Shown: positions 1-61,339 of the stretch, piece after piece
Position numbering within the stretch: the first letter of the stretch is position 1
Layout of the letters: every line of letters begins with the position of its first letter
Assembly (NCBI GenBank): GCA_903925955.1
Contig: CAIYHO010000287.1
Location: 1 to 61,339, forward strand
Length of the DNA: 61,339 nucleotides
Source: an uncultured Chloroflexota bacterium
GTDB lineage: Bacteria > Chloroflexota > Limnocylindria > Limnocylindrales > CSP1-4
Direction of reading: 5' to 3'
Notes under the pieces: generated by a model
The model's input: only the letters and a program-made list of their open reading frames with translations
What the model was told of the DNA's origin: nothing
Database searches by the model: none
Made by a program: the position numbers and the translations under genes

Positions 1-909
1 CATGTCGCCCTCGTAGAACCCATCGGGGGTGAGCCGGTGGGCAGACCAGCGCGTGGGGCCGCCGTCCGCATAGGAGGACTCGTGGAGCGTTGCGTACATG
101 GGGTTGCGCTCCCAGCGCAGCGCCCCCTCAACGTCCGCGAGGAACGCGGCCGAGCCAAACGGCAGTTCCAGCACGTGGTGGAGGTACTCGAAGCCCGCGC
201 TGTCGCCCAGCCACATCCCCAACTGGCGGAACCGCCGGCTGGTGAGTCGATCGCCGTTGGGCAGGCGTACGTCCTCAGCGGCCAGACGCGTGTGGACGGC
301 CAGCGTTCGGGCGCGGTCATCGGGGTAGCGGTCGTAGTACCGCTGGTTCGCCTCGGCAACGCGCACCCAGGTGGCGCCGTACACATCGTCCGCCGGGCGG
401 TTGATCACAGGGGCCAGGCCACCGGTGATCAGCGCTGCGGTCAAGCCTTCGGGCGCAATCGAGAGGTAGGTCAGCGTGGTGAACCCGCCAAAGCTCTGGC
501 CAAGCGTGGTCCACGGCCCGGAGCCCAGTTGACCCCGGATGACCTCGCAGTCACGGACGATGGAGTCCGCGCGGAACAGGGTCAGGTAGGCGGCCTGCTC
601 AGCAGGGGTCTTGCCCGGGACCACGGGGCCAATGGGCGTGGAGCGCCCGGTGCCGCGCTGGTCCAGCAGCAGGATCCGGTACTCCTGCACAGCACGCGCC
701 ATCCAGCCGCTCAAGGGGCTTGTGGGTCGTGCGGCCTCAAAGCCGGGGCCGCCCTGGAGGAACACCAAGTACGGGCGGTCCGCGCCGTCTGGCGCCGCAA
801 CCTCCCGGGTGAACACGGTGATGGACCCGCGCGACGGATCTGCGTGGTCCAGCGGGACGGTGTGCTCGCGCTCGGTGAGGATGGCGCCGGCGATGGTGTA
901 ACTGCTCAT
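1..909 (-). CDS. Proline iminopeptidase / prolyl aminopeptidase (alpha/beta hydrolase, S33 family); C-terminal end runs off the window
   Basis: Absent from the ORF track because it is open to nt 1. My minus-strand translation from ATG at 909 reads MSSYTIAGAILTEREHTVPLDH..YLVFLQGGPGFE..LLLDQRGTGRST..GQSFGGFTTLTYL (GxSxG nucleophile elbow). The frame stays open for all 303 codons to position 1. Confidence 0.8.
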   Translation of the reverse strand, partial: MSSYTIAGAILTEREHTVPLDHADPSRGSITVFTREVAAPDGADRPYLVFLQGGPGFEAARPTSPLSGWMARAVQEYRILLLDQRGTGRSTPIGPVVPGKTPAEQAAYLTLFRADSIVRDCEVIRGQLGSGPWTTLGQSFGGFTTLTYLSIAPEGLTAALITGGLAPVINRPADDVYGATWVRVAEANQRYYDRYPDDRARTLAVHTRLAAEDVRLPNGDRLTSRRFRQLGMWLGDSAGFEYLHHVLELPFGSAAFLADVEGALRWERNPMYATLHESSYADGGPTRWSAHRLTPDGFYEGDM

Positions 910-980
910 CTGCGCACGATACCGCCGCGCATCACCGCCACGGATGGCGCATTCTGCAGCCCGCCCTCCAGATGTCCCTT

Positions 981-1192
981 CATCACCGCTCGTGATAATC
1001 GCCCGCTAGTTCCTGCTCGCGTCGCGTCTTCGGGCGCCGGCCGACCGCTCTCGCCACCGGAAGCCACCCTGAAAGAAGCGCCGTATTACGAGCGGTGATA
1101 ATCCGGGCCTTTCGGGCGTCCGCGGGCCCCGCTGCACCGCGGGCGGGCGGCGCGACCGCGCGAAGCGCTGGCGATTATCACGAGCGGTGATA
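981..1192. repeat. Three copies of a 17-bp palindrome (TATCAC-N5-GTGATA type); the outer copies form a 21/22-nt inverted repeat
   Basis: cATCACCGCTCGTGATA at 981-997, TATTACGAGCGGTGATA at 1084-1100, TATCACGAGCGGTGATA at 1176-1192. The sequence at 981-1002 is the reverse complement of 1171-1192 with one mismatch. Confidence 0.7.
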
Positions 1193-1257
1193 CGCCGGCA
1201 TGGGCGCGGCCAGGGGCGTCGGGCGCGGCCGATGCCCCGGCCAACGCATACGGCCAC

Positions 1258-2241
1258 CTACCAGCGCTGGTGCACCAACGGCTTGATGCGCGTGGCGTAG
1301 AGCTCGGCGATCCGCTCCATCGTGGCGGCCGGCAGCGGCGCCAGATCGGCGGCGGCGGCATTCAAACGAGCCTGCTCGGGCGACTTTGCGCCTGGGATCG
1401 TGGTGGTCACACCGTCATGCATGAGGATCCAGCGCAGCGCCATCTGCGCCATGGTCGCCCCCTGCGGCACCAGCTCGCGCAGCGCCTCGGCCACCTCAAG
1501 CCCCGTCTCGTAGTCCACGCCCGCAAACGTCTCGCCCACGTCAAAGGCCTCGCCGTGGCGGTTGTACTGCCGGTGGTCGTCAGCCCCAAACGCGGTGGCG
1601 CGCGTCAGCTTGCCGGTCAGCAGCCCGGAGGCCAGCGGCACACGGGCAAGCACGCCCACATCGTTGCGCAGCGCCTCGGCGAGGAACCGCTCCGCGGGAC
1701 GCTGGCGAAACGCGTTGAAGATGATCTGGACGGCGGCGACGCCCGGGTACGCAAGTGCCTTGAGCCCCTCCTCCACCTTCTCCACGCTTACGCCGTAGTT
1801 GGCGATGCGCCCCTCGGCCACCATGGCGTCAAGGTCCGCAAAGACCTCCGGCGTATAAAGCAGCTGCGTCGGCGGGCAGTGCAGCTGCACCAGGTCCAGC
1901 CGCTCAACGCCAAGGTTCTCGCGGCTGCGGTCATTCCAGGCGCGAAACGCGGCCGGGGTGAACTCGGCAGGGTCCTGGCGGACACGGCGGCCCATCTTGG
2001 TGGCCACAAAGAACGGCTCGCCGGCGCGCTCGCGCAGGAACTGGCCAACGATCCGCTCGCTGCGGCCGTCGCCGTAGACGTCTGCAGTGTCAATCAGATC
2101 CACGCCGGCATCGGCTGCCGCATGGAGCGCCCGGAGCGCCACCGCCTCGTCCACGCCGCCCCAGTCGCCGCCGATGGCCCACGCGCCAAAGCCGATGACG
2201 CTGACGGATCGACCGGTCTTGCCCAGCCTGCGGTGCTCCAT
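1258..2241 (-). CDS. Aldo/keto reductase family oxidoreductase
   Basis: 327-aa ORF. N-terminus MEHRRLGKTGRSVSVIGFGAWAIGG..DAGVDLIDTADVYGDGRSERIVGQFL is typical of the AKR family. Confidence 0.9.
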   Translation of the reverse strand: MEHRRLGKTGRSVSVIGFGAWAIGGDWGGVDEAVALRALHAAADAGVDLIDTADVYGDGRSERIVGQFLRERAGEPFFVATKMGRRVRQDPAEFTPAAFRAWNDRSRENLGVERLDLVQLHCPPTQLLYTPEVFADLDAMVAEGRIANYGVSVEKVEEGLKALAYPGVAAVQIIFNAFRQRPAERFLAEALRNDVGVLARVPLASGLLTGKLTRATAFGADDHRQYNRHGEAFDVGETFAGVDYETGLEVAEALRELVPQGATMAQMALRWILMHDGVTTTIPGAKSPEQARLNAAAADLAPLPAATMERIAELYATRIKPLVHQRW

Positions 2242-2402
2242 AAACCTGCTCCCGTGCCGCCGGCGGCCATGCCGCAGATCGTGATCCAGCGTAGCCCCGA
2301 TACCGAATGGGCCAACCGGCCCTATGCCGACGGACGCTGCAGGATGACCATGCCTCCTTTCCAGCCGCAGGCGTAACGCGGTATCAGGAGGACGAAACCC
2401 AA

Positions 2403-3527
2403 GTGGCCGATCTGTCCACGGTCTTCACGGGGATCCGGTTTGAGAACCCCTTCCTGCTGGCCTCGGCGCCGCCAACCGAGTCCGAGAGCAACATCCTGCG
2501 GGCCTTCGAGGCCGGCTGGGGCGGGGTGGTGACCAAGACCATCGGGCTCCATCCCGTGGTCAACGTGGCCGGGCCCAAGACCAAGTTTCTCCGCGCCGAC
2601 AATGGCGGCACACGCCTCTCCATGGCAAAGCGGCCCGACACCACCCTCATGGCGTCGTGGAACTGGGAGCTGATCAGCGACAAGCCTATGGACTGGTGGC
2701 TGCCGCAGATCGCCCGCATCAAGAAGGCGTTCCCAAGCCGCATCGTCGTGGCGTCAATCATGGCGGGCTCCGGCGACGACAAGGAGCTGCAGGCCTGGCA
2801 GACGCTTGCCCAAGGCGTGCAGGACGCCGGGGCCGATGCAATCGAGCTCAACTTCAGCTGTCCGCACATGGACCGCGTGGACATGGGCGCCAATGTTGGC
2901 AAGGACCCGGTCCTGTGCTCGGTGTCCACACAGGCCGTCAAGGCCGTCGCCAAGGTCCCGGTCTGGGTGAAGCTGACGCCCGCCACGGCCAACATCGTCG
3001 AGGAGGCCGAGGCCACGTTCCGCGGCGGCGCAGACGCCATCGTCTCGTCCAACACGTGGCCGGCCCTCCCGCCCATCGACCCCGACACGCTTGACTTTGA
3101 AGTCAACGTGGACGGCTACGTCAGCTCCGGCGGCATGGGCGGTCCGGCAATCCTGCCGCTGTCCCTTGCCAAGATGGCCCAGATGACGCAGGCCTTCCCG
3201 GACCGGCCGTTCAGCGGCATCGGCGGCATCAGCGACTGGGCGCAGGCGCTTGACTACTTCCTGCTTGGCTGCGGCACCACGCAAGTGGCAACGGCGGCCA
3301 TGCTGGACCACGCCATCGGCCCCAACGTCATCCGCAATCTCACGCAGGGCATGTCGGACTTCCTTGACCGCCACGCAGACCGCGGCTGGAAGACCCTGGA
3401 TGACTTCCGGGGGCTGCGGCGCGACCGCGTCGTGGCGCAGTCCGCGATCCGGCGACCCGACAATGCCGGGTATCACGGCGGCTACGACGACGCCGAGGGC
3501 TACGCGGCACCGGTGAACAACGCCTGA
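2403..3527 (+). CDS. Dihydropyrimidine/dihydroorotate dehydrogenase-family flavoprotein (PreA / DPD catalytic-domain-like), without an Fe-S tail
   Basis: ORF 2307..3527 trimmed to GTG 2403, 11 nt after AGGAGG at 2386-2391. Motifs: IRFENPFLLASAPP, ELNFSCPHM (active-site Cys loop of class 1 DHOD/DPD), GIGGI. No Cys-cluster ferredoxin domain at the C-terminus. Confidence 0.75.
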   Translation: MADLSTVFTGIRFENPFLLASAPPTESESNILRAFEAGWGGVVTKTIGLHPVVNVAGPKTKFLRADNGGTRLSMAKRPDTTLMASWNWELISDKPMDWWLPQIARIKKAFPSRIVVASIMAGSGDDKELQAWQTLAQGVQDAGADAIELNFSCPHMDRVDMGANVGKDPVLCSVSTQAVKAVAKVPVWVKLTPATANIVEEAEATFRGGADAIVSSNTWPALPPIDPDTLDFEVNVDGYVSSGGMGGPAILPLSLAKMAQMTQAFPDRPFSGIGGISDWAQALDYFLLGCGTTQVATAAMLDHAIGPNVIRNLTQGMSDFLDRHADRGWKTLDDFRGLRRDRVVAQSAIRRPDNAGYHGGYDDAEGYAAPVNNA

Positions 3528-3946
3528 GCCGACACGCCACGGCGCGTTGTCTGACGCCGGGACCCCTGCAGAACCGGCGAGACACGGGCACATCGGGCCG
3601 TGCAATATGGGCCATCACTCGCGACGCCCAGTCGTCGAGGTCAGCGATCGTGCCAAGGTGAACGTGCGCAACGTTTCGGCCGGCGCCATCCCATACAGGT
3701 CTGACTCAGTGTCGGACCGGGCGATCCGGTTGAACCGTGCCTGCCGCGCGCGTGTTCCCATCCCCAGCGCGATCTCCGGGCGACCTCGATGCCCATCCCC
3801 GCGGCGCGCCTCGTGCGCCGTCACCCGGTGCCACGCATGACGCCCAGTGTCATGCGCTTTGGAGGGAACCCGGGTATCGGAGGGCTGGAGCGTCCATCTG
3901 TCAAACGGCACGAGGCGCCGGCCATCACCCACTGGAGGGAGGCTCT

Positions 3947-5461
3947 ATGACAGCAGCGATGGAGCAAACCGTCCTGGCGGACGGGCGAGTCGAGTTGAAT
4001 GCCGGCGTCGACGCGTCGCTTGGCACCTCGTCGCTCCACAATGAGGATCTGGCGCCGGTTCCGGTCGCAAAGCGGACCTGGACCACCTACAACTACCTGG
4101 CCCTGTGGATCGGCATGGCCATCAACGTGCCGACGTGGCTGCTCGCCTCGGGCCTCATCGGTCTGGGCATGAGCTGGACGCAGGCGATCTTCACGATCTT
4201 CCTCGCCAACCTGATCGTCCTGGTCCCGATGCTGCTGATCAGCCATGCGGGCACCAAGTACGGCATTCCGTACCCGGTCTTCGCCCGAGCGTCCTTCGGC
4301 ACCCTCGGCGCCAACGTGCCGGCAATGATCCGCGCAGGCGTCGCCTGCGGCTGGTTTGGCATCCAGACCTGGATTGGCGGCGCGGCGCTGTTCGCCGTAG
4401 TCGGCGCTCTCCTGGGCAAGACCTCCTTCTGGATGACGGCCGGCGAGATGGCCGGCCACCCGTGGACCCTCTGGCTCAGCTTCGCAGTCTTCTGGGCCCT
4501 GAACATGGTCATCATCCTGTGGGGGATGGAGGCCATCAAGATCTTCGAGAACTGGGCGGCCCCGTTCTTGATCGTCGTGTTCCTTGGCCTCATGGTCATG
4601 CTGGTCATCCAGGCTGGCGGTCTTGGTCCGGTCGTCTCGACGCCCGGCACCAAGGAGGGCGAGTTCTGGGGCATGTTCCCGCTCTCGCTCATGGGCATGA
4701 TCGCCTTCTGGTCCACGCTCTCGCTCAACATGCCTGACTTCACCCGGTTTGGGCGGAGCCAGAAGGAGCAGGCCTACGGCCAGGCCCTGGGCCTGCCCAC
4801 CACGATGACCCTCTTCCCGCTCGTTGGCGTCATCACGACGTCGGCCACGGTCGTGGTCTTCCGCAAGGCCATCTGGGATCCGGTTGAGCTCACGGGCAAG
4901 TTGGACAACCCCATCCTGCTGCTCATCATGCTCGCCGCCCTCGCGCTCGCAACGCTGACCACCAACGTGGCCGCCAACGTCGTGAGCCCGTCCTACGACT
5001 TCTCAAACCTCTGGCCCAGCAAGATCACGTTCAAGATGGGCGGCATCATCACGGGTGTCCTTGGCATCCTCCTGCAGCCCTGGAACCTGCTCAGCGATCC
5101 CAACCAGTACATCTGGGTGTGGCTTGGCACGTACGGCGGCGCCACCGGCGCCATCGCGGGCGTCCTGATCGTGGACTACTGGTTCATCCGCAAGACCAAC
5201 CTCAAGCTGGCTGACCTGTACCGCAAGGACGGCGCCTACAAGTACGCGTCCGGCTTCAACTGGATCGCGATTGTCTCCCTGGTCGTGGGCATCTTCTTCG
5301 CCATCGGCGGCGCCCCCGTGCCGCCGATCCTGCCCAAGGGCTTGATCGACGTGGAACTGTTCCACCAGTTGGCGAACTACAGCTGGGTTGTCGGCCTGGT
5401 TGTCGCGGGCGCCCTGCACTACGTCCTGACCATGGCGCTCGGCAAGAAGAGCGTCGAGTAG
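3947..5461 (+). CDS. NCS1-family nucleobase/hydantoin/allantoin-type permease
   Basis: ORF 3737..5461 trimmed to ATG 3947, preceded by GGAGGGAGG. About 12 predicted TM segments. N-terminal LHNEDLAPVPVAKRTWTTYNYLALWIGMAINVPTW is characteristic of NCS1 transporters. Confidence 0.85.
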   Translation: MTAAMEQTVLADGRVELNAGVDASLGTSSLHNEDLAPVPVAKRTWTTYNYLALWIGMAINVPTWLLASGLIGLGMSWTQAIFTIFLANLIVLVPMLLISHAGTKYGIPYPVFARASFGTLGANVPAMIRAGVACGWFGIQTWIGGAALFAVVGALLGKTSFWMTAGEMAGHPWTLWLSFAVFWALNMVIILWGMEAIKIFENWAAPFLIVVFLGLMVMLVIQAGGLGPVVSTPGTKEGEFWGMFPLSLMGMIAFWSTLSLNMPDFTRFGRSQKEQAYGQALGLPTTMTLFPLVGVITTSATVVVFRKAIWDPVELTGKLDNPILLLIMLAALALATLTTNVAANVVSPSYDFSNLWPSKITFKMGGIITGVLGILLQPWNLLSDPNQYIWVWLGTYGGATGAIAGVLIVDYWFIRKTNLKLADLYRKDGAYKYASGFNWIAIVSLVVGIFFAIGGAPVPPILPKGLIDVELFHQLANYSWVVGLVVAGALHYVLTMALGKKSVE

Positions 5462-5522
5462 CCCCTGATCAGGCAACCGCCCGGCCGGGTCCCCCGGTTG
5501 GCACCCTGAACCTGGCGCGAGG

Positions 5523-5542
5523 CCCCTCCCTCACCGGAGGGG
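5523..5542. terminator. Short GC hairpin between convergent genes
   Basis: CCCCTCC (5523-5529), 6-nt loop, GGAGGGG (5536-5542). It lies between the NCS1 stop (5461) and the ArsB/NhaD stop (5563). No U-tract. Confidence 0.3.
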
Positions 5543-5562
5543 TCTCGTCATGTCCGAACCGG

Positions 5563-6834
5563 TCAGATCAGGTAGCGCACCCACAGATAGCCGGTGCAGA
5601 TGACCATCGAGGCCAGCACCACCACGGAGCCGTACTTCACAAACTCGGAGAACTTGATCGGCTCGCCGGCGCGCTCCGAGATGTTGGCCACCACAACGTT
5701 CGCCGACGCGCCCACGATGGTGAGGTTGCCGCCAAGACACGCGCCCAGCGACAACGCCCACCACATCGGCTCGGCCGGGATCCCGCTCAGGGCCAAGTGC
5801 TTCACGACGGGGATGGCCGTGGCCGTGTAGGGGATGTTGTCCACGATCGCGGACACGCCAGCCGAGATCCACAGGATCCCGATGGTGGCGACACCCGCAT
5901 TGCCGTTGGCAATCTTGCCCAGTTCCTCGGCAACGCCCTGAATGATCCCAACGTCAATCAGCGCCTCAACCAGAATGAACAGGCCCACGAAGAAGAAGAT
6001 CGTGGACCACTCAATCTCCTTGAGCGTCCGGTGCACGTTCAAGCCGCCAATCAGCATCAGGACGGCTGCGCCCAAAAGGGCAAGCGTGGCGGGCTCCACG
6101 TGGATAACCGAGTGCAGCAGAAAGCCAACGATTGTGAGGCCGGTCACGGCCAAGGCCCGGATCATCAGCGGGCGGTCCTTGATCGCCTTCTCCTCGGTCC
6201 GCTCCACGGCCAGGAGCCGCCGCTCATCGGGCACCCGGAGCTGGTGGCGGAACGAGAGCCACATGATCCCGGCAAACACGATGAAGACCAAGATGATGAC
6301 GGGCAACAGGTTCACGAGGAACGCGTCAAAGCCAAGCCCGGCGGCCGTGCCAATCAGGATGTTTGGCGGATCGCCGATGAGTGTGGCTGTGCCGCCGATA
6401 TTTGAGGCGAAGATCGACGAGATCAGGAAGGGCTTGGCCGAGAGGTCCAGCCGCCTGGCCACGGACAGCGTGACGGGCGTCATCAGCACCACGGTGGTGA
6501 CGTTGTCGATAAACGCGGAGACCACGGCCGTCACCACGGCCAGGATCAGCAGCAGGCGGATCGGGTGCCCATCCGAAAGGCGGACGGAGCGGATCGCCAG
6601 CCAGTCGAAGAAGCCCGTCTCCGCCAAGACCGCCGCCATGACCATCATCCCGACGAGCAGGAAGATGACGTTGAGGTCAACCGCGGCAAATGCCCGCTGC
6701 TGGCTCACGATGCCAAGCAGGACGGCCACGAGGCCGCCGATCATCGCGATCAGCGTCCGGTCCCACCGGTCCACCACGATCAGGCCGTAGACCACCACAA
6801 AGATTGCGGCGGTAACGAGGACATCCGTCGACAT
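5563..6834 (-). CDS. ArsB/NhaD-superfamily (SLC13/citrate-transporter-like) permease
   Basis: ORF 5563..6963 trimmed to ATG 6834 (MSTDVLVTAAIFVVVYGLIVVDRWDRTLIAMIGG..). Polytopic membrane protein with the typical ArsB/NhaD N-terminus and GGNLTIVGASANVV near the C-terminus. Confidence 0.8.
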   Translation of the reverse strand: MSTDVLVTAAIFVVVYGLIVVDRWDRTLIAMIGGLVAVLLGIVSQQRAFAAVDLNVIFLLVGMMVMAAVLAETGFFDWLAIRSVRLSDGHPIRLLLILAVVTAVVSAFIDNVTTVVLMTPVTLSVARRLDLSAKPFLISSIFASNIGGTATLIGDPPNILIGTAAGLGFDAFLVNLLPVIILVFIVFAGIMWLSFRHQLRVPDERRLLAVERTEEKAIKDRPLMIRALAVTGLTIVGFLLHSVIHVEPATLALLGAAVLMLIGGLNVHRTLKEIEWSTIFFFVGLFILVEALIDVGIIQGVAEELGKIANGNAGVATIGILWISAGVSAIVDNIPYTATAIPVVKHLALSGIPAEPMWWALSLGACLGGNLTIVGASANVVVANISERAGEPIKFSEFVKYGSVVVLASMVICTGYLWVRYLI

Positions 6835-6974
6835 GCGGCGCTCCACCTGGCAGTGCGGCGAATTGGGCAGGGGCTGGACGCCCGTCAGCATAACGGCCCG
6901 ACCAGTGCGGTTTCGCCCCGCGCCGGTGGCGTATCCTCCGGCTAGGAGCCCTTGCCGACACACGAGGAGACGCC

Positions 6975-7877
6975 GTGGCTGACAGCACCGCTGAACGGAT
7001 CCGCAGGCTGGCCAAGCCCATGCGCGTCGCGCCGGGCGAGAAGGTGAACCTCTCGTCCAAGCAGTGGGATCCGGGCGCCACCGCCGAGTTCCTCCAGAAG
7101 GGGGACGCCGACGAGGCGCTCGCCGAGGGCGTGGCGCTGATGGCCGAGTACCAGGCGCGCCTCGCGGCGCAGGACACCTGGAGCGTCCTGGTGATCCTCC
7201 AGGCGATGGACGCCGCCGGCAAGGACGGCACCATCAGCCACGTGATGAGCGGCGTCAACCCGCAGGGCGTGGAGGTGACGTCCTTCAAGGTGCCCTCAGC
7301 TCTGGAGCAGGACCACGACTACCTCTGGCGTGCGGCGCTGCGGCTCCCGGCCCGCGGGATGATCGGCATCTTCAACCGCTCCTACTACGAGGAGCTCCTG
7401 GTGGTCCGCGTCCACCCCGAGATCCTGGCAGGCGAGCGGATGCCCCCTGCGTCCAAGGGCCCTGACGTCTGGAAGCGCCGCTTCCGCGAGATCAACGACT
7501 GGGAGCGCTACCTCACGGACAACGGCACGAAGATCGTGAAGCTGTTCCTCCACGTGTCCAAGGACGAGCAGCGCAAGCGCTTTCTGGACCGAATTGAGGA
7601 GCCGGAGTCCAACTGGAAGTTCTCCGCGGCCGATGCGCGCGAGCGCAAGTACTGGGATGACTACCAGAACGCCTACGCGGACCTGCTGGAGAACACCTCG
7701 ACAGAGCGGGCGCCCTGGCACGTGATCCCCGCGGACCACAAGTGGTTTATGCGGGTGGCGGCGTCGTCGGTGATCCTGGATGCGCTGATGGACATCAACC
7801 CGCAGTACCCCGTTCCCTCGGCCGCGGCGAAGACCGAGATGGAGCAGGCGAAGGCGGAGCTGCTGGCCGGCGGCTGA
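6975..7877 (+). CDS. ppk2: Polyphosphate kinase 2 family (polyphosphate:nucleotide phosphotransferase)
   Basis: 300-aa ORF with a GTG start. Motifs: LVILQAMDAAGKDGTISHVMSGVNPQG (Walker A-like), DYLWRAALRLPARGMIGIFNRSYYE, WHVIPADHKW. Confidence 0.9.
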   Translation: MADSTAERIRRLAKPMRVAPGEKVNLSSKQWDPGATAEFLQKGDADEALAEGVALMAEYQARLAAQDTWSVLVILQAMDAAGKDGTISHVMSGVNPQGVEVTSFKVPSALEQDHDYLWRAALRLPARGMIGIFNRSYYEELLVVRVHPEILAGERMPPASKGPDVWKRRFREINDWERYLTDNGTKIVKLFLHVSKDEQRKRFLDRIEEPESNWKFSAADARERKYWDDYQNAYADLLENTSTERAPWHVIPADHKWFMRVAASSVILDALMDINPQYPVPSAAAKTEMEQAKAELLAGG

Positions 7878-7912
7878 TCGGCGGCGGGTGGGGTTGATGG
7901 CCGCCCAGCGGC

Positions 7913-8250
7913 GCGGCTCACCCGGTGAGTCATCGCGCGCAGTCGGGCATCGGCTGACCCACGGCGTGAGCAGTTGGCGCTGGAGACGGGCGTAGCGGCC
8001 GCGTCGAGATCCGCTTGGCTCACCGGGTGCCCAGAACGTGCTGGTGTGCGCGCGATGACCCACGCGGTGAGTCGCGGCTGGGGATCCTCGCACCTGCCCC
8101 GGCGCAAAGGACCTGCGCCGGTCAGTGATCGCTGTTGACCCAGCCCAGGGTCAAGGGGCCGGGTGGCGTGCACGGTTCATACGCCGGATCCGTGTTTCGG
8201 CGGCCGGACCGTGCAGCAGGCATGCGTTTCTGACCCAGAGCTGGGTCAGG
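7913..8250. repeat. Cluster of related short repeats and hairpins (TGACCCA family) in a convergent intergenic region
   Basis: TGACCCA occurs at 7956, 8057, 8137 and 8232 (spacings 101, 80, 95 bp). Hairpins: TTGACCC-AGCCCA-GGGTCAA (8136-8155) and CTGACCCA-GAGC-TGGGTCAG (8231-8250). A 12-nt perfect inverted repeat, TCATCGCGCGCA (7931-7942) / TGCGCGCGATGA (8048-8059), is flanked by CTCACC (7918-7923) / GGTGAG (8067-8072). Confidence 0.6.
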
Positions 8251-8298
8251 GCCGGGGAAGGGCGGACGCCCCCCAGCGGCTACCGGCACTGCCAGCGA

Positions 8299-9960
8299 CT
8301 ACCGCCCCAGACGCCACTGCCAGCGTCGGGCCGCCTGTAGCCGGGTCTGCAGCTGGGCGCCCGTGGCCTCGGTGACGCGCTTGATCCCGGCGGAGCGGTT
8401 CAGCTCCAGGTTCACGGACGCGTAGCTCAGGCCCGACACACGGGCGATGTCCTTGGCCGCCTCGGCGTTGGCGATGCGGAGGCGATCCTTCGCCTGACGC
8501 AGGGTCAGGCCGGCGGCGCCTTCGGGCGGCGCAACGAGCGGCGGCGGTGGGCCCAGCTCCCACTCAACCGAGAGATCGGCGCCGGTCTCCCACTCGTCGG
8601 GGAGCGGCTCGTGCCACGGCTCCGCAGCGGACGGATCGCTGCCCACGGCCACGGCCGACAGCGCAGCAAACAGGCTCATCTGCTCCCCCGCCGCCAGTTC
8701 GGCCGCCTCTGCGCGACGCAACGCCTCCGGGTCCTGTTCGTCGTCGGGCCGACGGTCGCGGCGGAGCGAGTGGCGGCGCGCCTCGGCAATCTCCGACGCT
8801 CGGATCCGCAGCCGCAGGTCATCGGGGATGAACAGCCACGCGCGCTGGTCGCGGATGCCGGGCACCCAGCGCACAAACCGGCCCACCGCCTGGCGGAAGA
8901 ACAGGTCCGTGGTGACCGTGGTGGCATACACGCCAACCCGCAGACGCGGGATGTCCACGCCCTCGCTCACCATGCGCACAGCCACCAGCCACGGCTCGCG
9001 CCCCACGGCAAAGGCGGAGATCTTTGACGATGCCTCCGGGTCATCGGAGGTGACCACCGTGGCCGACACGCCAATCTCGCGGCGGAGCAGCTGGGCAATC
9101 CCCTTGGCGTGATCCTGGTCAAGGGCAATCACAAGACCCCCGGCATCGGGCTGCTGGCGCCGGACCCGATCAAGCCGGTCGGCGGCCTCGCGGATCACGG
9201 CCGAGAGCCAGTCGCCGTCAAGCGAGAGCGCGGTCCGCAACCGCTGGTTGGCCAGCTGCATGGCCAGCTGGTCGTCAAAGGTGGCCGAGTGGATGGCCCC
9301 GTCCGGCGCGCTCCACTCCATCTCCCCGCCAATCCGCGGGAAGTACACGGGCCGCACCACACGCCCGTCGCGCAGTGCGTCGCCGTAGCCGTACTCAAAG
9401 TCCGGGACGGCCTCGTCTGCCTCATAACGCACAAAGGGGATGGCCCGCGTGTCGCTCCGGAACGGTGTTCCCGACAGGGCCAGCCGACGCGAGCTGCCGT
9501 TGAACGCCTCGCGGAGCGCCTCGCCCCAAGCCTGCTCCTCGCCGGCATGGTGGATCTCGTCAAGGACCACCACGGCGCCCATCGCCTCGGGGCGGATGGC
9601 GGCGGCCGACATCGCCACCTGCTGGTAGCTGGTCACCACGCCGTGCATGTCGGGCGGCATCGGCCCGTCAGCCGGCGACCACGCCGGATCCAGATGCAGA
9701 CCCAGCACGGACGCTGCGGCGGCCCACTGCAGCTTGAGGTGCGCGGTGGGGGCAACGACGATGACGCGGGCGGGCTTCTTGGCCAGCGCAGTCCGGAGGG
9801 CGGCCAGCGCAAATGTCGTCTTGCCGGCGCCGGGTGTGGCCACGGCAAGAAAGTCCGGGCGTGTCGAGGCGGCAAACCGCGCCAGTGCGGCGTGCTGCCA
9901 GGGGCGGAGACGGACGCTGCGAGACACGGAACCTCGTGGGCAGGGGGCGTCGGGGGCCAT
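8299..9960 (-). CDS. Superfamily-2 DEAD/DEAH-box (ResIII-type) helicase with a C-terminal helical tail
   Basis: 553-aa ORF. Walker A ATPGAGKTTFA, motif II VVLDEIHHAG, LSGTPFRSD (motif III-like), helicase C-domain motifs VSEGVDIPRL and QAVGRFVR. Confidence 0.8.
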   Translation of the reverse strand: MAPDAPCPRGSVSRSVRLRPWQHAALARFAASTRPDFLAVATPGAGKTTFALAALRTALAKKPARVIVVAPTAHLKLQWAAAASVLGLHLDPAWSPADGPMPPDMHGVVTSYQQVAMSAAAIRPEAMGAVVVLDEIHHAGEEQAWGEALREAFNGSSRRLALSGTPFRSDTRAIPFVRYEADEAVPDFEYGYGDALRDGRVVRPVYFPRIGGEMEWSAPDGAIHSATFDDQLAMQLANQRLRTALSLDGDWLSAVIREAADRLDRVRRQQPDAGGLVIALDQDHAKGIAQLLRREIGVSATVVTSDDPEASSKISAFAVGREPWLVAVRMVSEGVDIPRLRVGVYATTVTTDLFFRQAVGRFVRWVPGIRDQRAWLFIPDDLRLRIRASEIAEARRHSLRRDRRPDDEQDPEALRRAEAAELAAGEQMSLFAALSAVAVGSDPSAAEPWHEPLPDEWETGADLSVEWELGPPPPLVAPPEGAAGLTLRQAKDRLRIANAEAAKDIARVSGLSYASVNLELNRSAGIKRVTEATGAQLQTRLQAARRWQWRLGR

Positions 9961-10024
9961 GAGTTTCGCATGCCGGGCCGCAGCGCGCGTCTGCCGCGAA
10001 TCGCCCGGCAGCCCTCTGACCCGG

Positions 10025-10055
10025 TTGACTTGAACACTCTTTCATGTGCTAAAGT
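10025..10055 (+). promoter_or_regulatory. Candidate promoter of the arsR-sulP operon
   Basis: TTGACT (10025-10030), a 19-nt spacer, then TGC-TAAAGT (extended -10, 10047-10055) in a locally AT-rich stretch. GAGGAG RBS at 10066-10071 before ATG 10077. Called by pattern only. Confidence 0.3.
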
Positions 10056-10076
10056 CGGTACATTCGAGGAGTCCTG

Positions 10077-10463
10077 ATGCCCATCCCCCTGTACCAAGCT
10101 AAGGCCGAGTTCTTCCGGACGCTGGGCCACCCGGCCCGCATCCGCATTCTGGAGCTGCTCTCGGAGCGCGATCACGCGGTGCACGAGTTGCTGGCCGAGA
10201 TTGAGATTGAGCCCAGCAACCTCAGCCAGCAACTGGCCGTGCTGCGCCGGGCGGGCCTTGTCGCGCAGCGTCGCGAGGGCCACACGGTGCTCTACGCAAT
10301 CAGCGTCCCCGAGGTTCGCGACCTGCTGCTTGCCGCCCGAGGCATCCTCCGCGGCGTGCTGGACGACCAGGGGCTGCTGCGCGCCAGCCTGACCGATGCC
10401 GACGACGTCGAGGCAACAGCCGTCGCGCCGCTGACGTCCATGCTGGCCGGAGCCGCAGGGTGA
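10077..10463 (+). CDS. ArsR/SmtB-family transcriptional regulator
   Basis: 128 aa. AEFFRTLGHPARIRILELLSERDHAVHELLAEIEIEPSNLSQQLAVLRRAGLV is the canonical ArsR winged HTH. Confidence 0.9.
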   Translation: MPIPLYQAKAEFFRTLGHPARIRILELLSERDHAVHELLAEIEIEPSNLSQQLAVLRRAGLVAQRREGHTVLYAISVPEVRDLLLAARGILRGVLDDQGLLRASLTDADDVEATAVAPLTSMLAGAAG

Positions 10464-12178
10464 CGCTCACCGATCGCGCGGAACCGCTCGCCCGCCTCGC
10501 CATCGAGCGCACGCGAGCCCTGATGCCATCGCGGGCTGACTTCAAGACCATGCGCCGCCAGCCCCGCCGCGACATCGTGGCGGGCATCACCGTGGCGGTT
10601 GTGGCGCTGCCGCTGGCTCTTGCGTTTGGCCTCTCATCCGGGCGCGGCGCAGAGGCGGGCATCGTGACCGCGATCATCGCGGGCCTGCTCGCCGCGCTGT
10701 TTGGCGGCAGCAACCTCCAGATCAGCGGCCCCACCGGGGCGATGACCGTGGTCCTGGTCCCCATCGTCGCCCGCTTCGGCCCCGACGGAATCCTTGTCGT
10801 TGGCCTGATGGCGGGCATGATCCTGGTTGGCCTCGCCTATGCGCGGGCGGGTCGCTACATCCGCTACGTGCCGCTCCCAGTGGTGGAGGGGTTCACCGTG
10901 GGGATTGCCATCATCATCGCGCTCCAGCAGGTGCCTGCCGCGCTTGGCGTCCACGTGACGGACGACAAGGTGCTGGCCGCCACAATCAGCGCCGTGGCGG
11001 CATGGGCCGCGGCTCCGGACCTGCGTCCGGTGGCGGTCGCGGCCGCAGTGGCCGCTGCCATGCTGATCAGCGCCCGTCTCAAGCCTGGCCTACCTGTGTC
11101 CCTGGTTGCCGTTATCGTCGCAAGCGTGGCGGTGCTGGCGTCGGGTCTGGACGTTGCAACCATCGGGGCCATCCCCGCCGGCCTGCCCATGCCGTCGCTC
11201 CCGCCCATCAACGCAGGCCACCTGCCGGACCTCGTGGTGCCCGCCTTCGCGGTGGCGGCGCTCGCTGCGCTCGAGAGCCTGCTGTGTGCCACGGTGGCAG
11301 ATGGCATGAGCGTCGGCGAACAGCACGACCCGGACCGCGAGTTGTTTGGTCAGGGCGTCGCAAACCTCGTGGTGCCGCTGTTTGGCGGCATCCCGGCCAC
11401 GGCGGCCATTGCGCGAACGGCGGTGAACGTCCGCTCTGGCGCCCACTCGCGGCTCGCGGCGATCACGCAGTCAGGCGCCCTGCTGGTCGTGGTGGCCGTC
11501 GCCGCACAGCTGGTGGGCTTCATCCCGCTGGCGGCGCTCGCCGGGGTGCTCATCGCAACGGCCATCCAGATGGTTGAGGTGTCCAGCCTGCGAGCGCTGC
11601 TCGGCTCCACCCGAGGCGATGCGGCAGCCCTGCTGATCACCGCCGGGGCAACCATCCTGCTTGATCTGGTCTCGGCGGTGATCCTGGGCCTCATCGTGGC
11701 CGGCGCGTTTGCGCTTCAGCAGATGGCCCGCTCCGCGCGCCTGGACGAGATTGAGTTAGACCACGCGGATCACACGGTCGAGGAGCAGGAGCTCTTCGAG
11801 GAGCGCATCGTGGCGTACCGGCTGGACGGGCCCCTGTTCTTCGGCGTCGCCCACTCATTCCTGCTGGAGCTGACCGAGCTTTCGGAGGTCCGCGTCGTGG
11901 TGCTGCGGATGTCGCGGATCGCCACGCTTGATGCCTCGGGGGCATCGGTCCTCGCGGACACCATCCGCAAGCTGGAGGCAAAGGGCATCACGGTCATCCT
12001 CTCCGGCGTTCGGCCAGAGCATGTGTCGGTGCTGCAGCGCCTCGGCGTGTTTGCCGAGATGGGCGGTGACCGCCACGTGTTTGACCACACGCCCGAGGCC
12101 ATCGCCCACGCCCGCACGCACGCTCGGCGATCGGAAGCAGCTGCGGCACAAGCTCCCGGCGGACCCGCCGCCGCCTGA
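10460..12178 (+). CDS. SulP-family anion (sulfate/bicarbonate) permease with a C-terminal STAS domain
   Basis: 572 aa. The GTG start overlaps the arsR stop (GTGA). N-terminal DIVAGITVAVVALPLALAF, a polytopic core, and a C-terminal STAS-like segment (YRLDGPLFFGVAHSF..LDASGASVL). Confidence 0.9.
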   Translation: MTLTDRAEPLARLAIERTRALMPSRADFKTMRRQPRRDIVAGITVAVVALPLALAFGLSSGRGAEAGIVTAIIAGLLAALFGGSNLQISGPTGAMTVVLVPIVARFGPDGILVVGLMAGMILVGLAYARAGRYIRYVPLPVVEGFTVGIAIIIALQQVPAALGVHVTDDKVLAATISAVAAWAAAPDLRPVAVAAAVAAAMLISARLKPGLPVSLVAVIVASVAVLASGLDVATIGAIPAGLPMPSLPPINAGHLPDLVVPAFAVAALAALESLLCATVADGMSVGEQHDPDRELFGQGVANLVVPLFGGIPATAAIARTAVNVRSGAHSRLAAITQSGALLVVVAVAAQLVGFIPLAALAGVLIATAIQMVEVSSLRALLGSTRGDAAALLITAGATILLDLVSAVILGLIVAGAFALQQMARSARLDEIELDHADHTVEEQELFEERIVAYRLDGPLFFGVAHSFLLELTELSEVRVVVLRMSRIATLDASGASVLADTIRKLEAKGITVILSGVRPEHVSVLQRLGVFAEMGGDRHVFDHTPEAIAHARTHARRSEAAAAQAPGGPAAA

Positions 12179-12232
12179 CGCGCGCATCCTGCGAGACCGG
12201 CCCACGCGGCCCCCTGCAACACGGCACACTCC

Positions 12233-12673
12233 GTGCAGGAGGACGAGGGAATGGAGGATGAGCCGCAGCACGGTTTGCTGAGGGACGTGATTGCGTTCCT
12301 CGTGGTTGTGCTTGCCTGCCCAATTGCCGTCTGGGGCGGTTCCATGCTTGGCTGTGTTGGGCAGCCCGGCCAGTTCACGGCCTGTGCAATGAACGCGTTC
12401 TTCATCGGCCCGCCCATGCTCATGGTGGCGGGTGCAATCGCGGGGACGTCGTCACGCGGCTGGACAGGCCTTTTGATCACCGGCATCGCCACGCTGGTGG
12501 GCATGCTGTCAATCCTGGTGCTCGCGATGCTTGTGGGCAGGCCCGTGCCGATCGACTGGTTCTCGGCGGTGGTGTCAACCATCTGGTTCTCTGGGCCCAT
12601 CATCCTGGGCTACGGCCTGGCCCGCCTTGTGACCCACATCAGGCGCCGCTTCGGCTCCCGCCGCGCCAAATGA
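12233..12673 (+). CDS. Hypothetical 4-TM membrane protein (paralog A)
   Basis: 146-aa hydrophobic ORF. Clearly alignable with the next ORF (LLRD.., GG..LGC.GQ, TRGWTGLL, PVP.D.F, GYG.AR.). I recognise no family. Confidence 0.6.
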   Translation: MQEDEGMEDEPQHGLLRDVIAFLVVVLACPIAVWGGSMLGCVGQPGQFTACAMNAFFIGPPMLMVAGAIAGTSSRGWTGLLITGIATLVGMLSILVLAMLVGRPVPIDWFSAVVSTIWFSGPIILGYGLARLVTHIRRRFGSRRAK

Positions 12674-12732
12674 GTCCGGGTTGCGCGGAGCGCCCGGAAT
12701 TCGGGCATCATCGGTGGGCTTGGAGGTAGCTG

Positions 12733-13140
12733 ATGAACACCCACCGTTTCAGCCTGCTGCGTGATATCGCCGCCCTGATCGTGATCGCGCTGGTCTGCCC
12801 GGTCTCCGTCTTTGGCGGAGCGAACCTTGGGTGCATCGGCCAGGCCTCGTTCAGCGGGTCCTGCGCCCTGACCGTGATCGTCGTCTCCCCGCTGATCCTG
12901 CTGGCAGGCGGCGCGGTGGCCGGGATGCTCACGCGGGGCTGGACCGGGCTCCTGTGGGCGATGATCGGGATGGTTGGGGGAATGTTCCTCATCCTGGTCG
13001 TCTCGCAGATTGCCCATGACCCGGTGCCCGTGGACCTGTTTGCGGGCGCTATCGCGTCGTTCTTCTTCGGCTTCCCAATCGTGATTGGCTACGGGTTCGC
13101 GCGGGTGCTGGCCAAGCTCCTGGAGTCACGCCCGGCCTGA
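12733..13140 (+). CDS. Hypothetical 4-TM membrane protein (paralog B)
   Basis: 135-aa tandem paralog of 12233..12673 with the same hydrophobic pattern and shared motifs. Confidence 0.6.
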   Translation: MNTHRFSLLRDIAALIVIALVCPVSVFGGANLGCIGQASFSGSCALTVIVVSPLILLAGGAVAGMLTRGWTGLLWAMIGMVGGMFLILVVSQIAHDPVPVDLFAGAIASFFFGFPIVIGYGFARVLAKLLESRPA

Positions 13141-13157
13141 CAAGCCGCCTGCGCAGC

Positions 13158-13889
13158 TCAGATCCCTCGAAGCTGGGCCGCCGCGGCCTCGTCTGCAAAC
13201 ACCGTCAAGCGCGGGTGGCGCCGCAGGAGCGACGCGGGACACGCGGCGTCCTCGGGCCCTTCGAGCGCCTGACGCAGCACGGCCGCCTTCCGCTCTCCGG
13301 TGACCAGCAGCCAGACCTCCTGCGCCGCAAGGAGCCGTGCAAAGCCCACGGTCACCCCGCCGCTGGGCGCAGAGCGGGCGCCGTACTGGGCCGTGGCCGC
13401 GGTGATGGTGACAGGCTGCAGCGCGACAACCCGTGTGGCGCCCGATGGCGATGATCCGGGCTCGTTGAACCCGATGTGGCCGTTCATGCCCAGACCAACG
13501 ACCGCCAGGTCCAACCCAGCCGCGGCCGCATCGTGGCGTGCCACTGCGGCGGCCAGGTCCGCGGCATCCACCCCGATACGCACAAACGCGGGCGGTGTCT
13601 CGAGGTGGTCCAGCAGTTCGCCCTGCAAGCGGACGTCGCACCGTGCAGGATCGCCCGGCGCAAGACCCACCCACTCGTCAAGCAGCACCACCGTGGCTGC
13701 CGCCAGCGAGCAGCGGCCCGCACGCACAGCCTTGGCCAGGGCGGCGTAGACCGGCGTTGGCGTGCCGCCCGTTGGCAGGCACACGCGCAGCGACGGGCGC
13801 TCCACAAGACGCGCAGCCAGCTCAGCGGCCACGGCGGCGGCCCAGCCCACCTGCGGCACAACGAGGACTCGCGGCCCGTTTGCGCTCAT
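13158..13889 (-). CDS. Glucosamine-6-phosphate deaminase / 6-phosphogluconolactonase-family protein (NagB-like)
   Basis: ORF 13158..13931 trimmed to ATG 13889 (MSANGPRVLVV..). Motifs: LPTGGTPTPVY, LLDEW, VGLGMNGHIGFNEPGS. Confidence 0.8.
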   Translation of the reverse strand: MSANGPRVLVVPQVGWAAAVAAELAARLVERPSLRVCLPTGGTPTPVYAALAKAVRAGRCSLAAATVVLLDEWVGLAPGDPARCDVRLQGELLDHLETPPAFVRIGVDAADLAAAVARHDAAAAGLDLAVVGLGMNGHIGFNEPGSSPSGATRVVALQPVTITAATAQYGARSAPSGGVTVGFARLLAAQEVWLLVTGERKAAVLRQALEGPEDAACPASLLRRHPRLTVFADEAAAAQLRGI

Positions 13890-14068
13890 CTGCCGCTGAC
13901 CATGTTGGTGGCGCACTCCGAGATGCCCCACCGATCGCTAAACCCCTTGCCCCGGCCCTCGCTGCGCGCGTAGACAACCCGGTCCCGGCCGCGCTGGCCG
14001 TGCAGCGTCATGGTGTAGAAGTCGCCGATCAGCCCGGTGCCGAGCATCGTGATGGCGTGGGTCTGCAT
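13886..14068 (-). pseudogene. Truncated N-terminal remnant of a Gfo/Idh/MocA-family oxidoreductase
   Basis: MQTHAITMLGTGLIGDFYTMTLHGQRGRDRVVYARSEGRGKGFSDRWGI is a Rossmann N-terminus typical of Gfo/Idh/MocA. It then reads SECATNMVSGR-stop after only about 60 aa, and the stop overlaps the nagB-like start (ATGA). Confidence 0.45.
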
Positions 14069-14189
14069 TGCGGGAGTGGCTCCGAGGCGGACGAGGCGAC
14101 TTGGGCGGGGTCGCAGGCCCGGCAACTAACACCGCGGGGGGCCAATCGCGACGCACTTGTGGCGCGCGGACTGGCCGCACCGAACTGGG

Positions 14190-14819
14190 CTAGCGGTGGT
14201 GGATCCCCTCGAGTGCCCATTCCGGAAACGATACGCCTGCGTTTCCCAACTGGAGGCAGCGGAAGGTGGCCTCGGCCGCCTGCTCGAGGTTGAGCGCCCG
14301 TCGGTATGCCATCTCGACGGTGTCGCCCAGGGCCGAGCAGCCGTGATGGGCAAGGATGATGGCGTTGGCGTCCCGGGACGCCTCGGCTGCCGCCTCAGCA
14401 AGCTCGTCAGATCCGTTGTGGAAGAATGGGACGCGCTCGATCCTGCCCACGTAGAACGCGTGGTCGAGGGTTAGCAGCCGAACTGGATAGCCACAGGCGT
14501 CGAGGACGACCGCTACCTGTGGGTGCAGGTGGACGATCGCGTTGACGTCGGGGCGGACCTGATAGGTCCGCCAATGGAGTTTCCACTCACTCGATGGCCT
14601 TTTGTTGCCGCCTAAGACTGATCCCTGGAGATCGATGATCGAGAAGTCCTCGGGCACAAGCCGGTCCAACCAGGTGCCGGCGGCCGTGACCACAAAGGCA
14701 TCCTGGCCGGGGACCCGGGCGGACAGGTTGCCGCCGGACGCTACGACGAGCCCGCGTCCCACCGCATCCAGACCCGTCTTGGCCAGTTGTGCGATGAGCG
14801 CGGCGATGGGTTCAGCCAC
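14190..14819 (-). CDS. Class II aldolase/adducin-family protein (fuculose-1-P aldolase / ribulose-5-P 4-epimerase-like)
   Basis: 209 aa. Motifs: ASGGNLSARV, PSSEWKLHWRTY, AIVHLHP, HHGCSALG. Confidence 0.85.
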   Translation of the reverse strand: MAEPIAALIAQLAKTGLDAVGRGLVVASGGNLSARVPGQDAFVVTAAGTWLDRLVPEDFSIIDLQGSVLGGNKRPSSEWKLHWRTYQVRPDVNAIVHLHPQVAVVLDACGYPVRLLTLDHAFYVGRIERVPFFHNGSDELAEAAAEASRDANAIILAHHGCSALGDTVEMAYRRALNLEQAAEATFRCLQLGNAGVSFPEWALEGIHHR

Positions 14820-14911
14820 GGGTGGTGCTCCCTCAGTGGTCGCGGGCGCGAGTCTTGTGGGGTGCCGAGGCCAGCTCGTTCAGGAGCCCGGCACCCCCCT
14901 GCTGGTCAAGC

Positions 14912-15868
14912 CTAGAAGATCGCGATCGGGTTCCAAGGCGAGCCCGTCGCGCCAGGAAGGCGGAGTGGCAAACCCACGACCATAAACTCGAAGCGTTGCT
15001 CTTCTTCGCAGGCGCGGGCCAGATCCTCCAATTGGAGGCTGTCCGAGGTGCACATGCCCATTGCGACGATCTGCAACGCGTGGATCGGATAGAGCATCCC
15101 CTCCACATTGCTAGGGACGGTCTCTCCGTCACCATCGGGCAGGAACGCGGCCACCCCGCGCTCATGCATCCAGGGAATGGTGTCGACGTGGAGGCCGGGC
15201 TTGCCCTCTCCGGGGGCGTAGCCGTTGTCCCACGCCCCGAGGGCCAGCCGCCGCGCATGGTGGCCGGTACGGAAGACGAAGATGTCTCCCTCACCAACGT
15301 GCACGCCCTGCGCCTGCTCCACCGCCTCCAGTTCTGCGCGCGTGACGGCCTCGCCCGGCTCCAGCCAAGGTACGCCGCGGAAGCGTGGAACGTCGAGCAG
15401 CACCCCACGGCCCACCACCCCGTTGGCGAGATTGGCGATGTCGAGCGAGGTACCGCCCTTGGACGTCATCACCACGTTGGCTTGCCGGCCGTTGTAGACC
15501 TGTCCTCGGTAGGCAATGTGGTTGAGGGCGTCGATGTGGGTGTGGCAGTCGCCGTGGAATGCCATCCCCAAATAGTCGAGCGCGAACGTCAGACCGCTCG
15601 ATCCGATGTCGATGTCATGCGCCTGAGTGACGAAGTGCTGCGCCGGGTTGGGATTATCTGGGCCCGCGACTTTGTTGATTGGGATCGACATCGACACGCG
15701 GCGCCCGGACCGTACCAACGCTGCAGCGTCGGTGACACGTGCGGGAGTGATCAAGTTCAGGGTACCGAGTTGGTCGTCCGGTCCCCACCGGCCCCAGTTC
15801 CTGACGGCCTCGAACACTTCGTTGAACTCGGCCAGGGAGACCCTGGCAGGCGGCGTCATCTGCGCCAT
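14912..15868 (-). CDS. Cyclase-family metal hydrolase (kynurenine-formamidase-like, PF04199-type)
   Basis: ORF 14912..16003 trimmed to ATG 15868 (GAGGAGG RBS upstream). Motifs: WGRWGPDDQLGTLN and HGDCHTHIDALNH (the HxGTHxDxPxH-like metal motif). Confidence 0.8.
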   Translation of the reverse strand: MAQMTPPARVSLAEFNEVFEAVRNWGRWGPDDQLGTLNLITPARVTDAAALVRSGRRVSMSIPINKVAGPDNPNPAQHFVTQAHDIDIGSSGLTFALDYLGMAFHGDCHTHIDALNHIAYRGQVYNGRQANVVMTSKGGTSLDIANLANGVVGRGVLLDVPRFRGVPWLEPGEAVTRAELEAVEQAQGVHVGEGDIFVFRTGHHARRLALGAWDNGYAPGEGKPGLHVDTIPWMHERGVAAFLPDGDGETVPSNVEGMLYPIHALQIVAMGMCTSDSLQLEDLARACEEEQRFEFMVVGLPLRLPGATGSPWNPIAIF

Positions 15869-15896
15869 TGCGGTCGCCTCCTCATGCTGCCGGAGC

Positions 15897-17006
15897 TCAG
15901 AGATCGTTGCCGGGGATGGCCCGCACCCGCGCGTCGAAAGCATCGATCGCTGCGACGCCGTCAAGTGCGCCGACCTCGAGGTCGTACGAGCGGGTGGTGC
16001 CACGCTTGAGGATGATCAGCTCGCCGCGCTCACGCGCGTCGAAACGACCGGCATCACGGTTGGTGGCGGGCTCGAGAGCCATCGCGTACGTGTCCTCACC
16101 CATCATGCGCCACACCGTGTGGTGCGGAAGCTGAGAGATCTTGAACACCTGGTAGACGCCGAGGCCGATGGCGCGGTTCACTACGCCAACGGGCACCGAC
16201 CCGTCAGCCTCCGCCACCAGCTCGTGTTCGAAGCAGGCCTCGGTAAAGTCCGGGATCGGCGCGGACATCGTCCGGTAGCCATCAACGGGAACGCCGTAGC
16301 TTGTGGTGGTCTCGGACGCGGGGACGATCAACTGCGCCCCGGCGTCAAGGACGGGAAAGCCCACGTTGCAGTGGTATAGGAGCAGGTGGGCGACATCGGT
16401 GTGGCCTACGTTCTCCACTTCGTCGTGGATGGTGAAGTGGGACTCGCCCACCTTGGCCTCGACGCGGCGGCGCAACAGCAGATGCTCCGCAAAGACGCTG
16501 GACTGGAGCACCTCGCCCTCGGCCCACAACACGCACTCGTCCCCATCCCAACGCTCGCCGTAGCCCACGAGGCGCGCCGGGAGGCCGCCGATGCGCCCGT
16601 GTACGCCGAAATTCACTGTCGACCCAAGATGGGTCTGGTTGAAGGGCGCGGCAGTGTCCTCGCCGGCCATCCCGAGGTGGTCGAGGCCGACGGTCACGAC
16701 CATGCCGCCGCCCCAGGCCCGGAACCAGCCCATGCCCTCGGCCTCGTAGTACCACGGGGCGACAATGCCGGCATTCGACGTCCAGTTCAGCGGGCGCCCG
16801 CCAAGCTCACAGCGGCCGATGTCGAAGCTCCGGTCCACCACAATGTCAAAACTGAAGCCGGTCCCCGTCCGGAATTCGAGAAGGCGGACGTCGCGCCCAA
16901 GCCCGTCGCCGAGCGTCACCTGCCGTACGCCCGCCACCTGGTCCAGACGGCCAACACGGGCCAGCAGCTCCGACCGCGAGTACTGGGATCCGAACAGCTT
17001 GGGCAT
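15897..17006 (-). CDS. DUF4432 / aldose-1-epimerase-fold protein (function unknown)
   Basis: 369-aa ORF with good coding character. The N-terminus LFGSQYSRSELLARVGRLDQVAGVRQVTLGDG..RLLEFRTGTGFSFDIVVDRSFDIG matches my memory of DUF4432 (mutarotase-like). The family call is less certain than the gene call. Confidence 0.65.
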   Translation of the reverse strand: MPKLFGSQYSRSELLARVGRLDQVAGVRQVTLGDGLGRDVRLLEFRTGTGFSFDIVVDRSFDIGRCELGGRPLNWTSNAGIVAPWYYEAEGMGWFRAWGGGMVVTVGLDHLGMAGEDTAAPFNQTHLGSTVNFGVHGRIGGLPARLVGYGERWDGDECVLWAEGEVLQSSVFAEHLLLRRRVEAKVGESHFTIHDEVENVGHTDVAHLLLYHCNVGFPVLDAGAQLIVPASETTTSYGVPVDGYRTMSAPIPDFTEACFEHELVAEADGSVPVGVVNRAIGLGVYQVFKISQLPHHTVWRMMGEDTYAMALEPATNRDAGRFDARERGELIILKRGTTRSYDLEVGALDGVAAIDAFDARVRAIPGNDL

Positions 17007-17063
17007 GTCAGCTCCTTTGATTCGTCGGCAACCGGTGGTCCGGCGCCGTGGTCCGCGTCCACG

Positions 17064-18251
17064 TCATGGGGTGGCGCCCGTTGTGGACGCCGCGTCGATG
17101 ACGGCCCTGATCGCGCGTGCGCCGGCCACCGCACCCTGCGGATGGCCTTGAATGGCTCCCCCCACCCCGAGCATCACGTTGATCCCTGCGTGGGCGACAA
17201 GCGGCCCAATCATGTCGGCCGTCACACCACCAGCCAGCATCGGCATCGACGGGCGGAGCTCGCCGCGCTCCTCAAGCAGCCACGTGATGGTCTGCTCATA
17301 GGCCGCCCGACTGAGGGGCCGGCGACCGTGCGGGGTGCTGGTGAACACGGCATCGGCCCCGGCGAGCCGCAGCAGCTTGCCGAATAGAACAGCCTGCCCG
17401 ATGCCGGTGCCTGAGCCCCCCGTGAGTACCTCTGACGTGGTGGTATGGGCGAGGATCGGCACGCCAAGCCCAGACTCCGCGAGGTCCGCAAGGGCGTCGA
17501 GGCCAAGGGCCAGGGCATTGACCATGACCGCATCCGCGCCGGCGTCCACGGCCGAGTGCGCCGTGGCAACCACCCGCGTCGCCCGATCCGTGATGTTGGC
17601 CACATAGCGGGCACGGTGGCCCGTCTCCGCAGCCACGAGGTCAAGCCGCTGCCGATAGGCGCGGGCGCGATCCGCCACGCGGTTGAACGGCGTATCGGCG
17701 AGCAGTTCGTCGTCCTTGATGAGGTCCGCCCCGCCCCGGGCCACCTGCTCTGCAAGGTCAGCCCCTACCTTGGGCGAATACCCGGTGCACGGCTTGATCA
17801 TGTTCAGGAGCAGCGGCCGACCCCACGTGCCGGTCAAGTGCCGCCAGCCATCCGCGCCATACTGCGGCCCGGGAAACGCCGCCGCGAACCCGGGCGGGAG
17901 GTCCACGTCCACGAGCCTCGCGGTCAGCGACGTGGACGGGTCGTTGCCCACCAGAGTCGTGAGGAGCATCGGGAACTGCGCGCCAAAGTTGACCGTAGGG
18001 AAGCCCACACGCAGGACGCGGCGCGCGCCCACCGGCTCGCCGCCAACGTGGCCGTCAGCAGGTTCGTCTCGGATCTCGATCACGCGGGCACCGTGCAGAC
18101 GCTGCATGCGAGAGGTGATGCCAGGCACAGGCACCCAGGTGCCAATGCTCTGCCCGGTCGCGAACGCCTCCGCAACCGATCCCGCATCATCGGACGGCAA
18201 TTCGGCGAGGTACGTCGCCACGAGCTCCTCGCGCCGGGGAACCAAGGTCAT
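17064..18251 (-). CDS. RuBisCO-like protein (form IV RuBisCO large-subunit homolog)
   Basis: ORF 17064..18323 trimmed to ATG 18251 (MTLVPRREEL). GRPLLLNMIKPCTGYSPKVGADLAEQVARGGADLIKDDELLADTPF aligns with RuBisCO GRPLLGCTIKPKLGLS..LRGGLDFTKDDENVNSQPF. Later PMLAGGV and MLGVGGAIQGHP also align. Confidence 0.9.
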   Translation of the reverse strand: MTLVPRREELVATYLAELPSDDAGSVAEAFATGQSIGTWVPVPGITSRMQRLHGARVIEIRDEPADGHVGGEPVGARRVLRVGFPTVNFGAQFPMLLTTLVGNDPSTSLTARLVDVDLPPGFAAAFPGPQYGADGWRHLTGTWGRPLLLNMIKPCTGYSPKVGADLAEQVARGGADLIKDDELLADTPFNRVADRARAYRQRLDLVAAETGHRARYVANITDRATRVVATAHSAVDAGADAVMVNALALGLDALADLAESGLGVPILAHTTTSEVLTGGSGTGIGQAVLFGKLLRLAGADAVFTSTPHGRRPLSRAAYEQTITWLLEERGELRPSMPMLAGGVTADMIGPLVAHAGINVMLGVGGAIQGHPQGAVAGARAIRAVIDAASTTGATP

Positions 18252-18303
18252 CGCGTGCTCAATGGTGTAGGGCGACGTGCGCCCCTGGTCAACACGGTCA
18301 GCC

Positions 18304-19062
18304 CTAGTGCATGCCGCGTCCACCGGCGACGATCAGCAGCTCGCCGGTGATGAAGGCGGCGTCATCGGACGCCAGGAAGGCCGCGGACGCCGCAACGTCA
18401 CCGGGCGTGCCCCAGCGGGCGAGCGCGGTCTCCTCGAGGATCCGCTGGTGCACTTCAGGATCGATGTCCTCCATCATGTCCGTGCGGATCCAGCCGGGAC
18501 AGATGGCGTTGACCCGTACCTGCGGACCCAGGGCAAGCGCCATGGCCTTCGTCAGGCCGTTCATGCCTGCCTTGGACACCACGTACTCGGTGAAGCGCAT
18601 GGCCGACGGGTGGTACAAGCCGGAGTTGGACGAGATATTGATGATCGTCCCGCCGCCCTGCGCAACCATCACCGGCGCCACGGCCTTGGAGCACAGATAG
18701 GCGCCCTTGAGGTTCACGTCAATCGTGCGGTCCCAGTCGTCCTCGTCGGTCTCCATGAGGCTCTTGGTGATCATGATCCCCGCGTTGTTGACGAGGATGT
18801 CGATGCGCCCAAAGTGGTCCAGGGTGGACTGCACCATGGTGGCAACGTCGCTGCCCCGCGATACGTCAGCCTGCAGCGCCACGGCGCGCCCGCCTGCCAG
18901 CACAATCCCGGCCACGGCCGCGTCGGCCTCGGCTTCACGGGCAACGTAGTTCACGACGACCGCAGCGCCCTCGTCGGCCAGGCGACGTGCGACCGCCAGG
19001 CCGATCCCCCGCGAGGAGCCCGTGACGATGGCGACCCTACCGGACAGCCGTTGCTCACCCAT
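18304..19062 (-). CDS. SDR-family oxidoreductase (FabG-like)
   Basis: 252 aa. Motifs: VAIVTGSSRGIG, NNAG, YVVSKAG (YxxxK). Confidence 0.9.
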   Translation of the reverse strand: MGEQRLSGRVAIVTGSSRGIGLAVARRLADEGAAVVVNYVAREAEADAAVAGIVLAGGRAVALQADVSRGSDVATMVQSTLDHFGRIDILVNNAGIMITKSLMETDEDDWDRTIDVNLKGAYLCSKAVAPVMVAQGGGTIINISSNSGLYHPSAMRFTEYVVSKAGMNGLTKAMALALGPQVRVNAICPGWIRTDMMEDIDPEVHQRILEETALARWGTPGDVAASAAFLASDDAAFITGELLIVAGGRGMH

Positions 19063-19065
19063 GCC

Positions 19066-20052
19066 TCACGACCGCGCTGACGCTGTCGCGCCGACAGCGG
19101 TTCGGACGCCCGCCACGATGTCGTCCACCTGCGGCACCGAGGCCTTCTCGAGCGCTAGGTTGAAGGGGATCGTCGTGTTGTAGCCGGCCACGCGGATGAT
19201 GGGCGCCCGGAGGGCATCGAACGCGCGCTCGGCCACGATAGCGGCCACGTCGCTCGCCACGCCGCCGCGCTTGACAGCTTCCTGGGCTATCACCAGACGG
19301 CCGGTCTTGCGCACGGAGTCCAATATTGAGTCCACGTCCATGGGCACCAGCGTCCGGAGGTCGATGACCTCTACAGAGATCCCTTCGGCCGCAAGGATCT
19401 CGGCCGCCCGCAGACTCTTGAGGACCATATGCGACCACGCGACGAGGGTCACGTCGGACCCGCTGCGCTTGATGTCGGCGCGCCCCAGCGGGATCACGTA
19501 CTCGCCGTCTGGGACTTCTCCGTCCGTCATGTAGAGCAACTTGTGCTCGATGAAGATGACGGGGTCCTCGTCGCGGATTGCGGCCGTGAGCAGACCCTTT
19601 GCGTCGGCCGGGGTGGCCGGCATGACCACCTTCAGGCCGGGCACGTGGTAGTAGAGCGCCTCGAGGCTCTGCGAATGCTGCCCCGCAAGGGAGTTGCCCG
19701 TCCCGCCCTGCGTGCGGATGACCATGGGCACAGTGCCCTCACCGCCGGACATGAAGTGATACTTGGCGGCCTGGTTGATCACCTGGTCCATGGCCAGGAG
19801 CAGGAAGTCAACGAAGAGGATCTCCACCACCGGCCGCCGCCCCGCGATGGCCGCCCCCACGCCAAGCCCGACGAACCCGGCCTCGCTCAGCGGCGTGTCG
19901 ATGACGCGCCCGGCGCCATACTTGGTAATGAGCCCTTCGGTGACCTTATAGGACCCTCCGCGCTCGCCGATCCCCTCGCCAAGGCAGAACACGCGCTCGT
20001 CGCGTCCCATCTCCTCGTCGAGGGCCGCCCTGAGGGCTTCGCGGTACTTCAT
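19066..20052 (-). CDS. TPP-dependent 2-oxoacid/acetoin dehydrogenase E1 component, beta subunit
   Basis: 328 aa. MKYREALRAALDEEMGRDERVFCLGEGIGERGG..VIDTPLSEAGFVGLGVGAA is the canonical E1-beta (transketolase pyrimidine-binding plus C-terminal domains). Confidence 0.9.
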   Translation of the reverse strand: MKYREALRAALDEEMGRDERVFCLGEGIGERGGSYKVTEGLITKYGAGRVIDTPLSEAGFVGLGVGAAIAGRRPVVEILFVDFLLLAMDQVINQAAKYHFMSGGEGTVPMVIRTQGGTGNSLAGQHSQSLEALYYHVPGLKVVMPATPADAKGLLTAAIRDEDPVIFIEHKLLYMTDGEVPDGEYVIPLGRADIKRSGSDVTLVAWSHMVLKSLRAAEILAAEGISVEVIDLRTLVPMDVDSILDSVRKTGRLVIAQEAVKRGGVASDVAAIVAERAFDALRAPIIRVAGYNTTIPFNLALEKASVPQVDDIVAGVRTAVGATASARS

Positions 20053-20131
20053 CGTGCGGAGTGTCCTTCCCGGTGCTGCTGGCCGGCGAGCCGGCGTCGA
20101 TCTTCGGTGCGGGTGCTGAGTGAGATCCGGC

Positions 20132-21094
20132 CTACTGCGAAGAGACCTCGGCGAGGAACGCTTCTACCGATGGATTGGGGCTTGCGTTTGCCACGTCGAC
20201 CGCCTCGTCCATCACCTGCTCGACACGCTCGTCGACGGCGGCGATAGCTGCATCGCGCACGCCCGCCTCCGTCAATCGCGCGCGGAGCACGATGAGTGGG
20301 TCCCGTTCCTTCCACCGTCGGAGTTCGTCCTGCGGGAGGTAGAGGCCCGGATCGTTCACGTGGTGGCCGCCGTGGCGGAACGTCATGCACTCGATGAGCG
20401 ACGGCCCTTCGCCGGCCCGGGCCTTGCGGAGCGGTTCGGTCATCGCCTCCAAGACCACGACCGCGTCGTTGCCATCAACGGTCACCCCGGGCATCCCATA
20501 GGCAGCCGCGCGGTCCGACAGCCGGTCCACGCGCGCACTGTCACGGATGGGAGTGGAGACAGCGTACTGGTTGTTCTCCAAGACGAAGATGACCGGCAGG
20601 TCCCATATGGCCGAGAGGTTCATGGCCTCATGCCAGATGCCGTTGGCCGTAGACCCGTCGCTGCAGAACGCGACTACCACCTCGGTACCGCCCCGCTGCT
20701 TGATTGCCATCCCGGCGCCGGCCGCGATTGCCAGCCCGCCACCGACGATCCCGTTGGCCCCAAGGTTTCGGATCGACCGGCTTGCCACGTGCATGGAGCC
20801 GCCGCGGCCGCGGCAATACCCATCTTCCTTCCCGAACAGTTCGGCCATCATCCTGCGTGGGTCATGGCCCTTGGCGATGGCGTGCCCGTGGCCCCGATGT
20901 GTGCTGACGATGTAGTCGTCCGGCTCCAGAGCCGCGATCGCCCCCACTGCGATGGCCTCCTCCCCGAGGTAGGGGTGGAGATAGCCACGGATGTTCCCGA
21001 GGCGATACTGCTCGATGGCGCGCTGCTCAAACCGGCGGATGGTGGCCGCGGTCTCGTACATCGCCAAGAGCCCAAGCGCGTCGGTGACAGTCAT
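20132..21094 (-). CDS. TPP-dependent 2-oxoacid/acetoin dehydrogenase E1 component, alpha subunit
   Basis: 320 aa. Motifs: HPYLGEEAIAVG, STHRGHGHAIAKG, and the TPP motif GDGSTANGIWHEAMNLSAIWDLPVIFVLENNQYA. Confidence 0.9.
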   Translation of the reverse strand: MTVTDALGLLAMYETAATIRRFEQRAIEQYRLGNIRGYLHPYLGEEAIAVGAIAALEPDDYIVSTHRGHGHAIAKGHDPRRMMAELFGKEDGYCRGRGGSMHVASRSIRNLGANGIVGGGLAIAAGAGMAIKQRGGTEVVVAFCSDGSTANGIWHEAMNLSAIWDLPVIFVLENNQYAVSTPIRDSARVDRLSDRAAAYGMPGVTVDGNDAVVVLEAMTEPLRKARAGEGPSLIECMTFRHGGHHVNDPGLYLPQDELRRWKERDPLIVLRARLTEAGVRDAAIAAVDERVEQVMDEAVDVANASPNPSVEAFLAEVSSQ

Positions 21095-21129
21095 AGGTTC
21101 GCGGCTCTCCGTAGGGGCATCAAGTTGAC

Positions 21130-22080
21130 TCAGTACTCGGGGACGACGCGTCCGGCCATCACATCCATCTGGATCTGCTCAAGCTCTGCCCCGTCCAGGA
21201 ACGACATGATGGCCCCCAAAGAGGCGGCATCGGTCGATCGCCCAACGAGGGCCGCCCGCGTGTCCCGATCACCGACCTGGTCGCGGACGGTCTCTGAGAG
21301 CGGGCGGTCAAGCACGCCGTCCGGCCAGCGAACGCGCATCTCGTCGATGGTCCAGACCGCTGCGTCGCCGCGCCCGTCGGCGAGCAGCCGAGCAATCTGC
21401 ACACCCATCGCCGGGACGAGTTCCACCTCCTCGCCGGCAAACTCCAGCGCCGTCAGCAGCTGCTGATCGGCTGAGTGCCGGTCGATGATGACGCGCAGCG
21501 GTCCGCGGGCGTCCTCCGGCGACGTGTAGAAGACCCGGTGGCCCGTGTTGTAGGTCAGCGCCGGAAGCTCTGCCATCACCGAATCACCGCTGTCGCAGAG
21601 CTGCGATGCCGCGAAGCTCGACATCACCGCGAGATGGCAGCGGCCCTCGCGCACCGCCTGGAGGCGCTGGCGTGAACCGCGGACGAAGATGAGGAAGACA
21701 TCCGTCGTCACCACGCTAAGCAACTGCTTCAGGGATGTCGCCAGCGCCTCGTACCGGGGCGACGACGCAAGGGGCAGAGCGATCACGAGGGGCCGCCCGT
21801 TCTCGGCGATTGTCCACAGCCGCCCAACCGACCGTCCCACCATGAAGGCGCCTTGGCGACCGCGCATCTCAATGCCCACCGCCTCGGCCTCGATGAGCCG
21901 TGAAATCGCGGCGTGAACTGACGACGGACTTGACTGGTGCTGCTGGGCAAGCTCACGGACCGTCGGCAGGCGAGCTGGCGGGGCAGGACTGCCCAAGAAC
22001 CGGCGGGCAAGCACTGGCACGAGATCGGCCACGGCACGAGCGCGATTGCGTTCGCGGTTTTCAAACATGAAACGGATCAT
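21130..22080 (-). CDS. YhfZ-family putative transcriptional regulator (GntR-like wHTH plus YhfZ C-terminal domain)
   Basis: ORF 21130..22491 trimmed to ATG 22080 (MIRFMFENR). Segments LVIALPLASSPRYEALATSLKQ, VRGSRQRLQAVREGRCHLAVMSSFAAS and VIIDRHSADQQLLTALEFAGEEVELVP parallel E. coli YhfZ as I remember it. Confidence 0.8.
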   Translation of the reverse strand: MIRFMFENRERNRARAVADLVPVLARRFLGSPAPPARLPTVRELAQQHQSSPSSVHAAISRLIEAEAVGIEMRGRQGAFMVGRSVGRLWTIAENGRPLVIALPLASSPRYEALATSLKQLLSVVTTDVFLIFVRGSRQRLQAVREGRCHLAVMSSFAASQLCDSGDSVMAELPALTYNTGHRVFYTSPEDARGPLRVIIDRHSADQQLLTALEFAGEEVELVPAMGVQIARLLADGRGDAAVWTIDEMRVRWPDGVLDRPLSETVRDQVGDRDTRAALVGRSTDAASLGAIMSFLDGAELEQIQMDVMAGRVVPEY

Positions 22081-22251
22081 ATCGCCCCGCGTCCGCGCTT
22101 CGCAACGCGTCTCAGCGGACCTTCCACGGTGGACGCGGCATGCACTTGGCAGGTCCTTGCCGCACAACCGAGGCTGGCGAGCGCCGGTCCGCCGTCCGGG
22201 GACGCCCAGCCGCGCGGCCGTGATGCGGGCTTTGACACGGGCGGTAGTCTG

Positions 22252-22285
22252 TGATTGTTCTGTGTACTCGCACAAAGAACAATCA
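22252..22285. promoter_or_regulatory. AT-rich inverted repeat in the divergent yhfZ-like / permease control region (candidate operator)
   Basis: TGATTGTTCT (22252-22261) and AGAACAATCA (22276-22285) are perfect 10-bp arms around 14 nt. It is the most AT-rich spot of the 461-bp divergent intergenic region. Confidence 0.4.
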
Positions 22286-22541
22286 GGTCGACAGAGATAT
22301 GAGAGGAGGATCTCGCCGAGGAAAGACATGATCCGGCTGGGCAGGGAGGCTGGATCCGGTGACTCGGCGGTCACACGTCCCCGGGAACCGCGCGCATGCG
22401 GCGCCTCATCGACGCTGCCGTCTGGCGCGACCTGGCTTGTACCAGTTACGCGGGCAAGGCCCGCACCCCAAAGGCGGCCCAACCCGAGCATCTGCCGCCC
22501 ACAGATTGATGGCTACCTGAACTGGTGAAGGAGCGACCTCT

Positions 22542-24002
22542 ATGACCGAGGCGACGGCCAAGCCCCCGGCCGCATTGCACTCAGACCTCGAACGCAACGC
22601 GATCGGGGCGCTCGGCGCCACGATGCAGGCAATCACGCACATCTCGCCGGCAATTGCTGCGTTCTTCTACACGCAGTTCGTGGTCTCGCTCGCCGGGATC
22701 ACGGCCCCCATTGCGTACCTGATTGGCTTCCTGCTGGTGCTGATGCTGGGCAACAGCCTCGTGCAGCTGTCGAAGCACCTGCCGTCCGCCGGCAGCTACT
22801 ACACGTACGTGAGCCGCGCGATCCATCCCCGGATCGGCTTCCTCACTTCATGGATGTACGTCCTGTACTCCCCGCTCTGCGGCGGCCCGATCTACGGGTT
22901 CTTCGGCTTCATCGCCGCGGGCGCCCTGAAGAGCTACTACAACATCGACGTGCCCTGGCTGTGGTGGGTGTGCATCGCGGTGGGCGCCCCGCTCGTCGCA
23001 TTCCTCCAGCACAAAGGGATCAAGATCTCCACCAAGGCCATGCTGGTCCTCGGCGCGTTCGAGATCGGCATCGTCTTCCTGCTTGCTCTCTCGGGGTTCC
23101 TCCATCCGGGCGCTGGCGGCATCTCGCTGGCCGTGTTCAACCCGGCCAACATGCTCAAGGACAGCGGCGGCGCACTCGCTATCTCCGGCTTCACGCTGGC
23201 GATCGTGTTCTCCGTCCAGGGCCTGACCGGCTGGGAGGCCGCGGCCCCGCTCGCCGAAGAAACTCAGAACCCGCGCCGGAACGTCCCGATCTCGGTGATC
23301 GCGTCGATCACCCTGATTGGCGCCTTCCTTGTGTTCGTGTTCTGGGGAATCATCACCTACTTCGGCGTGGACAGCATCGGCAACCTGATCAACTCCAAGG
23401 AACTGCCCGCCCTGGCAATGGCCCAGGACCTGTGGGGCGGGTTCTGGCTGCTGCTCCTGTTCGCGTTCCTCAACAGCGTGATCGCCGTCTGCCTTGCCAC
23501 CGCCAACGTCGGCACCCGCATGTGGTACGCGATGGCGCGCAGCGGATCCTTCCCCAAGGCACTCGCCAAGGTCGAGCCCAAGAGGAAGACTCCGACCAAC
23601 GCGATCCTGCTTCAGATGGTCCTCTCGCTCGTAGCGGGCATCGGCGTTGGGTTCTGGTTCGGCGCCGACGTGTCGTTCTTCCTGATCGACGGCCTGATCC
23701 TCGTGATCGGCGTGACCGTCGTCTACCTGTTCGCGAACCTCTCCGTGTTCATGTTCTACCGAGGCGAGAAGAAGGCGGAGTTCAACGTGCTGCTGCACGT
23801 GGTGTTCCCGCTCCTCTCGTCGTTGGTGCTCATCTACGCGGTTGTCCAGTCGTTCAACCCCGCACCAGCGGAGCCGTACAGCTGGGCGCCAGTCATCGAC
23901 GGTGTCTGGTTCCTGGCCGGCGTGGTCATCCTGGTCTGGATGCGCGCTCGCGGTCGCGAGGACTGGCTCCTCAACGCCGGTGAGGCCATCGCCGAGGCCT
24001 AA
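22542..24002 (+). CDS. APC-superfamily amino acid/polyamine permease
   Basis: 486 aa, 12 TM. GAAGGAG RBS 8 nt upstream of the ATG. Typical APC N-terminal region (LERNAIGALGATMQAITHISPA..). Confidence 0.9.
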   Translation: MTEATAKPPAALHSDLERNAIGALGATMQAITHISPAIAAFFYTQFVVSLAGITAPIAYLIGFLLVLMLGNSLVQLSKHLPSAGSYYTYVSRAIHPRIGFLTSWMYVLYSPLCGGPIYGFFGFIAAGALKSYYNIDVPWLWWVCIAVGAPLVAFLQHKGIKISTKAMLVLGAFEIGIVFLLALSGFLHPGAGGISLAVFNPANMLKDSGGALAISGFTLAIVFSVQGLTGWEAAAPLAEETQNPRRNVPISVIASITLIGAFLVFVFWGIITYFGVDSIGNLINSKELPALAMAQDLWGGFWLLLLFAFLNSVIAVCLATANVGTRMWYAMARSGSFPKALAKVEPKRKTPTNAILLQMVLSLVAGIGVGFWFGADVSFFLIDGLILVIGVTVVYLFANLSVFMFYRGEKKAEFNVLLHVVFPLLSSLVLIYAVVQSFNPAPAEPYSWAPVIDGVWFLAGVVILVWMRARGREDWLLNAGEAIAEA

Positions 24003-24032
24003 TCGGCCCCGCTTACGAAACCTTCCAAGGCA

Positions 24033-24062
24033 CCCCGGCGGCCGCTTCGGCGGCCGCCGGGG
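24033..24062 (+). terminator. Strong GC hairpin after the permease gene
   Basis: CCCCGGCGGCCGC-TTCG-GCGGCCGCCGGGG: a perfect 13-bp stem with a TTCG tetraloop, 31 nt after the stop. No U-tract, which is common in high-GC actinobacteria. Confidence 0.55.
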
Positions 24063-24166
24063 AACTCTGGGCCCGGGGCACCCAACGTCGCGCTCCGCAC
24101 GAGCCGTCGGTGCCAGACCCACCCACCACCGGGCACGAAACAGTGGCATCAAGGAGTTTGAGTAGG

Positions 24167-24934
24167 ATGGAAAAGCGGTTCGTCGGCAAGGTTGCGCTGG
24201 TGACCGGCGCGACAAGCGGCATCGGACAAGCAACGGCTGTCCGGCTGGCGGCCGAAGGTGCGGTCGTTGCGGTGAACGCGCGACCAACCGGTGACGCCAC
24301 CGAGACGCTCGGCAAGATCAAGGAGGTAGGCGGCGAGGGCTTCGCGGTTGTCGCCGACATGCGCGACCCCGCTCAAGTCGTGGCAATGGTCCAGGAGACG
24401 GCGCAGCGGGGCGGCCGCCTCGACTACCTCGTGTCCAACGCCGCCATCAACCCGTTCAGGCCCTGGGACACAACGACCGTCGAGGATTGGAACGACCTCT
24501 CCGAGACAAACCTACGAGGCACGTGGGTGGTGACAACCGAGGCCGCCAAACAGATGATCAAGGAGGGGCACGGAGGGGCGATCTGCTGCACGAGCTCCAT
24601 CTCGGCGCACGTTGGCTCCCCGTTCCAGACGGCGTATTGCGCCACCAAAGCCGGCATCTCGATGTGGGTCAAGGCGTTCGGCTCCGTGGTGGGCACGCAC
24701 GGGATCCGCGTCAACGCGGTTGAGCCCGGCTGGATCCTCACCAAGATGGCCGCACCGATGTTTGACGACCCCGCCGCGGTGAAGTACTACGAAGAGCGAA
24801 TCGCGCTGCATCGGCCGGGCGAGCCCACCGAACTGGCCGGGGCCATCGCGTTCCTGCTGTCTGACGATGCCAGCTACGTGACCTCCGCCACCCTGCTGGT
24901 GGACGGCGGGTTCATCGTCAACGCCGAGCTGTAG
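24167..24934 (+). CDS. SDR-family oxidoreductase
   Basis: ORF 24110..24934 trimmed to ATG 24167 (AAGGAG RBS at 24151). Motifs: VALVTGATSGIG, NAAI, YCATKAG (YxxxK). Confidence 0.9.
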   Translation: MEKRFVGKVALVTGATSGIGQATAVRLAAEGAVVAVNARPTGDATETLGKIKEVGGEGFAVVADMRDPAQVVAMVQETAQRGGRLDYLVSNAAINPFRPWDTTTVEDWNDLSETNLRGTWVVTTEAAKQMIKEGHGGAICCTSSISAHVGSPFQTAYCATKAGISMWVKAFGSVVGTHGIRVNAVEPGWILTKMAAPMFDDPAAVKYYEERIALHRPGEPTELAGAIAFLLSDDASYVTSATLLVDGGFIVNAEL

Positions 24935-24963
24935 GCCCTACAGGGTCAAGAGGAGGGATCGAC

Positions 24964-25227
24964 GTGGCCGTGCGCGTGGTGATGCCCCAAGCGGGCCAGG
25001 ACCTGGAGACAGGGACGGTCCGGCAGTGGCTCAAGGCCGAGGGTGACGCCGTGATCAAGGGCGAGCCGCTGGTCCAGATCGACACCGAGAAGATCTCTGT
25101 TGAGGTGGAAGCACCGGCGTCCGGGACCCTGCTCCGGATCCTGGTCCCAAACGAGACGGACACCGCAATCCTCTCGACGATCGCCATCATCGGCAACCCC
25201 GGTGAGGACATCTCCGGCATCGAATGA
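24964..25227 (+). CDS. Stand-alone biotinyl/lipoyl-attachment domain protein (87 aa)
   Basis: MAVRVVMPQAGQDLETGTVRQWLKAEGDAVIKGEPLVQIDTEKISVEVEAPASGTLLRI is an E2-type lipoyl domain with a candidate acceptor Lys in DTEK. No E2 catalytic domain follows. Confidence 0.8.
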   Translation: MAVRVVMPQAGQDLETGTVRQWLKAEGDAVIKGEPLVQIDTEKISVEVEAPASGTLLRILVPNETDTAILSTIAIIGNPGEDISGIE

Positions 25228-25290
25228 ACGGTGGACAAGTCCCCCGCCCGCTCGCGCAGGCGGTGGGATTTGCTCCACGGAGCAGCCACA

Positions 25291-26757
25291 ATGAGCCTCA
25301 TCGGTATCGATCTCGGGACCAGCGCGATCAAGGTGGTCGCGTACTCGACCGACGGTACTGTGCTGGCGCAATCCAGCAGTACCGTGCCCGCGTACCGTCC
25401 ACAGCCTGGCCATTGGGAAGTTGACGTCAGCGAGTCTCGGGCGGCCTTCGATGCCGCCCTCTCGGCCGTTGCCGGCGACCCGGCCGTCCGGCAGGACCCA
25501 CCCGTTGCCTTGTCCTTCAGTTCATCTGGCCGCGAGGTCTTCCCGGTGGCGGAGGACGGCACTCCGCTGGGGCGCTGCCTGATGACGCCGGATGTCCGAG
25601 GCGACGACGTGGCCGCCGAGACCGCGGCTCGCCGATCACCCGAGGACTGGTTTCGCCTGACTGGTCACGTGCCACGGCGGATGGACCCAGTCAACCGGGC
25701 CCTCTGGTGGCGCAAGAGCCATCCCGAGGTGGCCGCGAAGGCGCGGTGGTTCATGAACTGGCACGAGTACTACGCTCTGCTGCTCAGCGGACGCCCGGTG
25801 GTGGACTGGAGCGACGCTGGGACTTGGGCAACCTATGACGTGGCCACGGCGGGCTGGTCCGCTGAACGCATTGCCGAGACCGGGATCGACCCGCGCTGGT
25901 TGCCGGAGATCCGACCCAACGGTGACCCGATAGGCCAGATCCTGCCGGAGGCGGCCCGGCGCTATGGCCTGCCCGCTGACATGTTGGTAGTGACCGGCGC
26001 ATACGATGCCTATGCCGCATCGGTTGGCGCTGGCGCGGTGGACTCGGGGTTTGTCGCGCTCGCCTGCGGGACCTGGAACAGCTTCAATACGCCGGTCCTG
26101 CCCGGCTGGCCCGAGGGGCTGGTCAATGACGGGATGAATGTGTTCCCGCACCCAGGTCCCACGGGCTTCGGAATCCTGGTCACGAACCCCAACGGGATGA
26201 GCGTGGTGGATTGGGCTCGCGGCCTTCTGCACCTGTCAATTGAGGACCTGGAGACGGGCCTCGCCGCAGCCGGCCCTGGTCCGGGCTACGTGTTCGCCGA
26301 TGCGGCATTCACGCCCCTACCTCACGTCGTCGCGGACGAGGGCTTCGGCTGCACCTTCTCGGGAGTGACGCTCGCGTCCACCGGCGTCGACATCGTTCGA
26401 TCGCTGCTCGAGGCTATTGCCTGCGAGTTCTCGCTGAGCCTAGACACGCTGCGATCACACGGAGTCGAACCCGTTTTGGTACGGGCGACCGGCGGTGGCT
26501 CGCGGAATGGCTGGTGGCTCCAGTTGATCGCAGACGTGTCTGGCGTCCCCGTTGAAGTGGTGGCGCAGGAACAGCCGGGGGCGTTCGGCGCTGCGATCCT
26601 CGCTGGCGTCGGAGCAGGCGTCTACCCGTCGGTCTCCGAGGCGATCGGGCGCCTTGTGCGGGTTGCGCGCCGGTTCGAGCCAGAGGCAGCGCGGGGACGC
26701 CGCTACGACGGTGTCCGCAGTCGCCTGGCCGAGCGCGGCGGGAGTGGGCGGCCATGA
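25291..26757 (+). CDS. FGGY-family carbohydrate kinase (xylulokinase-like)
   Basis: ORF 25231..26757 trimmed to ATG 25291 (MSLIGIDLGTSAIKVVAYSTDG..). C-terminal GGGSRNGWWLQLIADVSG and GAAILAGVGAG motifs. Confidence 0.85.
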   Translation: MSLIGIDLGTSAIKVVAYSTDGTVLAQSSSTVPAYRPQPGHWEVDVSESRAAFDAALSAVAGDPAVRQDPPVALSFSSSGREVFPVAEDGTPLGRCLMTPDVRGDDVAAETAARRSPEDWFRLTGHVPRRMDPVNRALWWRKSHPEVAAKARWFMNWHEYYALLLSGRPVVDWSDAGTWATYDVATAGWSAERIAETGIDPRWLPEIRPNGDPIGQILPEAARRYGLPADMLVVTGAYDAYAASVGAGAVDSGFVALACGTWNSFNTPVLPGWPEGLVNDGMNVFPHPGPTGFGILVTNPNGMSVVDWARGLLHLSIEDLETGLAAAGPGPGYVFADAAFTPLPHVVADEGFGCTFSGVTLASTGVDIVRSLLEAIACEFSLSLDTLRSHGVEPVLVRATGGGSRNGWWLQLIADVSGVPVEVVAQEQPGAFGAAILAGVGAGVYPSVSEAIGRLVRVARRFEPEAARGRRYDGVRSRLAERGGSGRP

Positions 26758-27839
26758 CCTCCACCACACCGCTGTCGGCGATGTCCGCCTCGATGGCGCT
26801 CTCCACGCCTGCCCTCGTCGTTGACCTTGACGTACTCGACGCGAACGTCGCCGCAATGGCAAGACTCCTCATCGGGACGGGCAAGACCATCCGTCCACAC
26901 ATCAAGACCCACCGGACCCCGGAACTGGCCCGCCGCCAGCTCGGCGGGGCTGCGGTGGGGCTCACGTGCGCCACCGTGGGCGAGGCGGAGGCCATGGTTC
27001 ACGCCGGCTTCACGGACGTGCTCATCGCCAACGAGGTGGTGGACCCGGCCAAGATCGCTCGCCTCGCAGCCCTGGCTCATCGCGCTGATGTCACGGTCGC
27101 CGTTGACGACCCAGAGCCGATCGGCGCCCTGTCGCGGGCGGCAATTGGCGCCGGCGTCACGGTAGGCGTACTCATCGACGTGGACATCCTGTTGCACCGG
27201 TGCGGCGTGGGATCCGCTACCGACGCCGTGGGCCTGGCGCAGGTCATCAGCCGCTCCCCAGGGCTGCACTTGCAGGGGATCATGGGCTATGAGGGGCGCG
27301 TCCGGCTGACCGAGCCACACCGCGACCAGCAGATCTCGGGTGCGTACGCGGCCCTCAGTGCGGCCGCGGCGGCCATCCGCGATGCGGGCTTCAGCGTGGA
27401 GACCGTGTCCGCCGCCGGCACGTCAACCATCGCGGAGGCACTCGCACACCCTGAGATCACGGAGATCCAGGCCGGGGTGTACGCGCTGATGGAGCCGGAG
27501 TTGCTGATCATGGACCTGCCGTTCCGGTGCGCGGTCACGTTGCGCGGCACCGTCATCAGCCGTCACCCCGGGCGGATCGTGCTGGACACCGGCCGCCGCG
27601 TCGTTGGGATGGAGTACGGCCCACCGACCCCCGTTGGGTTTGCCGTCCACGGGATCGCGATGGGCGACGAGCACGCAACGCTCACGATGGATGACCCATT
27701 GCCGGCTCTGGGCAGCCAACTGGACCTGACACCCGGCCAGGTCCGCACAACCTTCAACCTCCACGACCATGTCTGGGTCAGCCGCGGGGGCCACATCGTT
27801 GATTGCTGGCCGATCACCGCACGCGGCAGCTCGCAGTAG
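26754..27839 (+). CDS. DSD1-family fold-type III PLP enzyme (D-serine dehydratase / D-threonine aldolase-like), paralog 1
   Basis: 361 aa. The start overlaps the kinase stop (ATGA). STPALVVDLDVLDANVAAMA..IRPHIKTHRTPELARRQL (PLP lysine in HxKTH), then GYEGR and a C-terminal DEHA motif. Confidence 0.8.
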   Translation: MTSTTPLSAMSASMALSTPALVVDLDVLDANVAAMARLLIGTGKTIRPHIKTHRTPELARRQLGGAAVGLTCATVGEAEAMVHAGFTDVLIANEVVDPAKIARLAALAHRADVTVAVDDPEPIGALSRAAIGAGVTVGVLIDVDILLHRCGVGSATDAVGLAQVISRSPGLHLQGIMGYEGRVRLTEPHRDQQISGAYAALSAAAAAIRDAGFSVETVSAAGTSTIAEALAHPEITEIQAGVYALMEPELLIMDLPFRCAVTLRGTVISRHPGRIVLDTGRRVVGMEYGPPTPVGFAVHGIAMGDEHATLTMDDPLPALGSQLDLTPGQVRTTFNLHDHVWVSRGGHIVDCWPITARGSSQ

Positions 27840-27866
27840 CAACCGCCCGCACAGGAGAGCGCAATC

Positions 27867-29030
27867 ATGCTGGACCCCAAGCCGCTCATAACTGCGGCCC
27901 ACGATCGGGTGCTGGAGCTGTATCGACCGGATCTTGGGCGCCTGCGCGAGGAGCTCGCCACGCCCACCCTGCTCCTCGACTTGGCCGTGTTGCGCGCCAA
28001 TCTCGCGTTCATGGGCGACAACATGCGCGACGTGCCCACAGCCTTGCGCGCGCACGTCAAGGTCCACAAGAGCCCCCATATCGCGCGCCTCCAGATGGAG
28101 TACGGCGCGACCGGCGTAGGCTGTGCGACGGTATGGGAGGCCATCGTGATGGCCCGCGCCGGGATCGACGACGTGTTCGTCATCAACGAGGTCGTTGGTG
28201 CGGAGCGGGTCCGAGCGCTCGCACTTCTGGCTCGTGAGGCAAGCGTCAAGACAGCCGTGGACGACGTCGCGCAGGTGGACGCCCTGTCGCGGGCCGCCGT
28301 CGCCGCGGGCAGCACCATCGGGATCCTCGTGGACGTTGACGAGGGTATGCACCGGTGCGGCGTCGCATCGCCGGATGAGGCGCTCATCGTTGCCCGGCGC
28401 GCGGCCGACGCCCCTGGCCTGCAGTTCCTGGGGCTCACGGGGTACGAGGGGCACTGCTCGCTGGAGTTTGACGCGACCAAGCGGACCGCCATGGCGCGCG
28501 AGGCGATGGCCTACTTCACGGGAGTCGCCGAGCACTTGGCGGCCAACGGGCTCCCAAGCGAGATCGTGACCGCCGCCGGGACAGGGACCTGGGAGGTCAC
28601 CTCGCGCTACCCCGGGATCACCGAGATCCAGCCTGGGTCGTACGCGACGATGGACGGTCACCACCGAGGCCTAGACGCCCGCTTCGGCTGGGCGGTCACG
28701 GTGCTGGCCACGGTGATCAGCCGTCGGTCTGACCGCGTCGTCCTCGACGCTGGCAGCAAGACGGTTGGCGCGTCCCACGGCGTCCTCGCCGCTCCGCCCC
28801 TCGCGACATACCGCTTCGACGAGGAGCACTCGACCTTCCTCGCGGACAGCTCCTGCGCCCTACGAGTGGGCGACACGGTGGAGATCCGCTGCAACTACAC
28901 CCCCTTCGCGATCAGCTACTTCGAGGCGTACCACGTCATCGAAGGCGGGCGTGTGGTGGACATCTGGCCGGTCCTACCGCGCGGGCCGGAGTCGCGGTGG
29001 CTGCTCGACATGCTGGAGCGGGGCGAGTGA
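27867..29030 (+). CDS. DSD1-family fold-type III PLP enzyme, paralog 2
   Basis: 387 aa. Motifs: TPTLLLDLAVLRANLAFM, RAHVKVHKSPHIARLQMEYGATG, GYEGHCS, FDEEHSTF. Confidence 0.8.
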   Translation: MLDPKPLITAAHDRVLELYRPDLGRLREELATPTLLLDLAVLRANLAFMGDNMRDVPTALRAHVKVHKSPHIARLQMEYGATGVGCATVWEAIVMARAGIDDVFVINEVVGAERVRALALLAREASVKTAVDDVAQVDALSRAAVAAGSTIGILVDVDEGMHRCGVASPDEALIVARRAADAPGLQFLGLTGYEGHCSLEFDATKRTAMAREAMAYFTGVAEHLAANGLPSEIVTAAGTGTWEVTSRYPGITEIQPGSYATMDGHHRGLDARFGWAVTVLATVISRRSDRVVLDAGSKTVGASHGVLAAPPLATYRFDEEHSTFLADSSCALRVGDTVEIRCNYTPFAISYFEAYHVIEGGRVVDIWPVLPRGPESRWLLDMLERGE

Positions 29031-29070
29031 GGTCCGGCGCCAGTCCGGCCGCGTGAAGGAGCACCGCAAG

Positions 29071-30258
29071 ATGCGAGATCCGGCGCCGCTCATAGTCGAG
29101 GCGCACAACCGCGCGCGCGACCTGTACGGGTCCGCCATCGGGCGGAGCCGGTTCGACGTCTGCACCCCTGCCCTGGTGGTGGACCTCGGGGTACTGCGCG
29201 GCAACCTCGCGTACATGCAGAGCCGTCTGCCAGCGCTGCACGCGCGCCTGCGCGGCCACGTGAAGAACCACAAGAGCCCGCATATCGCCAGGATGCAGCT
29301 GGAGTACGGCGCGTTTGGCCTGTGCGCGGCGACCGTGTGGGAGGCCATCGTCATGGTCCGCGCGGGCGCTGACGACGTGCTGATCGCCAACCAGCTCGTT
29401 GATCCGGTCAAGCGACGGGCGGCCGCGCTGCTCGCCCGCGAGGCCAACGTCCTCGTAAACGTCGACGACGTGGGCGACGCCCAGGCGCTGTCGGCAGCAG
29501 CCGTCGCCGCAGGCTCCACTATCGGCGTGCTGCTCGAGGTGGACACCGGCATGCACCGCTCGGGCGTGGACAGCGCCGAGGAGGCGGTCAGGGTCGTCAG
29601 CGGGATTGTAAACCTGCCGGGAATACGGTTCGACGGCCTGTCCGGCTACGAGGGCCACTGCTCAATGGAGATGGACCACGAGGCCCGGCACGCCAAGCAA
29701 CAGGCGGCAATCGCCTACTTCGTGGAGGTCGCGGATCAGTTGGCCGAGGCCGGTCTGCCGTGCAGGATCCTGTCAGCGGCCGGCACCGCCACCGCGTTCT
29801 GGACGGGCTCCAACCCGCGCATTACCGAGCTCCAACTGGGCTCGTACGCGGCCATGGACGACTACCACTACCTCATGGAGCCGCGCTTCCGGAAGGCGAC
29901 CTCCGCCGTGGTCACCGTCATCAGCCGGCGCGAGGATCGGCTGGTGCTCAATCTTGGCAAAAAGACATTCGGGTCGGCCGACGTGGGCGGGATACCCGCA
30001 TACCCGCGGATCATGGGTTTCGAGGACCTGCCGCCCTATCGCTTCGACGAGGAGCACGCGACGTATGTCGTGGACGATTCGTGTCCCCTCAAGGTGGGCG
30101 ACGTCGTGGACTTCCACCTGGGCTATACGCCATTCGCAGTCAACTACTTCGACGCGTACCACGTTGTCGAAGACGGCAAGGTGGTGGACATCTGGCCGAT
30201 CATGCCCCGCGGTCCCCTCCACGGTGGACTCTTGGGCGAACTCGAACCACGGATCTGA
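29071..30258 (+). CDS. DSD1-family fold-type III PLP enzyme, paralog 3
   Basis: ORF 28765..30258 trimmed to ATG 29071 (GAAGGAG RBS). Motifs: TPALVVDLGVLRGNLAYM, RGHVKNHKSPHIARMQLEYGAFG, GYEGHCS, FDEEHATY. By eye closest to paralog 2. Confidence 0.8.
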   Translation: MRDPAPLIVEAHNRARDLYGSAIGRSRFDVCTPALVVDLGVLRGNLAYMQSRLPALHARLRGHVKNHKSPHIARMQLEYGAFGLCAATVWEAIVMVRAGADDVLIANQLVDPVKRRAAALLAREANVLVNVDDVGDAQALSAAAVAAGSTIGVLLEVDTGMHRSGVDSAEEAVRVVSGIVNLPGIRFDGLSGYEGHCSMEMDHEARHAKQQAAIAYFVEVADQLAEAGLPCRILSAAGTATAFWTGSNPRITELQLGSYAAMDDYHYLMEPRFRKATSAVVTVISRREDRLVLNLGKKTFGSADVGGIPAYPRIMGFEDLPPYRFDEEHATYVVDDSCPLKVGDVVDFHLGYTPFAVNYFDAYHVVEDGKVVDIWPIMPRGPLHGGLLGELEPRI

Positions 30259-30323
30259 TCGACCGGACGTGCGCGGCTGGCGCCACGCTTACCCCAATCC
30301 CCCATCACCAGAAGGAGAGGCTG

Positions 30324-30707
30324 ATGCGCACCGCGCGCGAGGTCGCAGAATCGTACTGGTCGGCGGAATGCCGACGGGACATCGACGCGATCATGGCCCA
30401 CTACCAGCCCAACGCCACGTACCAAGACGGGGCGGGCTTCCTTGAGGGCTACGACGCCATCCGGGGCTACTACGAGGCGTCCATCCGGGACTTTCCGGCC
30501 CTGGAGGTGACGATCCGGCGCGAATTCGCGGGGTCGCCGGACTCGTCCGCGCTCGAGGTCCACGCAGTGCTCACGGACCACACGGGCAACCGTTCCGTCA
30601 TCGAGGGCCTGATCGCCATCACCGTGCGCGACGGCAGGCTCGACCACATCCGCTGCTACGAGGACCCCCTCAGGCCCGAGCCAGCGGCAGGCCAGAAGGT
30701 CCCATGA
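30324..30707 (+). CDS. SnoaL-like / NTF2-fold small protein
   Basis: ORF 29760..30707 trimmed to ATG 30324 (GAAGGAGAGG RBS). The 127-aa sequence MRTAREVAESYWSAECRRDIDAIMAHYQPNATYQD.. is a typical SnoaL/NTF2-like opening. Confidence 0.65.
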   Translation: MRTAREVAESYWSAECRRDIDAIMAHYQPNATYQDGAGFLEGYDAIRGYYEASIRDFPALEVTIRREFAGSPDSSALEVHAVLTDHTGNRSVIEGLIAITVRDGRLDHIRCYEDPLRPEPAAGQKVP

Positions 30708-30719
30708 CGGATCGCCGCC

Positions 30720-31742
30720 TCAGCCTCCAGGGGCCAGGTCCCGCTGGATCCGGCCGGTAAGCGGGTACTCCGGGTCGTAGTAGCCGTGGGTTGACGCGCT
30801 GCCCGGCGGGACCAGGCGGTCCACAAAGGCTGCGTCATCGGCGTTGAAGCCGTGCTCGAAGGCGCCCAAGTACTCAAGCATCTGGTCTGCGGTTCTCGGT
30901 CCCACGAGCACCGACGTGATGTGTGCGTTCGCCCGCTGCCAGTTGACCGCGAAGTGCACGGGCGTCATGCCGCGCTCCCGGGCGCGCTCTGCCATCGCGG
31001 CAGCGACGACCATCGACTCGTCGCGCCACTCGCGGCCAAGGATCTCCCTGTCGGCACGCGCCGCGCGCGACCCGTGCGGTGGCGGCTCGCCGGGACGGTA
31101 CTTGCCTGTGAGCATGCCCCGTGCGATGGGGCTGTAGGGCACCACCGCAAGCCCAAAGTGCGTTGCTGCTGGGAGCAACTCCACCTCTGGCCGTCGGTTG
31201 AGCGCGTGGTAGTACGGCTGGACGACGACGGGCGGCGCCACACCGAGGCTGCGGGCGATGCCCACCGCCTCGGCCATGCGCCAACTCCAGAAGTTGGACA
31301 CACCCCAGTAGAGCGCCTTGCCCTGGTGGACTGCGTCACCCATGGCGCGGACTGACTCTTCGAGAGGGGTGATCGGGTCGTCGAGGTGAAGGTAGAAGAC
31401 GTCCACGCGGTCCGTGCCCAGACGCCGGAGACTCCGCTCGAGCGAGAGCTGGACATGCCGTCGCGCGGTCCCGATCTGGTTCGGCCCGTCTCCAGTGGGC
31501 GGACCCACCTTGGTAGCGACAACCCAGTCATCGCGGTGCGGCGCAACGAGGCGACCAACGATCTCCTCACCCTGGCCGAGCGCGTAGCTCGCGGCGGTGT
31601 CAATGAAGTTGACGCCCGCGTCATAGGCGATCCCGACGATCGCGGCGGCCTCAGACTCCGTGGTGGCCTTGCCAAACATCATCGTCCCGAGACAGAGCGG
31701 CGAGACCATGAGGCCGCTGGCGCCGAGGGGTCGGTACTCCAT
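30720..31742 (-). CDS. Aldo/keto reductase family oxidoreductase
   Basis: ORF 30720..31946 trimmed to ATG 31742 (GGAGGA RBS). MEYRPLGASGLMVSPLCLGTMMFG..AGVNFIDTAASYALGQGEEIVG. Confidence 0.9.
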   Translation of the reverse strand: MEYRPLGASGLMVSPLCLGTMMFGKATTESEAAAIVGIAYDAGVNFIDTAASYALGQGEEIVGRLVAPHRDDWVVATKVGPPTGDGPNQIGTARRHVQLSLERSLRRLGTDRVDVFYLHLDDPITPLEESVRAMGDAVHQGKALYWGVSNFWSWRMAEAVGIARSLGVAPPVVVQPYYHALNRRPEVELLPAATHFGLAVVPYSPIARGMLTGKYRPGEPPPHGSRAARADREILGREWRDESMVVAAAMAERARERGMTPVHFAVNWQRANAHITSVLVGPRTADQMLEYLGAFEHGFNADDAAFVDRLVPPGSASTHGYYDPEYPLTGRIQRDLAPGG

Positions 31743-31768
31743 GGTGGGTCCTCCAGTATGGGCGGCCG

Positions 31769-32548
31769 TCAGCCCGCGAGGCACGCCTCGAGGTCGGCGA
31801 GGGCGATGAACGGCCCGGGGTGTGCCCCGGCACGGTTCGCGAGGATGTGCGCCTCGGGTCCGCCGGGCTCGCCCAGCGAGGACACGACGAGCGCGGCCTC
31901 GGCGAAGCCCTCGGCCTCCGTGTAGCCGTTGACCGTCACGAGGCACCGCAGGCCGGCGGCGGTCGCCGCCTCGAGCCCGTTGCGGGAGTCCTCCACGACG
32001 ACCACGTCGGCCGGGTCCGCGCCGAGCCGCCTGAGCGCGAGCAGGTAGATGTCCGGCGCGGGCTTCTTCCGGGCCACGACGTCCCCCGCGAGCACCGCGT
32101 CAAACCGCGCCGCCCGCTCGTGCCCCGCGGCCATGTCCAGGATCGCCCGGACGGACGCCTCGGCCGAAGTGGACGCCACGGCGAGCCTCCAGCCGGCGTC
32201 CTGCGCCTCCGCGATCAGCCGGGAGACGCCCGGGCGCGGCGGCAGCCGTCCCGCCCGCGCCATCTCCGTGTAGATCTCGGTCTTGCGCCTGTGCCACGCG
32301 GCCACGTGCGCCGCCAGGGCGGCCGGGTCGTCGGGCAGGCCCGCGGCGCGGATGACGTCGGGCGTGAGGGCGCTGGCCATCCGCTCCTTGCCGCCCGCGA
32401 TCCTGAGGCGCTCGCCGTACTCCTCCTCGGACCACCGCAGCGGCAGCCCGAACTCGGCGAACACGGCGTTGAACGCGGGCAGGTGCCCGTACCGCTCGGT
32501 GTCCGCGAGGACCCCGTCGCAGTCGAAGACGACGGCCCTCACTGCCAT
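31769..32548 (-). CDS. HAD-superfamily phosphatase, CbbY-like
   Basis: 259 aa. VVFDCDGVLADTE (DxDG), GGKERM, KKPAPDIY, EDSRNGLEAATAAGLRCLVT. It aligns along its length with my memory of Rhodobacter CbbY. The start overlaps the aldolase stop by 10 nt. Confidence 0.8.
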   Translation of the reverse strand: MAVRAVVFDCDGVLADTERYGHLPAFNAVFAEFGLPLRWSEEEYGERLRIAGGKERMASALTPDVIRAAGLPDDPAALAAHVAAWHRRKTEIYTEMARAGRLPPRPGVSRLIAEAQDAGWRLAVASTSAEASVRAILDMAAGHERAARFDAVLAGDVVARKKPAPDIYLLALRRLGADPADVVVVEDSRNGLEAATAAGLRCLVTVNGYTEAEGFAEAALVVSSLGEPGGPEAHILANRAGAHPGPFIALADLEACLAG

Positions 32549-33393
32549 GCCCTCCCCTCCGAGCCGAACATCCGGATGTGGCGCTCCGCCATGTCCTTGA
32601 CGGCCGCGCGCTGGGCCGCGAAGACCTTTGGCGGGTCGAACTCGCCCGGGTGCGCCGTCAGGTAGTCGAACCCGGCCGAGAGGTAGGCGACCTTGAGCGC
32701 AGTGGAGATGTTGACCTTGGCGCAGCCGCGCGAGATGAGGTCCGCGAACTGGCCGGCGCTCATCCCGGTGCCGCCGTGGAGGGCGACGGGCTTGCCGGTG
32801 GCCGCCACGATGTCCGTCACGCGCCCGGCGTCGAGCCGCGGCGCGGTCCTGTAGGTGCCGTGGGCGTTGCCGATCGCCGGGGCAAAGACGTCAACGCCGG
32901 TGGCGCCCACGAAGCGGACCACGGTCTCGAGCGACTGCACGTCCTCGGCCTCGCCGCCGGTCATCTCCTCGGTCCGCTTGAAGCCCTCGATCTCGCCCTC
33001 GACCAGGGCGCCGTAGCGCCGCGCCTCCTCCACCACCTCGATGCACTGGCGCTGGTTCTCCTCGACGCTCAGCCTGGACGCGTCGAACAGCACCGAGTTC
33101 CAGCCCCTCGCGAGGCAGTCGCTGATCACCTTGCGGTCCGGGCAGTGGTCGAGGTGGAGCGCGGCGGGCACCGACGCCTTCGAGGCATAGGCGACCCACA
33201 TCGCGTACGTCGCGTCGATCCCGGTCATCTGCACGTGCTTCACCGAGGTCTGGACGATGACGGGCGCCCGCAGCTCCTCGGCCGCCGCGAGCACCGCCTC
33301 CATCGAGAGGTCGTTGATGACGTTGATGGCCGCCACCCCGTAGCGGTCGCGGAAGGCCCGGGCGAGGATCTCCTGGGTGGGCACGATGGGCAT
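32539..33393 (-). CDS. Class II fructose/tagatose-bisphosphate aldolase-family protein
   Basis: 284 aa. MPIVPTQEILARAFRDRYGVAAINVINDLSMEAVLAAAEELRAPVIVQTS, then LHLDH, GNAHG, LHGGTG. Confidence 0.85.
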   Translation of the reverse strand: MPIVPTQEILARAFRDRYGVAAINVINDLSMEAVLAAAEELRAPVIVQTSVKHVQMTGIDATYAMWVAYASKASVPAALHLDHCPDRKVISDCLARGWNSVLFDASRLSVEENQRQCIEVVEEARRYGALVEGEIEGFKRTEEMTGGEAEDVQSLETVVRFVGATGVDVFAPAIGNAHGTYRTAPRLDAGRVTDIVAATGKPVALHGGTGMSAGQFADLISRGCAKVNISTALKVAYLSAGFDYLTAHPGEFDPPKVFAAQRAAVKDMAERHIRMFGSEGRAWQ

Positions 33394-33397
33394 CGGA

Positions 33398-34396
33398 CTA
33401 CCTCCTTGCGGGTGTTGCGGCGGCGGGGGCCGGCGGCGCGCCGGCGGCGAGGTCGAGGACGGCGCGCGCGTTGGCCGGGTCGACGATCAGCACGTCGACC
33501 ACGCCGGAGCGCAGGGTGCCGAGGATCGCCATGGGCTTCTCGGGCTCGCTGGCGACCGCGACCACGAGGCCGATGCGGCGCAGCTCGTCGAGCGACAGGG
33601 CCACGAGCCGGTCGCGGTGGGCCGACTCGACCGGCCGGCCCTCGGCATTGACGTAGTTGCCCGCGAGGTCGCCGACCGCGCCCCGCTCACGCAGGCCCGC
33701 CACCTCGGCCACCGACAGGCAGCCGCTGCGGACCATCGTGGCGCCGTCGTCCGTGCCGCCGATGCCCGCGAGCGCCATGTCCGCCCGCGCCGCGAGGCCC
33801 AGCGCGTGCGCGACGGCCTCCTGGCCCACCAGCGAGTCGCGCGCCTCGCGGCTCTCGAGGTACGCCGGGGCGAACAGCGGGACGAACCGCCCCCCGCACC
33901 GCTCGGCGAGGGCGCGGGCGATCTCGCCGGGGTTGGTGGGCGCCTCCACGTGCGGCGAGCCGCCCATCGCCGGGACGAAGGTTGCCGCCACCGGGCGCCG
34001 CGGCCGGAAGTGGGGCGGCACGCGCCCCGCGCCGCGCCCGTGGCCCACCGCCACGACCATGCCGTCCGCGAGGCGCCGCTCGAGGTACTGGGCCGCGACC
34101 CGGGCGACCGCGTCGCGCTGGTCGCCGGGGTCGGCGTGCTCCGGCGCGACGATGGCCTCCGCGAGGCCGAAGGCGCTGCGCAGGTCGCGCTCGAGGTCGA
34201 GGCGGAGCCACGGCGGCGTCTGGACGCGGATCTCCACGATCCCCGCGGCGCGGGCGCGGTCCAGGAGCCGCTGGACCTTGGGCCGCGACAGGGCGAACTC
34301 CCGCGCGACCTCCTCCTGGGTCAGCTCGTCCACCCAGTACCGGTGGGCGATGCGGACCAGGAGGTCGGCGTCGTGGCGTCGCGTGTCGTCGGGCAT
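33398..34396 (-). CDS. SorC/DeoR-type sugar-binding transcriptional regulator (the family that includes LsrR)
   Basis: 332 aa. N-terminal HTH LLVRIAHRYWVDELTQEEVAREFALSRPKVQRLLDRARAAGIVEIRV, followed by a sugar-phosphate-binding domain. Confidence 0.85.
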   Translation of the reverse strand: MPDDTRRHDADLLVRIAHRYWVDELTQEEVAREFALSRPKVQRLLDRARAAGIVEIRVQTPPWLRLDLERDLRSAFGLAEAIVAPEHADPGDQRDAVARVAAQYLERRLADGMVVAVGHGRGAGRVPPHFRPRRPVAATFVPAMGGSPHVEAPTNPGEIARALAERCGGRFVPLFAPAYLESREARDSLVGQEAVAHALGLAARADMALAGIGGTDDGATMVRSGCLSVAEVAGLRERGAVGDLAGNYVNAEGRPVESAHRDRLVALSLDELRRIGLVVAVASEPEKPMAILGTLRSGVVDVLIVDPANARAVLDLAAGAPPAPAAATPARR

Positions 34397-34485
34397 GGTC
34401 GCTGGCCCCTAGTGGAGTGAGCAATTGCGCAGACATGGGCAACTGATCGGCACCAGTGTACCCCGGGTGCCTGCCGGGACCATGC

Positions 34486-35214
34486 CTAAGCGCGCCCGGC
34501 CGCCGTCCGCACTGCGTCGAGCATGAATGCGGCGTTCTCGGCGGCCGCCTTCCCGTCGAAGACCGCGCTGCCGGTCACGATGAGGTCCACGCCGAGTCCC
34601 GCGATCTGCGCAATGTTGGCTCGGGTGACTCCACCGTCCACGCCGAGGAGGATCTCGCGGCCGGACGCGGCGATCAGCTCGCGAGCGTGAGCGAGCCGCG
34701 TCTCGGTGGACGCGATGAACGCCTGACCGCCCCAGCCTGGGTTGACGGCGAGGATCTGGACAAACTCCACCTCGTCGAGCAGCGGGGTGATCACCTCCAC
34801 CGGCGTGCCCGGGTTGATCGAGATGCCGCGAATGATCCCGCGCTCGGGATCGTTGGCGTTGACGGCTTTGGCCAGGACCTGGAGGGCCCGGTGCGGGTGG
34901 CGCGTCCCCTCCGGGTGGATCGCGATGATGTCCGCCCCGGCGGCGACAAAGGCCTCAACCTTGTCCTCGGGCGCCATCACCATGAGGTGCGCGTCCTTGA
35001 GCAGGGTTGTGCGCTGGGCCTTCACGATTGGCGCCCCTAGGGTGAGTCCGGGGCAGAAGACCCCGTCCATGACGTCGGTGTGGACGATCTCCGCACCTGC
35101 GTGCTCAAGCAGCGCCAGCTCTGCGCCCAGCAGCATCAGGTCTGCGGTGAGGATGCCGATGCTGAGGTGAGGACCGTCCCGGCGGAGACGGGCGACAAGC
35201 TCCGAGGCGGCCAT
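34486..35214 (-). CDS. Ribulose-phosphate 3-epimerase-family protein (Rpe / LsrE-like)
   Basis: 242 aa. Motifs: [36 protein letters not shown]. Confidence 0.9.
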
Positions 35215-35226
35215 GATGCCCTCCGG

Positions 35227-36126
35227 TCAGGCGGGGGCGAGGCCGGCAGGATCCTCGCGACGGAGCGTCTCGAAGAGCTCCAGCGCGTGGTCCGGCCGCA
35301 TGTTCTCGTGGACTACTTTGCGGACGGCCTTGAGCATCGCGATGGGCGAGTCGCTCTGGAAGATGTTGCGGCCCATGTCCACGCCGGCGGCACCCGCCTG
35401 CACGGCGTTGTAGGCCATCTTGAGCGCGTCGAGCTCCGCCAGCTTCTTGCCCCCGGCCATCACCACCGGGACCGGGCATGCAGCCGTCACGGTGTCGAAG
35501 TCCTCCTCGCAGTAGTAGGTCTTGACCACCTGTGCGCCCAACTCCGCGATGATCCGGCAGGCCAGCCCCAGGTAGCGAGCATCACGTGTCAACTCCCGGC
35601 CAACGGCGGTCACGCCCAGGACCGGCACGCCGTAGCGCAGGCCCTGGTCCACAAGGCGGGTCATGTTGTGGACAGTCTGAGTCTCGTGCTCGCCGCCGAT
35701 GAAGACCTGGACGCCGACGCCCACCGCATTGAGCCGTAACACGTCGTCGATGTCCACGGCGATCTGCTCGTCGGACAGATCCTTGAGGATGGACGGGCCG
35801 CCGCTGGCCCGGAGCCAGATGGGCGCCCGGGTTGCCGCCGGGACCACCGAGCGCACGATGCCGCGCGTCACAAACAGGGAGTCCACGTACGGGACGAGTG
35901 GCAGGATATTGACGTCTATACGCTCAAGGCCCGTGGTAGGGCCCTGGAAGTAGCCGTGGTCGATGGCGAGCATGACCGCTCGCCCGCTGTCAGGCGCAAA
36001 GACCCGGGCGAGCCGGTTCTGCATGCCCCAGTCGTAGGCGCCGGACCCCTTGAGGAAGAACGCGGTGTTCCGCTGCGGGATGTCCTGGTGGTAGAGCTTG
36101 GCTTCGGTTGCGTCGGCCTCGGGCAT
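35227..36126 (-). CDS. lsrF: LsrF-like class I (DhnA/DeoC-fold) aldolase/thiolase (3-hydroxy-5-phosphonooxypentane-2,4-dione thiolase homolog)
   Basis: ORF 35227..36216 trimmed to ATG 36126. [70 protein letters not shown] matches E. coli LsrF (remembered) over the whole length. Confidence 0.85.
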
Positions 36127-36194
36127 CGGAGGAGTCCCTTCGTGGGGTTCGGGGCGTCGGCGACCCCGTGGGCAGGTGACAGATGTGGCGTAGG

Positions 36195-37751
36195 TTAGGT
36201 CCCAGCTGCCCGCCAAAGCGGCTGGAGCAGCCCAGCCTCAGACAGCTCCAACTGGCGGGCGTAGACCGCGGACCAGCGCTCGAAGAGGCCGCGGTAGGCC
36301 TCGTGGGCGGCGGGATCCGGCTCGACCGTGCGCTCGATGCGGACTACACGCCTCGCCTGGACCTCGATGCTCGGGAACAGGCCGGCGCCCACGCCCGCGC
36401 AGATCGCGGCGCCGAGCGCCGTGGACTCCTTGACCATGGGGATGGAGACCGGCACGCCCAGGGTGTCCGCCAGGATGCGGGGCCACAGCGTCCCCTTGGC
36501 GCTGCCGCCGGTGAACACGACGCCAGAGACCGTCTGCCCCACGAGGTCCTCGATGATGCCGAGGTGACCGCGAGCCACGTAGGCGGCGCTCTCCTCGATC
36601 GCCCGAATGGCCGCCACCCGGTTGGATCGGGCCGGATCATCTACGTTGAACTGCAAGAACGACGGCGAGGCGTGAACCCAGCGCTTGGCGTCCATGAAGT
36701 TGGAGAAGATCCCCAGCACTCCGTTGGCTCCCGGCGGGATCGCAGCCGCCGCCTCCTCCATGACCACGTAGGGGTCCACGCCGCGCTCACGAGCTTGCAG
36801 TTTCTCAAGCTCGCAGAACGCGTCGCGGTACCAGCGCATGGTGATGCCGCAGTAGAAGCCGATGCCCTCCACCATCCAGCGATTCGGGACCACGTGGCAG
36901 AGAGTCCGGAGGCGGGCCTGGGGATCCACGAGGGGACGATCCACAACTACCGTGGTCTGCCAGAAGCTGCCGCCCACGATCGTCACGCGGCCGGGGTCGG
37001 TCACGCCGATGCCGAGCAGCCCCATCTGGGTGTCCGCACCGCCAACCACCACGAGCGTGGAGGGCGAAAGGCCGGTCTGGCGGCTGGCCTCCGGCGTCAC
37101 CGTGCCGATCACGGTCCCACACTCACGAACCGGCGGGAAGACGTCCACTGGAAACTCGCACAGCTCGATGATCTCGCGCGACCAGGTTCGTGCTGCCAGA
37201 TCGAACATCCCGGAACTGGACCCGCAGGACGGGTCCGTGACGAATTCGCCCGACAGCCGCGCCAACACCCAGTCGCTGAGCATCGTCACGTGGGCGACCC
37301 GGCGACGGACCTCCGGGTCATGGGCAGTGATCCAGAGAAGGCGCGCCGGCGAGGTGATCGACACCCAGTCGCCGCCCGTGTCGAAGATCCGCCGCGCGTC
37401 GCCGCGAGATACCAGCAGTCCGGCCTCGGCCACCGCCCGGGAGTCCACGTTGGGGCAGGCCCAAATCTCCGCGCCGTCCCGGTCGTAGAGAACGATGCCC
37501 TCGCGCATACTCGCGCTGCTCACAGCGGCAATCCCACCAGGCCCCACCCCCGAGGCCGCGACCGCCTCCCGGATGCACTCGCAGATCAGCGCCCAGTTCG
37601 CGCGAGTGTCAAATACCTGCGAGCCGGGGAAGCCGGGCAGGCTAGCGTGGCGCCACTCCCGCTGGCCCGCCGCAAGTTGGTTGCCGTCCGTGTCGAAAAT
37701 GATTGCCCGACAGCTACCGGTGCCCAGGTCGATCGCCAGCGTCGCGCTCAT
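36195..37751 (-). CDS. lsrK: LsrK-like FGGY kinase (autoinducer-2 / DPD kinase homolog)
   Basis: 518 aa. [89 protein letters not shown] parallels E. coli LsrK (remembered) from end to end. Confidence 0.85.
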
Positions 37752-38803
37752 CGCCCCCGCCGCTCGGCCAGCGATACCCCGTTTGCCGTGCTGCGCAGCG
37801 GTTCTCCGCTGGCAAAGCGCTCAACCTCCGCGGCCGCCATTTCGCCGCCGCGCCTGAGGGTCTCGAGCGTGGAGCCGCCGATGTGGTTGAGGACCATCGT
37901 GTTGGGCGTGGCGAGGATCCGGCGCGGGCCGCCGGCGGGCGACGGGCAAGCAATGTCCAGCGCAGCTCCACCAAGATGTCCAGACTCGAGCGCGTCGCAC
38001 AGCGCGTCCTCGTCCACCAGTTCCGCCCGGGCGGCATTGATGAACATGGCGCCTCGCTTCATTGCCGCCAGGCGGACAGCCCCGAACATGCCGCGGTTCT
38101 CGGGCGTCAGACGGGCGTGCAGGGACACGTAGTCGGACGCCGCGAGGAGGGTGTCAAGGTCCACTCTCGTTACGCCGGGCGCAGTGATGGAGGCTGCGTC
38201 CACGAACGGGTCGTACACAAGCACAGACATCCCAAACGCAAGAGCCCGCGTAGCGACACGACTGCCAACTTGGCCGTAGCCCACCAACCCCAAGACATGG
38301 CCGTCGAGGTCGTGGCCAAACCATCTGGCACCCTCGTAGTTGTCTACGGCGTAGTCGCCGCCCGCGTCCACGTGGCGCATCGACCCCGCCACGCGACGCC
38401 CCAGCATGACCATGAGCCCGAGTGTGAGCTCGGCTACGGCCACGGCGTTCTTGCCGGGCGTGATGGCCACCGGGATCCCGCGCTCCGTGGCTGCGGCAAC
38501 GTCCACGTTCACCGGCCCGCCGCGAGCAACGCATACGAGCCCCAGAGGCGCCGCATCGAGGACAGCATCCGAGACGGGCGCCCCCTGAACAACGAGGACG
38601 TCGTGCCCGCGGAGCTGTGAAATCACCCGGCCGGGACTGCCCAAGAACTCCCTGAGGCGAAGTTCGGACGGGCTCGCCGGCCGCCAGTCCGGCTCGTCGG
38701 GCAGATCGTAGAAGGTAACGTCGTGGTTCGAGCGGAGCCGCAGGAACGGCTCGCCGAACGCGCTCGTCGGGCAGTAGGAGTCACCGACGACGAGGATCTT
38801 CAT
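37748..38803 (-). CDS. D-isomer-specific 2-hydroxyacid dehydrogenase family (PGDH-like)
   Basis: ORF 37748..38821 trimmed to the seventh codon ATG (MKILVVGD..). NAD motif GLVGYGQVGSRVA and catalytic-domain motifs (ARGGPVNVD, DVLVVQGAP). The stop overlaps the lsrK start (ATGA). Confidence 0.85.
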   Translation of the reverse strand: MKILVVGDSYCPTSAFGEPFLRLRSNHDVTFYDLPDEPDWRPASPSELRLREFLGSPGRVISQLRGHDVLVVQGAPVSDAVLDAAPLGLVCVARGGPVNVDVAAATERGIPVAITPGKNAVAVAELTLGLMVMLGRRVAGSMRHVDAGGDYAVDNYEGARWFGHDLDGHVLGLVGYGQVGSRVATRALAFGMSVLVYDPFVDAASITAPGVTRVDLDTLLAASDYVSLHARLTPENRGMFGAVRLAAMKRGAMFINAARAELVDEDALCDALESGHLGGAALDIACPSPAGGPRRILATPNTMVLNHIGGSTLETLRRGGEMAAAEVERFASGEPLRSTANGVSLAERRGR

Positions 38804-38851
38804 CGACCGACCTTCAGGCAATCTGGCGAGCCGGGCGAGCCGGCGATTGGA

Positions 38852-39349
38852 TTACGGGTACTGACGGACGGGCGTGAGCTCGATCGCATGCCCGCTGCCG
38901 GACTCCGCGACGAAGTGCACAGCCGGCATCGTGTCCACATAGTAGAACTCGATGGTCTCGCCGATTCGGCCGCCCATCAGGACCTCGTGGCCAGCGTCCT
39001 TGAAACGCTGCTTGAACTCGTCCGACTCTTCCTGGGTGTGGTGCATCATCGCGATGTGCTGGACGCCCTCGCCGTATGTGGCGAGGTGCTCCTTGTAGAT
39101 CGAGTCACCCTCGAGCGGCTGGATGAGTTCGAACACGAGTCCGGGCTGGATCTCGCACTCGGCGCCGATCATCGAGTAGTGCGCCGGCTGGCCGTGCAGA
39201 TGCTGATCGTGGAGTTTTGGCTCAACGTGCTCGTAGACGTTCCACGGCCCCCAGCCGAAGAGCTCGTGGTAGGACTTCATGGCGGCGTCGATGTCCTTTA
39301 CCACCACCGCAATCTGCGAGATCCGGTAGGGCGTGGCAGGCGGTTCCAT
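38852..39349 (-). CDS. VOC-superfamily (glyoxalase / methylmalonyl-CoA epimerase-like) protein
   Basis: 165 aa. RISQIAVVVKDIDAAMKSYHELFGWGPW..ELIQPLEGDSIYKEHLATYGEGVQHIAMM. Confidence 0.75.
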   Translation of the reverse strand: MEPPATPYRISQIAVVVKDIDAAMKSYHELFGWGPWNVYEHVEPKLHDQHLHGQPAHYSMIGAECEIQPGLVFELIQPLEGDSIYKEHLATYGEGVQHIAMMHHTQEESDEFKQRFKDAGHEVLMGGRIGETIEFYYVDTMPAVHFVAESGSGHAIELTPVRQYP

Positions 39350-39398
39350 GGTCCCTCCAGGGACATCGATGCGACGTAGACGGATATCCGAACAACTG

Positions 39399-39412
39399 TG
39401 ACAGCGCTGTCA
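39399..39412. promoter_or_regulatory. Perfect 14-bp palindrome TGACAGCGCTGTCA, 50 bp upstream of the VOC gene (candidate operator)
   Basis: Read directly at 39399-39412. It sits in the locally AT-richer stretch ccgaacaacTGTGACAGCGCTGTCAaatcc at the head of the long minus-strand operon. Confidence 0.4.
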
Positions 39413-39998
39413 AATCCGCGCCATGTCGCCTCCTCACCGGGCGTCGGCCAGTTGGCCTCAGGGCGGGCCTGGCCAAGGAGGGCGATGGCTCTGGAGCCGT
39501 GCGTGACTGGAACGCCTGCTTCGCGAGCCGAGGCCGCCTCGAGCCACCTGCATCGATCGGCATCGGCTGACCTGCAAGTCAACCTGCAAACTCCACGGGC
39601 GTGCTCTCGGGTACGGCACCCGGGATGAGCGACTGAGCGACCGCTATCGGCGTCTCGTCCGGCTCTAGGCAGATGCCCGACCGGAGCAGGCCAGCGACAG
39701 CCCAGATGCAGTCACCACGACATGCCTGGGATCTAGGTCGAGCCAGCTAACCACCCGATCAAAACCGAACAAGCCCTATGTCTCTTGCCTGCTTGAGGCG
39801 ACGTGGTGCCGGCGGCCGCCGGGGGGGGCTCGCCGCGGGCTCAGCCCTTGTGGTGGAACGAACGGCCACATCCGTCAATGCATGGGCGTCCCGGGCACAC
39901 CAATGCCCAGTAGCCGCAGCCGACTTGTCACGTCGCATGCCTCCCGCCGGGGCGTGCGACGTGATGCCGGTCATCTCCCGGCCTCGCGGCTTCTGCCA

Positions 39999-40460
39999 TC
40001 AGCCGTTCCGGCGTGATCGGTACAGCTCGTCCACGGCGATCATCTTGGCCACCTTGGGCGCCGAGCGGCCGCCGGCGTCTTCCGAGCGCAGGTAGGCGTC
40101 CACGAGGAGCTTGGCTGTCTCCACGCCCACGGTCTGGGCGCCCAGCGTCACAATCTGCGCGTCGTTGCTCTTGGCCGCCCGTTCCGCGGAGTAGGGGTCA
40201 GCAATCTGCGCCGCGCGGATGCCGGGCACCTTGTTGGCGGTGATGGCCATGCCGATGCCGGTCCCGCAGACCAGGATGCCCCGCTCATGCCCGCCGCCGG
40301 CCACGTCCTCCGCCACTGCCTGCGCCACGTCGGGATAGTCCACCGGGTCATCGCTGTTGGCGCCGGCGTCATCCACGTCGTGGCCCTGCGCGCGCAAATG
40401 GACGAGCAGGGCGTCCTTGAGTGGGCGACCAAAGTGGTCGCTGCCGACGATCAGGCGCAT
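39999..40460 (-). CDS. rpiB: RpiB/LacA/LacB-family sugar-phosphate isomerase
   Basis: 153 aa. MRLIVGSDHFG..GILVCGTGIGMAITANKVPGIRAA. The start overlaps the stop of the TIM-like gene. Confidence 0.9.
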   Translation of the reverse strand: MRLIVGSDHFGRPLKDALLVHLRAQGHDVDDAGANSDDPVDYPDVAQAVAEDVAGGGHERGILVCGTGIGMAITANKVPGIRAAQIADPYSAERAAKSNDAQIVTLGAQTVGVETAKLLVDAYLRSEDAGGRSAPKVAKMIAVDELYRSRRNG

Positions 40461-41254
40461 CAGGCGTGCCTCCCTGGGCTGGGCGGAGCGTCCCTGTCAC
40501 CGGCCATCCGGGCGGCCAGAAACGCGATGGTTGCAAGGTTGGCTGGATCAAGCGCGGAGCGGCCCACAAACACGCCGTCCACGCCGCCGCGGGACAGGAT
40601 CCCGGGTGCGCTTGCGGGATCCACGCTCCCGCCGTAGATGACGCGCCCAACCGACGGGCGGTCTGCGAGGCAGTCAAGTTCAGCGTGGATTGCCAGGTGG
40701 ACCGCCTCCACGTGGGCGGGGTCCGCCGGCACGGCGCCAATGCCGATGGCCCAGACGGGCTCGTAGGCCACGATGACATGTGCGATGGCTGCGGGGTCAA
40801 GCCTCGCCAGCCCGGCCCGCACTTGGCCCGTCACGAATGCCGCCGCAGCCGCAGTCTCGCCGGCCGCCGGTTCGCCAACGCACATGATGGGGATCATGCC
40901 GTGCGCCACGATGCGCTCCACCTTGGCGGCAACCACGTCATCGGTCTCGCCGTGGTCGCGGCGGCGCTCAGAGTGGCCGCACGCCACAAACCGACAGCCA
41001 AGGTCCGCAAGCATGGCCGCTGAGACATCGCCGGTATGGGCGCCCCCCTCTGCTGCGTGGACGTCTTGGGCGCCCCACGCGATGCCGCTGCCCGCCAGCT
41101 CCGCGCGAGCCACCCAGATGGACGTGAAGGGCGGCAGCACAAACAGGTCCACGCCGTCCAGACCAGCGGCGTGTTCCCGGAGCGCCGTGAAGTACGCGGC
41201 GGCCTCGCTGCTGGTGAGGTTCATCTTGGTGCTGGTGCCCACCAGCGGCCTCAC
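40460..41254 (-). CDS. Triosephosphate-isomerase-family protein (non-canonical paralog)
   Basis: ORF 40460..41641 trimmed to GTG 41254 (GGAGG RBS; GTGA overlap with the dak stop). VGTSTKMNL (TIM has GNWKMN), CGHSERR, AYEPVWAIGIG, IYGGSV. Confidence 0.8.
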   Translation of the reverse strand: MRPLVGTSTKMNLTSSEAAAYFTALREHAAGLDGVDLFVLPPFTSIWVARAELAGSGIAWGAQDVHAAEGGAHTGDVSAAMLADLGCRFVACGHSERRRDHGETDDVVAAKVERIVAHGMIPIMCVGEPAAGETAAAAAFVTGQVRAGLARLDPAAIAHVIVAYEPVWAIGIGAVPADPAHVEAVHLAIHAELDCLADRPSVGRVIYGGSVDPASAPGILSRGGVDGVFVGRSALDPANLATIAFLAARMAGDRDAPPSPGRHA

Positions 41255-42993
41255 CTCGCGGCCTCCAGGACGCGGCCCACGGCGCCGGCGCAGATCACAA
41301 ACGACACGGCGCCCGCGTCCCGGTGTCCAAGACTCCGCTCGGCAAGCGGACGCGCCCGGCCAATCCGCGGCAGGAGACCCGCCGTGGCCTCTGCCGCAAC
41401 CGAGGCGGCCGATACCGCGCGTCCCCAAGCGTCTGGGAGCTCCGCCCCCGCCAGAATCGCCGCCTCGAGCGCGTCTGCAAACGGGACCATCGCGTCCACC
41501 ATCGTCTTGTCGCCAAGGACTGCCCCGCCCGTGCGGCGTACAGCGTCCACGGCGGCGCGGGCTCCAGAGGCTGTGGCGGCTGCCGTGACAATCGCCGCGT
41601 CGCTGTACGCCGCAGCCCACGCGTTGAGCGCCACGCCCCACAGCGCGCCAGACGTGCCGCCGCCGCGGTCAGCCCAGGCGTCTGCCGCGGCGGCAAGCGC
41701 GCTTCTGGCACCGGCACCCGCCCCTGCGGCCGCATCTGCCGCTGCGACGGCAGCGCCGAGGCCCCGGACCATCCCGCGGCCGTGGTCGCCGTCTCCGGCC
41801 TCCGCGTCCAGGCGCCCAAGCGCTTCCTCAGCCTCACGGACGTCCGTGAGGGCTGCCGCGAGACAGCGGGCGATGAGCGCGGCGCCGTCCCTTGATCCGG
41901 ACGTGGACGGGGGCCACGCCACAGGAGCGGCGGGCGCTGGCGCCGCCGTCGGCCCCGGCGCCTCGACGCGTCCCTCGGCCGACACACCAGCGCCAACCGC
42001 ATCACCCCGGCGGAAGGCCGGAGCATGTGCGGGCGCCAGCCAGAGCCGCTCCAGCTCCTCGTCCAGCCAGGTGATGGTCAGCGAGCATCCGGCCATGTCC
42101 AGACTGGTGACAAACTCGCCCACCTGTGGGGCCACCAGCGTCAGCCCGGCGGCGCAGAGCATCGGGGCCACGAAGCGCCACAGGACAAACAGCTCTTCAT
42201 GCTTGGTGGCGCCAAGGCCATTGAGGATGACCGCCACGCGCAAACCGCCGTTGGCCGGCGCCTCAGCCAGAAGCCTATCCACCAGCAGCCGCGCAAGATC
42301 CTCCGCCGGGACGATTGGCGCGTCGGACACACCGGGCTCCCCGTGGATCCCCATCCCCACGCCCATCATCCCGGGCGGCAGCGTGAACAGCGGCGCCGAT
42401 GCCCCGGGCAGCGTGCAGCCGGCAAAGGCCAGCCCAAGCGACCTCGTCCGCTCGTTGGCACGGGCGGCGATGCCTGTCACGACCTCAAGGTTGGCGCCTG
42501 CCTCCGCCGCGGCGCCAGCCACCTTGAACACAACCACGCCCCCGGCCACGCCCCTGCGGCGGTAAGGCTCGTTGGGCGGCGCGCTCGCCACGTCATCCGT
42601 CACCAGGACAATCCGCGTGTCGATACCCAGCGTGCGGAGGGCATCGGCGGCTGCGCTGAAGTTGAGGACGTCGCCCGCGTAGTTGCCAAACGTGAGGAGG
42701 ACGCCGCCGCCCCGAGAGGCGACAGTTGCCACGTCAATCACGGCGCGCGATGAGGGAGACGCAAACACGTCGCCCATGACGGCCGCATCGGCCAGCCCGG
42801 CGCCCACATAGCCCGCAAACAGCGGGTAGTGGCCGGAGCCGCCGCCGGTGACGACGGCCACCTTGCCCGCAGGCGTTGCGGTGGCGCGGATGACACCGCC
42901 CTGCACCGCCCGCACAAGGTCCGCGTACGCGTCCACAAACCCTGCGGCAGCGTCCGCCGAAAACAAGCCAGGCGTGGCGACGATGTGCGTCAT
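41251..42993 (-). CDS. Dihydroxyacetone-kinase-family protein, fused DhaK-DhaL (ATP-dependent type)
   Basis: ORF 41251..43092 trimmed to ATG 42993 (MTHIVATPGLF..). DhaK motifs VVTGGGSGHYPLFAGYVG and GIHGEPG, an Ala/Pro-rich linker, then a DhaL domain (DGDHG, GGTSGALWG). Confidence 0.85.
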   Translation of the reverse strand: MTHIVATPGLFSADAAAGFVDAYADLVRAVQGGVIRATATPAGKVAVVTGGGSGHYPLFAGYVGAGLADAAVMGDVFASPSSRAVIDVATVASRGGGVLLTFGNYAGDVLNFSAAADALRTLGIDTRIVLVTDDVASAPPNEPYRRRGVAGGVVVFKVAGAAAEAGANLEVVTGIAARANERTRSLGLAFAGCTLPGASAPLFTLPPGMMGVGMGIHGEPGVSDAPIVPAEDLARLLVDRLLAEAPANGGLRVAVILNGLGATKHEELFVLWRFVAPMLCAAGLTLVAPQVGEFVTSLDMAGCSLTITWLDEELERLWLAPAHAPAFRRGDAVGAGVSAEGRVEAPGPTAAPAPAAPVAWPPSTSGSRDGAALIARCLAAALTDVREAEEALGRLDAEAGDGDHGRGMVRGLGAAVAAADAAAGAGAGARSALAAAADAWADRGGGTSGALWGVALNAWAAAYSDAAIVTAAATASGARAAVDAVRRTGGAVLGDKTMVDAMVPFADALEAAILAGAELPDAWGRAVSAASVAAEATAGLLPRIGRARPLAERSLGHRDAGAVSFVICAGAVGRVLEAAR

Positions 42994-43160
42994 CAGCGGC
43001 GGCTGGCCGGGGCGTGACGGGACATGCGGGTACGGCTCCTCTTCGGGGCGCCCATGCCCGGCAGGCCAGATCAGGACTACGACCACCGGCACGAGGGCAT
43101 AGGCATTATCGCCTGCGCCAGCGGCAGCCAGCCGAGCGCGCCGCAGACCCGCGCGCCGCG

Positions 43161-44239
43161 TCAGCAGATGCGGGGCAGCTGCTCCCCCACAAGCATGTCC
43201 ACGATCCGCTCACTGCCGACGATCGTGCGGATGGTGACCATGCCGGGATGATCTGCCACGACCTCGCCAATCCGCGCGGCGCCGTCCCCCTCGGGCAGCG
43301 CGTGCATGGCTGCCAGGACGGCATCCGCGGACGCCGCGGGCACAATCGCCACAAGCTTGCCCTCGTTGGCCACGTGGAGCGGATCCAGCCCCAGGAACTC
43401 GCACGCGGCCCGCACAGCCCCCGGGATGGGGATGGACGGCTCGTCAAGGACCATCCCCACGCGGGAGGACTGGGCGATCTCGTTGAGCGCGGACGACAGG
43501 CCGCCACGCGTGGGGTCGCGCAGAACGTGGATGTCGGGCTCAACGGCGGTCATCGCCGCCACCAACCCGGCAAGCGACTGCGTGTCGGACTGGATCTCCA
43601 CTTCAAACTCCAGCCCCTCGCGCACGCTCATGATCGCCACGCCGTGCAGACCGATGGGCCCCGACAGGATCACCACGTCGCCGGGCTGGGCCCGGTCCGC
43701 CGCCGGCGCCACGCCGTCTCGGATGAGGCCGATGCCCGCCGTGTTGACGAAAAGCTTGTCCGCGGCCCCGCGACCCACCACCTTGGTGTCGCCGGTGACA
43801 ATCTTGGCGCCGGCCTTCACTGCGGCTGCAGCCGCGGACATCGTGATGATCCGCAGCTCCTCGAGCGGCAGCCCTCCTCGATGACATACGCCAGCGAGAT
43901 GGCCAACGGGGTGGCCCCCATCATGGCAAGGTCGTTGATGGTGCCGTTCACCGCAAGCTCGCCGATGTCGCCGCCCGGAAACCGGATGGGCGACACGACA
44001 TACGAGTCCGTGGTGAACGCGAGGCGCGCACCGGCAACCTCCACCACGGCGGCATCGTTGAGCACGCCCCCGGGTGACGCCGAGGCAATGGCTGGCCCAA
44101 TCAGGTCGCGCATGAGCGCAGCCGAGAGCTGTCCGCCTGAGCCGTGGCCCAGGATGACGCGCTGGTCCTCGGGGATGGGGGCGGGGCAGTACACCCCGTC
44201 CGCGTCAATCGTGACGATCTTCTGGCCTTCGGTGGTCAT
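43161..44239 (-). pseudogene. hypE: hypE (hydrogenase maturation carbamoyl dehydratase) interrupted by a 1-nt frameshift near 43871
   Basis: The N-terminal part is ORF 43817..44239 (..GHGSGG..LAISLAYVIEEG then garbage). The C-terminal part is ORF 43161..43841 (..VTGDTKVV..PRIC). Reading GGC(C)TG with one extra C restores ..VIEEGLPLEELRIITMSAAAA.. across the junction. Confidence 0.8.
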
Positions 44240-45405
44240 CGCCCAGCCTCCCCGGCAGCGCCACCGACGCCGCCCATGTGGATGAGCGGCATTGCGCCCG
44301 TAAAGCCGCCCGTGGCGTTGAGCCCGCGGCCAGCGGAGAAGAACGCTGCACAGGTGCCCTCGGAGCTCACCATCGGCGCGCCCAGCGGCTTCTGCGGCGA
44401 GCAGAGCGTGCCGTACGCCGTGCAGTCAAGCGGCACCTTGTCGCCGGTCAGGATGGCGCCGGCGATGCAGGCCGGATGCTCGTTTGTGTGGATGTCGCCA
44501 ACGTCAAACTTGGCCTCGGCGTCAAAACGCGCGTACTCGGGGCGGAGCCGGTATCCGGACATCGGGATCTCGCCCACGCCGCGCCACTTGCGGTCACCCA
44601 CCTCAAAGATGGCCAGCACCTGCTTCTGGGCCAGCGGCACGCCCTCCCGGGTCACCGCGCGCGAGTACTGGTTCTCCACCTCGTATCGGCCGTCCTCAAG
44701 CTGGCGGATGGCCATGTAGATGCCCTCAAGCAGGTCGAGGGGCTCAAAGCCCGTCACCACGATGGGCACCTTGTATTTGGCAGCGATGGGCTCGTACTCG
44801 GTCCAGCCCATGATGGCGCAGACATGGCCGGCGGCCAGGAACGACTGCACCTTGTTGGTGGGCGAGTCAAGGAGCGCGGTCATCGCCGGCGGCACCAGCA
44901 CGTGGGAGACCAGCACGCTGTAGTTGTCGATGCCGCGACGGGCAGCCTCGGCAACCGACATGGCGTTGGCGGGCGCCGTGGTCTCAAAGCCCACCGCAAA
45001 GAACACAACCTGCTTGGACGGGTTGGCGATGGCGATCTTGAGCGCGTCAAGCGGGCTGTACACAATCCGCACATCGGCGCCGCGGGCCTTGAGGGCAAGG
45101 AGGTCCGTGGTGGAGCCGGGGACGCGGAGCATGTCGCCGTAGCTGGTGAAGATGACGTCGGGGCGGGCGGCAATGGCGAGAGCCTTGTCCACCTGCTCCA
45201 GCGGCGTCACGCAGACCGGGCAGCCGGGGCCGTGGATCATGCGCACGCCCTCGGGAAGGGCCTCGTCGATCCCCTGCTTGACGATGGTGTGCGTCTGCCC
45301 GCCGCAGACCTCCATCAGCGTCCAGGGGCGGGTGGTGATGCGGTGGATCTCAGCGAGCAGCTTCTTGGCGAGGACGGGATCGCGGTACTCGTCAAGGTAT
45401 TTCAC
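44236..45405 (-). CDS. hypD: Hydrogenase maturation protein HypD
   Basis: 389 aa. [31 protein letters not shown]..; the GTG start overlaps the hypC stop (GTGA). Confidence 0.95.
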
Positions 45406-45752
45406 GAGCGGTGATCCCCCATCGTTGCCGGCGGCAGCGCGGGGTTGAACACCACAAACGCGGGATCGTCGTCGCTGACCACGGCAGGCTCATCCATGCC
45501 CGGACCCATCGTCATCAGCTCGGGCGTCATGACGCCCATCTCGTCGAGGATCTGGAGCGTCTTGAGCGCCTCCGCCTCGTCAACCTTGCTGATGGCAAAG
45601 CCGACATGGATGATTACGTAATCGCCAAGCTGCGCCTCGGGCAGGTACGCGAGGCAGGCGTCCTTGCGCACGCCGCCAAAGTCCACCTTGCCCATGGCCA
45701 GCCCGGCCTCGTCGCGGATCTCCGTGATCCGCCCCGGAATTCCCAGACACAT
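45402..45752 (-). CDS. hypC: Hydrogenase maturation chaperone HypC/HupF family, with an extended C-terminus
   Basis: ORF 45402..45827 trimmed to ATG 45752 so that the protein begins MCLGIPG (essential Cys2). 116 aa, compared with the roughly 75-95 aa I would expect. Confidence 0.85.
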
Positions 45753-45756
45753 CGTG

Positions 45757-48180
45757 CTAGCCCTCCTCCATCCGCGCCCCGTCGGCGCTTGCCGCAAGCC
45801 GTGCTGCGGCAATCGCAGCCTGACCATAACTCACCCCGCCGTCGTTGACGGGGACTTGCCGATTGATAAACGGGGCAAACCCGTCGCCCGCAAGGGCGCG
45901 CAGCAGGTCTGACGCCAGGCGCCGGTTCTGGAACACGCCACCCGACAGGCAGACCGTCTCCACCCGAGTCCGCGCGTGGGCGTCCGCGAGCAGTTCTCGG
46001 GTGACCTCCACGATGGTGGCCTGGAAGCGGCCCGCCAGCACCCCAGACGTCTCGCCACCGGCCAGGATGGCCGCCAGCGTGGGGCGCGGGTCGTAGACCA
46101 GCAGGTCGTCACGGTAGACCAGGCGGTACGGCAGCGGCGCTGCGGCCCGGTCCCCCGCGGCCAGCTCCAAGTCAATCGCCGCCTGGGCTTCAAACTCCGC
46201 AACGTCCCGGATGCCCAGCAGCGCGGACGCCGCGTCAAACAGGCGGCCCGCCGACGACGCCACCGGCGCGTTGAGGCTCCGGGAGATCTGCGTCCGGACC
46301 ACGGAGACCTCGGTGGGGTCCAGACGCGCGAGGAACGCGCCCGCCGCTTCGGCCGCTTCCGCGCCAAGCCCCGCCGTGCCGCCCAGCCCCGCCGTGTCGC
46401 CGTCGCCGAGCGCCTCCGCCCCAAAGAGGTAGCCCAGCGCCATGCGGTACGGGCGCTTCACGGCGAGTGCCCCGCCCGGGAGCGGCGCCCGGCCAAAGCG
46501 CGCCAGCCGCCGATACCCGCGCAGATCGGCCAGCAGCACCTCACCGCCCCACAGCGTTCCGTCGTCGCCCATGCCCAGCCCGTCATACGCCACGCCGAGG
46601 AACGGCCCGGCGATCCCGTGCTCCGCCGCACACGAGGCGACGTGCGCGTGGTGGTGCTGAACGGCGATGCGGCGCTCCACCGGGAACGACGCCACGGCGT
46701 ACTTGGTGGAGAGGTACTCCGGGTGCAGGTCGTGGACAACGTACTCCGGCTCCAGCGCCAGAAGCCGCGAGAGGTGGGCCAGACCGTCCGTGAAGGCGCG
46801 GTGGGTGGCCAGATCCTCCAGATCCCCGTTGTGCGGCGCAACGTGGGCGCGGGTCCCGCGGGCAAGCGTGAAGGTGTGCTTGAGCTCGGCGCCCACGGCC
46901 AGCAGCGGGGAAGGCGTGGCGATGGGCAGCGGCATGGGCTCCGGCGCGTAGCCGCGCGCCCGTCTGACCACAGACTCGCGACCGGCGACCACGCGCGTCA
47001 CTGAATCGTCGTAGCGCGCACGGATCTCGCGGTCGTGGGAGAGGAACCCGTCCGCGAGCCCGGCCAGACGCGTGCGGGCGTCCTCGTCATCGGTGGCCAG
47101 GGGCTCATCGGTGAGGTTGCCCGACGTGAGCACCAGCGGCGCGTCCAGCGCAGCGAGCAGCAGGTGGTGGAGCGGCGTGTACGGCAGGAACACGCCAAGC
47201 CTCCGATTGCCAGCGGCCACCGATGGCGCGATGGCGCGACGCGCAACCGCACGCGCCTCAAGCAGCACGATGGGGCGGGCGGGGCCGGTCAGCAGCCGCC
47301 GCTCGAGTGCGCCCAGATGGCACAGGGCCTCCGCTGCAGCCAGATCCCGCGTCATCACCGCAAGCGGCTTGGCCCAGCGCCGCTTCCGATCCCGGAGCCG
47401 GCGCACGGCGGCCTCATTGGAGGCGTCGCACGCGAGGTGGTACCCGCCAAGCCCCTTGACCGCCACGATCTCGCCCGCACGCAGCGCCGCCACGGCAGCG
47501 CCCAGCGCGGCCTCTGCCACAGCCGTGGGGCCCGCAGCTCCCACAGTTCGCCAGGCCAGCGATGGGCCGCAGACTGCACAGGCAACGGGTTCCGCGTGGA
47601 ACCGGCGGTTGCGCGGGTCGCGGTACTCAGCCTCACAGGCACCGCAGAGCGGGAATGGCCGCATGGTGGTCTTGGCGCGGTCGTACGGAAGTTCCTCGAT
47701 GATGGTCGCCCGGGGTCCGCAGTTGGTGCAGTTGGTGAACGGGTAGCGATAGCGGCGGTCCGCCGGGTCAAACAGCTCGCGCAGACAGTCGTCACAGGTG
47801 GCGATGTCCGGCGGGAACAGCCGGTCAGGCGACGCCGAGACCACGCTCTCGTCAATCTCAAACGGCAGGGGCAACGGCAACGCATCGGCTGCCGCCTCAA
47901 GGGCCAGCACGGTGACGCGCTCAACGCGGGCGCGCGGCGGGGCGTCGGTGCGCAGCCGCCGGGCAAACTCGTCAAGGACGGCCGCTGGTGCGGCTGCCTC
48001 AATCTCCACCCGGCCCGCGGCGTTGCGCACACGGCCAGCCAGACCCAGCTCCGTGGCCAGACGCCAGACGAAGGGGCGGAAGCCGACGCCCTGAACCACG
48101 CCCTCGACATGGAGAGCGCGCAAGACACGTGGCTGCTCGGCGGCCGGGACGCGGTCGCCCTGACGGACGGCTGCTGCCAT
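45757..48180 (-). CDS. hypF: Carbamoyltransferase HypF
   Basis: 807 aa. Acylphosphatase domain (VQGVGFRPFV), two CxxC-x18-CxxC zinc fingers (CDDC..CTNC, CGAC..CAVC), YrdC-like and Kae1-like domains. Confidence 0.95.
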   Translation of the reverse strand: MAAAVRQGDRVPAAEQPRVLRALHVEGVVQGVGFRPFVWRLATELGLAGRVRNAAGRVEIEAAAPAAVLDEFARRLRTDAPPRARVERVTVLALEAAADALPLPLPFEIDESVVSASPDRLFPPDIATCDDCLRELFDPADRRYRYPFTNCTNCGPRATIIEELPYDRAKTTMRPFPLCGACEAEYRDPRNRRFHAEPVACAVCGPSLAWRTVGAAGPTAVAEAALGAAVAALRAGEIVAVKGLGGYHLACDASNEAAVRRLRDRKRRWAKPLAVMTRDLAAAEALCHLGALERRLLTGPARPIVLLEARAVARRAIAPSVAAGNRRLGVFLPYTPLHHLLLAALDAPLVLTSGNLTDEPLATDDEDARTRLAGLADGFLSHDREIRARYDDSVTRVVAGRESVVRRARGYAPEPMPLPIATPSPLLAVGAELKHTFTLARGTRAHVAPHNGDLEDLATHRAFTDGLAHLSRLLALEPEYVVHDLHPEYLSTKYAVASFPVERRIAVQHHHAHVASCAAEHGIAGPFLGVAYDGLGMGDDGTLWGGEVLLADLRGYRRLARFGRAPLPGGALAVKRPYRMALGYLFGAEALGDGDTAGLGGTAGLGAEAAEAAGAFLARLDPTEVSVVRTQISRSLNAPVASSAGRLFDAASALLGIRDVAEFEAQAAIDLELAAGDRAAAPLPYRLVYRDDLLVYDPRPTLAAILAGGETSGVLAGRFQATIVEVTRELLADAHARTRVETVCLSGGVFQNRRLASDLLRALAGDGFAPFINRQVPVNDGGVSYGQAAIAAARLAASADGARMEEG

Positions 48181-48258
48181 AGCCGTTAGGGTCGCGATTG
48201 GCGCCTTATGGCGCGCGTGCCGAACGGCCCGAAACGCAGCGACTGGGCCACCAGCGGC

Positions 48259-48888
48259 TCAGTCCAGGAGCCCGTGCTCCAAGGCGTAGCGCGTGAGATC
48301 CGCGTTCCGCTCAACGCCCATCTTGGCGAGAACGCGGCTGCGGTACGTGGACACGCTCTTGACGGACACGCCCAGTGCCTCTGCGATCTCGCTGGGCCCC
48401 TGGCCGCGCGCCAGCCGGTTGAACACCTCAAGCTCACGGACCGAGAGCCGCTGGTGCGCCTCGTCGGGTCCGCCGCCCACAACCCGGTCCGCAAGGATCG
48501 CAGCAACCTGCTCGCTCACGTAGCGGCGGCCCGCTGCAACAGCACGCACGGCAACGGGGATCTCTTCGGGCGGGCAACTCTTGCCAAGGAACCCGGCGGC
48601 ACCCAGCGAGAGCACCTTGAGGGCCATCTGCTCGGGCCGCTGCATGGTGAAGACGAGGATGCGCAGGCGTGGCCGGAGTTCGCGGATCTGCGCCACGAGA
48701 TCAGGGCCGCCCCCTGCGATCCCGAGGTCCAGAATGCAGACGTCGGCCTCAGTTGCAGCAGCCAGGGCAAGCGCTTCATCGGCATCGGCCGCTTGGCCAA
48801 CGACAACCATGTCTGCGCCTGACTCAAGCAGACGCTCGACACCCTGTCGCACGACAGCGTGGTCGTCTACCAGGAGCACACGGATCAA
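48259..48888 (-). CDS. NarL/FixJ (LuxR-type HTH) response regulator, paralog 1
   Basis: ORF 48259..49149 trimmed to TTG 48888 (GAGGGGA upstream). Receiver motifs VLLVDDH, ILDLGIAGG (phospho-Asp), VFTM, FLGK. LuxR HTH LSVRELEVFNRLARGQGPSEIAEALGVSVKSVSTYRSRVLAK. Confidence 0.85.
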   Translation of the reverse strand: MIRVLLVDDHAVVRQGVERLLESGADMVVVGQAADADEALALAAATEADVCILDLGIAGGGPDLVAQIRELRPRLRILVFTMQRPEQMALKVLSLGAAGFLGKSCPPEEIPVAVRAVAAGRRYVSEQVAAILADRVVGGGPDEAHQRLSVRELEVFNRLARGQGPSEIAEALGVSVKSVSTYRSRVLAKMGVERNADLTRYALEHGLLD

Positions 48889-49261
48889 CGGGACGTTCCC
48901 CTCTGGAAAGAGTGCGCACAACGCACCGGCAGCGTACCGCAGACGGGGCGATATGACACCGGCAAACGCGCACGGCGACCGTGCACGCGCAGAGGAACGC
49001 GGGGCAAGGAAAGACCCGGTGCAGCAACGGCCGGGCGGGGAGTACCCGTCCCGCCAGCCGTTCTCGGTGCCGCACCGGGTATCACAGCCAGAGCCCCGGG
49101 GGGGAGGAAGACTCCGGCCGTGTCGCCCCACCTCTCGGCGGGTTCGCATTGCGAGTGTGGCGCAACGGCCGTGCGAGTCCTATCGGAACGACGACCGACA
49201 TGCCGCTGGAATTGTGTGGTGCCACGTAGTCATTGTCCTACGGGCCGCCACGACTCCTCGA

Positions 49262-49897
49262 TCAGTCGAGGAGCCCGTGCTCCATCGCGTAGCGCGTGAG
49301 GTCCGCATTGCGGGCCAGGTGGAGCTTCTCCAGCACGCGTGAACGGTACGTGCTGACGCTCTTCACCGAGAGCCCCAGGGCGTCCGCAATCTCGCCGGAG
49401 CTCTCCCCGCCAGCCAGGCGGCGGAACACCTCGTACTCGCGGTTTGAGAGCCGCTCGTGCGGCCGGTCCCGCGGCCCGTCAAGGACGTAGGACGCAAGCA
49501 CGTCGGCGACGGCCTCGCTGATGTAGCGCCTGCCATCAGCCACCGTGCGCACGGCTTCCAGGAGCTGTGCGGGTGCGCAGCCCTTTGAGACATACCCCGA
49601 TGCGCCCGCGGTGAGACAGCGGACGGCGTACTCCTGCTCGGAGTGCATGCTGTAGACCAGCACTCGAAGGTCAGGGCGCAGTTCGCGGAGCCGAGCCACA
49701 AGGTCAAGCCCGCCCCCCGGCATCGCAAGATCCAGCAGGGCGACACTTGGACGCAGCCCGCCAAGCACAAGGCCCACCACTTCATCGCCGGTTCCGGCAG
49801 AGCCAGCGACGCTGACTTCTGGGTCGTCGGAGAGGATGCGGATCACGCCCTCACGGACAACCGCGTGGTCGTCCGCAACCAAGACTGTGATGCTCAC
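49262..49897 (-). CDS. NarL/FixJ (LuxR-type HTH) response regulator, paralog 2
   Basis: 211 aa, GTG start. VLVADDH, LLDLAMPGG, VYSMH, YVSK. HTH LSNREYEVFRRLAGGESSGEIADALGLSVKSVSTYRSRVLEK. Same C-terminal NADLTRYA.EHGLLD as paralog 1. Confidence 0.9.
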   Translation of the reverse strand: MSITVLVADDHAVVREGVIRILSDDPEVSVAGSAGTGDEVVGLVLGGLRPSVALLDLAMPGGGLDLVARLRELRPDLRVLVYSMHSEQEYAVRCLTAGASGYVSKGCAPAQLLEAVRTVADGRRYISEAVADVLASYVLDGPRDRPHERLSNREYEVFRRLAGGESSGEIADALGLSVKSVSTYRSRVLEKLHLARNADLTRYAMEHGLLD

Positions 49898-49921
49898 CGG
49901 TGGGGCTCGACTTGCATCTGT

Positions 49922-51124
49922 CTACGGTAGCGCGGCTGCGGCCTGTTCGGCCAGTGTTGTGTCAGCGGTAGTGATAACTAGTACGTGGCCATCCGCCGTC
50001 AAGACGTAGTCTCGTTTCCCTTCGTCACCGTAGTCAAATTGGGCGAAGGAGTGTCCCCCGAGCGTGACATCGGTTGTTGCCACGCCTGAGCCGGAGGCGG
50101 CCAGCCACGAATCGAGCACAAGTTGGCGCATCGTGGCAATGGCCATGCCCTTCACCTCAACCACAAGGATGGTGATGTCGGAGGCACCGGTCTCGTCGTA
50201 GGCCTGCGCGATGCGCAACGCATCCGCTGTCAGATTGACGTGACGAAGCGCGGCCAAGATTGCACGGCTCCCCTGGTCCTCGCCAAGGATGTCCGGGCCA
50301 AGCGCGCTCTGGATGGTCAGTGTGACGGCGCCCACCTTTGCGGGCAGCAACCGCTCAAGGTCGCCGGCGGGGGGCGTACCGCTTGGGACAGCGTCACTCG
50401 CCCCGGGATCCAAGGAGTCCGGCGGGAACGTGTCCTCTGCCGACGGGAGGCCATCGCTGCCGACAGGCAGCACCGCCGTAGGATTGGCCACGTCTGTGCC
50501 GCCCTGTCCGCCGAGCGCGAGATCAAAGGCTGAGGCCACCTGGTCCACTTCGTCCTGGCTCACGGTGCCAGAGAAGGCGAGGTACACAACCAGACTGCCG
50601 CGGCGGATGTTGGCGAAGAATGAGCCGGAGCTGTCCTCGCTGCTCCACGCCTGGTCGCCAAGATCGGGGCGATCGGAGACGGCCTGGCCTGCGTTGGTTG
50701 CAGCGAGACGCGACCGCGTGACGGAGTCAGCCGCACCCTCGGGGTAACACGTGATGGTTGCCAGGGACATCGCCTGTGTGGTGGAGCTGTCAACCGGCTC
50801 CGGACCCAGCAATGAGATGGATCGACGGCCCACGTCGTAGGTGGAGGCACGGAGGGACCAATCGCCCGGCAACTGGTCCTCGGCGGGGGTCACATTCCAG
50901 GCTGCGGTCTGGCAGCTTGACGCACGCGTGACCATGGCGACGGTCTGCCACGTGCCAAGACCCAGGGCAACCAGGGCGATCACCAGCGCAAAGACGGCGA
51001 TCCTGCGCGTGGAGCGCACATCGGCCGCAATCAGCGCCCGCTCATCGGAAGGCCGAATACGCGGCTGCACTGGGCCCGTGGGGGGTGCTGTCTGGAGGTT
51101 TCGTGGGGCGGTCATGATCAACAA
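49922..51124 (-). CDS. Hypothetical single-pass membrane protein with a large extracytoplasmic region
   Basis: 400-aa ORF (TTG 51124, or ATG 51115). One TM segment, IAVFALVIALVALGLGTWQTVAMV. Two globular-looking halves joined by a Pro/Asp/Ser-rich linker. I recognise no family. It ends 24 nt before response regulator 2. Confidence 0.6.
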   Translation of the reverse strand: MLIMTAPRNLQTAPPTGPVQPRIRPSDERALIAADVRSTRRIAVFALVIALVALGLGTWQTVAMVTRASSCQTAAWNVTPAEDQLPGDWSLRASTYDVGRRSISLLGPEPVDSSTTQAMSLATITCYPEGAADSVTRSRLAATNAGQAVSDRPDLGDQAWSSEDSSGSFFANIRRGSLVVYLAFSGTVSQDEVDQVASAFDLALGGQGGTDVANPTAVLPVGSDGLPSAEDTFPPDSLDPGASDAVPSGTPPAGDLERLLPAKVGAVTLTIQSALGPDILGEDQGSRAILAALRHVNLTADALRIAQAYDETGASDITILVVEVKGMAIATMRQLVLDSWLAASGSGVATTDVTLGGHSFAQFDYGDEGKRDYVLTADGHVLVITTADTTLAEQAAAALP

Positions 51125-51175
51125 GGATGCCCTGTGTCGAGGTTCGGTGCGCGGCGGGGCGCACGGTACGATCTG

Positions 51176-51946
51176 ATGATGTTCCCCGATCGGCAGCTGA
51201 AGCTCTTGGCCATCGCCTGCGACGTCGTGGCGAGACCCGTCTACCTGTGCGCCGCGCGTTCACCACACGTGGTGGACATCGCGCTCTTTGGGCGCGGTCT
51301 CCACAGCGAACCGCCGCTCCTGCGCCAGCGCCTCCAGAGGGCAATCGACGAGGCGCCCGCTGGCTATGACGCCATCGTGCTTGGCTACGGGCTGTGCGGG
51401 GGCGCCACCGCCGGCATTGAGGCGCGCGCCATCCCTGTGGTCCTACCCCGCGCCCATGACTGCATCACGCTGTTCTTGGGGGCCCGCGAACGCTACGAGG
51501 CCCAGGTCCGCGACACGCCTGCAACGTACTGGTATGTGGCGGACCAGCTGGAGCGCCGAGACGGCTACCGACCGGGCGGGGGGATTGGCCTGGGCGTTGG
51601 AGGCGACTCCGACGACGACATCGAGGCGGTCCGCGCCGAATACGTGGAGAAGTACGGCGAGGACAACGCGGACTACCTGATGGAGGTCATGGGCGCCTGG
51701 AAGACCCACTACCAGCGCGCCGCCTTTGTGGGCATGGGCGTTGGCGACGAGACTGCATCACGAGCCTTTGCGCAGGAGCAGGCCGATCGCCGCGGCTGGG
51801 AGTTTGAGGCCATGGAGGGCAGCATGGTGCTGCTCCGACGGCTGATTGACGCGGAGTGGGACAACGACGTCCTTGTGCTGCAGCCCGGCGAGCGGCTCGC
51901 GATGAGCTACGACGAGGACGTTGTCAAGGCGGTCCCGGCCACCTGA
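51176..51946 (+). CDS. DUF1638-family protein (unknown function; a family typically linked to corrinoid methyltransferase genes)
   Basis: ORF 51134..51946 trimmed to ATG 51176 (MMFPDRQLKLLAIACDV..). GLHSEPPLLRQRLQRAIDEAPAGYDAIVLGYGLCGG..PRAHDCITLFLG fits my memory of DUF1638. Confidence 0.6.
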   Translation: MMFPDRQLKLLAIACDVVARPVYLCAARSPHVVDIALFGRGLHSEPPLLRQRLQRAIDEAPAGYDAIVLGYGLCGGATAGIEARAIPVVLPRAHDCITLFLGARERYEAQVRDTPATYWYVADQLERRDGYRPGGGIGLGVGGDSDDDIEAVRAEYVEKYGEDNADYLMEVMGAWKTHYQRAAFVGMGVGDETASRAFAQEQADRRGWEFEAMEGSMVLLRRLIDAEWDNDVLVLQPGERLAMSYDEDVVKAVPAT

Positions 51947-51974
51947 CGGCAAGCCGGCAAAGCTGCGCCCGCGG

Positions 51975-53012
51975 CTACTCCTCGGCGAGTCGCCCCTCGC
52001 GGAACGCCATCACGTAGTCCATACCGCCAAGATCCCGGCCCTCAAGCACGTCCGCCGCCAGACCAAACGAGTCCACGCTGCGCGATGCGCTGAAGACGCG
52101 GGCAAGGTCCGACGCGACGGGGTCGATGATCCCGCTGTCGATGCCGGCCTCGGCGGCAAGGTCAATGAAGGCGTCATTGATGAACTTGCGGCCGGGCATG
52201 CCAAACGAGACGTTGGAGAGGCCGCCCGTGAGGTGGATGTCGTCGCCGTACTCGATGCGCAGCTGGCGGGCCGCCTCAAGCACATGCGCGGGGGCGTCGG
52301 GCGCCGCCGCAACCGGCAGCACCAGCGGATCGACGTAGAGGAAATCGGCCGGGATCAGGTGGGCAAGCGCCAGCTCCACAATGGCGATGGCGTTGTGAAT
52401 GCGGTCGTCCACGCCTGACGGCATCCCGCTGGCGCCGCTTGCAGCGAGCACCACGGCGCAGTTGGATGCCGCCGCGATCTCCAGGACCTCAGGGCGCTCC
52501 AGGGACGCGGAGTTGAGCAGGAGCGTGCCGCGCAACTGGCGGGAGGCAGAGACGCCAGCGGCAAGCACTGCCACATCGGACGAGTCAATTGCCACAGGGA
52601 TCTTGGCCGTTGCCTCAACCGTGCTGACAAGCCAGGCCATGGCCCGGGCGCGCGTGTCGGAATCGTGCGAGATCTCGTCCGCATTCAGATCCAGCCAGTC
52701 GGCGCCTGCCGCCTCTTGGCGCGCCGCCAGCACGCGGATGTACGCGGCCGCCGTTGCGGCGTGCTCGCCGCCATCCATGCCCCAGCGGACCGCACTCGCG
52801 ACATGCTTGATCCGGCCCTTGGCAAAGTCCGAGGCCGCAGCCAGCACGGGGTGGACCGGCAGGACGAGGCGCTCCCCGTCAAGCTCAAACCCAATGCCGA
52901 TGGTGCCGTCCGGCAGTTCAACGGCGTGCTTGCCCGTGCGCTTGAGCACGCGGGTGGCGTGGATGTTCTCGCCGATGATCCGGAACGGGGTGCCGTTGCG
53001 GTCGAGCCTCAC
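51975..53012 (-). CDS. Pterin-binding methyltransferase (methyl-corrinoid:tetrahydrofolate methyltransferase, MtgA/MeTr-like)
   Basis: ORF 51975..53330 trimmed to GTG 53012, which overlaps the upstream stop (GTGA). FRIIGENIHATR, DWLDLNAD, AIDSS, LLNSAS, GLSNVSFG: the dihydropteroate-synthase-like pterin-binding barrel. Confidence 0.8.
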   Translation of the reverse strand: MRLDRNGTPFRIIGENIHATRVLKRTGKHAVELPDGTIGIGFELDGERLVLPVHPVLAAASDFAKGRIKHVASAVRWGMDGGEHAATAAAYIRVLAARQEAAGADWLDLNADEISHDSDTRARAMAWLVSTVEATAKIPVAIDSSDVAVLAAGVSASRQLRGTLLLNSASLERPEVLEIAAASNCAVVLAASGASGMPSGVDDRIHNAIAIVELALAHLIPADFLYVDPLVLPVAAAPDAPAHVLEAARQLRIEYGDDIHLTGGLSNVSFGMPGRKFINDAFIDLAAEAGIDSGIIDPVASDLARVFSASRSVDSFGLAADVLEGRDLGGMDYVMAFREGRLAEE

Positions 53013-54670
53013 GAGTGGATGTCCTTTCGCGTCTGGTTGGGAGTTGCGGTCTCGGCGGCACCGCTTGTCGCGGCACCGCGTGTCGCGGCACCGCGTGTCG
53101 CGGCATGGTCTCGGCCCAGGAAGGTATTGGCCCAGGCGCTCGTGCGCTGAAGCGTGTTGTCGGTCACCACGGGCTCGCGGTTCAGCATCGTGCGCTCTTC
53201 GCCGTACGGCTTGAGCCGCGCGTACGCGTCTGCCCAGACGCACGTGTGCCCGGGGACCTCGCACTGGCCGTCGGTGGCGCCGCCGCACGGGCCGTTGCGC
53301 TGGTTCTTCTGGCAGTGGCTCTCGGGGCACAGGTACGCGATGTCGGGCAGCGAGCAGTCACCGCAGTCGCGGCAGTCAAACATCGGGATCTTGACCGCGT
53401 TCTCCAGCACGTGGAGCGGCTTCTCGATGTGGGCCTTCTCAACGGTGGCGTAGAGCTTGGACCAGACCTTGAAGCCCGCAGACCCGGGCTCAAACACCCG
53501 GGTGTGCAGGGTGCGGTTGAACTTGTAGAACGCGGAGACCTTGCCGCGCGCCGCGTGTCGGGCGGCGTCGGTGAGGCTGGCGGCATATGCGGCCGACAGC
53601 TCGTCGGTGGCAAGCCCCGCGCCGTCGCTCTCAAACGGCTGGAAGGCACCGGGCTGGCCAAAGCTCACGTCCGCAACAAGCGAGCGCCAGTCATCGGCCG
53701 GATGCGCATCGGCCATCTCCAGCACGCGGGCAAGTTCCAAGGCATCACGGTGGCCCGAGATGTAGATGCCCTTGTAGCCGAGGCCGCGCGAGACCACCAG
53801 CTGCTTGGCGGCAAACTCAAGGAAGAACGCGCGGCCCTTGTCGGGCGCCTTGGCCTGCTCTTCGGCAACCGCGAGCAGCGCATCGGGGACCACGCAGCCC
53901 GGGACCTTGCCGGCGTTGAACGCGCGGGCCACCGGGGCGGAGAGGATGTACGCGTTGGCGATGACGGGAATGGCGAGCCCCTCGCGGCGCATCCAGCGCA
54001 GGAGCTGGTCTTGGCGGTGCGCGTCGTAGCCCACCTGGGTGATCGCGTAGTCCGCACCGGACCGCGCCTTGAGTTCAAGCTTCAGGAACTGCGGGATCAG
54101 GTCGCGCTCAAGCCGCTTGAACGGGTCGATGGCGCAGCCGAGGTAGAAGCCCTCCACGGCCTCGGGGGTGCCATCGGTGGCCGCCTTGGCGACCGCCTCG
54201 CCGCCCATCTGGCGCAGCAGCGCAAGCAGCGCCACGGAGTCAATGTCAAAGACCGGACGCGGGCCGCCGCCATGACCGGGCGCGGGATAGTCGCCAGTGA
54301 GCGCGAGGACCGTGGTGAGCCCGCGCGACAGCAGGTTCCAGCCAAGGCTCTGCATGCCGTTGCGGTTGCGGTCGCGGCAGGCCACGTGGACGATCGTGTC
54401 GTGGCCAAGGGTCTTGGCCTGCTCGCCCAGCACTTCTGGCGGCAGCTTCGCAAAACCGCCCGCGTTGTCCGTGATGGAGATGGACGTGATCCGCGGGTTG
54501 CCCGCAAGATCGGCGGCCATCTTCATGGGCTTTGTGCCCTTGGCGTCCTGCAGGGCGCCGGCCCACGGCACCAGCTCCACAACGGTGGCAAAGCCCGCCG
54601 GGTCCGCGAGCGCACGGCGGAGCGCACCGGGGCCGGGAACGGTGGGGGTTGTGGCGCTTGCGGATGACAT
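53009..54670 (-). CDS. Methylenetetrahydrofolate reductase fused to a Cys-rich MTHFR C-terminal (MetV-like) domain
   Basis: 553 aa. N-terminal MTHFR barrel (VVELVPW.., ISITDNAGG, VHVACRDRN, VLALTGDYP). C-terminal FDCRDCGDCSLPDIAYLCPESHCQKNQRNGPCGGATDGQCEVPGHTCVW (9 Cys). Confidence 0.8.
   Translation of the reverse strand: MSSASATTPTVPGPGALRRALADPAGFATVVELVPWAGALQDAKGTKPMKMAADLAGNPRITSISITDNAGGFAKLPPEVLGEQAKTLGHDTIVHVACRDRNRNGMQSLGWNLLSRGLTTVLALTGDYPAPGHGGGPRPVFDIDSVALLALLRQMGGEAVAKAATDGTPEAVEGFYLGCAIDPFKRLERDLIPQFLKLELKARSGADYAITQVGYDAHRQDQLLRWMRREGLAIPVIANAYILSAPVARAFNAGKVPGCVVPDALLAVAEEQAKAPDKGRAFFLEFAAKQLVVSRGLGYKGIYISGHRDALELARVLEMADAHPADDWRSLVADVSFGQPGAFQPFESDGAGLATDELSAAYAASLTDAARHAARGKVSAFYKFNRTLHTRVFEPGSAGFKVWSKLYATVEKAHIEKPLHVLENAVKIPMFDCRDCGDCSLPDIAYLCPESHCQKNQRNGPCGGATDGQCEVPGHTCVWADAYARLKPYGEERTMLNREPVVTDNTLQRTSAWANTFLGRDHAATRGAATRGAATSGAAETATPNQTRKDIHS
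53057..53105. repeat. 15-bp in-frame tandem repeat (3 full units plus a 4-nt start of a fourth) in the 3' tail of the MetF-MetV gene
   Basis: GGCACCGCTTGTCGC / GGCACCGCGTGTCGC / GGCACCGCGTGTCGC / GGCA.. It encodes ATRGA-ATRGA-ATSGA on the minus strand. Confidence 0.85.
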
Positions 54671-54679
54671 CTGAGGTCC

Positions 54680-56305
54680 TCAGGCGGTGATGGGTTCGAA
54701 GAGACAGCCGTCGGTGAAGAGGTCGAAGAAATCGGGTTCGGTTTCCAGTTCAACGTGCTCGATGCGCCCCACAAGCTCCTGGAGCTCGGTGCGGCGACGG
54801 CGGGAGAGCAGGAGCGCGCGAGCCCCGGCGATTGAAGCGTTGCCCGCCTTGATGATGCCCCCTCGGGGTGCATCAATGAGCAGGCCGATGGCGATGGCGG
54901 CCTCCACGTCAAGCGCGTTGGCAAAGCCGCCGGCGAGGTAGACCCGATCAACCTGGTCAACACGCAGGCCCAGACGCCGCAGGAGCACACGCTGGCCAAC
55001 GGCCGTGGCAGCCTTGGCAACCGCGAGGTGGCCCACATCGGCCCGCGAGAGCGTGATCCGCGGTGCGGCGGTCACCACCATCTCGGGGATCCCGGGGCCA
55101 AAGCCGCCACGGTTGCTCATGATGTCGGCGCCGCGCGCCTGAGCCAGGAGCTCCACCAGACCCGAGCCGCAGATTCCCTCGGGCTGCGCGTCGCCGATCA
55201 CCTTGACCACCCAGCGGTCCCCTGCCCAGCGAGCGCCCTCGATGGCGCCATCGGCACCCGGCATGCCGTACCGGACGCCGCCGCCTTCAAACGCGGGGCC
55301 AGCCGGGCTGGACGCCGCCACAACGCGCGTCCCGTCGCCCGCGATGATCTCGCTGTTGGTCCCGATGTCCACCAGCAGGAACGAGCCGCCGCGCGCAACG
55401 GCCTCAACAGCAATCAGGTCTGCCGCCGCATCAGCGCCAACAGGGCAGGCGATGAGCGGGGCTCCCCAGACGCTGGCCTGCGGGTTGAGCAGGAGCCCCG
55501 CATCGTGCGCGCGGCGCGTCACGGCGGTGGTGGCGGCAGTCCCCTCCCGCTGGGCAGTCTCGGTGACGGAGCGGTACGGCAACCGGCCAAGCGGCGACAC
55601 GTCCAGCCCCAGCGCCAGGTCGCGCATCGTGGGGTTGCCCACGATGACCGCGTCCACCAGACGGCGGCGCTCGATACCGGTCTCGCGGCACAGGCGCTTG
55701 AGTTCATGGTTCAGCGCCCGCCGCAGGGCCGCACGCAGCTCGCCCGGGACCTCCTCCTCGTACGAGATCCGGGTCATGACGTCGCTGCCGCCAAAGCGCT
55801 GCGGGTTCTCGATGGCGCTGACCGCCAGCAGCGCACCGGTCTGCAGGTCCACCAGCTCCACAACGATCGTGGTGGTGCCGATGTCAAACGCGACGCCAAC
55901 CGGCACTCCGCCAATCACCCCAAGGTCCGCGCCGTCATCGGCTCTCGCCCGTCCGTCCTCCCCGACGGTGACCAGGGGGTCAAGCGCTGACGGCGCGGCG
56001 CCGTCGCCATCGGGCGCCAGCAGGATGCGCAGCCGGCGCCGGAGGATCACAAACTCAACGTCGCGCTCAGCCCGCTCCACGTGCGCCTGACAGGCAAGGC
56101 GGAACGCGGGCCCAAGGAAGCCCTCCTCGGCGGTCCGCGGCGACAGCTGGTCCGCACCTGCACGCACCTCCACAACGCACTCATGGCAGCGCCCGGTGCG
56201 GCGGCAGGACGCGGGCACCACCGAGCCCAGCTCCGCCGCGGCGTCGTACAGGGAGTGGCCGGGCGCAAGCGGTTTGCGCTCGGACCCGTGGACAAGATTG
56301 GGCAT
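54680..56305 (-). CDS. RACo-type reductive activator of corrinoid proteins ([2Fe-2S] ferredoxin domain plus ASKHA ATPase, COG3894/DUF4445-like)
   Basis: 541 aa. N-terminal ferredoxin-like SCRRTGRCHEC..C, then VAFDIGTTTIVVELVD (ASKHA phosphate-1), VDIGTNSEI, LAGGFAN. Confidence 0.8.
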   Translation of the reverse strand: MPNLVHGSERKPLAPGHSLYDAAAELGSVVPASCRRTGRCHECVVEVRAGADQLSPRTAEEGFLGPAFRLACQAHVERAERDVEFVILRRRLRILLAPDGDGAAPSALDPLVTVGEDGRARADDGADLGVIGGVPVGVAFDIGTTTIVVELVDLQTGALLAVSAIENPQRFGGSDVMTRISYEEEVPGELRAALRRALNHELKRLCRETGIERRRLVDAVIVGNPTMRDLALGLDVSPLGRLPYRSVTETAQREGTAATTAVTRRAHDAGLLLNPQASVWGAPLIACPVGADAAADLIAVEAVARGGSFLLVDIGTNSEIIAGDGTRVVAASSPAGPAFEGGGVRYGMPGADGAIEGARWAGDRWVVKVIGDAQPEGICGSGLVELLAQARGADIMSNRGGFGPGIPEMVVTAAPRITLSRADVGHLAVAKAATAVGQRVLLRRLGLRVDQVDRVYLAGGFANALDVEAAIAIGLLIDAPRGGIIKAGNASIAGARALLLSRRRRTELQELVGRIEHVELETEPDFFDLFTDGCLFEPITA

Positions 56306-56378
56306 CGGCGTGGAGTGTCCTCGACGTCCTCAATCAGCGCAAGGCCGGACGGCCCAAACGACCGAACGAACGCAACCA

Positions 56379-56394
56379 ATGTAATCGATTGCAT
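56379..56394. promoter_or_regulatory. AT-rich near-palindrome ATGTAATCGATTGCAT in the divergent activator / corrinoid-protein control region
   Basis: Seven of eight arm positions are symmetric around the central CG. It is the only AT-rich element in the 188-bp divergent intergenic region 56306-56493. Confidence 0.35.
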
Positions 56395-56493
56395 GCGGAA
56401 CGGGGCGGCAGGGGCGCCTGACGGGTGCGACGATCCTGTCCAACACCAGAGGCGTCCCCACGCCAGTCCCCATTCACAGGAGGTTTCCCGCTC

Positions 56494-57144
56494 ATGCATG
56501 AGGAGCTCTTCGAGGCGATGCGCCAGTCCGTCATCGACGGCGACACGGCTGCAGCCTCGTCCCTTGCCGAACAGGTACTTGCAACTGGCGTCCCGCCGAT
56601 CGACGCCATCGACCTTGGGTTCGTGCCTGGGCTCTCACATGTGGGCAAGCTGTTTGGCGAGGGCGAGCTGTTCCTGCCCGACATGATGCTGGCAGCCCGG
56701 GCGATGCAGAAGGCGCTTGCGATCCTTGAGCCGGAGCTCAAGCGCCTCGCCACCGCGCGCGTGGTGGTTGGCCGCGTGGTCATGGGCACCGTCAAGGGCG
56801 ACATCCACGAGATTGGCAAGAACCTCGTGGGCATGATGCTTGCCACGTCCGGATTTGAGGTCACGGACCTTGGCGTGGACGTGGCGCCGGAGCGCTTTGT
56901 TGAGGCTGCCCGGGAGCACAACGCGGACATCGTGGGCGTGTCGGCGCTGCTGACCACCACCATGGCCGGCCAGCGGACCGTCGTGGAGGCGCTGGCCGCC
57001 GCCGGACTGCGCCCGCAGACTCGGGTCATCGTGGGCGGAGCGCCCGCGAGCGCTGCATGGGCCGCCGAGATTGGCGCCGACGGGTACAGCGAGGACGCCA
57101 TTGGCGCCGTTGCCCTGGCACGCCAGCTGATGGGGGCTGCGTGA
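56494..57144 (+). CDS. Corrinoid (cobalamin-binding) protein, MtgC/MttC-like
   Basis: ORF 56425..57144 trimmed to ATG 56494 (CAGGAGG RBS). B12-binding cap helix bundle, then the Rossmann domain with GDIHEIG (DxHxxG), SALL (SxL) and VGGAP (GG). Confidence 0.9.
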   Translation: MHEELFEAMRQSVIDGDTAAASSLAEQVLATGVPPIDAIDLGFVPGLSHVGKLFGEGELFLPDMMLAARAMQKALAILEPELKRLATARVVVGRVVMGTVKGDIHEIGKNLVGMMLATSGFEVTDLGVDVAPERFVEAAREHNADIVGVSALLTTTMAGQRTVVEALAAAGLRPQTRVIVGGAPASAAWAAEIGADGYSEDAIGAVALARQLMGAA

Positions 57145-58598
57145 TGCGACCCCGCTTCGAGCTCCTGGAGCCCGCGCTGATCGACCGGATCGTTGATGAG
57201 GCGCTCCAGCTCCTGATGGAGCCCGGCATCAAGGTTGAGGAGCCCGAGGCCGTCGCGCTGCTGCGCGGTGCCGGTGCGGTGATCGACGGCGATCGGGCGC
57301 GCATCCCCGAGGCTGCGGTCCGCCGCGCGCTGGACACGGTTCCCCGCCAGTTCTCGCTGTACAACCGGGCTGGCGTTGAGGCCGTGCGATACGGCTCGGG
57401 CAACGTGCACTTTGACCCCGGGTCCTCGGGTGTGTCGGTGCTTGATCCCGAGACGCTTGAGGCGCGCCACTCCCAGGCCGCGGACCTCCAGCGGATTGTC
57501 CGCGTGGCAGACTCGCTTGGCTCGTACGACGCGGTGTCCACGTCCGTCGTCTGCCACGACATCCCAACGGAAATCGGCGATCTGTACCGGCTGTTCGTCT
57601 GCCTGATGAACTCCGGCAAGCCCATCGTGACGGGCGCCTTCTCGCCGCGCGGCTCCGGGATCATGCTGGACCTGCTGGCGATCGATGCCGGCGGACACGC
57701 CGCACTGGCCGAGAAGCCGCGCGCGGTGTTTGACGTCTGCCCGTCGCCGCCGCTCACGTGGTCCGAGTTTGCCTGCCGCAACATCATCGACCTTGGCCGT
57801 GCGCATGTGCCGTCCGAGATGGTGTCGATGCCGCTGGCGGGCGTGGCTGCGCCCATCACGCTCGTGGCGTGCATCGTCCAGCATGCGGCAGAGTGTCTGG
57901 CCGGCATCGTCCTGAACCAGCTGGCCCAGCCCGGCGCACCAATCGTCTGGGGCGGCGCACCGGCCATCGTGGACATGCGGACGGGCTCCACGCCGATGGG
58001 CGCGATTGAGACCGCCATGATCGACGCGGGCTACGCGGCCGTTGGCAAGTCCCTTGGGCTGCCGACGCACGCGTATCTGGGCGCCACGGACTCCAAGGTG
58101 ATTGACGCGCAGGCCGGTCTTGAGACCGGGATGACCGCGCTTGTTGGCGCGCTTGCGGGGATCGACATGATCTCCGGCGCCGGCATGCTGGACTTCCTCC
58201 TGGCGCAGAGCCCGGAGAAGCTGGTCATTGACGCTGAGGCCATCGGCATGGCGCAGCGCCTGCTCCGCGGGATCAGCACGCCGCAGACCACGCTGGCCAC
58301 GGGCTCCTTTGCGGCGGCCGGTCTTGAGGGCCGCTTCCTTGAGCTGCCCGAGACGCGGGCGCTGTTCAAGCACGAGCAGTTCCTGCCCACCAAGATCATC
58401 GACCGCACGTCGCGCCGGGCCTGGCTTGACGCGGGCGGGCTTGATGCGTTTGGGCGAGCCCGTGTCCGCGTGGACGAGTTGGTCGCGAGGCCGGTCTCAG
58501 CACCTGACCCGGAGATCGCCGCTGCCCTGGCCGAATGCGTCCGGTCCGCGGGTGCGCCATTCGGACTGTCGGCCGATGGAGTGCTGCCGGGGGTGTGA
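57144..58598 (+). CDS. MttB-superfamily (trimethylamine methyltransferase-like, COG5598) substrate:corrinoid methyltransferase, non-pyrrolysine type
   Basis: ORF 57057..58598 trimmed to ATG 57144, which overlaps the corrinoid-protein stop (TGATG). 484 aa. LEPALIDRIVDEALQLLMEPGIKVE.., ..DVCPSPPLTWSE.., ..PLAGVAAPITL... Continuous frame with no in-frame TAG. Confidence 0.9.
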   Translation: MRPRFELLEPALIDRIVDEALQLLMEPGIKVEEPEAVALLRGAGAVIDGDRARIPEAAVRRALDTVPRQFSLYNRAGVEAVRYGSGNVHFDPGSSGVSVLDPETLEARHSQAADLQRIVRVADSLGSYDAVSTSVVCHDIPTEIGDLYRLFVCLMNSGKPIVTGAFSPRGSGIMLDLLAIDAGGHAALAEKPRAVFDVCPSPPLTWSEFACRNIIDLGRAHVPSEMVSMPLAGVAAPITLVACIVQHAAECLAGIVLNQLAQPGAPIVWGGAPAIVDMRTGSTPMGAIETAMIDAGYAAVGKSLGLPTHAYLGATDSKVIDAQAGLETGMTALVGALAGIDMISGAGMLDFLLAQSPEKLVIDAEAIGMAQRLLRGISTPQTTLATGSFAAAGLEGRFLELPETRALFKHEQFLPTKIIDRTSRRAWLDAGGLDAFGRARVRVDELVARPVSAPDPEIAAALAECVRSAGAPFGLSADGVLPGV

Positions 58599-58632
58599 GC
58601 CTTGGGCTCGGCGGGCGCGGCGGGCGCCCGAT

Positions 58633-58670
58633 CTGTCGGGGCCGACACGCCATCGAGGCACGGCCCCGAC
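58633..58670 (+). terminator. GC hairpin 35 nt after the MttB-family gene
   Basis: TGTCGGGGCCG (58633-58643), 16-nt loop, CGGCCCCGACA (58660-58670). 11-bp perfect stem, no U-tract. Confidence 0.4.
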
Positions 58671-59016
58671 ACCGCTTCTCACGGCACGTGCGGCGTCCAC
58701 CGCGCGCTTCGCGTGCTTGCGGCTGCCCGTATTCACCCCATGTTTGGCCACGGGGCATGCTCACCCTCTTGGGGGCCGCGGGGCGGGACCGGGCTCTCCG
58801 TGATGCCCCCGGCCGCGCCCGTATGCGCTCCGGCATGCACCGCACGCATAGGGGCAGGGGCACGGGCTGCGCCCAGCCGCGTGGGACACGTCGCCACCGC
58901 GGCGCCGACTCACTATCCACGCGCTTGCCCTGCGGGCAGCCATGGGTTGCATACGGCGGGGATCATGGGCGAGCAACACTCGCGAAGCCGCGGGCGGGGC
59001 AGCCAGCGCCGCGGGA

Positions 59017-61337
<2,321 letters not shown>

Positions 61338-61339
61338 TA

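Follow-up and report, generated by a model that had tools for sequence, protein, structure and literature searches.

An uncultured Chloroflexota bacterium (Candidatus Limnocylindrales) probably carries a three-component corrinoid-dependent methyl-transfer module, encoded by six adjacent genes (51176–58598) in the 61,339-nucleotide stretch of DNA that we analysed (the window). The methyltransferase that would start the pathway (MT1) belongs to a large uncharacterized MttB subfamily, and the layout of the cluster, with one MttB, arose by reduction from an array of two or three paralogues, a derivation that is invisible from the window alone. The type of system was known beforehand, and novelty is limited to the substrate and the host lineage.

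An intact and conserved cluster

GC3 frame analysis and Pfam searches showed that all six genes are real and intact at the coordinates given in the original prediction (Table 1). The cluster lies far beyond chance, as judged from the Pfam domain E-values (1e-17 to 1e-82) and from the recurrence of its order and orientation in about 45 related Chloroflexota loci or genomes (synteny). An independent gene caller had placed matching genes on a sister contig (270, 345, 548, 541, 216 and 484 amino acids). Relative to L001 and L002, two diverged genomes of the same single-MttB lineage, dN/dS is 0.04–0.11 across all six genes, which are thus under strong purifying selection. The cluster had been described as a self-contained route comprising MT1, a corrinoid protein, MT2, an activase, methylene-tetrahydrofolate reductase (MTHFR) and DUF1638; domain assignments bear this out, and every coupling and motif listed for it was checked and is present.

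The best 80 related loci all come from Chloroflexota metagenome-assembled genomes (Ca. Limnocylindrales, ‘Chloroflexia’, Anaerolineae and Thermoflexales), the nearest being 98% identical, and the 90%-identity cluster that holds the tyrosine phenol-lyase of the window bears the name Ca. Limnocylindrales. The host is therefore a member of the Chloroflexota, and not the high-GC actinobacterium first proposed. The accompanying view that such systems are confined to strict anaerobes is outdated, as aerobic Ruegeria pomeroyi has one (PMC12478193, 2025). A survey had also noted mttB-like genes in Ca. Limnocylindria genomes (PMC11264602).

Table 1 Features of the methyl-transfer cluster, in window coordinates
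Feature	Coordinates	Strand	Basis
DUF1638 protein	51176..51946	+	Pfam PF07796, 125 bits
MT2, pterin-binding methyl-corrinoid:tetrahydrofolate methyltransferase, 345 aa	51975..53012	-	Pfam Pterin_bind PF00809, 63 bits
Methylene-THF reductase MetF with fused Cys-rich MetV-like C-terminal domain, 553 aa	53009..54670	-	Pfam MTHFR, 51 bits; PF12225, 81 bits
RACo-type ATP-dependent reductive activase of corrinoid proteins	54680..56305	-	Pfam Fer2; Raco_middle, 123 bits; RACo_C_ter, 205 bits
Divergent intergenic region between RACo and corrinoid protein, 188 bp	56306..56493		Sequence
Corrinoid (cobalamin-binding) protein, cap and Rossmann domains, 216 aa	56494..57144	+	Pfam B12-binding_2 and B12-binding
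MT1, non-pyrrolysine MttB-superfamily methyltransferase, ‘clade B’, 484 aa	57144..58598	+	Pfam MTTB, 277 bits

Components of the module

The GTG start of the MT2 gene overlaps the MTHFR stop as GTGA, as predicted. MT2 scores 181 bits against NCBIfam PRK07535, under the 259-bit cutoff, and its best matches in the PDB are 4o0q (3e-30), which we take to be the Desulfitobacterium hafniense O-demethylase MT2, and MeTr 2yci (1.5e-26). The MetF fusion matches the MTHFR structures 3apt and 1v93 at about 2e-9 and has eight cysteines between residues 433 and 477. Only 9 nt upstream of its start lies the stop of the RACo gene, the product of which has an N-terminal [2Fe-2S] ferredoxin domain, a middle domain and an ASKHA domain, with Cys34, Cys40, Cys43 and Cys72 and two DIGT(T/N)(T/S) motifs in place; its proposed type and divergent transcription from the corrinoid-protein gene are confirmed by domains and strands.

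The corrinoid-protein gene starts at an ATG (56494) preceded by an AGGAGG ribosome-binding site, and its stop overlaps the MttB start as TGATG, in agreement with the suggested translational coupling. The protein carries DIHEIG at residue 103, SAL at 150 and GG at 181, corresponding to the expected DxHxxG, SxL and GG motifs. Among NCBIfam models it comes closest to MtgC, at 219 bits, and pyl_corrinoid, at 204 bits, with both scores under cutoff. The 188-bp intergenic region contained no riboswitch or other Rfam family, and relatives do not conserve the 14-bp palindrome that lies at 56380.

For DUF1638 there is an alternative GTG start at 51134; we favour the ATG at 51176 because orthologues are 247–249 amino acids long. 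Residues C15, C25, C74, H94, D95 and C96 are invariant in 30 orthologues, and dN/dS is 0.045. DUF1638 has been tied to B12 reactivation (Price 2018, PMC5764234; also PMC12478193) and is implicated on genetic grounds as a partner of RamA/RACo-type corrinoid activases.

Proposed pathway

By homology, MT1 would bind a methylated compound and pass one of its methyl groups to the corrinoid protein in the Co(I) state; N-methyl ammonium compounds other than trimethylamine or glycine betaine are the most likely substrates. MT2 would then move this group from methyl-Co(III) onto tetrahydrofolate, and the MetF/MetV-type reductase, presumably running in the oxidative direction, would turn methyl-THF into methylene-THF, to be oxidized or assimilated. 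When Co(I) is accidentally oxidized to Co(II), the RACo-type activase and DUF1638 would restore it at the expense of ATP and a low-potential electron. Transporter genes (including the BCCT and ABC betaine transporters already predicted to be absent next to the cluster) are missing from the 61-kb contig, as are C1 genes of the folD/fhs/purU type and genes for the synthesis or uptake of cobalamin.

The chloromethane (cmu) pathway of aerobic methylotrophs, in which CmuA and CmuB act with MetF2, FolD and PurU, follows the same logic, in that a corrinoid carries the methyl group to THF and a MetF paralogue dedicated to the pathway then serves to oxidize it. To our knowledge, CmuA is not an MttB-family protein. 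FolD and PurU are used in the cmu pathway, whereas the window cluster has no linked folD or purU.

The entire component set has functional precedent in R. pomeroyi, where MtgB, MtgC and MtgD occur with MetF2 (a methyl-THF oxidizer), a RamA-like activase and DUF1638, and co-located clusters exist in other Proteobacteria (PMC12478193); the pairing of RamA-like protein and DUF1638 is backed by genetics (PMC5764234). The Mtg systems of R. pomeroyi, Phaeobacter inhibens and Sinorhizobium meliloti have the same six kinds of component and feed methyl groups into the folate pool (PMC12478193; PMC5764234). The window differs from them in host phylum (Chloroflexota), in an MT1 devoid of the glycine-betaine ligands and in showing no MtgE (homocysteine) module. 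The MetF of the window bears a fused MetV-like domain, and the comparison with MetF2 covers MetF paralogue status alone. The R. pomeroyi MtgC is reported to be related to CmuA (PMC12478193), whereas the corrinoid protein of the window is nearest to the MtgC and pyl_corrinoid models.

It is possible, if rather unlikely, that, as happens in Phaeobacter and Ruegeria, the corrinoid protein works with MT2, RACo and DUF1638 also or mainly as the core of a methionine synthase that is cobalamin-dependent and split; MT2 would then run from methyl-THF to the corrinoid protein, a homocysteine methyltransferase encoded elsewhere would finish the reaction and MttB would provide auxiliary methyl input. This role is compatible with the proposed pathway and does not exclude it. 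R. pomeroyi MtgC and MtgD are dual-function, and P. inhibens mutants in the RamA-like and DUF1638 genes are methionine auxotrophs. Moreover, the nearest non-Chloroflexota relatives of the window MttB (40–47% identity) lie in split MetH-like operons, next to genes for homocysteine S-methyltransferase, corrinoid protein and a MetH activation domain, a cluster type described in 2022 (PMC9324843). The MttB homologues in that study were placed in an uncharacterized clade that lies nearer MttB than MtgB. The same holds for the window MttB, which has S94, H/Q309 and S344 in common with these relatives. However, those clusters use a homocysteine methyltransferase as methyl acceptor module and a MetH-type AdoMet activation domain, in contrast to the pterin-binding MT2 with MetF and the RACo with DUF1638 of the window. 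S-methyl_trans (PF02574) genes are absent from the window and from the loci of about 20 kb in Chloroflexota relatives, and the tight MetF operon fits catabolic methyl oxidation equally well.

Specificity of the MttB homologue

The AF2 model of the MttB homologue (pLDDT 79) matches MttB 7xcl and MtgB 9yce (Foldseek TM 0.87–0.89) and is weakest at the active-site loops (pLDDT <50 at 314–323 and 344–352). The prediction that it lacks pyrrolysine holds: the frame has no TAG or internal stop, and GCC (Ala314) occupies the position of Pyl334. Tyr364 of MttB is replaced by Ser344 and Gly110-Thr111 by Ser94-Ser95, leaving none of the catalytic residues of the trimethylamine enzyme. All four glycine-betaine ligands of MtgB (Y97, R312, H348 and F356) are also replaced, by S94, H309, S344 and L352, which are invariant in 65 clade-B sequences. 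These were direct comparisons with the trimethylamine MttB and MtgB; for MtcB, MtpB, MtyB and MthB, the characterized enzymes of acidic quaternary amines, we used the statement that the R312 equivalent is conserved (PMC13080624), and this arginine too is absent from the window protein. The label ‘unknown substrate’ of the original prediction thus holds, and the missing trimethylamine- and glycine-betaine-binding residues strengthen it.

Demethylation of glycine betaine, by a Chloroflexota version of the MtgBCD pathway of Ruegeria and Sinorhizobium, is improbable. The component set agrees with that pathway (PMC12478193), MtgC is the nearest model for the corrinoid protein and glycine betaine is the most common known substrate of non-pyrrolysine MttB homologues, but the replaced ligands are experimentally validated, MtgB activity being abolished by R312L and by H348E. 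Identity is just 28% to MtgB and 25% to S. meliloti 4yyc, which retains Y/R/H at these positions, and the window has neither betaine transporters nor dimethylglycine or sarcosine genes. The D. hafniense MtgB–MtgC–MtgA glycine betaine:THF system (2qne/9yce; PMC13080624) likewise combines a non-pyrrolysine MttB-fold MT1, a corrinoid protein, a pterin-type MT2 and an ATP-dependent activase; a further point of difference is its strictly anaerobic host, which has the Wood–Ljungdahl pathway.

Reduction of a paralogue array

In 75 of the 80 related loci, across several Chloroflexota classes, a second and deeply divergent MttB paralogue (A) directly precedes the clade-B gene (B). The ancestral Chloroflexota array is DUF1638 / MT2-MetF-RACo / [MttC] CoP-MttA-MttB, from which the window layout is reduced: paralogue A was lost from this lineage when about 1.7 kb was cleanly deleted, leaving a single MT1 out of up to three substrate-specific paralogues. 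A parallel to this variable A/B/C complement is found in Eubacterium limosum (MtpB, MtcB and MtyB with MtqC/MtqA; MthB/MthC/MthA; RamQ), in which one core of corrinoid protein, MT2 and activase serves interchangeable MttB-family MT1s. The E. limosum substrates are all acidic quaternary amines, whereas the window MT1 has His at the R312 position.

Because A precedes B so regularly, B might normally depend on A, and the window cluster could be a decaying remnant in which B is unable to work alone (for example, as part of an A+B heteromer or an obligate sequence). MttB-family proteins form dimers in which each C terminus contributes to the active site of the partner. We nevertheless consider such decay very unlikely: the A-less arrangement is common to three diverged genomes (the window, L001 and L002) with intact frames and MttB dN/dS of 0.04–0.05, the deletion produced the translationally coupled junction between corrinoid protein and MttB, and every clade-B invariant residue is kept.

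JGI names cluster members ‘trimethylamine--corrinoid protein Co-methyltransferase’, but a genuine trimethylamine enzyme is scarcely credible given the alanine codon in place of UAG, the unconserved Tyr364 and Gly110-Thr111, a TIGR02369 score of 342 bits against the 525-bit equivalog cutoff and a window with no tRNA genes of any kind. Methanosarcina barkeri MttB, of the MttB/MttC system (7xcl/7xcn; PMC9842639), is still the best sequence and fold match in the PDB (198 bits; TM 0.88), and the loop near residue 344 is short in both proteins, whereas that of MtgB has one inserted residue.

Organization of the methyl-transfer cluster

Coding frames were chosen by third-position GC, one per stretch, and domains were then assigned with Pfam (see table); raw lists of open reading frames (ORFs) were full of spurious frames because the DNA is GC-rich (0.64–0.74 in the window). 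The Pfam domains agree with gene calls made independently for a sister contig, and together they confirm the six-gene methyl-transfer cluster of the original prediction. The products called on the sister contig are the same, at 270, 345, 548, 541, 216 and 484 amino acids in the order of the table. The genes form three transcription units, cop–mttB (+), raco–metFV–mt2 (−) and duf1638 (+), and all six are under constraint (dN/dS of 0.04–0.11 against two diverged sister contigs).

Features of the window discussed in the text, by position
Feature	Position	Strand	Domains or evidence
RuBisCO-large-chain-like gene row	14912–21094	−	RuBisCO-large-chain-like protein (120 bits), DUF4432, cyclase family, SDR, 2-oxoacid dehydrogenase E1 alpha and beta
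Permease and tandem-paralogue row	22542–30258	+	Ala_racemase_N + D-serine-dehydratase-like (paralogues)
hypE, apparently split	43161–44239	−	AIRS N-terminal domain, 43817–44239; AIRS_C, 43161–43841
400-amino-acid protein	49922–51124	−	One N-terminal transmembrane helix
DUF1638 protein	51134/51176–51946	+	Pfam DUF1638
Methyl-corrinoid:THF methyltransferase (MT2)	51975–53012	−	Pfam Pterin_bind (PF00809)
Methylene-THF reductase (MetF/MetV)	53009–54670	−	Pfam MTHFR + PF12225 ‘MTHFR C-terminal’
Reductive activase (RACo)	54680–56305	−	Pfam Fer2 + Raco_middle + RACo_C_ter
Palindrome, 14 bp	56380		Divergent intergenic region
Corrinoid protein (CoP)	56494–57144	+	Pfam B12-binding_2 + B12-binding
MttB-family methyltransferase (MT1)	57144–58598	+	Pfam MTTB
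PYLIS_3 match	58083–58182	+	Rfam, sub-threshold
Tyrosine phenol-lyase	59017–61220	−	TIGR02618, 756 bits against a cutoff of 721

The finer features that had been proposed also hold. MttB is read in a frame with neither an internal stop nor an in-frame TAG, and so without pyrrolysine; it is translationally coupled to CoP, whose stop overlaps the MttB ATG (TGATG), and MT2 is coupled to MetF through a stop/GTG overlap (GTGA), with 9 nt separating RACo from MetF. The corrinoid protein has the predicted DxHxxG, SxL and GG motifs (DIHEIG at 103, SAL at 150 and GG at 181). The [2Fe-2S]/ASKHA character of the activase is borne out by four N-terminal cysteines and two ASKHA phosphate-binding DIGTxx motifs in addition to its three domains, and the MetF–MetV fusion by the PF12225 domain, in which eight cysteines cluster. 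By sequence, the partners that MT1 needs in a three-component corrinoid methyltransferase system with an ATP-dependent activase are encoded: a corrinoid protein with cap domain and base-off/His-on motif, MT2 and an activase of RACo architecture.

MT2 matches the methyltransferases MT2-DH and MeTr in the Protein Data Bank (PDB; 4o0q, 3 × 10−30; 2yci, 1.5 × 10−26). Its aligned core is preceded by about 65 residues more than in MeTr or 4o0q, such that residue 91 of MT2 pairs with residue 26 of MeTr, with the FRIIGENI motif already at MT2 residues 10–17; this points to extra sequence inserted behind the first strand, as opposed to an extended N terminus. DUF1638 orthologues share invariant C15, C25, C74 and H94-D95-C96, as well as GYGLCGG and PRAHDC motifs, a pattern that hints at a metal or redox site. 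The PDB holds no sequence homologue of DUF1638, Foldseek returned no match with an E value below 0.08 for an AF2 model (pLDDT of only 62), and hhalign detected no relation to MetH-activation-like proteins.

Under the standard scheme for such systems, MT1 would methylate the Co(I) of the corrinoid protein and MT2 would pass the methyl group to THF. MetF/MetV would then oxidize methyl-THF to methylene-THF, and RACo, with DUF1638, would re-reduce corrinoid that has lapsed to Co(II). Functionally, the nearest precedent comes from the aerobe Ruegeria pomeroyi and its MtgBCD/MetF2/RamA-like/DUF1638 system, in which MetF2 is the most induced protein during growth on methylated osmolytes; clusters of the MtgBCD type are co-located in other Proteobacteria (PMC12478193). 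A MetF paralogue, a RamA-like or RACo-type activase and DUF1638 are common to the Proteobacterial system and to the window, where all three are adjacent. The cluster might also serve as the core of a split methionine synthase, given that Phaeobacter, by genetic evidence, needs both the RamA-like protein and DUF1638 to make methionine by the B12-dependent route (PMC5764234). No homocysteine module of the MtgE type (PF02574) occurs within the window, a complete contig of 61,339 bp, although MtgE of R. pomeroyi, which shares the corrinoid protein of that dual glycine-betaine demethylase and split methionine synthase, is also unlinked.

Specificity of the MttB homologue

The MT1 protein belongs to the MttB family (Pfam PF06253/COG5598, 277 bits against a cutoff of 25, over residues 32–495 of the long ORF), with phmmer E values of 3 × 10−57 to trimethylamine (TMA)-specific MttB of Methanosarcina barkeri and 1 × 10−51 to the glycine-betaine enzyme MtgB of Desulfitobacterium hafniense. 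An AF2 model (pLDDT of 79, pTM of 0.83) aligns with 7xcl, 9yce and 2qne at TM scores of 0.87–0.89 over about 480 columns in Foldseek, and predicts a full-length MttB fold, with the TIM barrel and the C-terminal extension known from 7xcl and 2qne.

All known substrates of non-pyrrolysine enzymes are acidic (PMC12155760). In MtgB, crystal structure and mutagenesis identify Y97, R312, H348 and F356 as glycine-betaine ligands; R312 binds the acidic group and is kept in all characterized acidic quaternary-amine enzymes, namely MtcB, MtpB, MtyB and MthB (PMC13080624). The window’s protein has His309 at the arginine position, which argues against specificity of the MtpB, MtcB, MtyB or MthB type, an exclusion that rests on this one criterion and on the arginine conservation reported in that study; the NCBIfam hits include no model for any of these four enzymes. 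Identity with MtgB is rejected at all four ligands, which are replaced by S94, H309, S344 and L352, invariant in 65 sequences of clade B (the window’s MttB and its orthologues). Nor is the protein a TMA methyltransferase. The pyrrolysine position (Pyl334) is Ala314, with codon GCC and no in-frame TAG; Tyr364 and the cis-peptide of Gly110-Thr111, which activate pyrrolysine in MttB (PMC9842639), are replaced by Ser344 and Ser94-Ser95; and the TIGR02369 equivalog score is 341.9 bits against a cutoff of 525. The Rfam model of the mttB pyrrolysine insertion element, PYLIS_3, gives a sub-threshold match (29 bits against a gathering threshold of 38) that places the model UAG on the GCC codon of Ala314, independently of the protein alignment. 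Many of its predicted pairs are non-canonical, and the match reflects coding-sequence homology only. The original prediction had left the substrate unknown, and this stands: the residues of TMA-specific MttB and of MtgB are absent.

A paralogue array in Chloroflexota and its reduction

Scanning one genome for each species yielded 471 MttB relatives, of which the best 80 were examined as loci. All 80 are in metagenome-assembled genomes (MAGs) labelled Chloroflexi/Chloroflexota, Ca. Limnocylindrales, ‘Chloroflexia’, Anaerolineae or Thermoflexales, the closest at 98% and 95% identity and several on megabase contigs or closed chromosomes. The host had been taken for a high-GC actinobacterium, which is wrong, as these nearest relatives are all from Chloroflexota. 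Synteny with Chloroflexota MAGs reaches past the cluster to HypF, enoyl-CoA hydratase and tyrosine phenol-lyase, the last of which falls in a 90%-identity cluster that NCBI names Ca. Limnocylindrales.

Across these 80 loci, the MttB paralogues form three deep clades: B and two divergent clades, A and C. Mutual identity among the three is 28–31%, no closer than to MtgB or MttB, and each clade has its own invariant residues at specificity positions. The usual gene order is DUF1638> MT2< MetF< RACo< [C>] CoP> A> B>. Clade A lies immediately 5′ of B in 75 of the 80 loci, including distant Anaerolineae and Thermoflexales loci without accessory genes nearby, and C is found in 38. Examples of the A/B/C array, to be compared with 56494–58598 of the window, are L042:7713–11449 and L004:6321–11449 from relatives.

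The window and two diverged sister loci, L001 and L002, are exceptions to the A–B order. In these the CoP stop is fused to the start codon of B (GCGTGATGCG) and the N terminus of B is unchanged; A and both spacers were lost in a clean deletion of about 1.7 kb. Because the retained genes are under strong constraint, the version with a single MT1 appears functional, unless A is encoded elsewhere.

In 11–13 of the loci, a UroD-family gene sits just upstream of DUF1638 (at about 1–2000 in L012, L016, L019, L022, L027, L030, L031, L034, L047, L049 and L050), a position from which it is absent in the window. With its MtaA/MtbA-like methyltransferase fold, it represents a further variable methyltransferase on the same core.

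A large subfamily and split MetH-like clusters

Searched exhaustively with HMMER, 1.84 billion cluster representatives yielded 6,200 family members, among which the window’s clade is a single representative (61% identity). Behind it comes a continuum of relatives at 40–49% identity and 360–437 bits, far above the scores of MttB or MtgB, which places the window’s MttB in a large subfamily without a characterized member. Most of the continuum shares S94, H or Q at 309, and S344.

We viewed the gene contexts of six among the nearest non-Chloroflexota relatives, five of which are on contigs long enough to inform; on the 2.9-kb contig of P0301 the sole visible neighbour is a lysine-2,3-aminomutase-like gene. 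Four of the five (P0298, P0300, P0306 and P0307) adjoin a homocysteine S-methyltransferase gene. Three of these four also encode an approximately 215-amino-acid relative of the MetH activation domain with an invariant R-x-S-P-G-Y motif, and two show a corrinoid-protein gene. The fifth, P0305, has a corrinoid protein and a UroD-family methyltransferase as neighbours. The split MetH-like operons (L084:1455–5111, L086:3969–7642, L087:615–2999 and L089:2–3049; MttB relatives at 40–47% identity) have the MttB homologue in the expected place of the folate module. Such a cluster has already been described, with the donor called ‘an unknown methyl donor’ (Williams et al. 2022, PMC9324843).

Substrate and regulatory leads

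Neighbours at related loci include leucine-catabolism genes (MCC alpha and beta, HMG-CoA lyase and enoyl-CoA hydratase), HtrA, a lysine-aminomutase-like gene and tyrosine phenol-lyase with an MFS transporter; at distant loci they include an MFS_2 transporter or a DAO oxidoreductase. No neighbour is consistently linked, so the context permits no substrate call. We rejected the window’s enoyl-CoA hydratase as a CaiD-like hint of carnitine: its best NCBIfam matches are generic enoyl-CoA hydratases, all below cutoff, its gene lies downstream of the tyrosine phenol-lyase gene and overlaps it by 4 nt, and in relatives it is among liu genes. The chloromethane enzyme CdmB, examined as a potential relative of MttB, has the fold of UroD-like proteins and was set aside.

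Rfam at gathering threshold detected no riboswitch or other RNA in the window, PYLIS_3 being its only match below threshold, and scans for promoters and terminators yielded nothing informative in DNA so rich in GC. The palindrome between the divergent RACo and CoP genes was dropped as an operator because it is absent from all relatives.

Novelty and implications

Systems of this type have been described before, also from aerobes and with co-located genes, and MttB-like genes in Limnocylindria MAGs have likewise been noted (PMC11264602). The locus is a well-supported annotation and not a new kind of system. New are the occurrence of all six genes side by side in a Chloroflexota genome, an MT1 from an uncharacterized subfamily that lacks the arginine, and the A/B/C array with its reduction in the window’s lineage.

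To our knowledge, only six MttB-superfamily proteins, among thousands, have a known substrate, and for those without pyrrolysine it is always an acidic quaternary amine. We speculate, while considering it improbable, that clade B and its usual partners A and C, with the acid-binding arginine replaced, remove methyl groups, without pyrrolysine, from a methylated amine that is not acidic, or else take a single N-trimethyl compound through successive demethylations (C, A, B); their donor would possibly also feed the folate-independent, B12-dependent split methionine synthases that accompany the nearest relatives in other phyla. For this large Arg-less subfamily, the MT1, CoP, MT2, activase, DUF1638 and MetF of the locus make up a test set that is minimal, fully linked and under evolutionary constraint. 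Limnocylindria and related Chloroflexota are represented here by MAGs from many separate metagenome projects, and knowledge of the donor would bring to light a further route by which methyl groups turn over, and a new demand for cobalamin, in communities with these bacteria. It could also explain the methyl donor of MttB-containing split methionine synthases.

Other genes in the window

The tyrosine phenol-lyase (dN/dS of 0.017) is 82–99% conserved in about 28 relatives, 0.3–10 kb downstream of the methyltransferase cluster and often with an MFS transporter; no functional link to the cluster was found. The 400-amino-acid protein, divergent from DUF1638, has no Pfam or NCBIfam match but is kept at that position in about 10 relatives (36–52% identity), and in the window it is followed by two LuxR-type response regulators. 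The two hypE ORFs overlap within an otherwise intact hypF–hypC–hypD–hypE hydrogenase-maturation row; the split may reflect a frameshift, a pseudogene or an error of assembly. The RuBisCO-large-chain-like gene product is probably a RuBisCO-like protein. In the row of the tandem paralogues, an amino-acid permease is followed by an SDR and a small biotin/lipoyl protein, and then by three tandem paralogues of the D-threonine aldolase/DSD1-like type.
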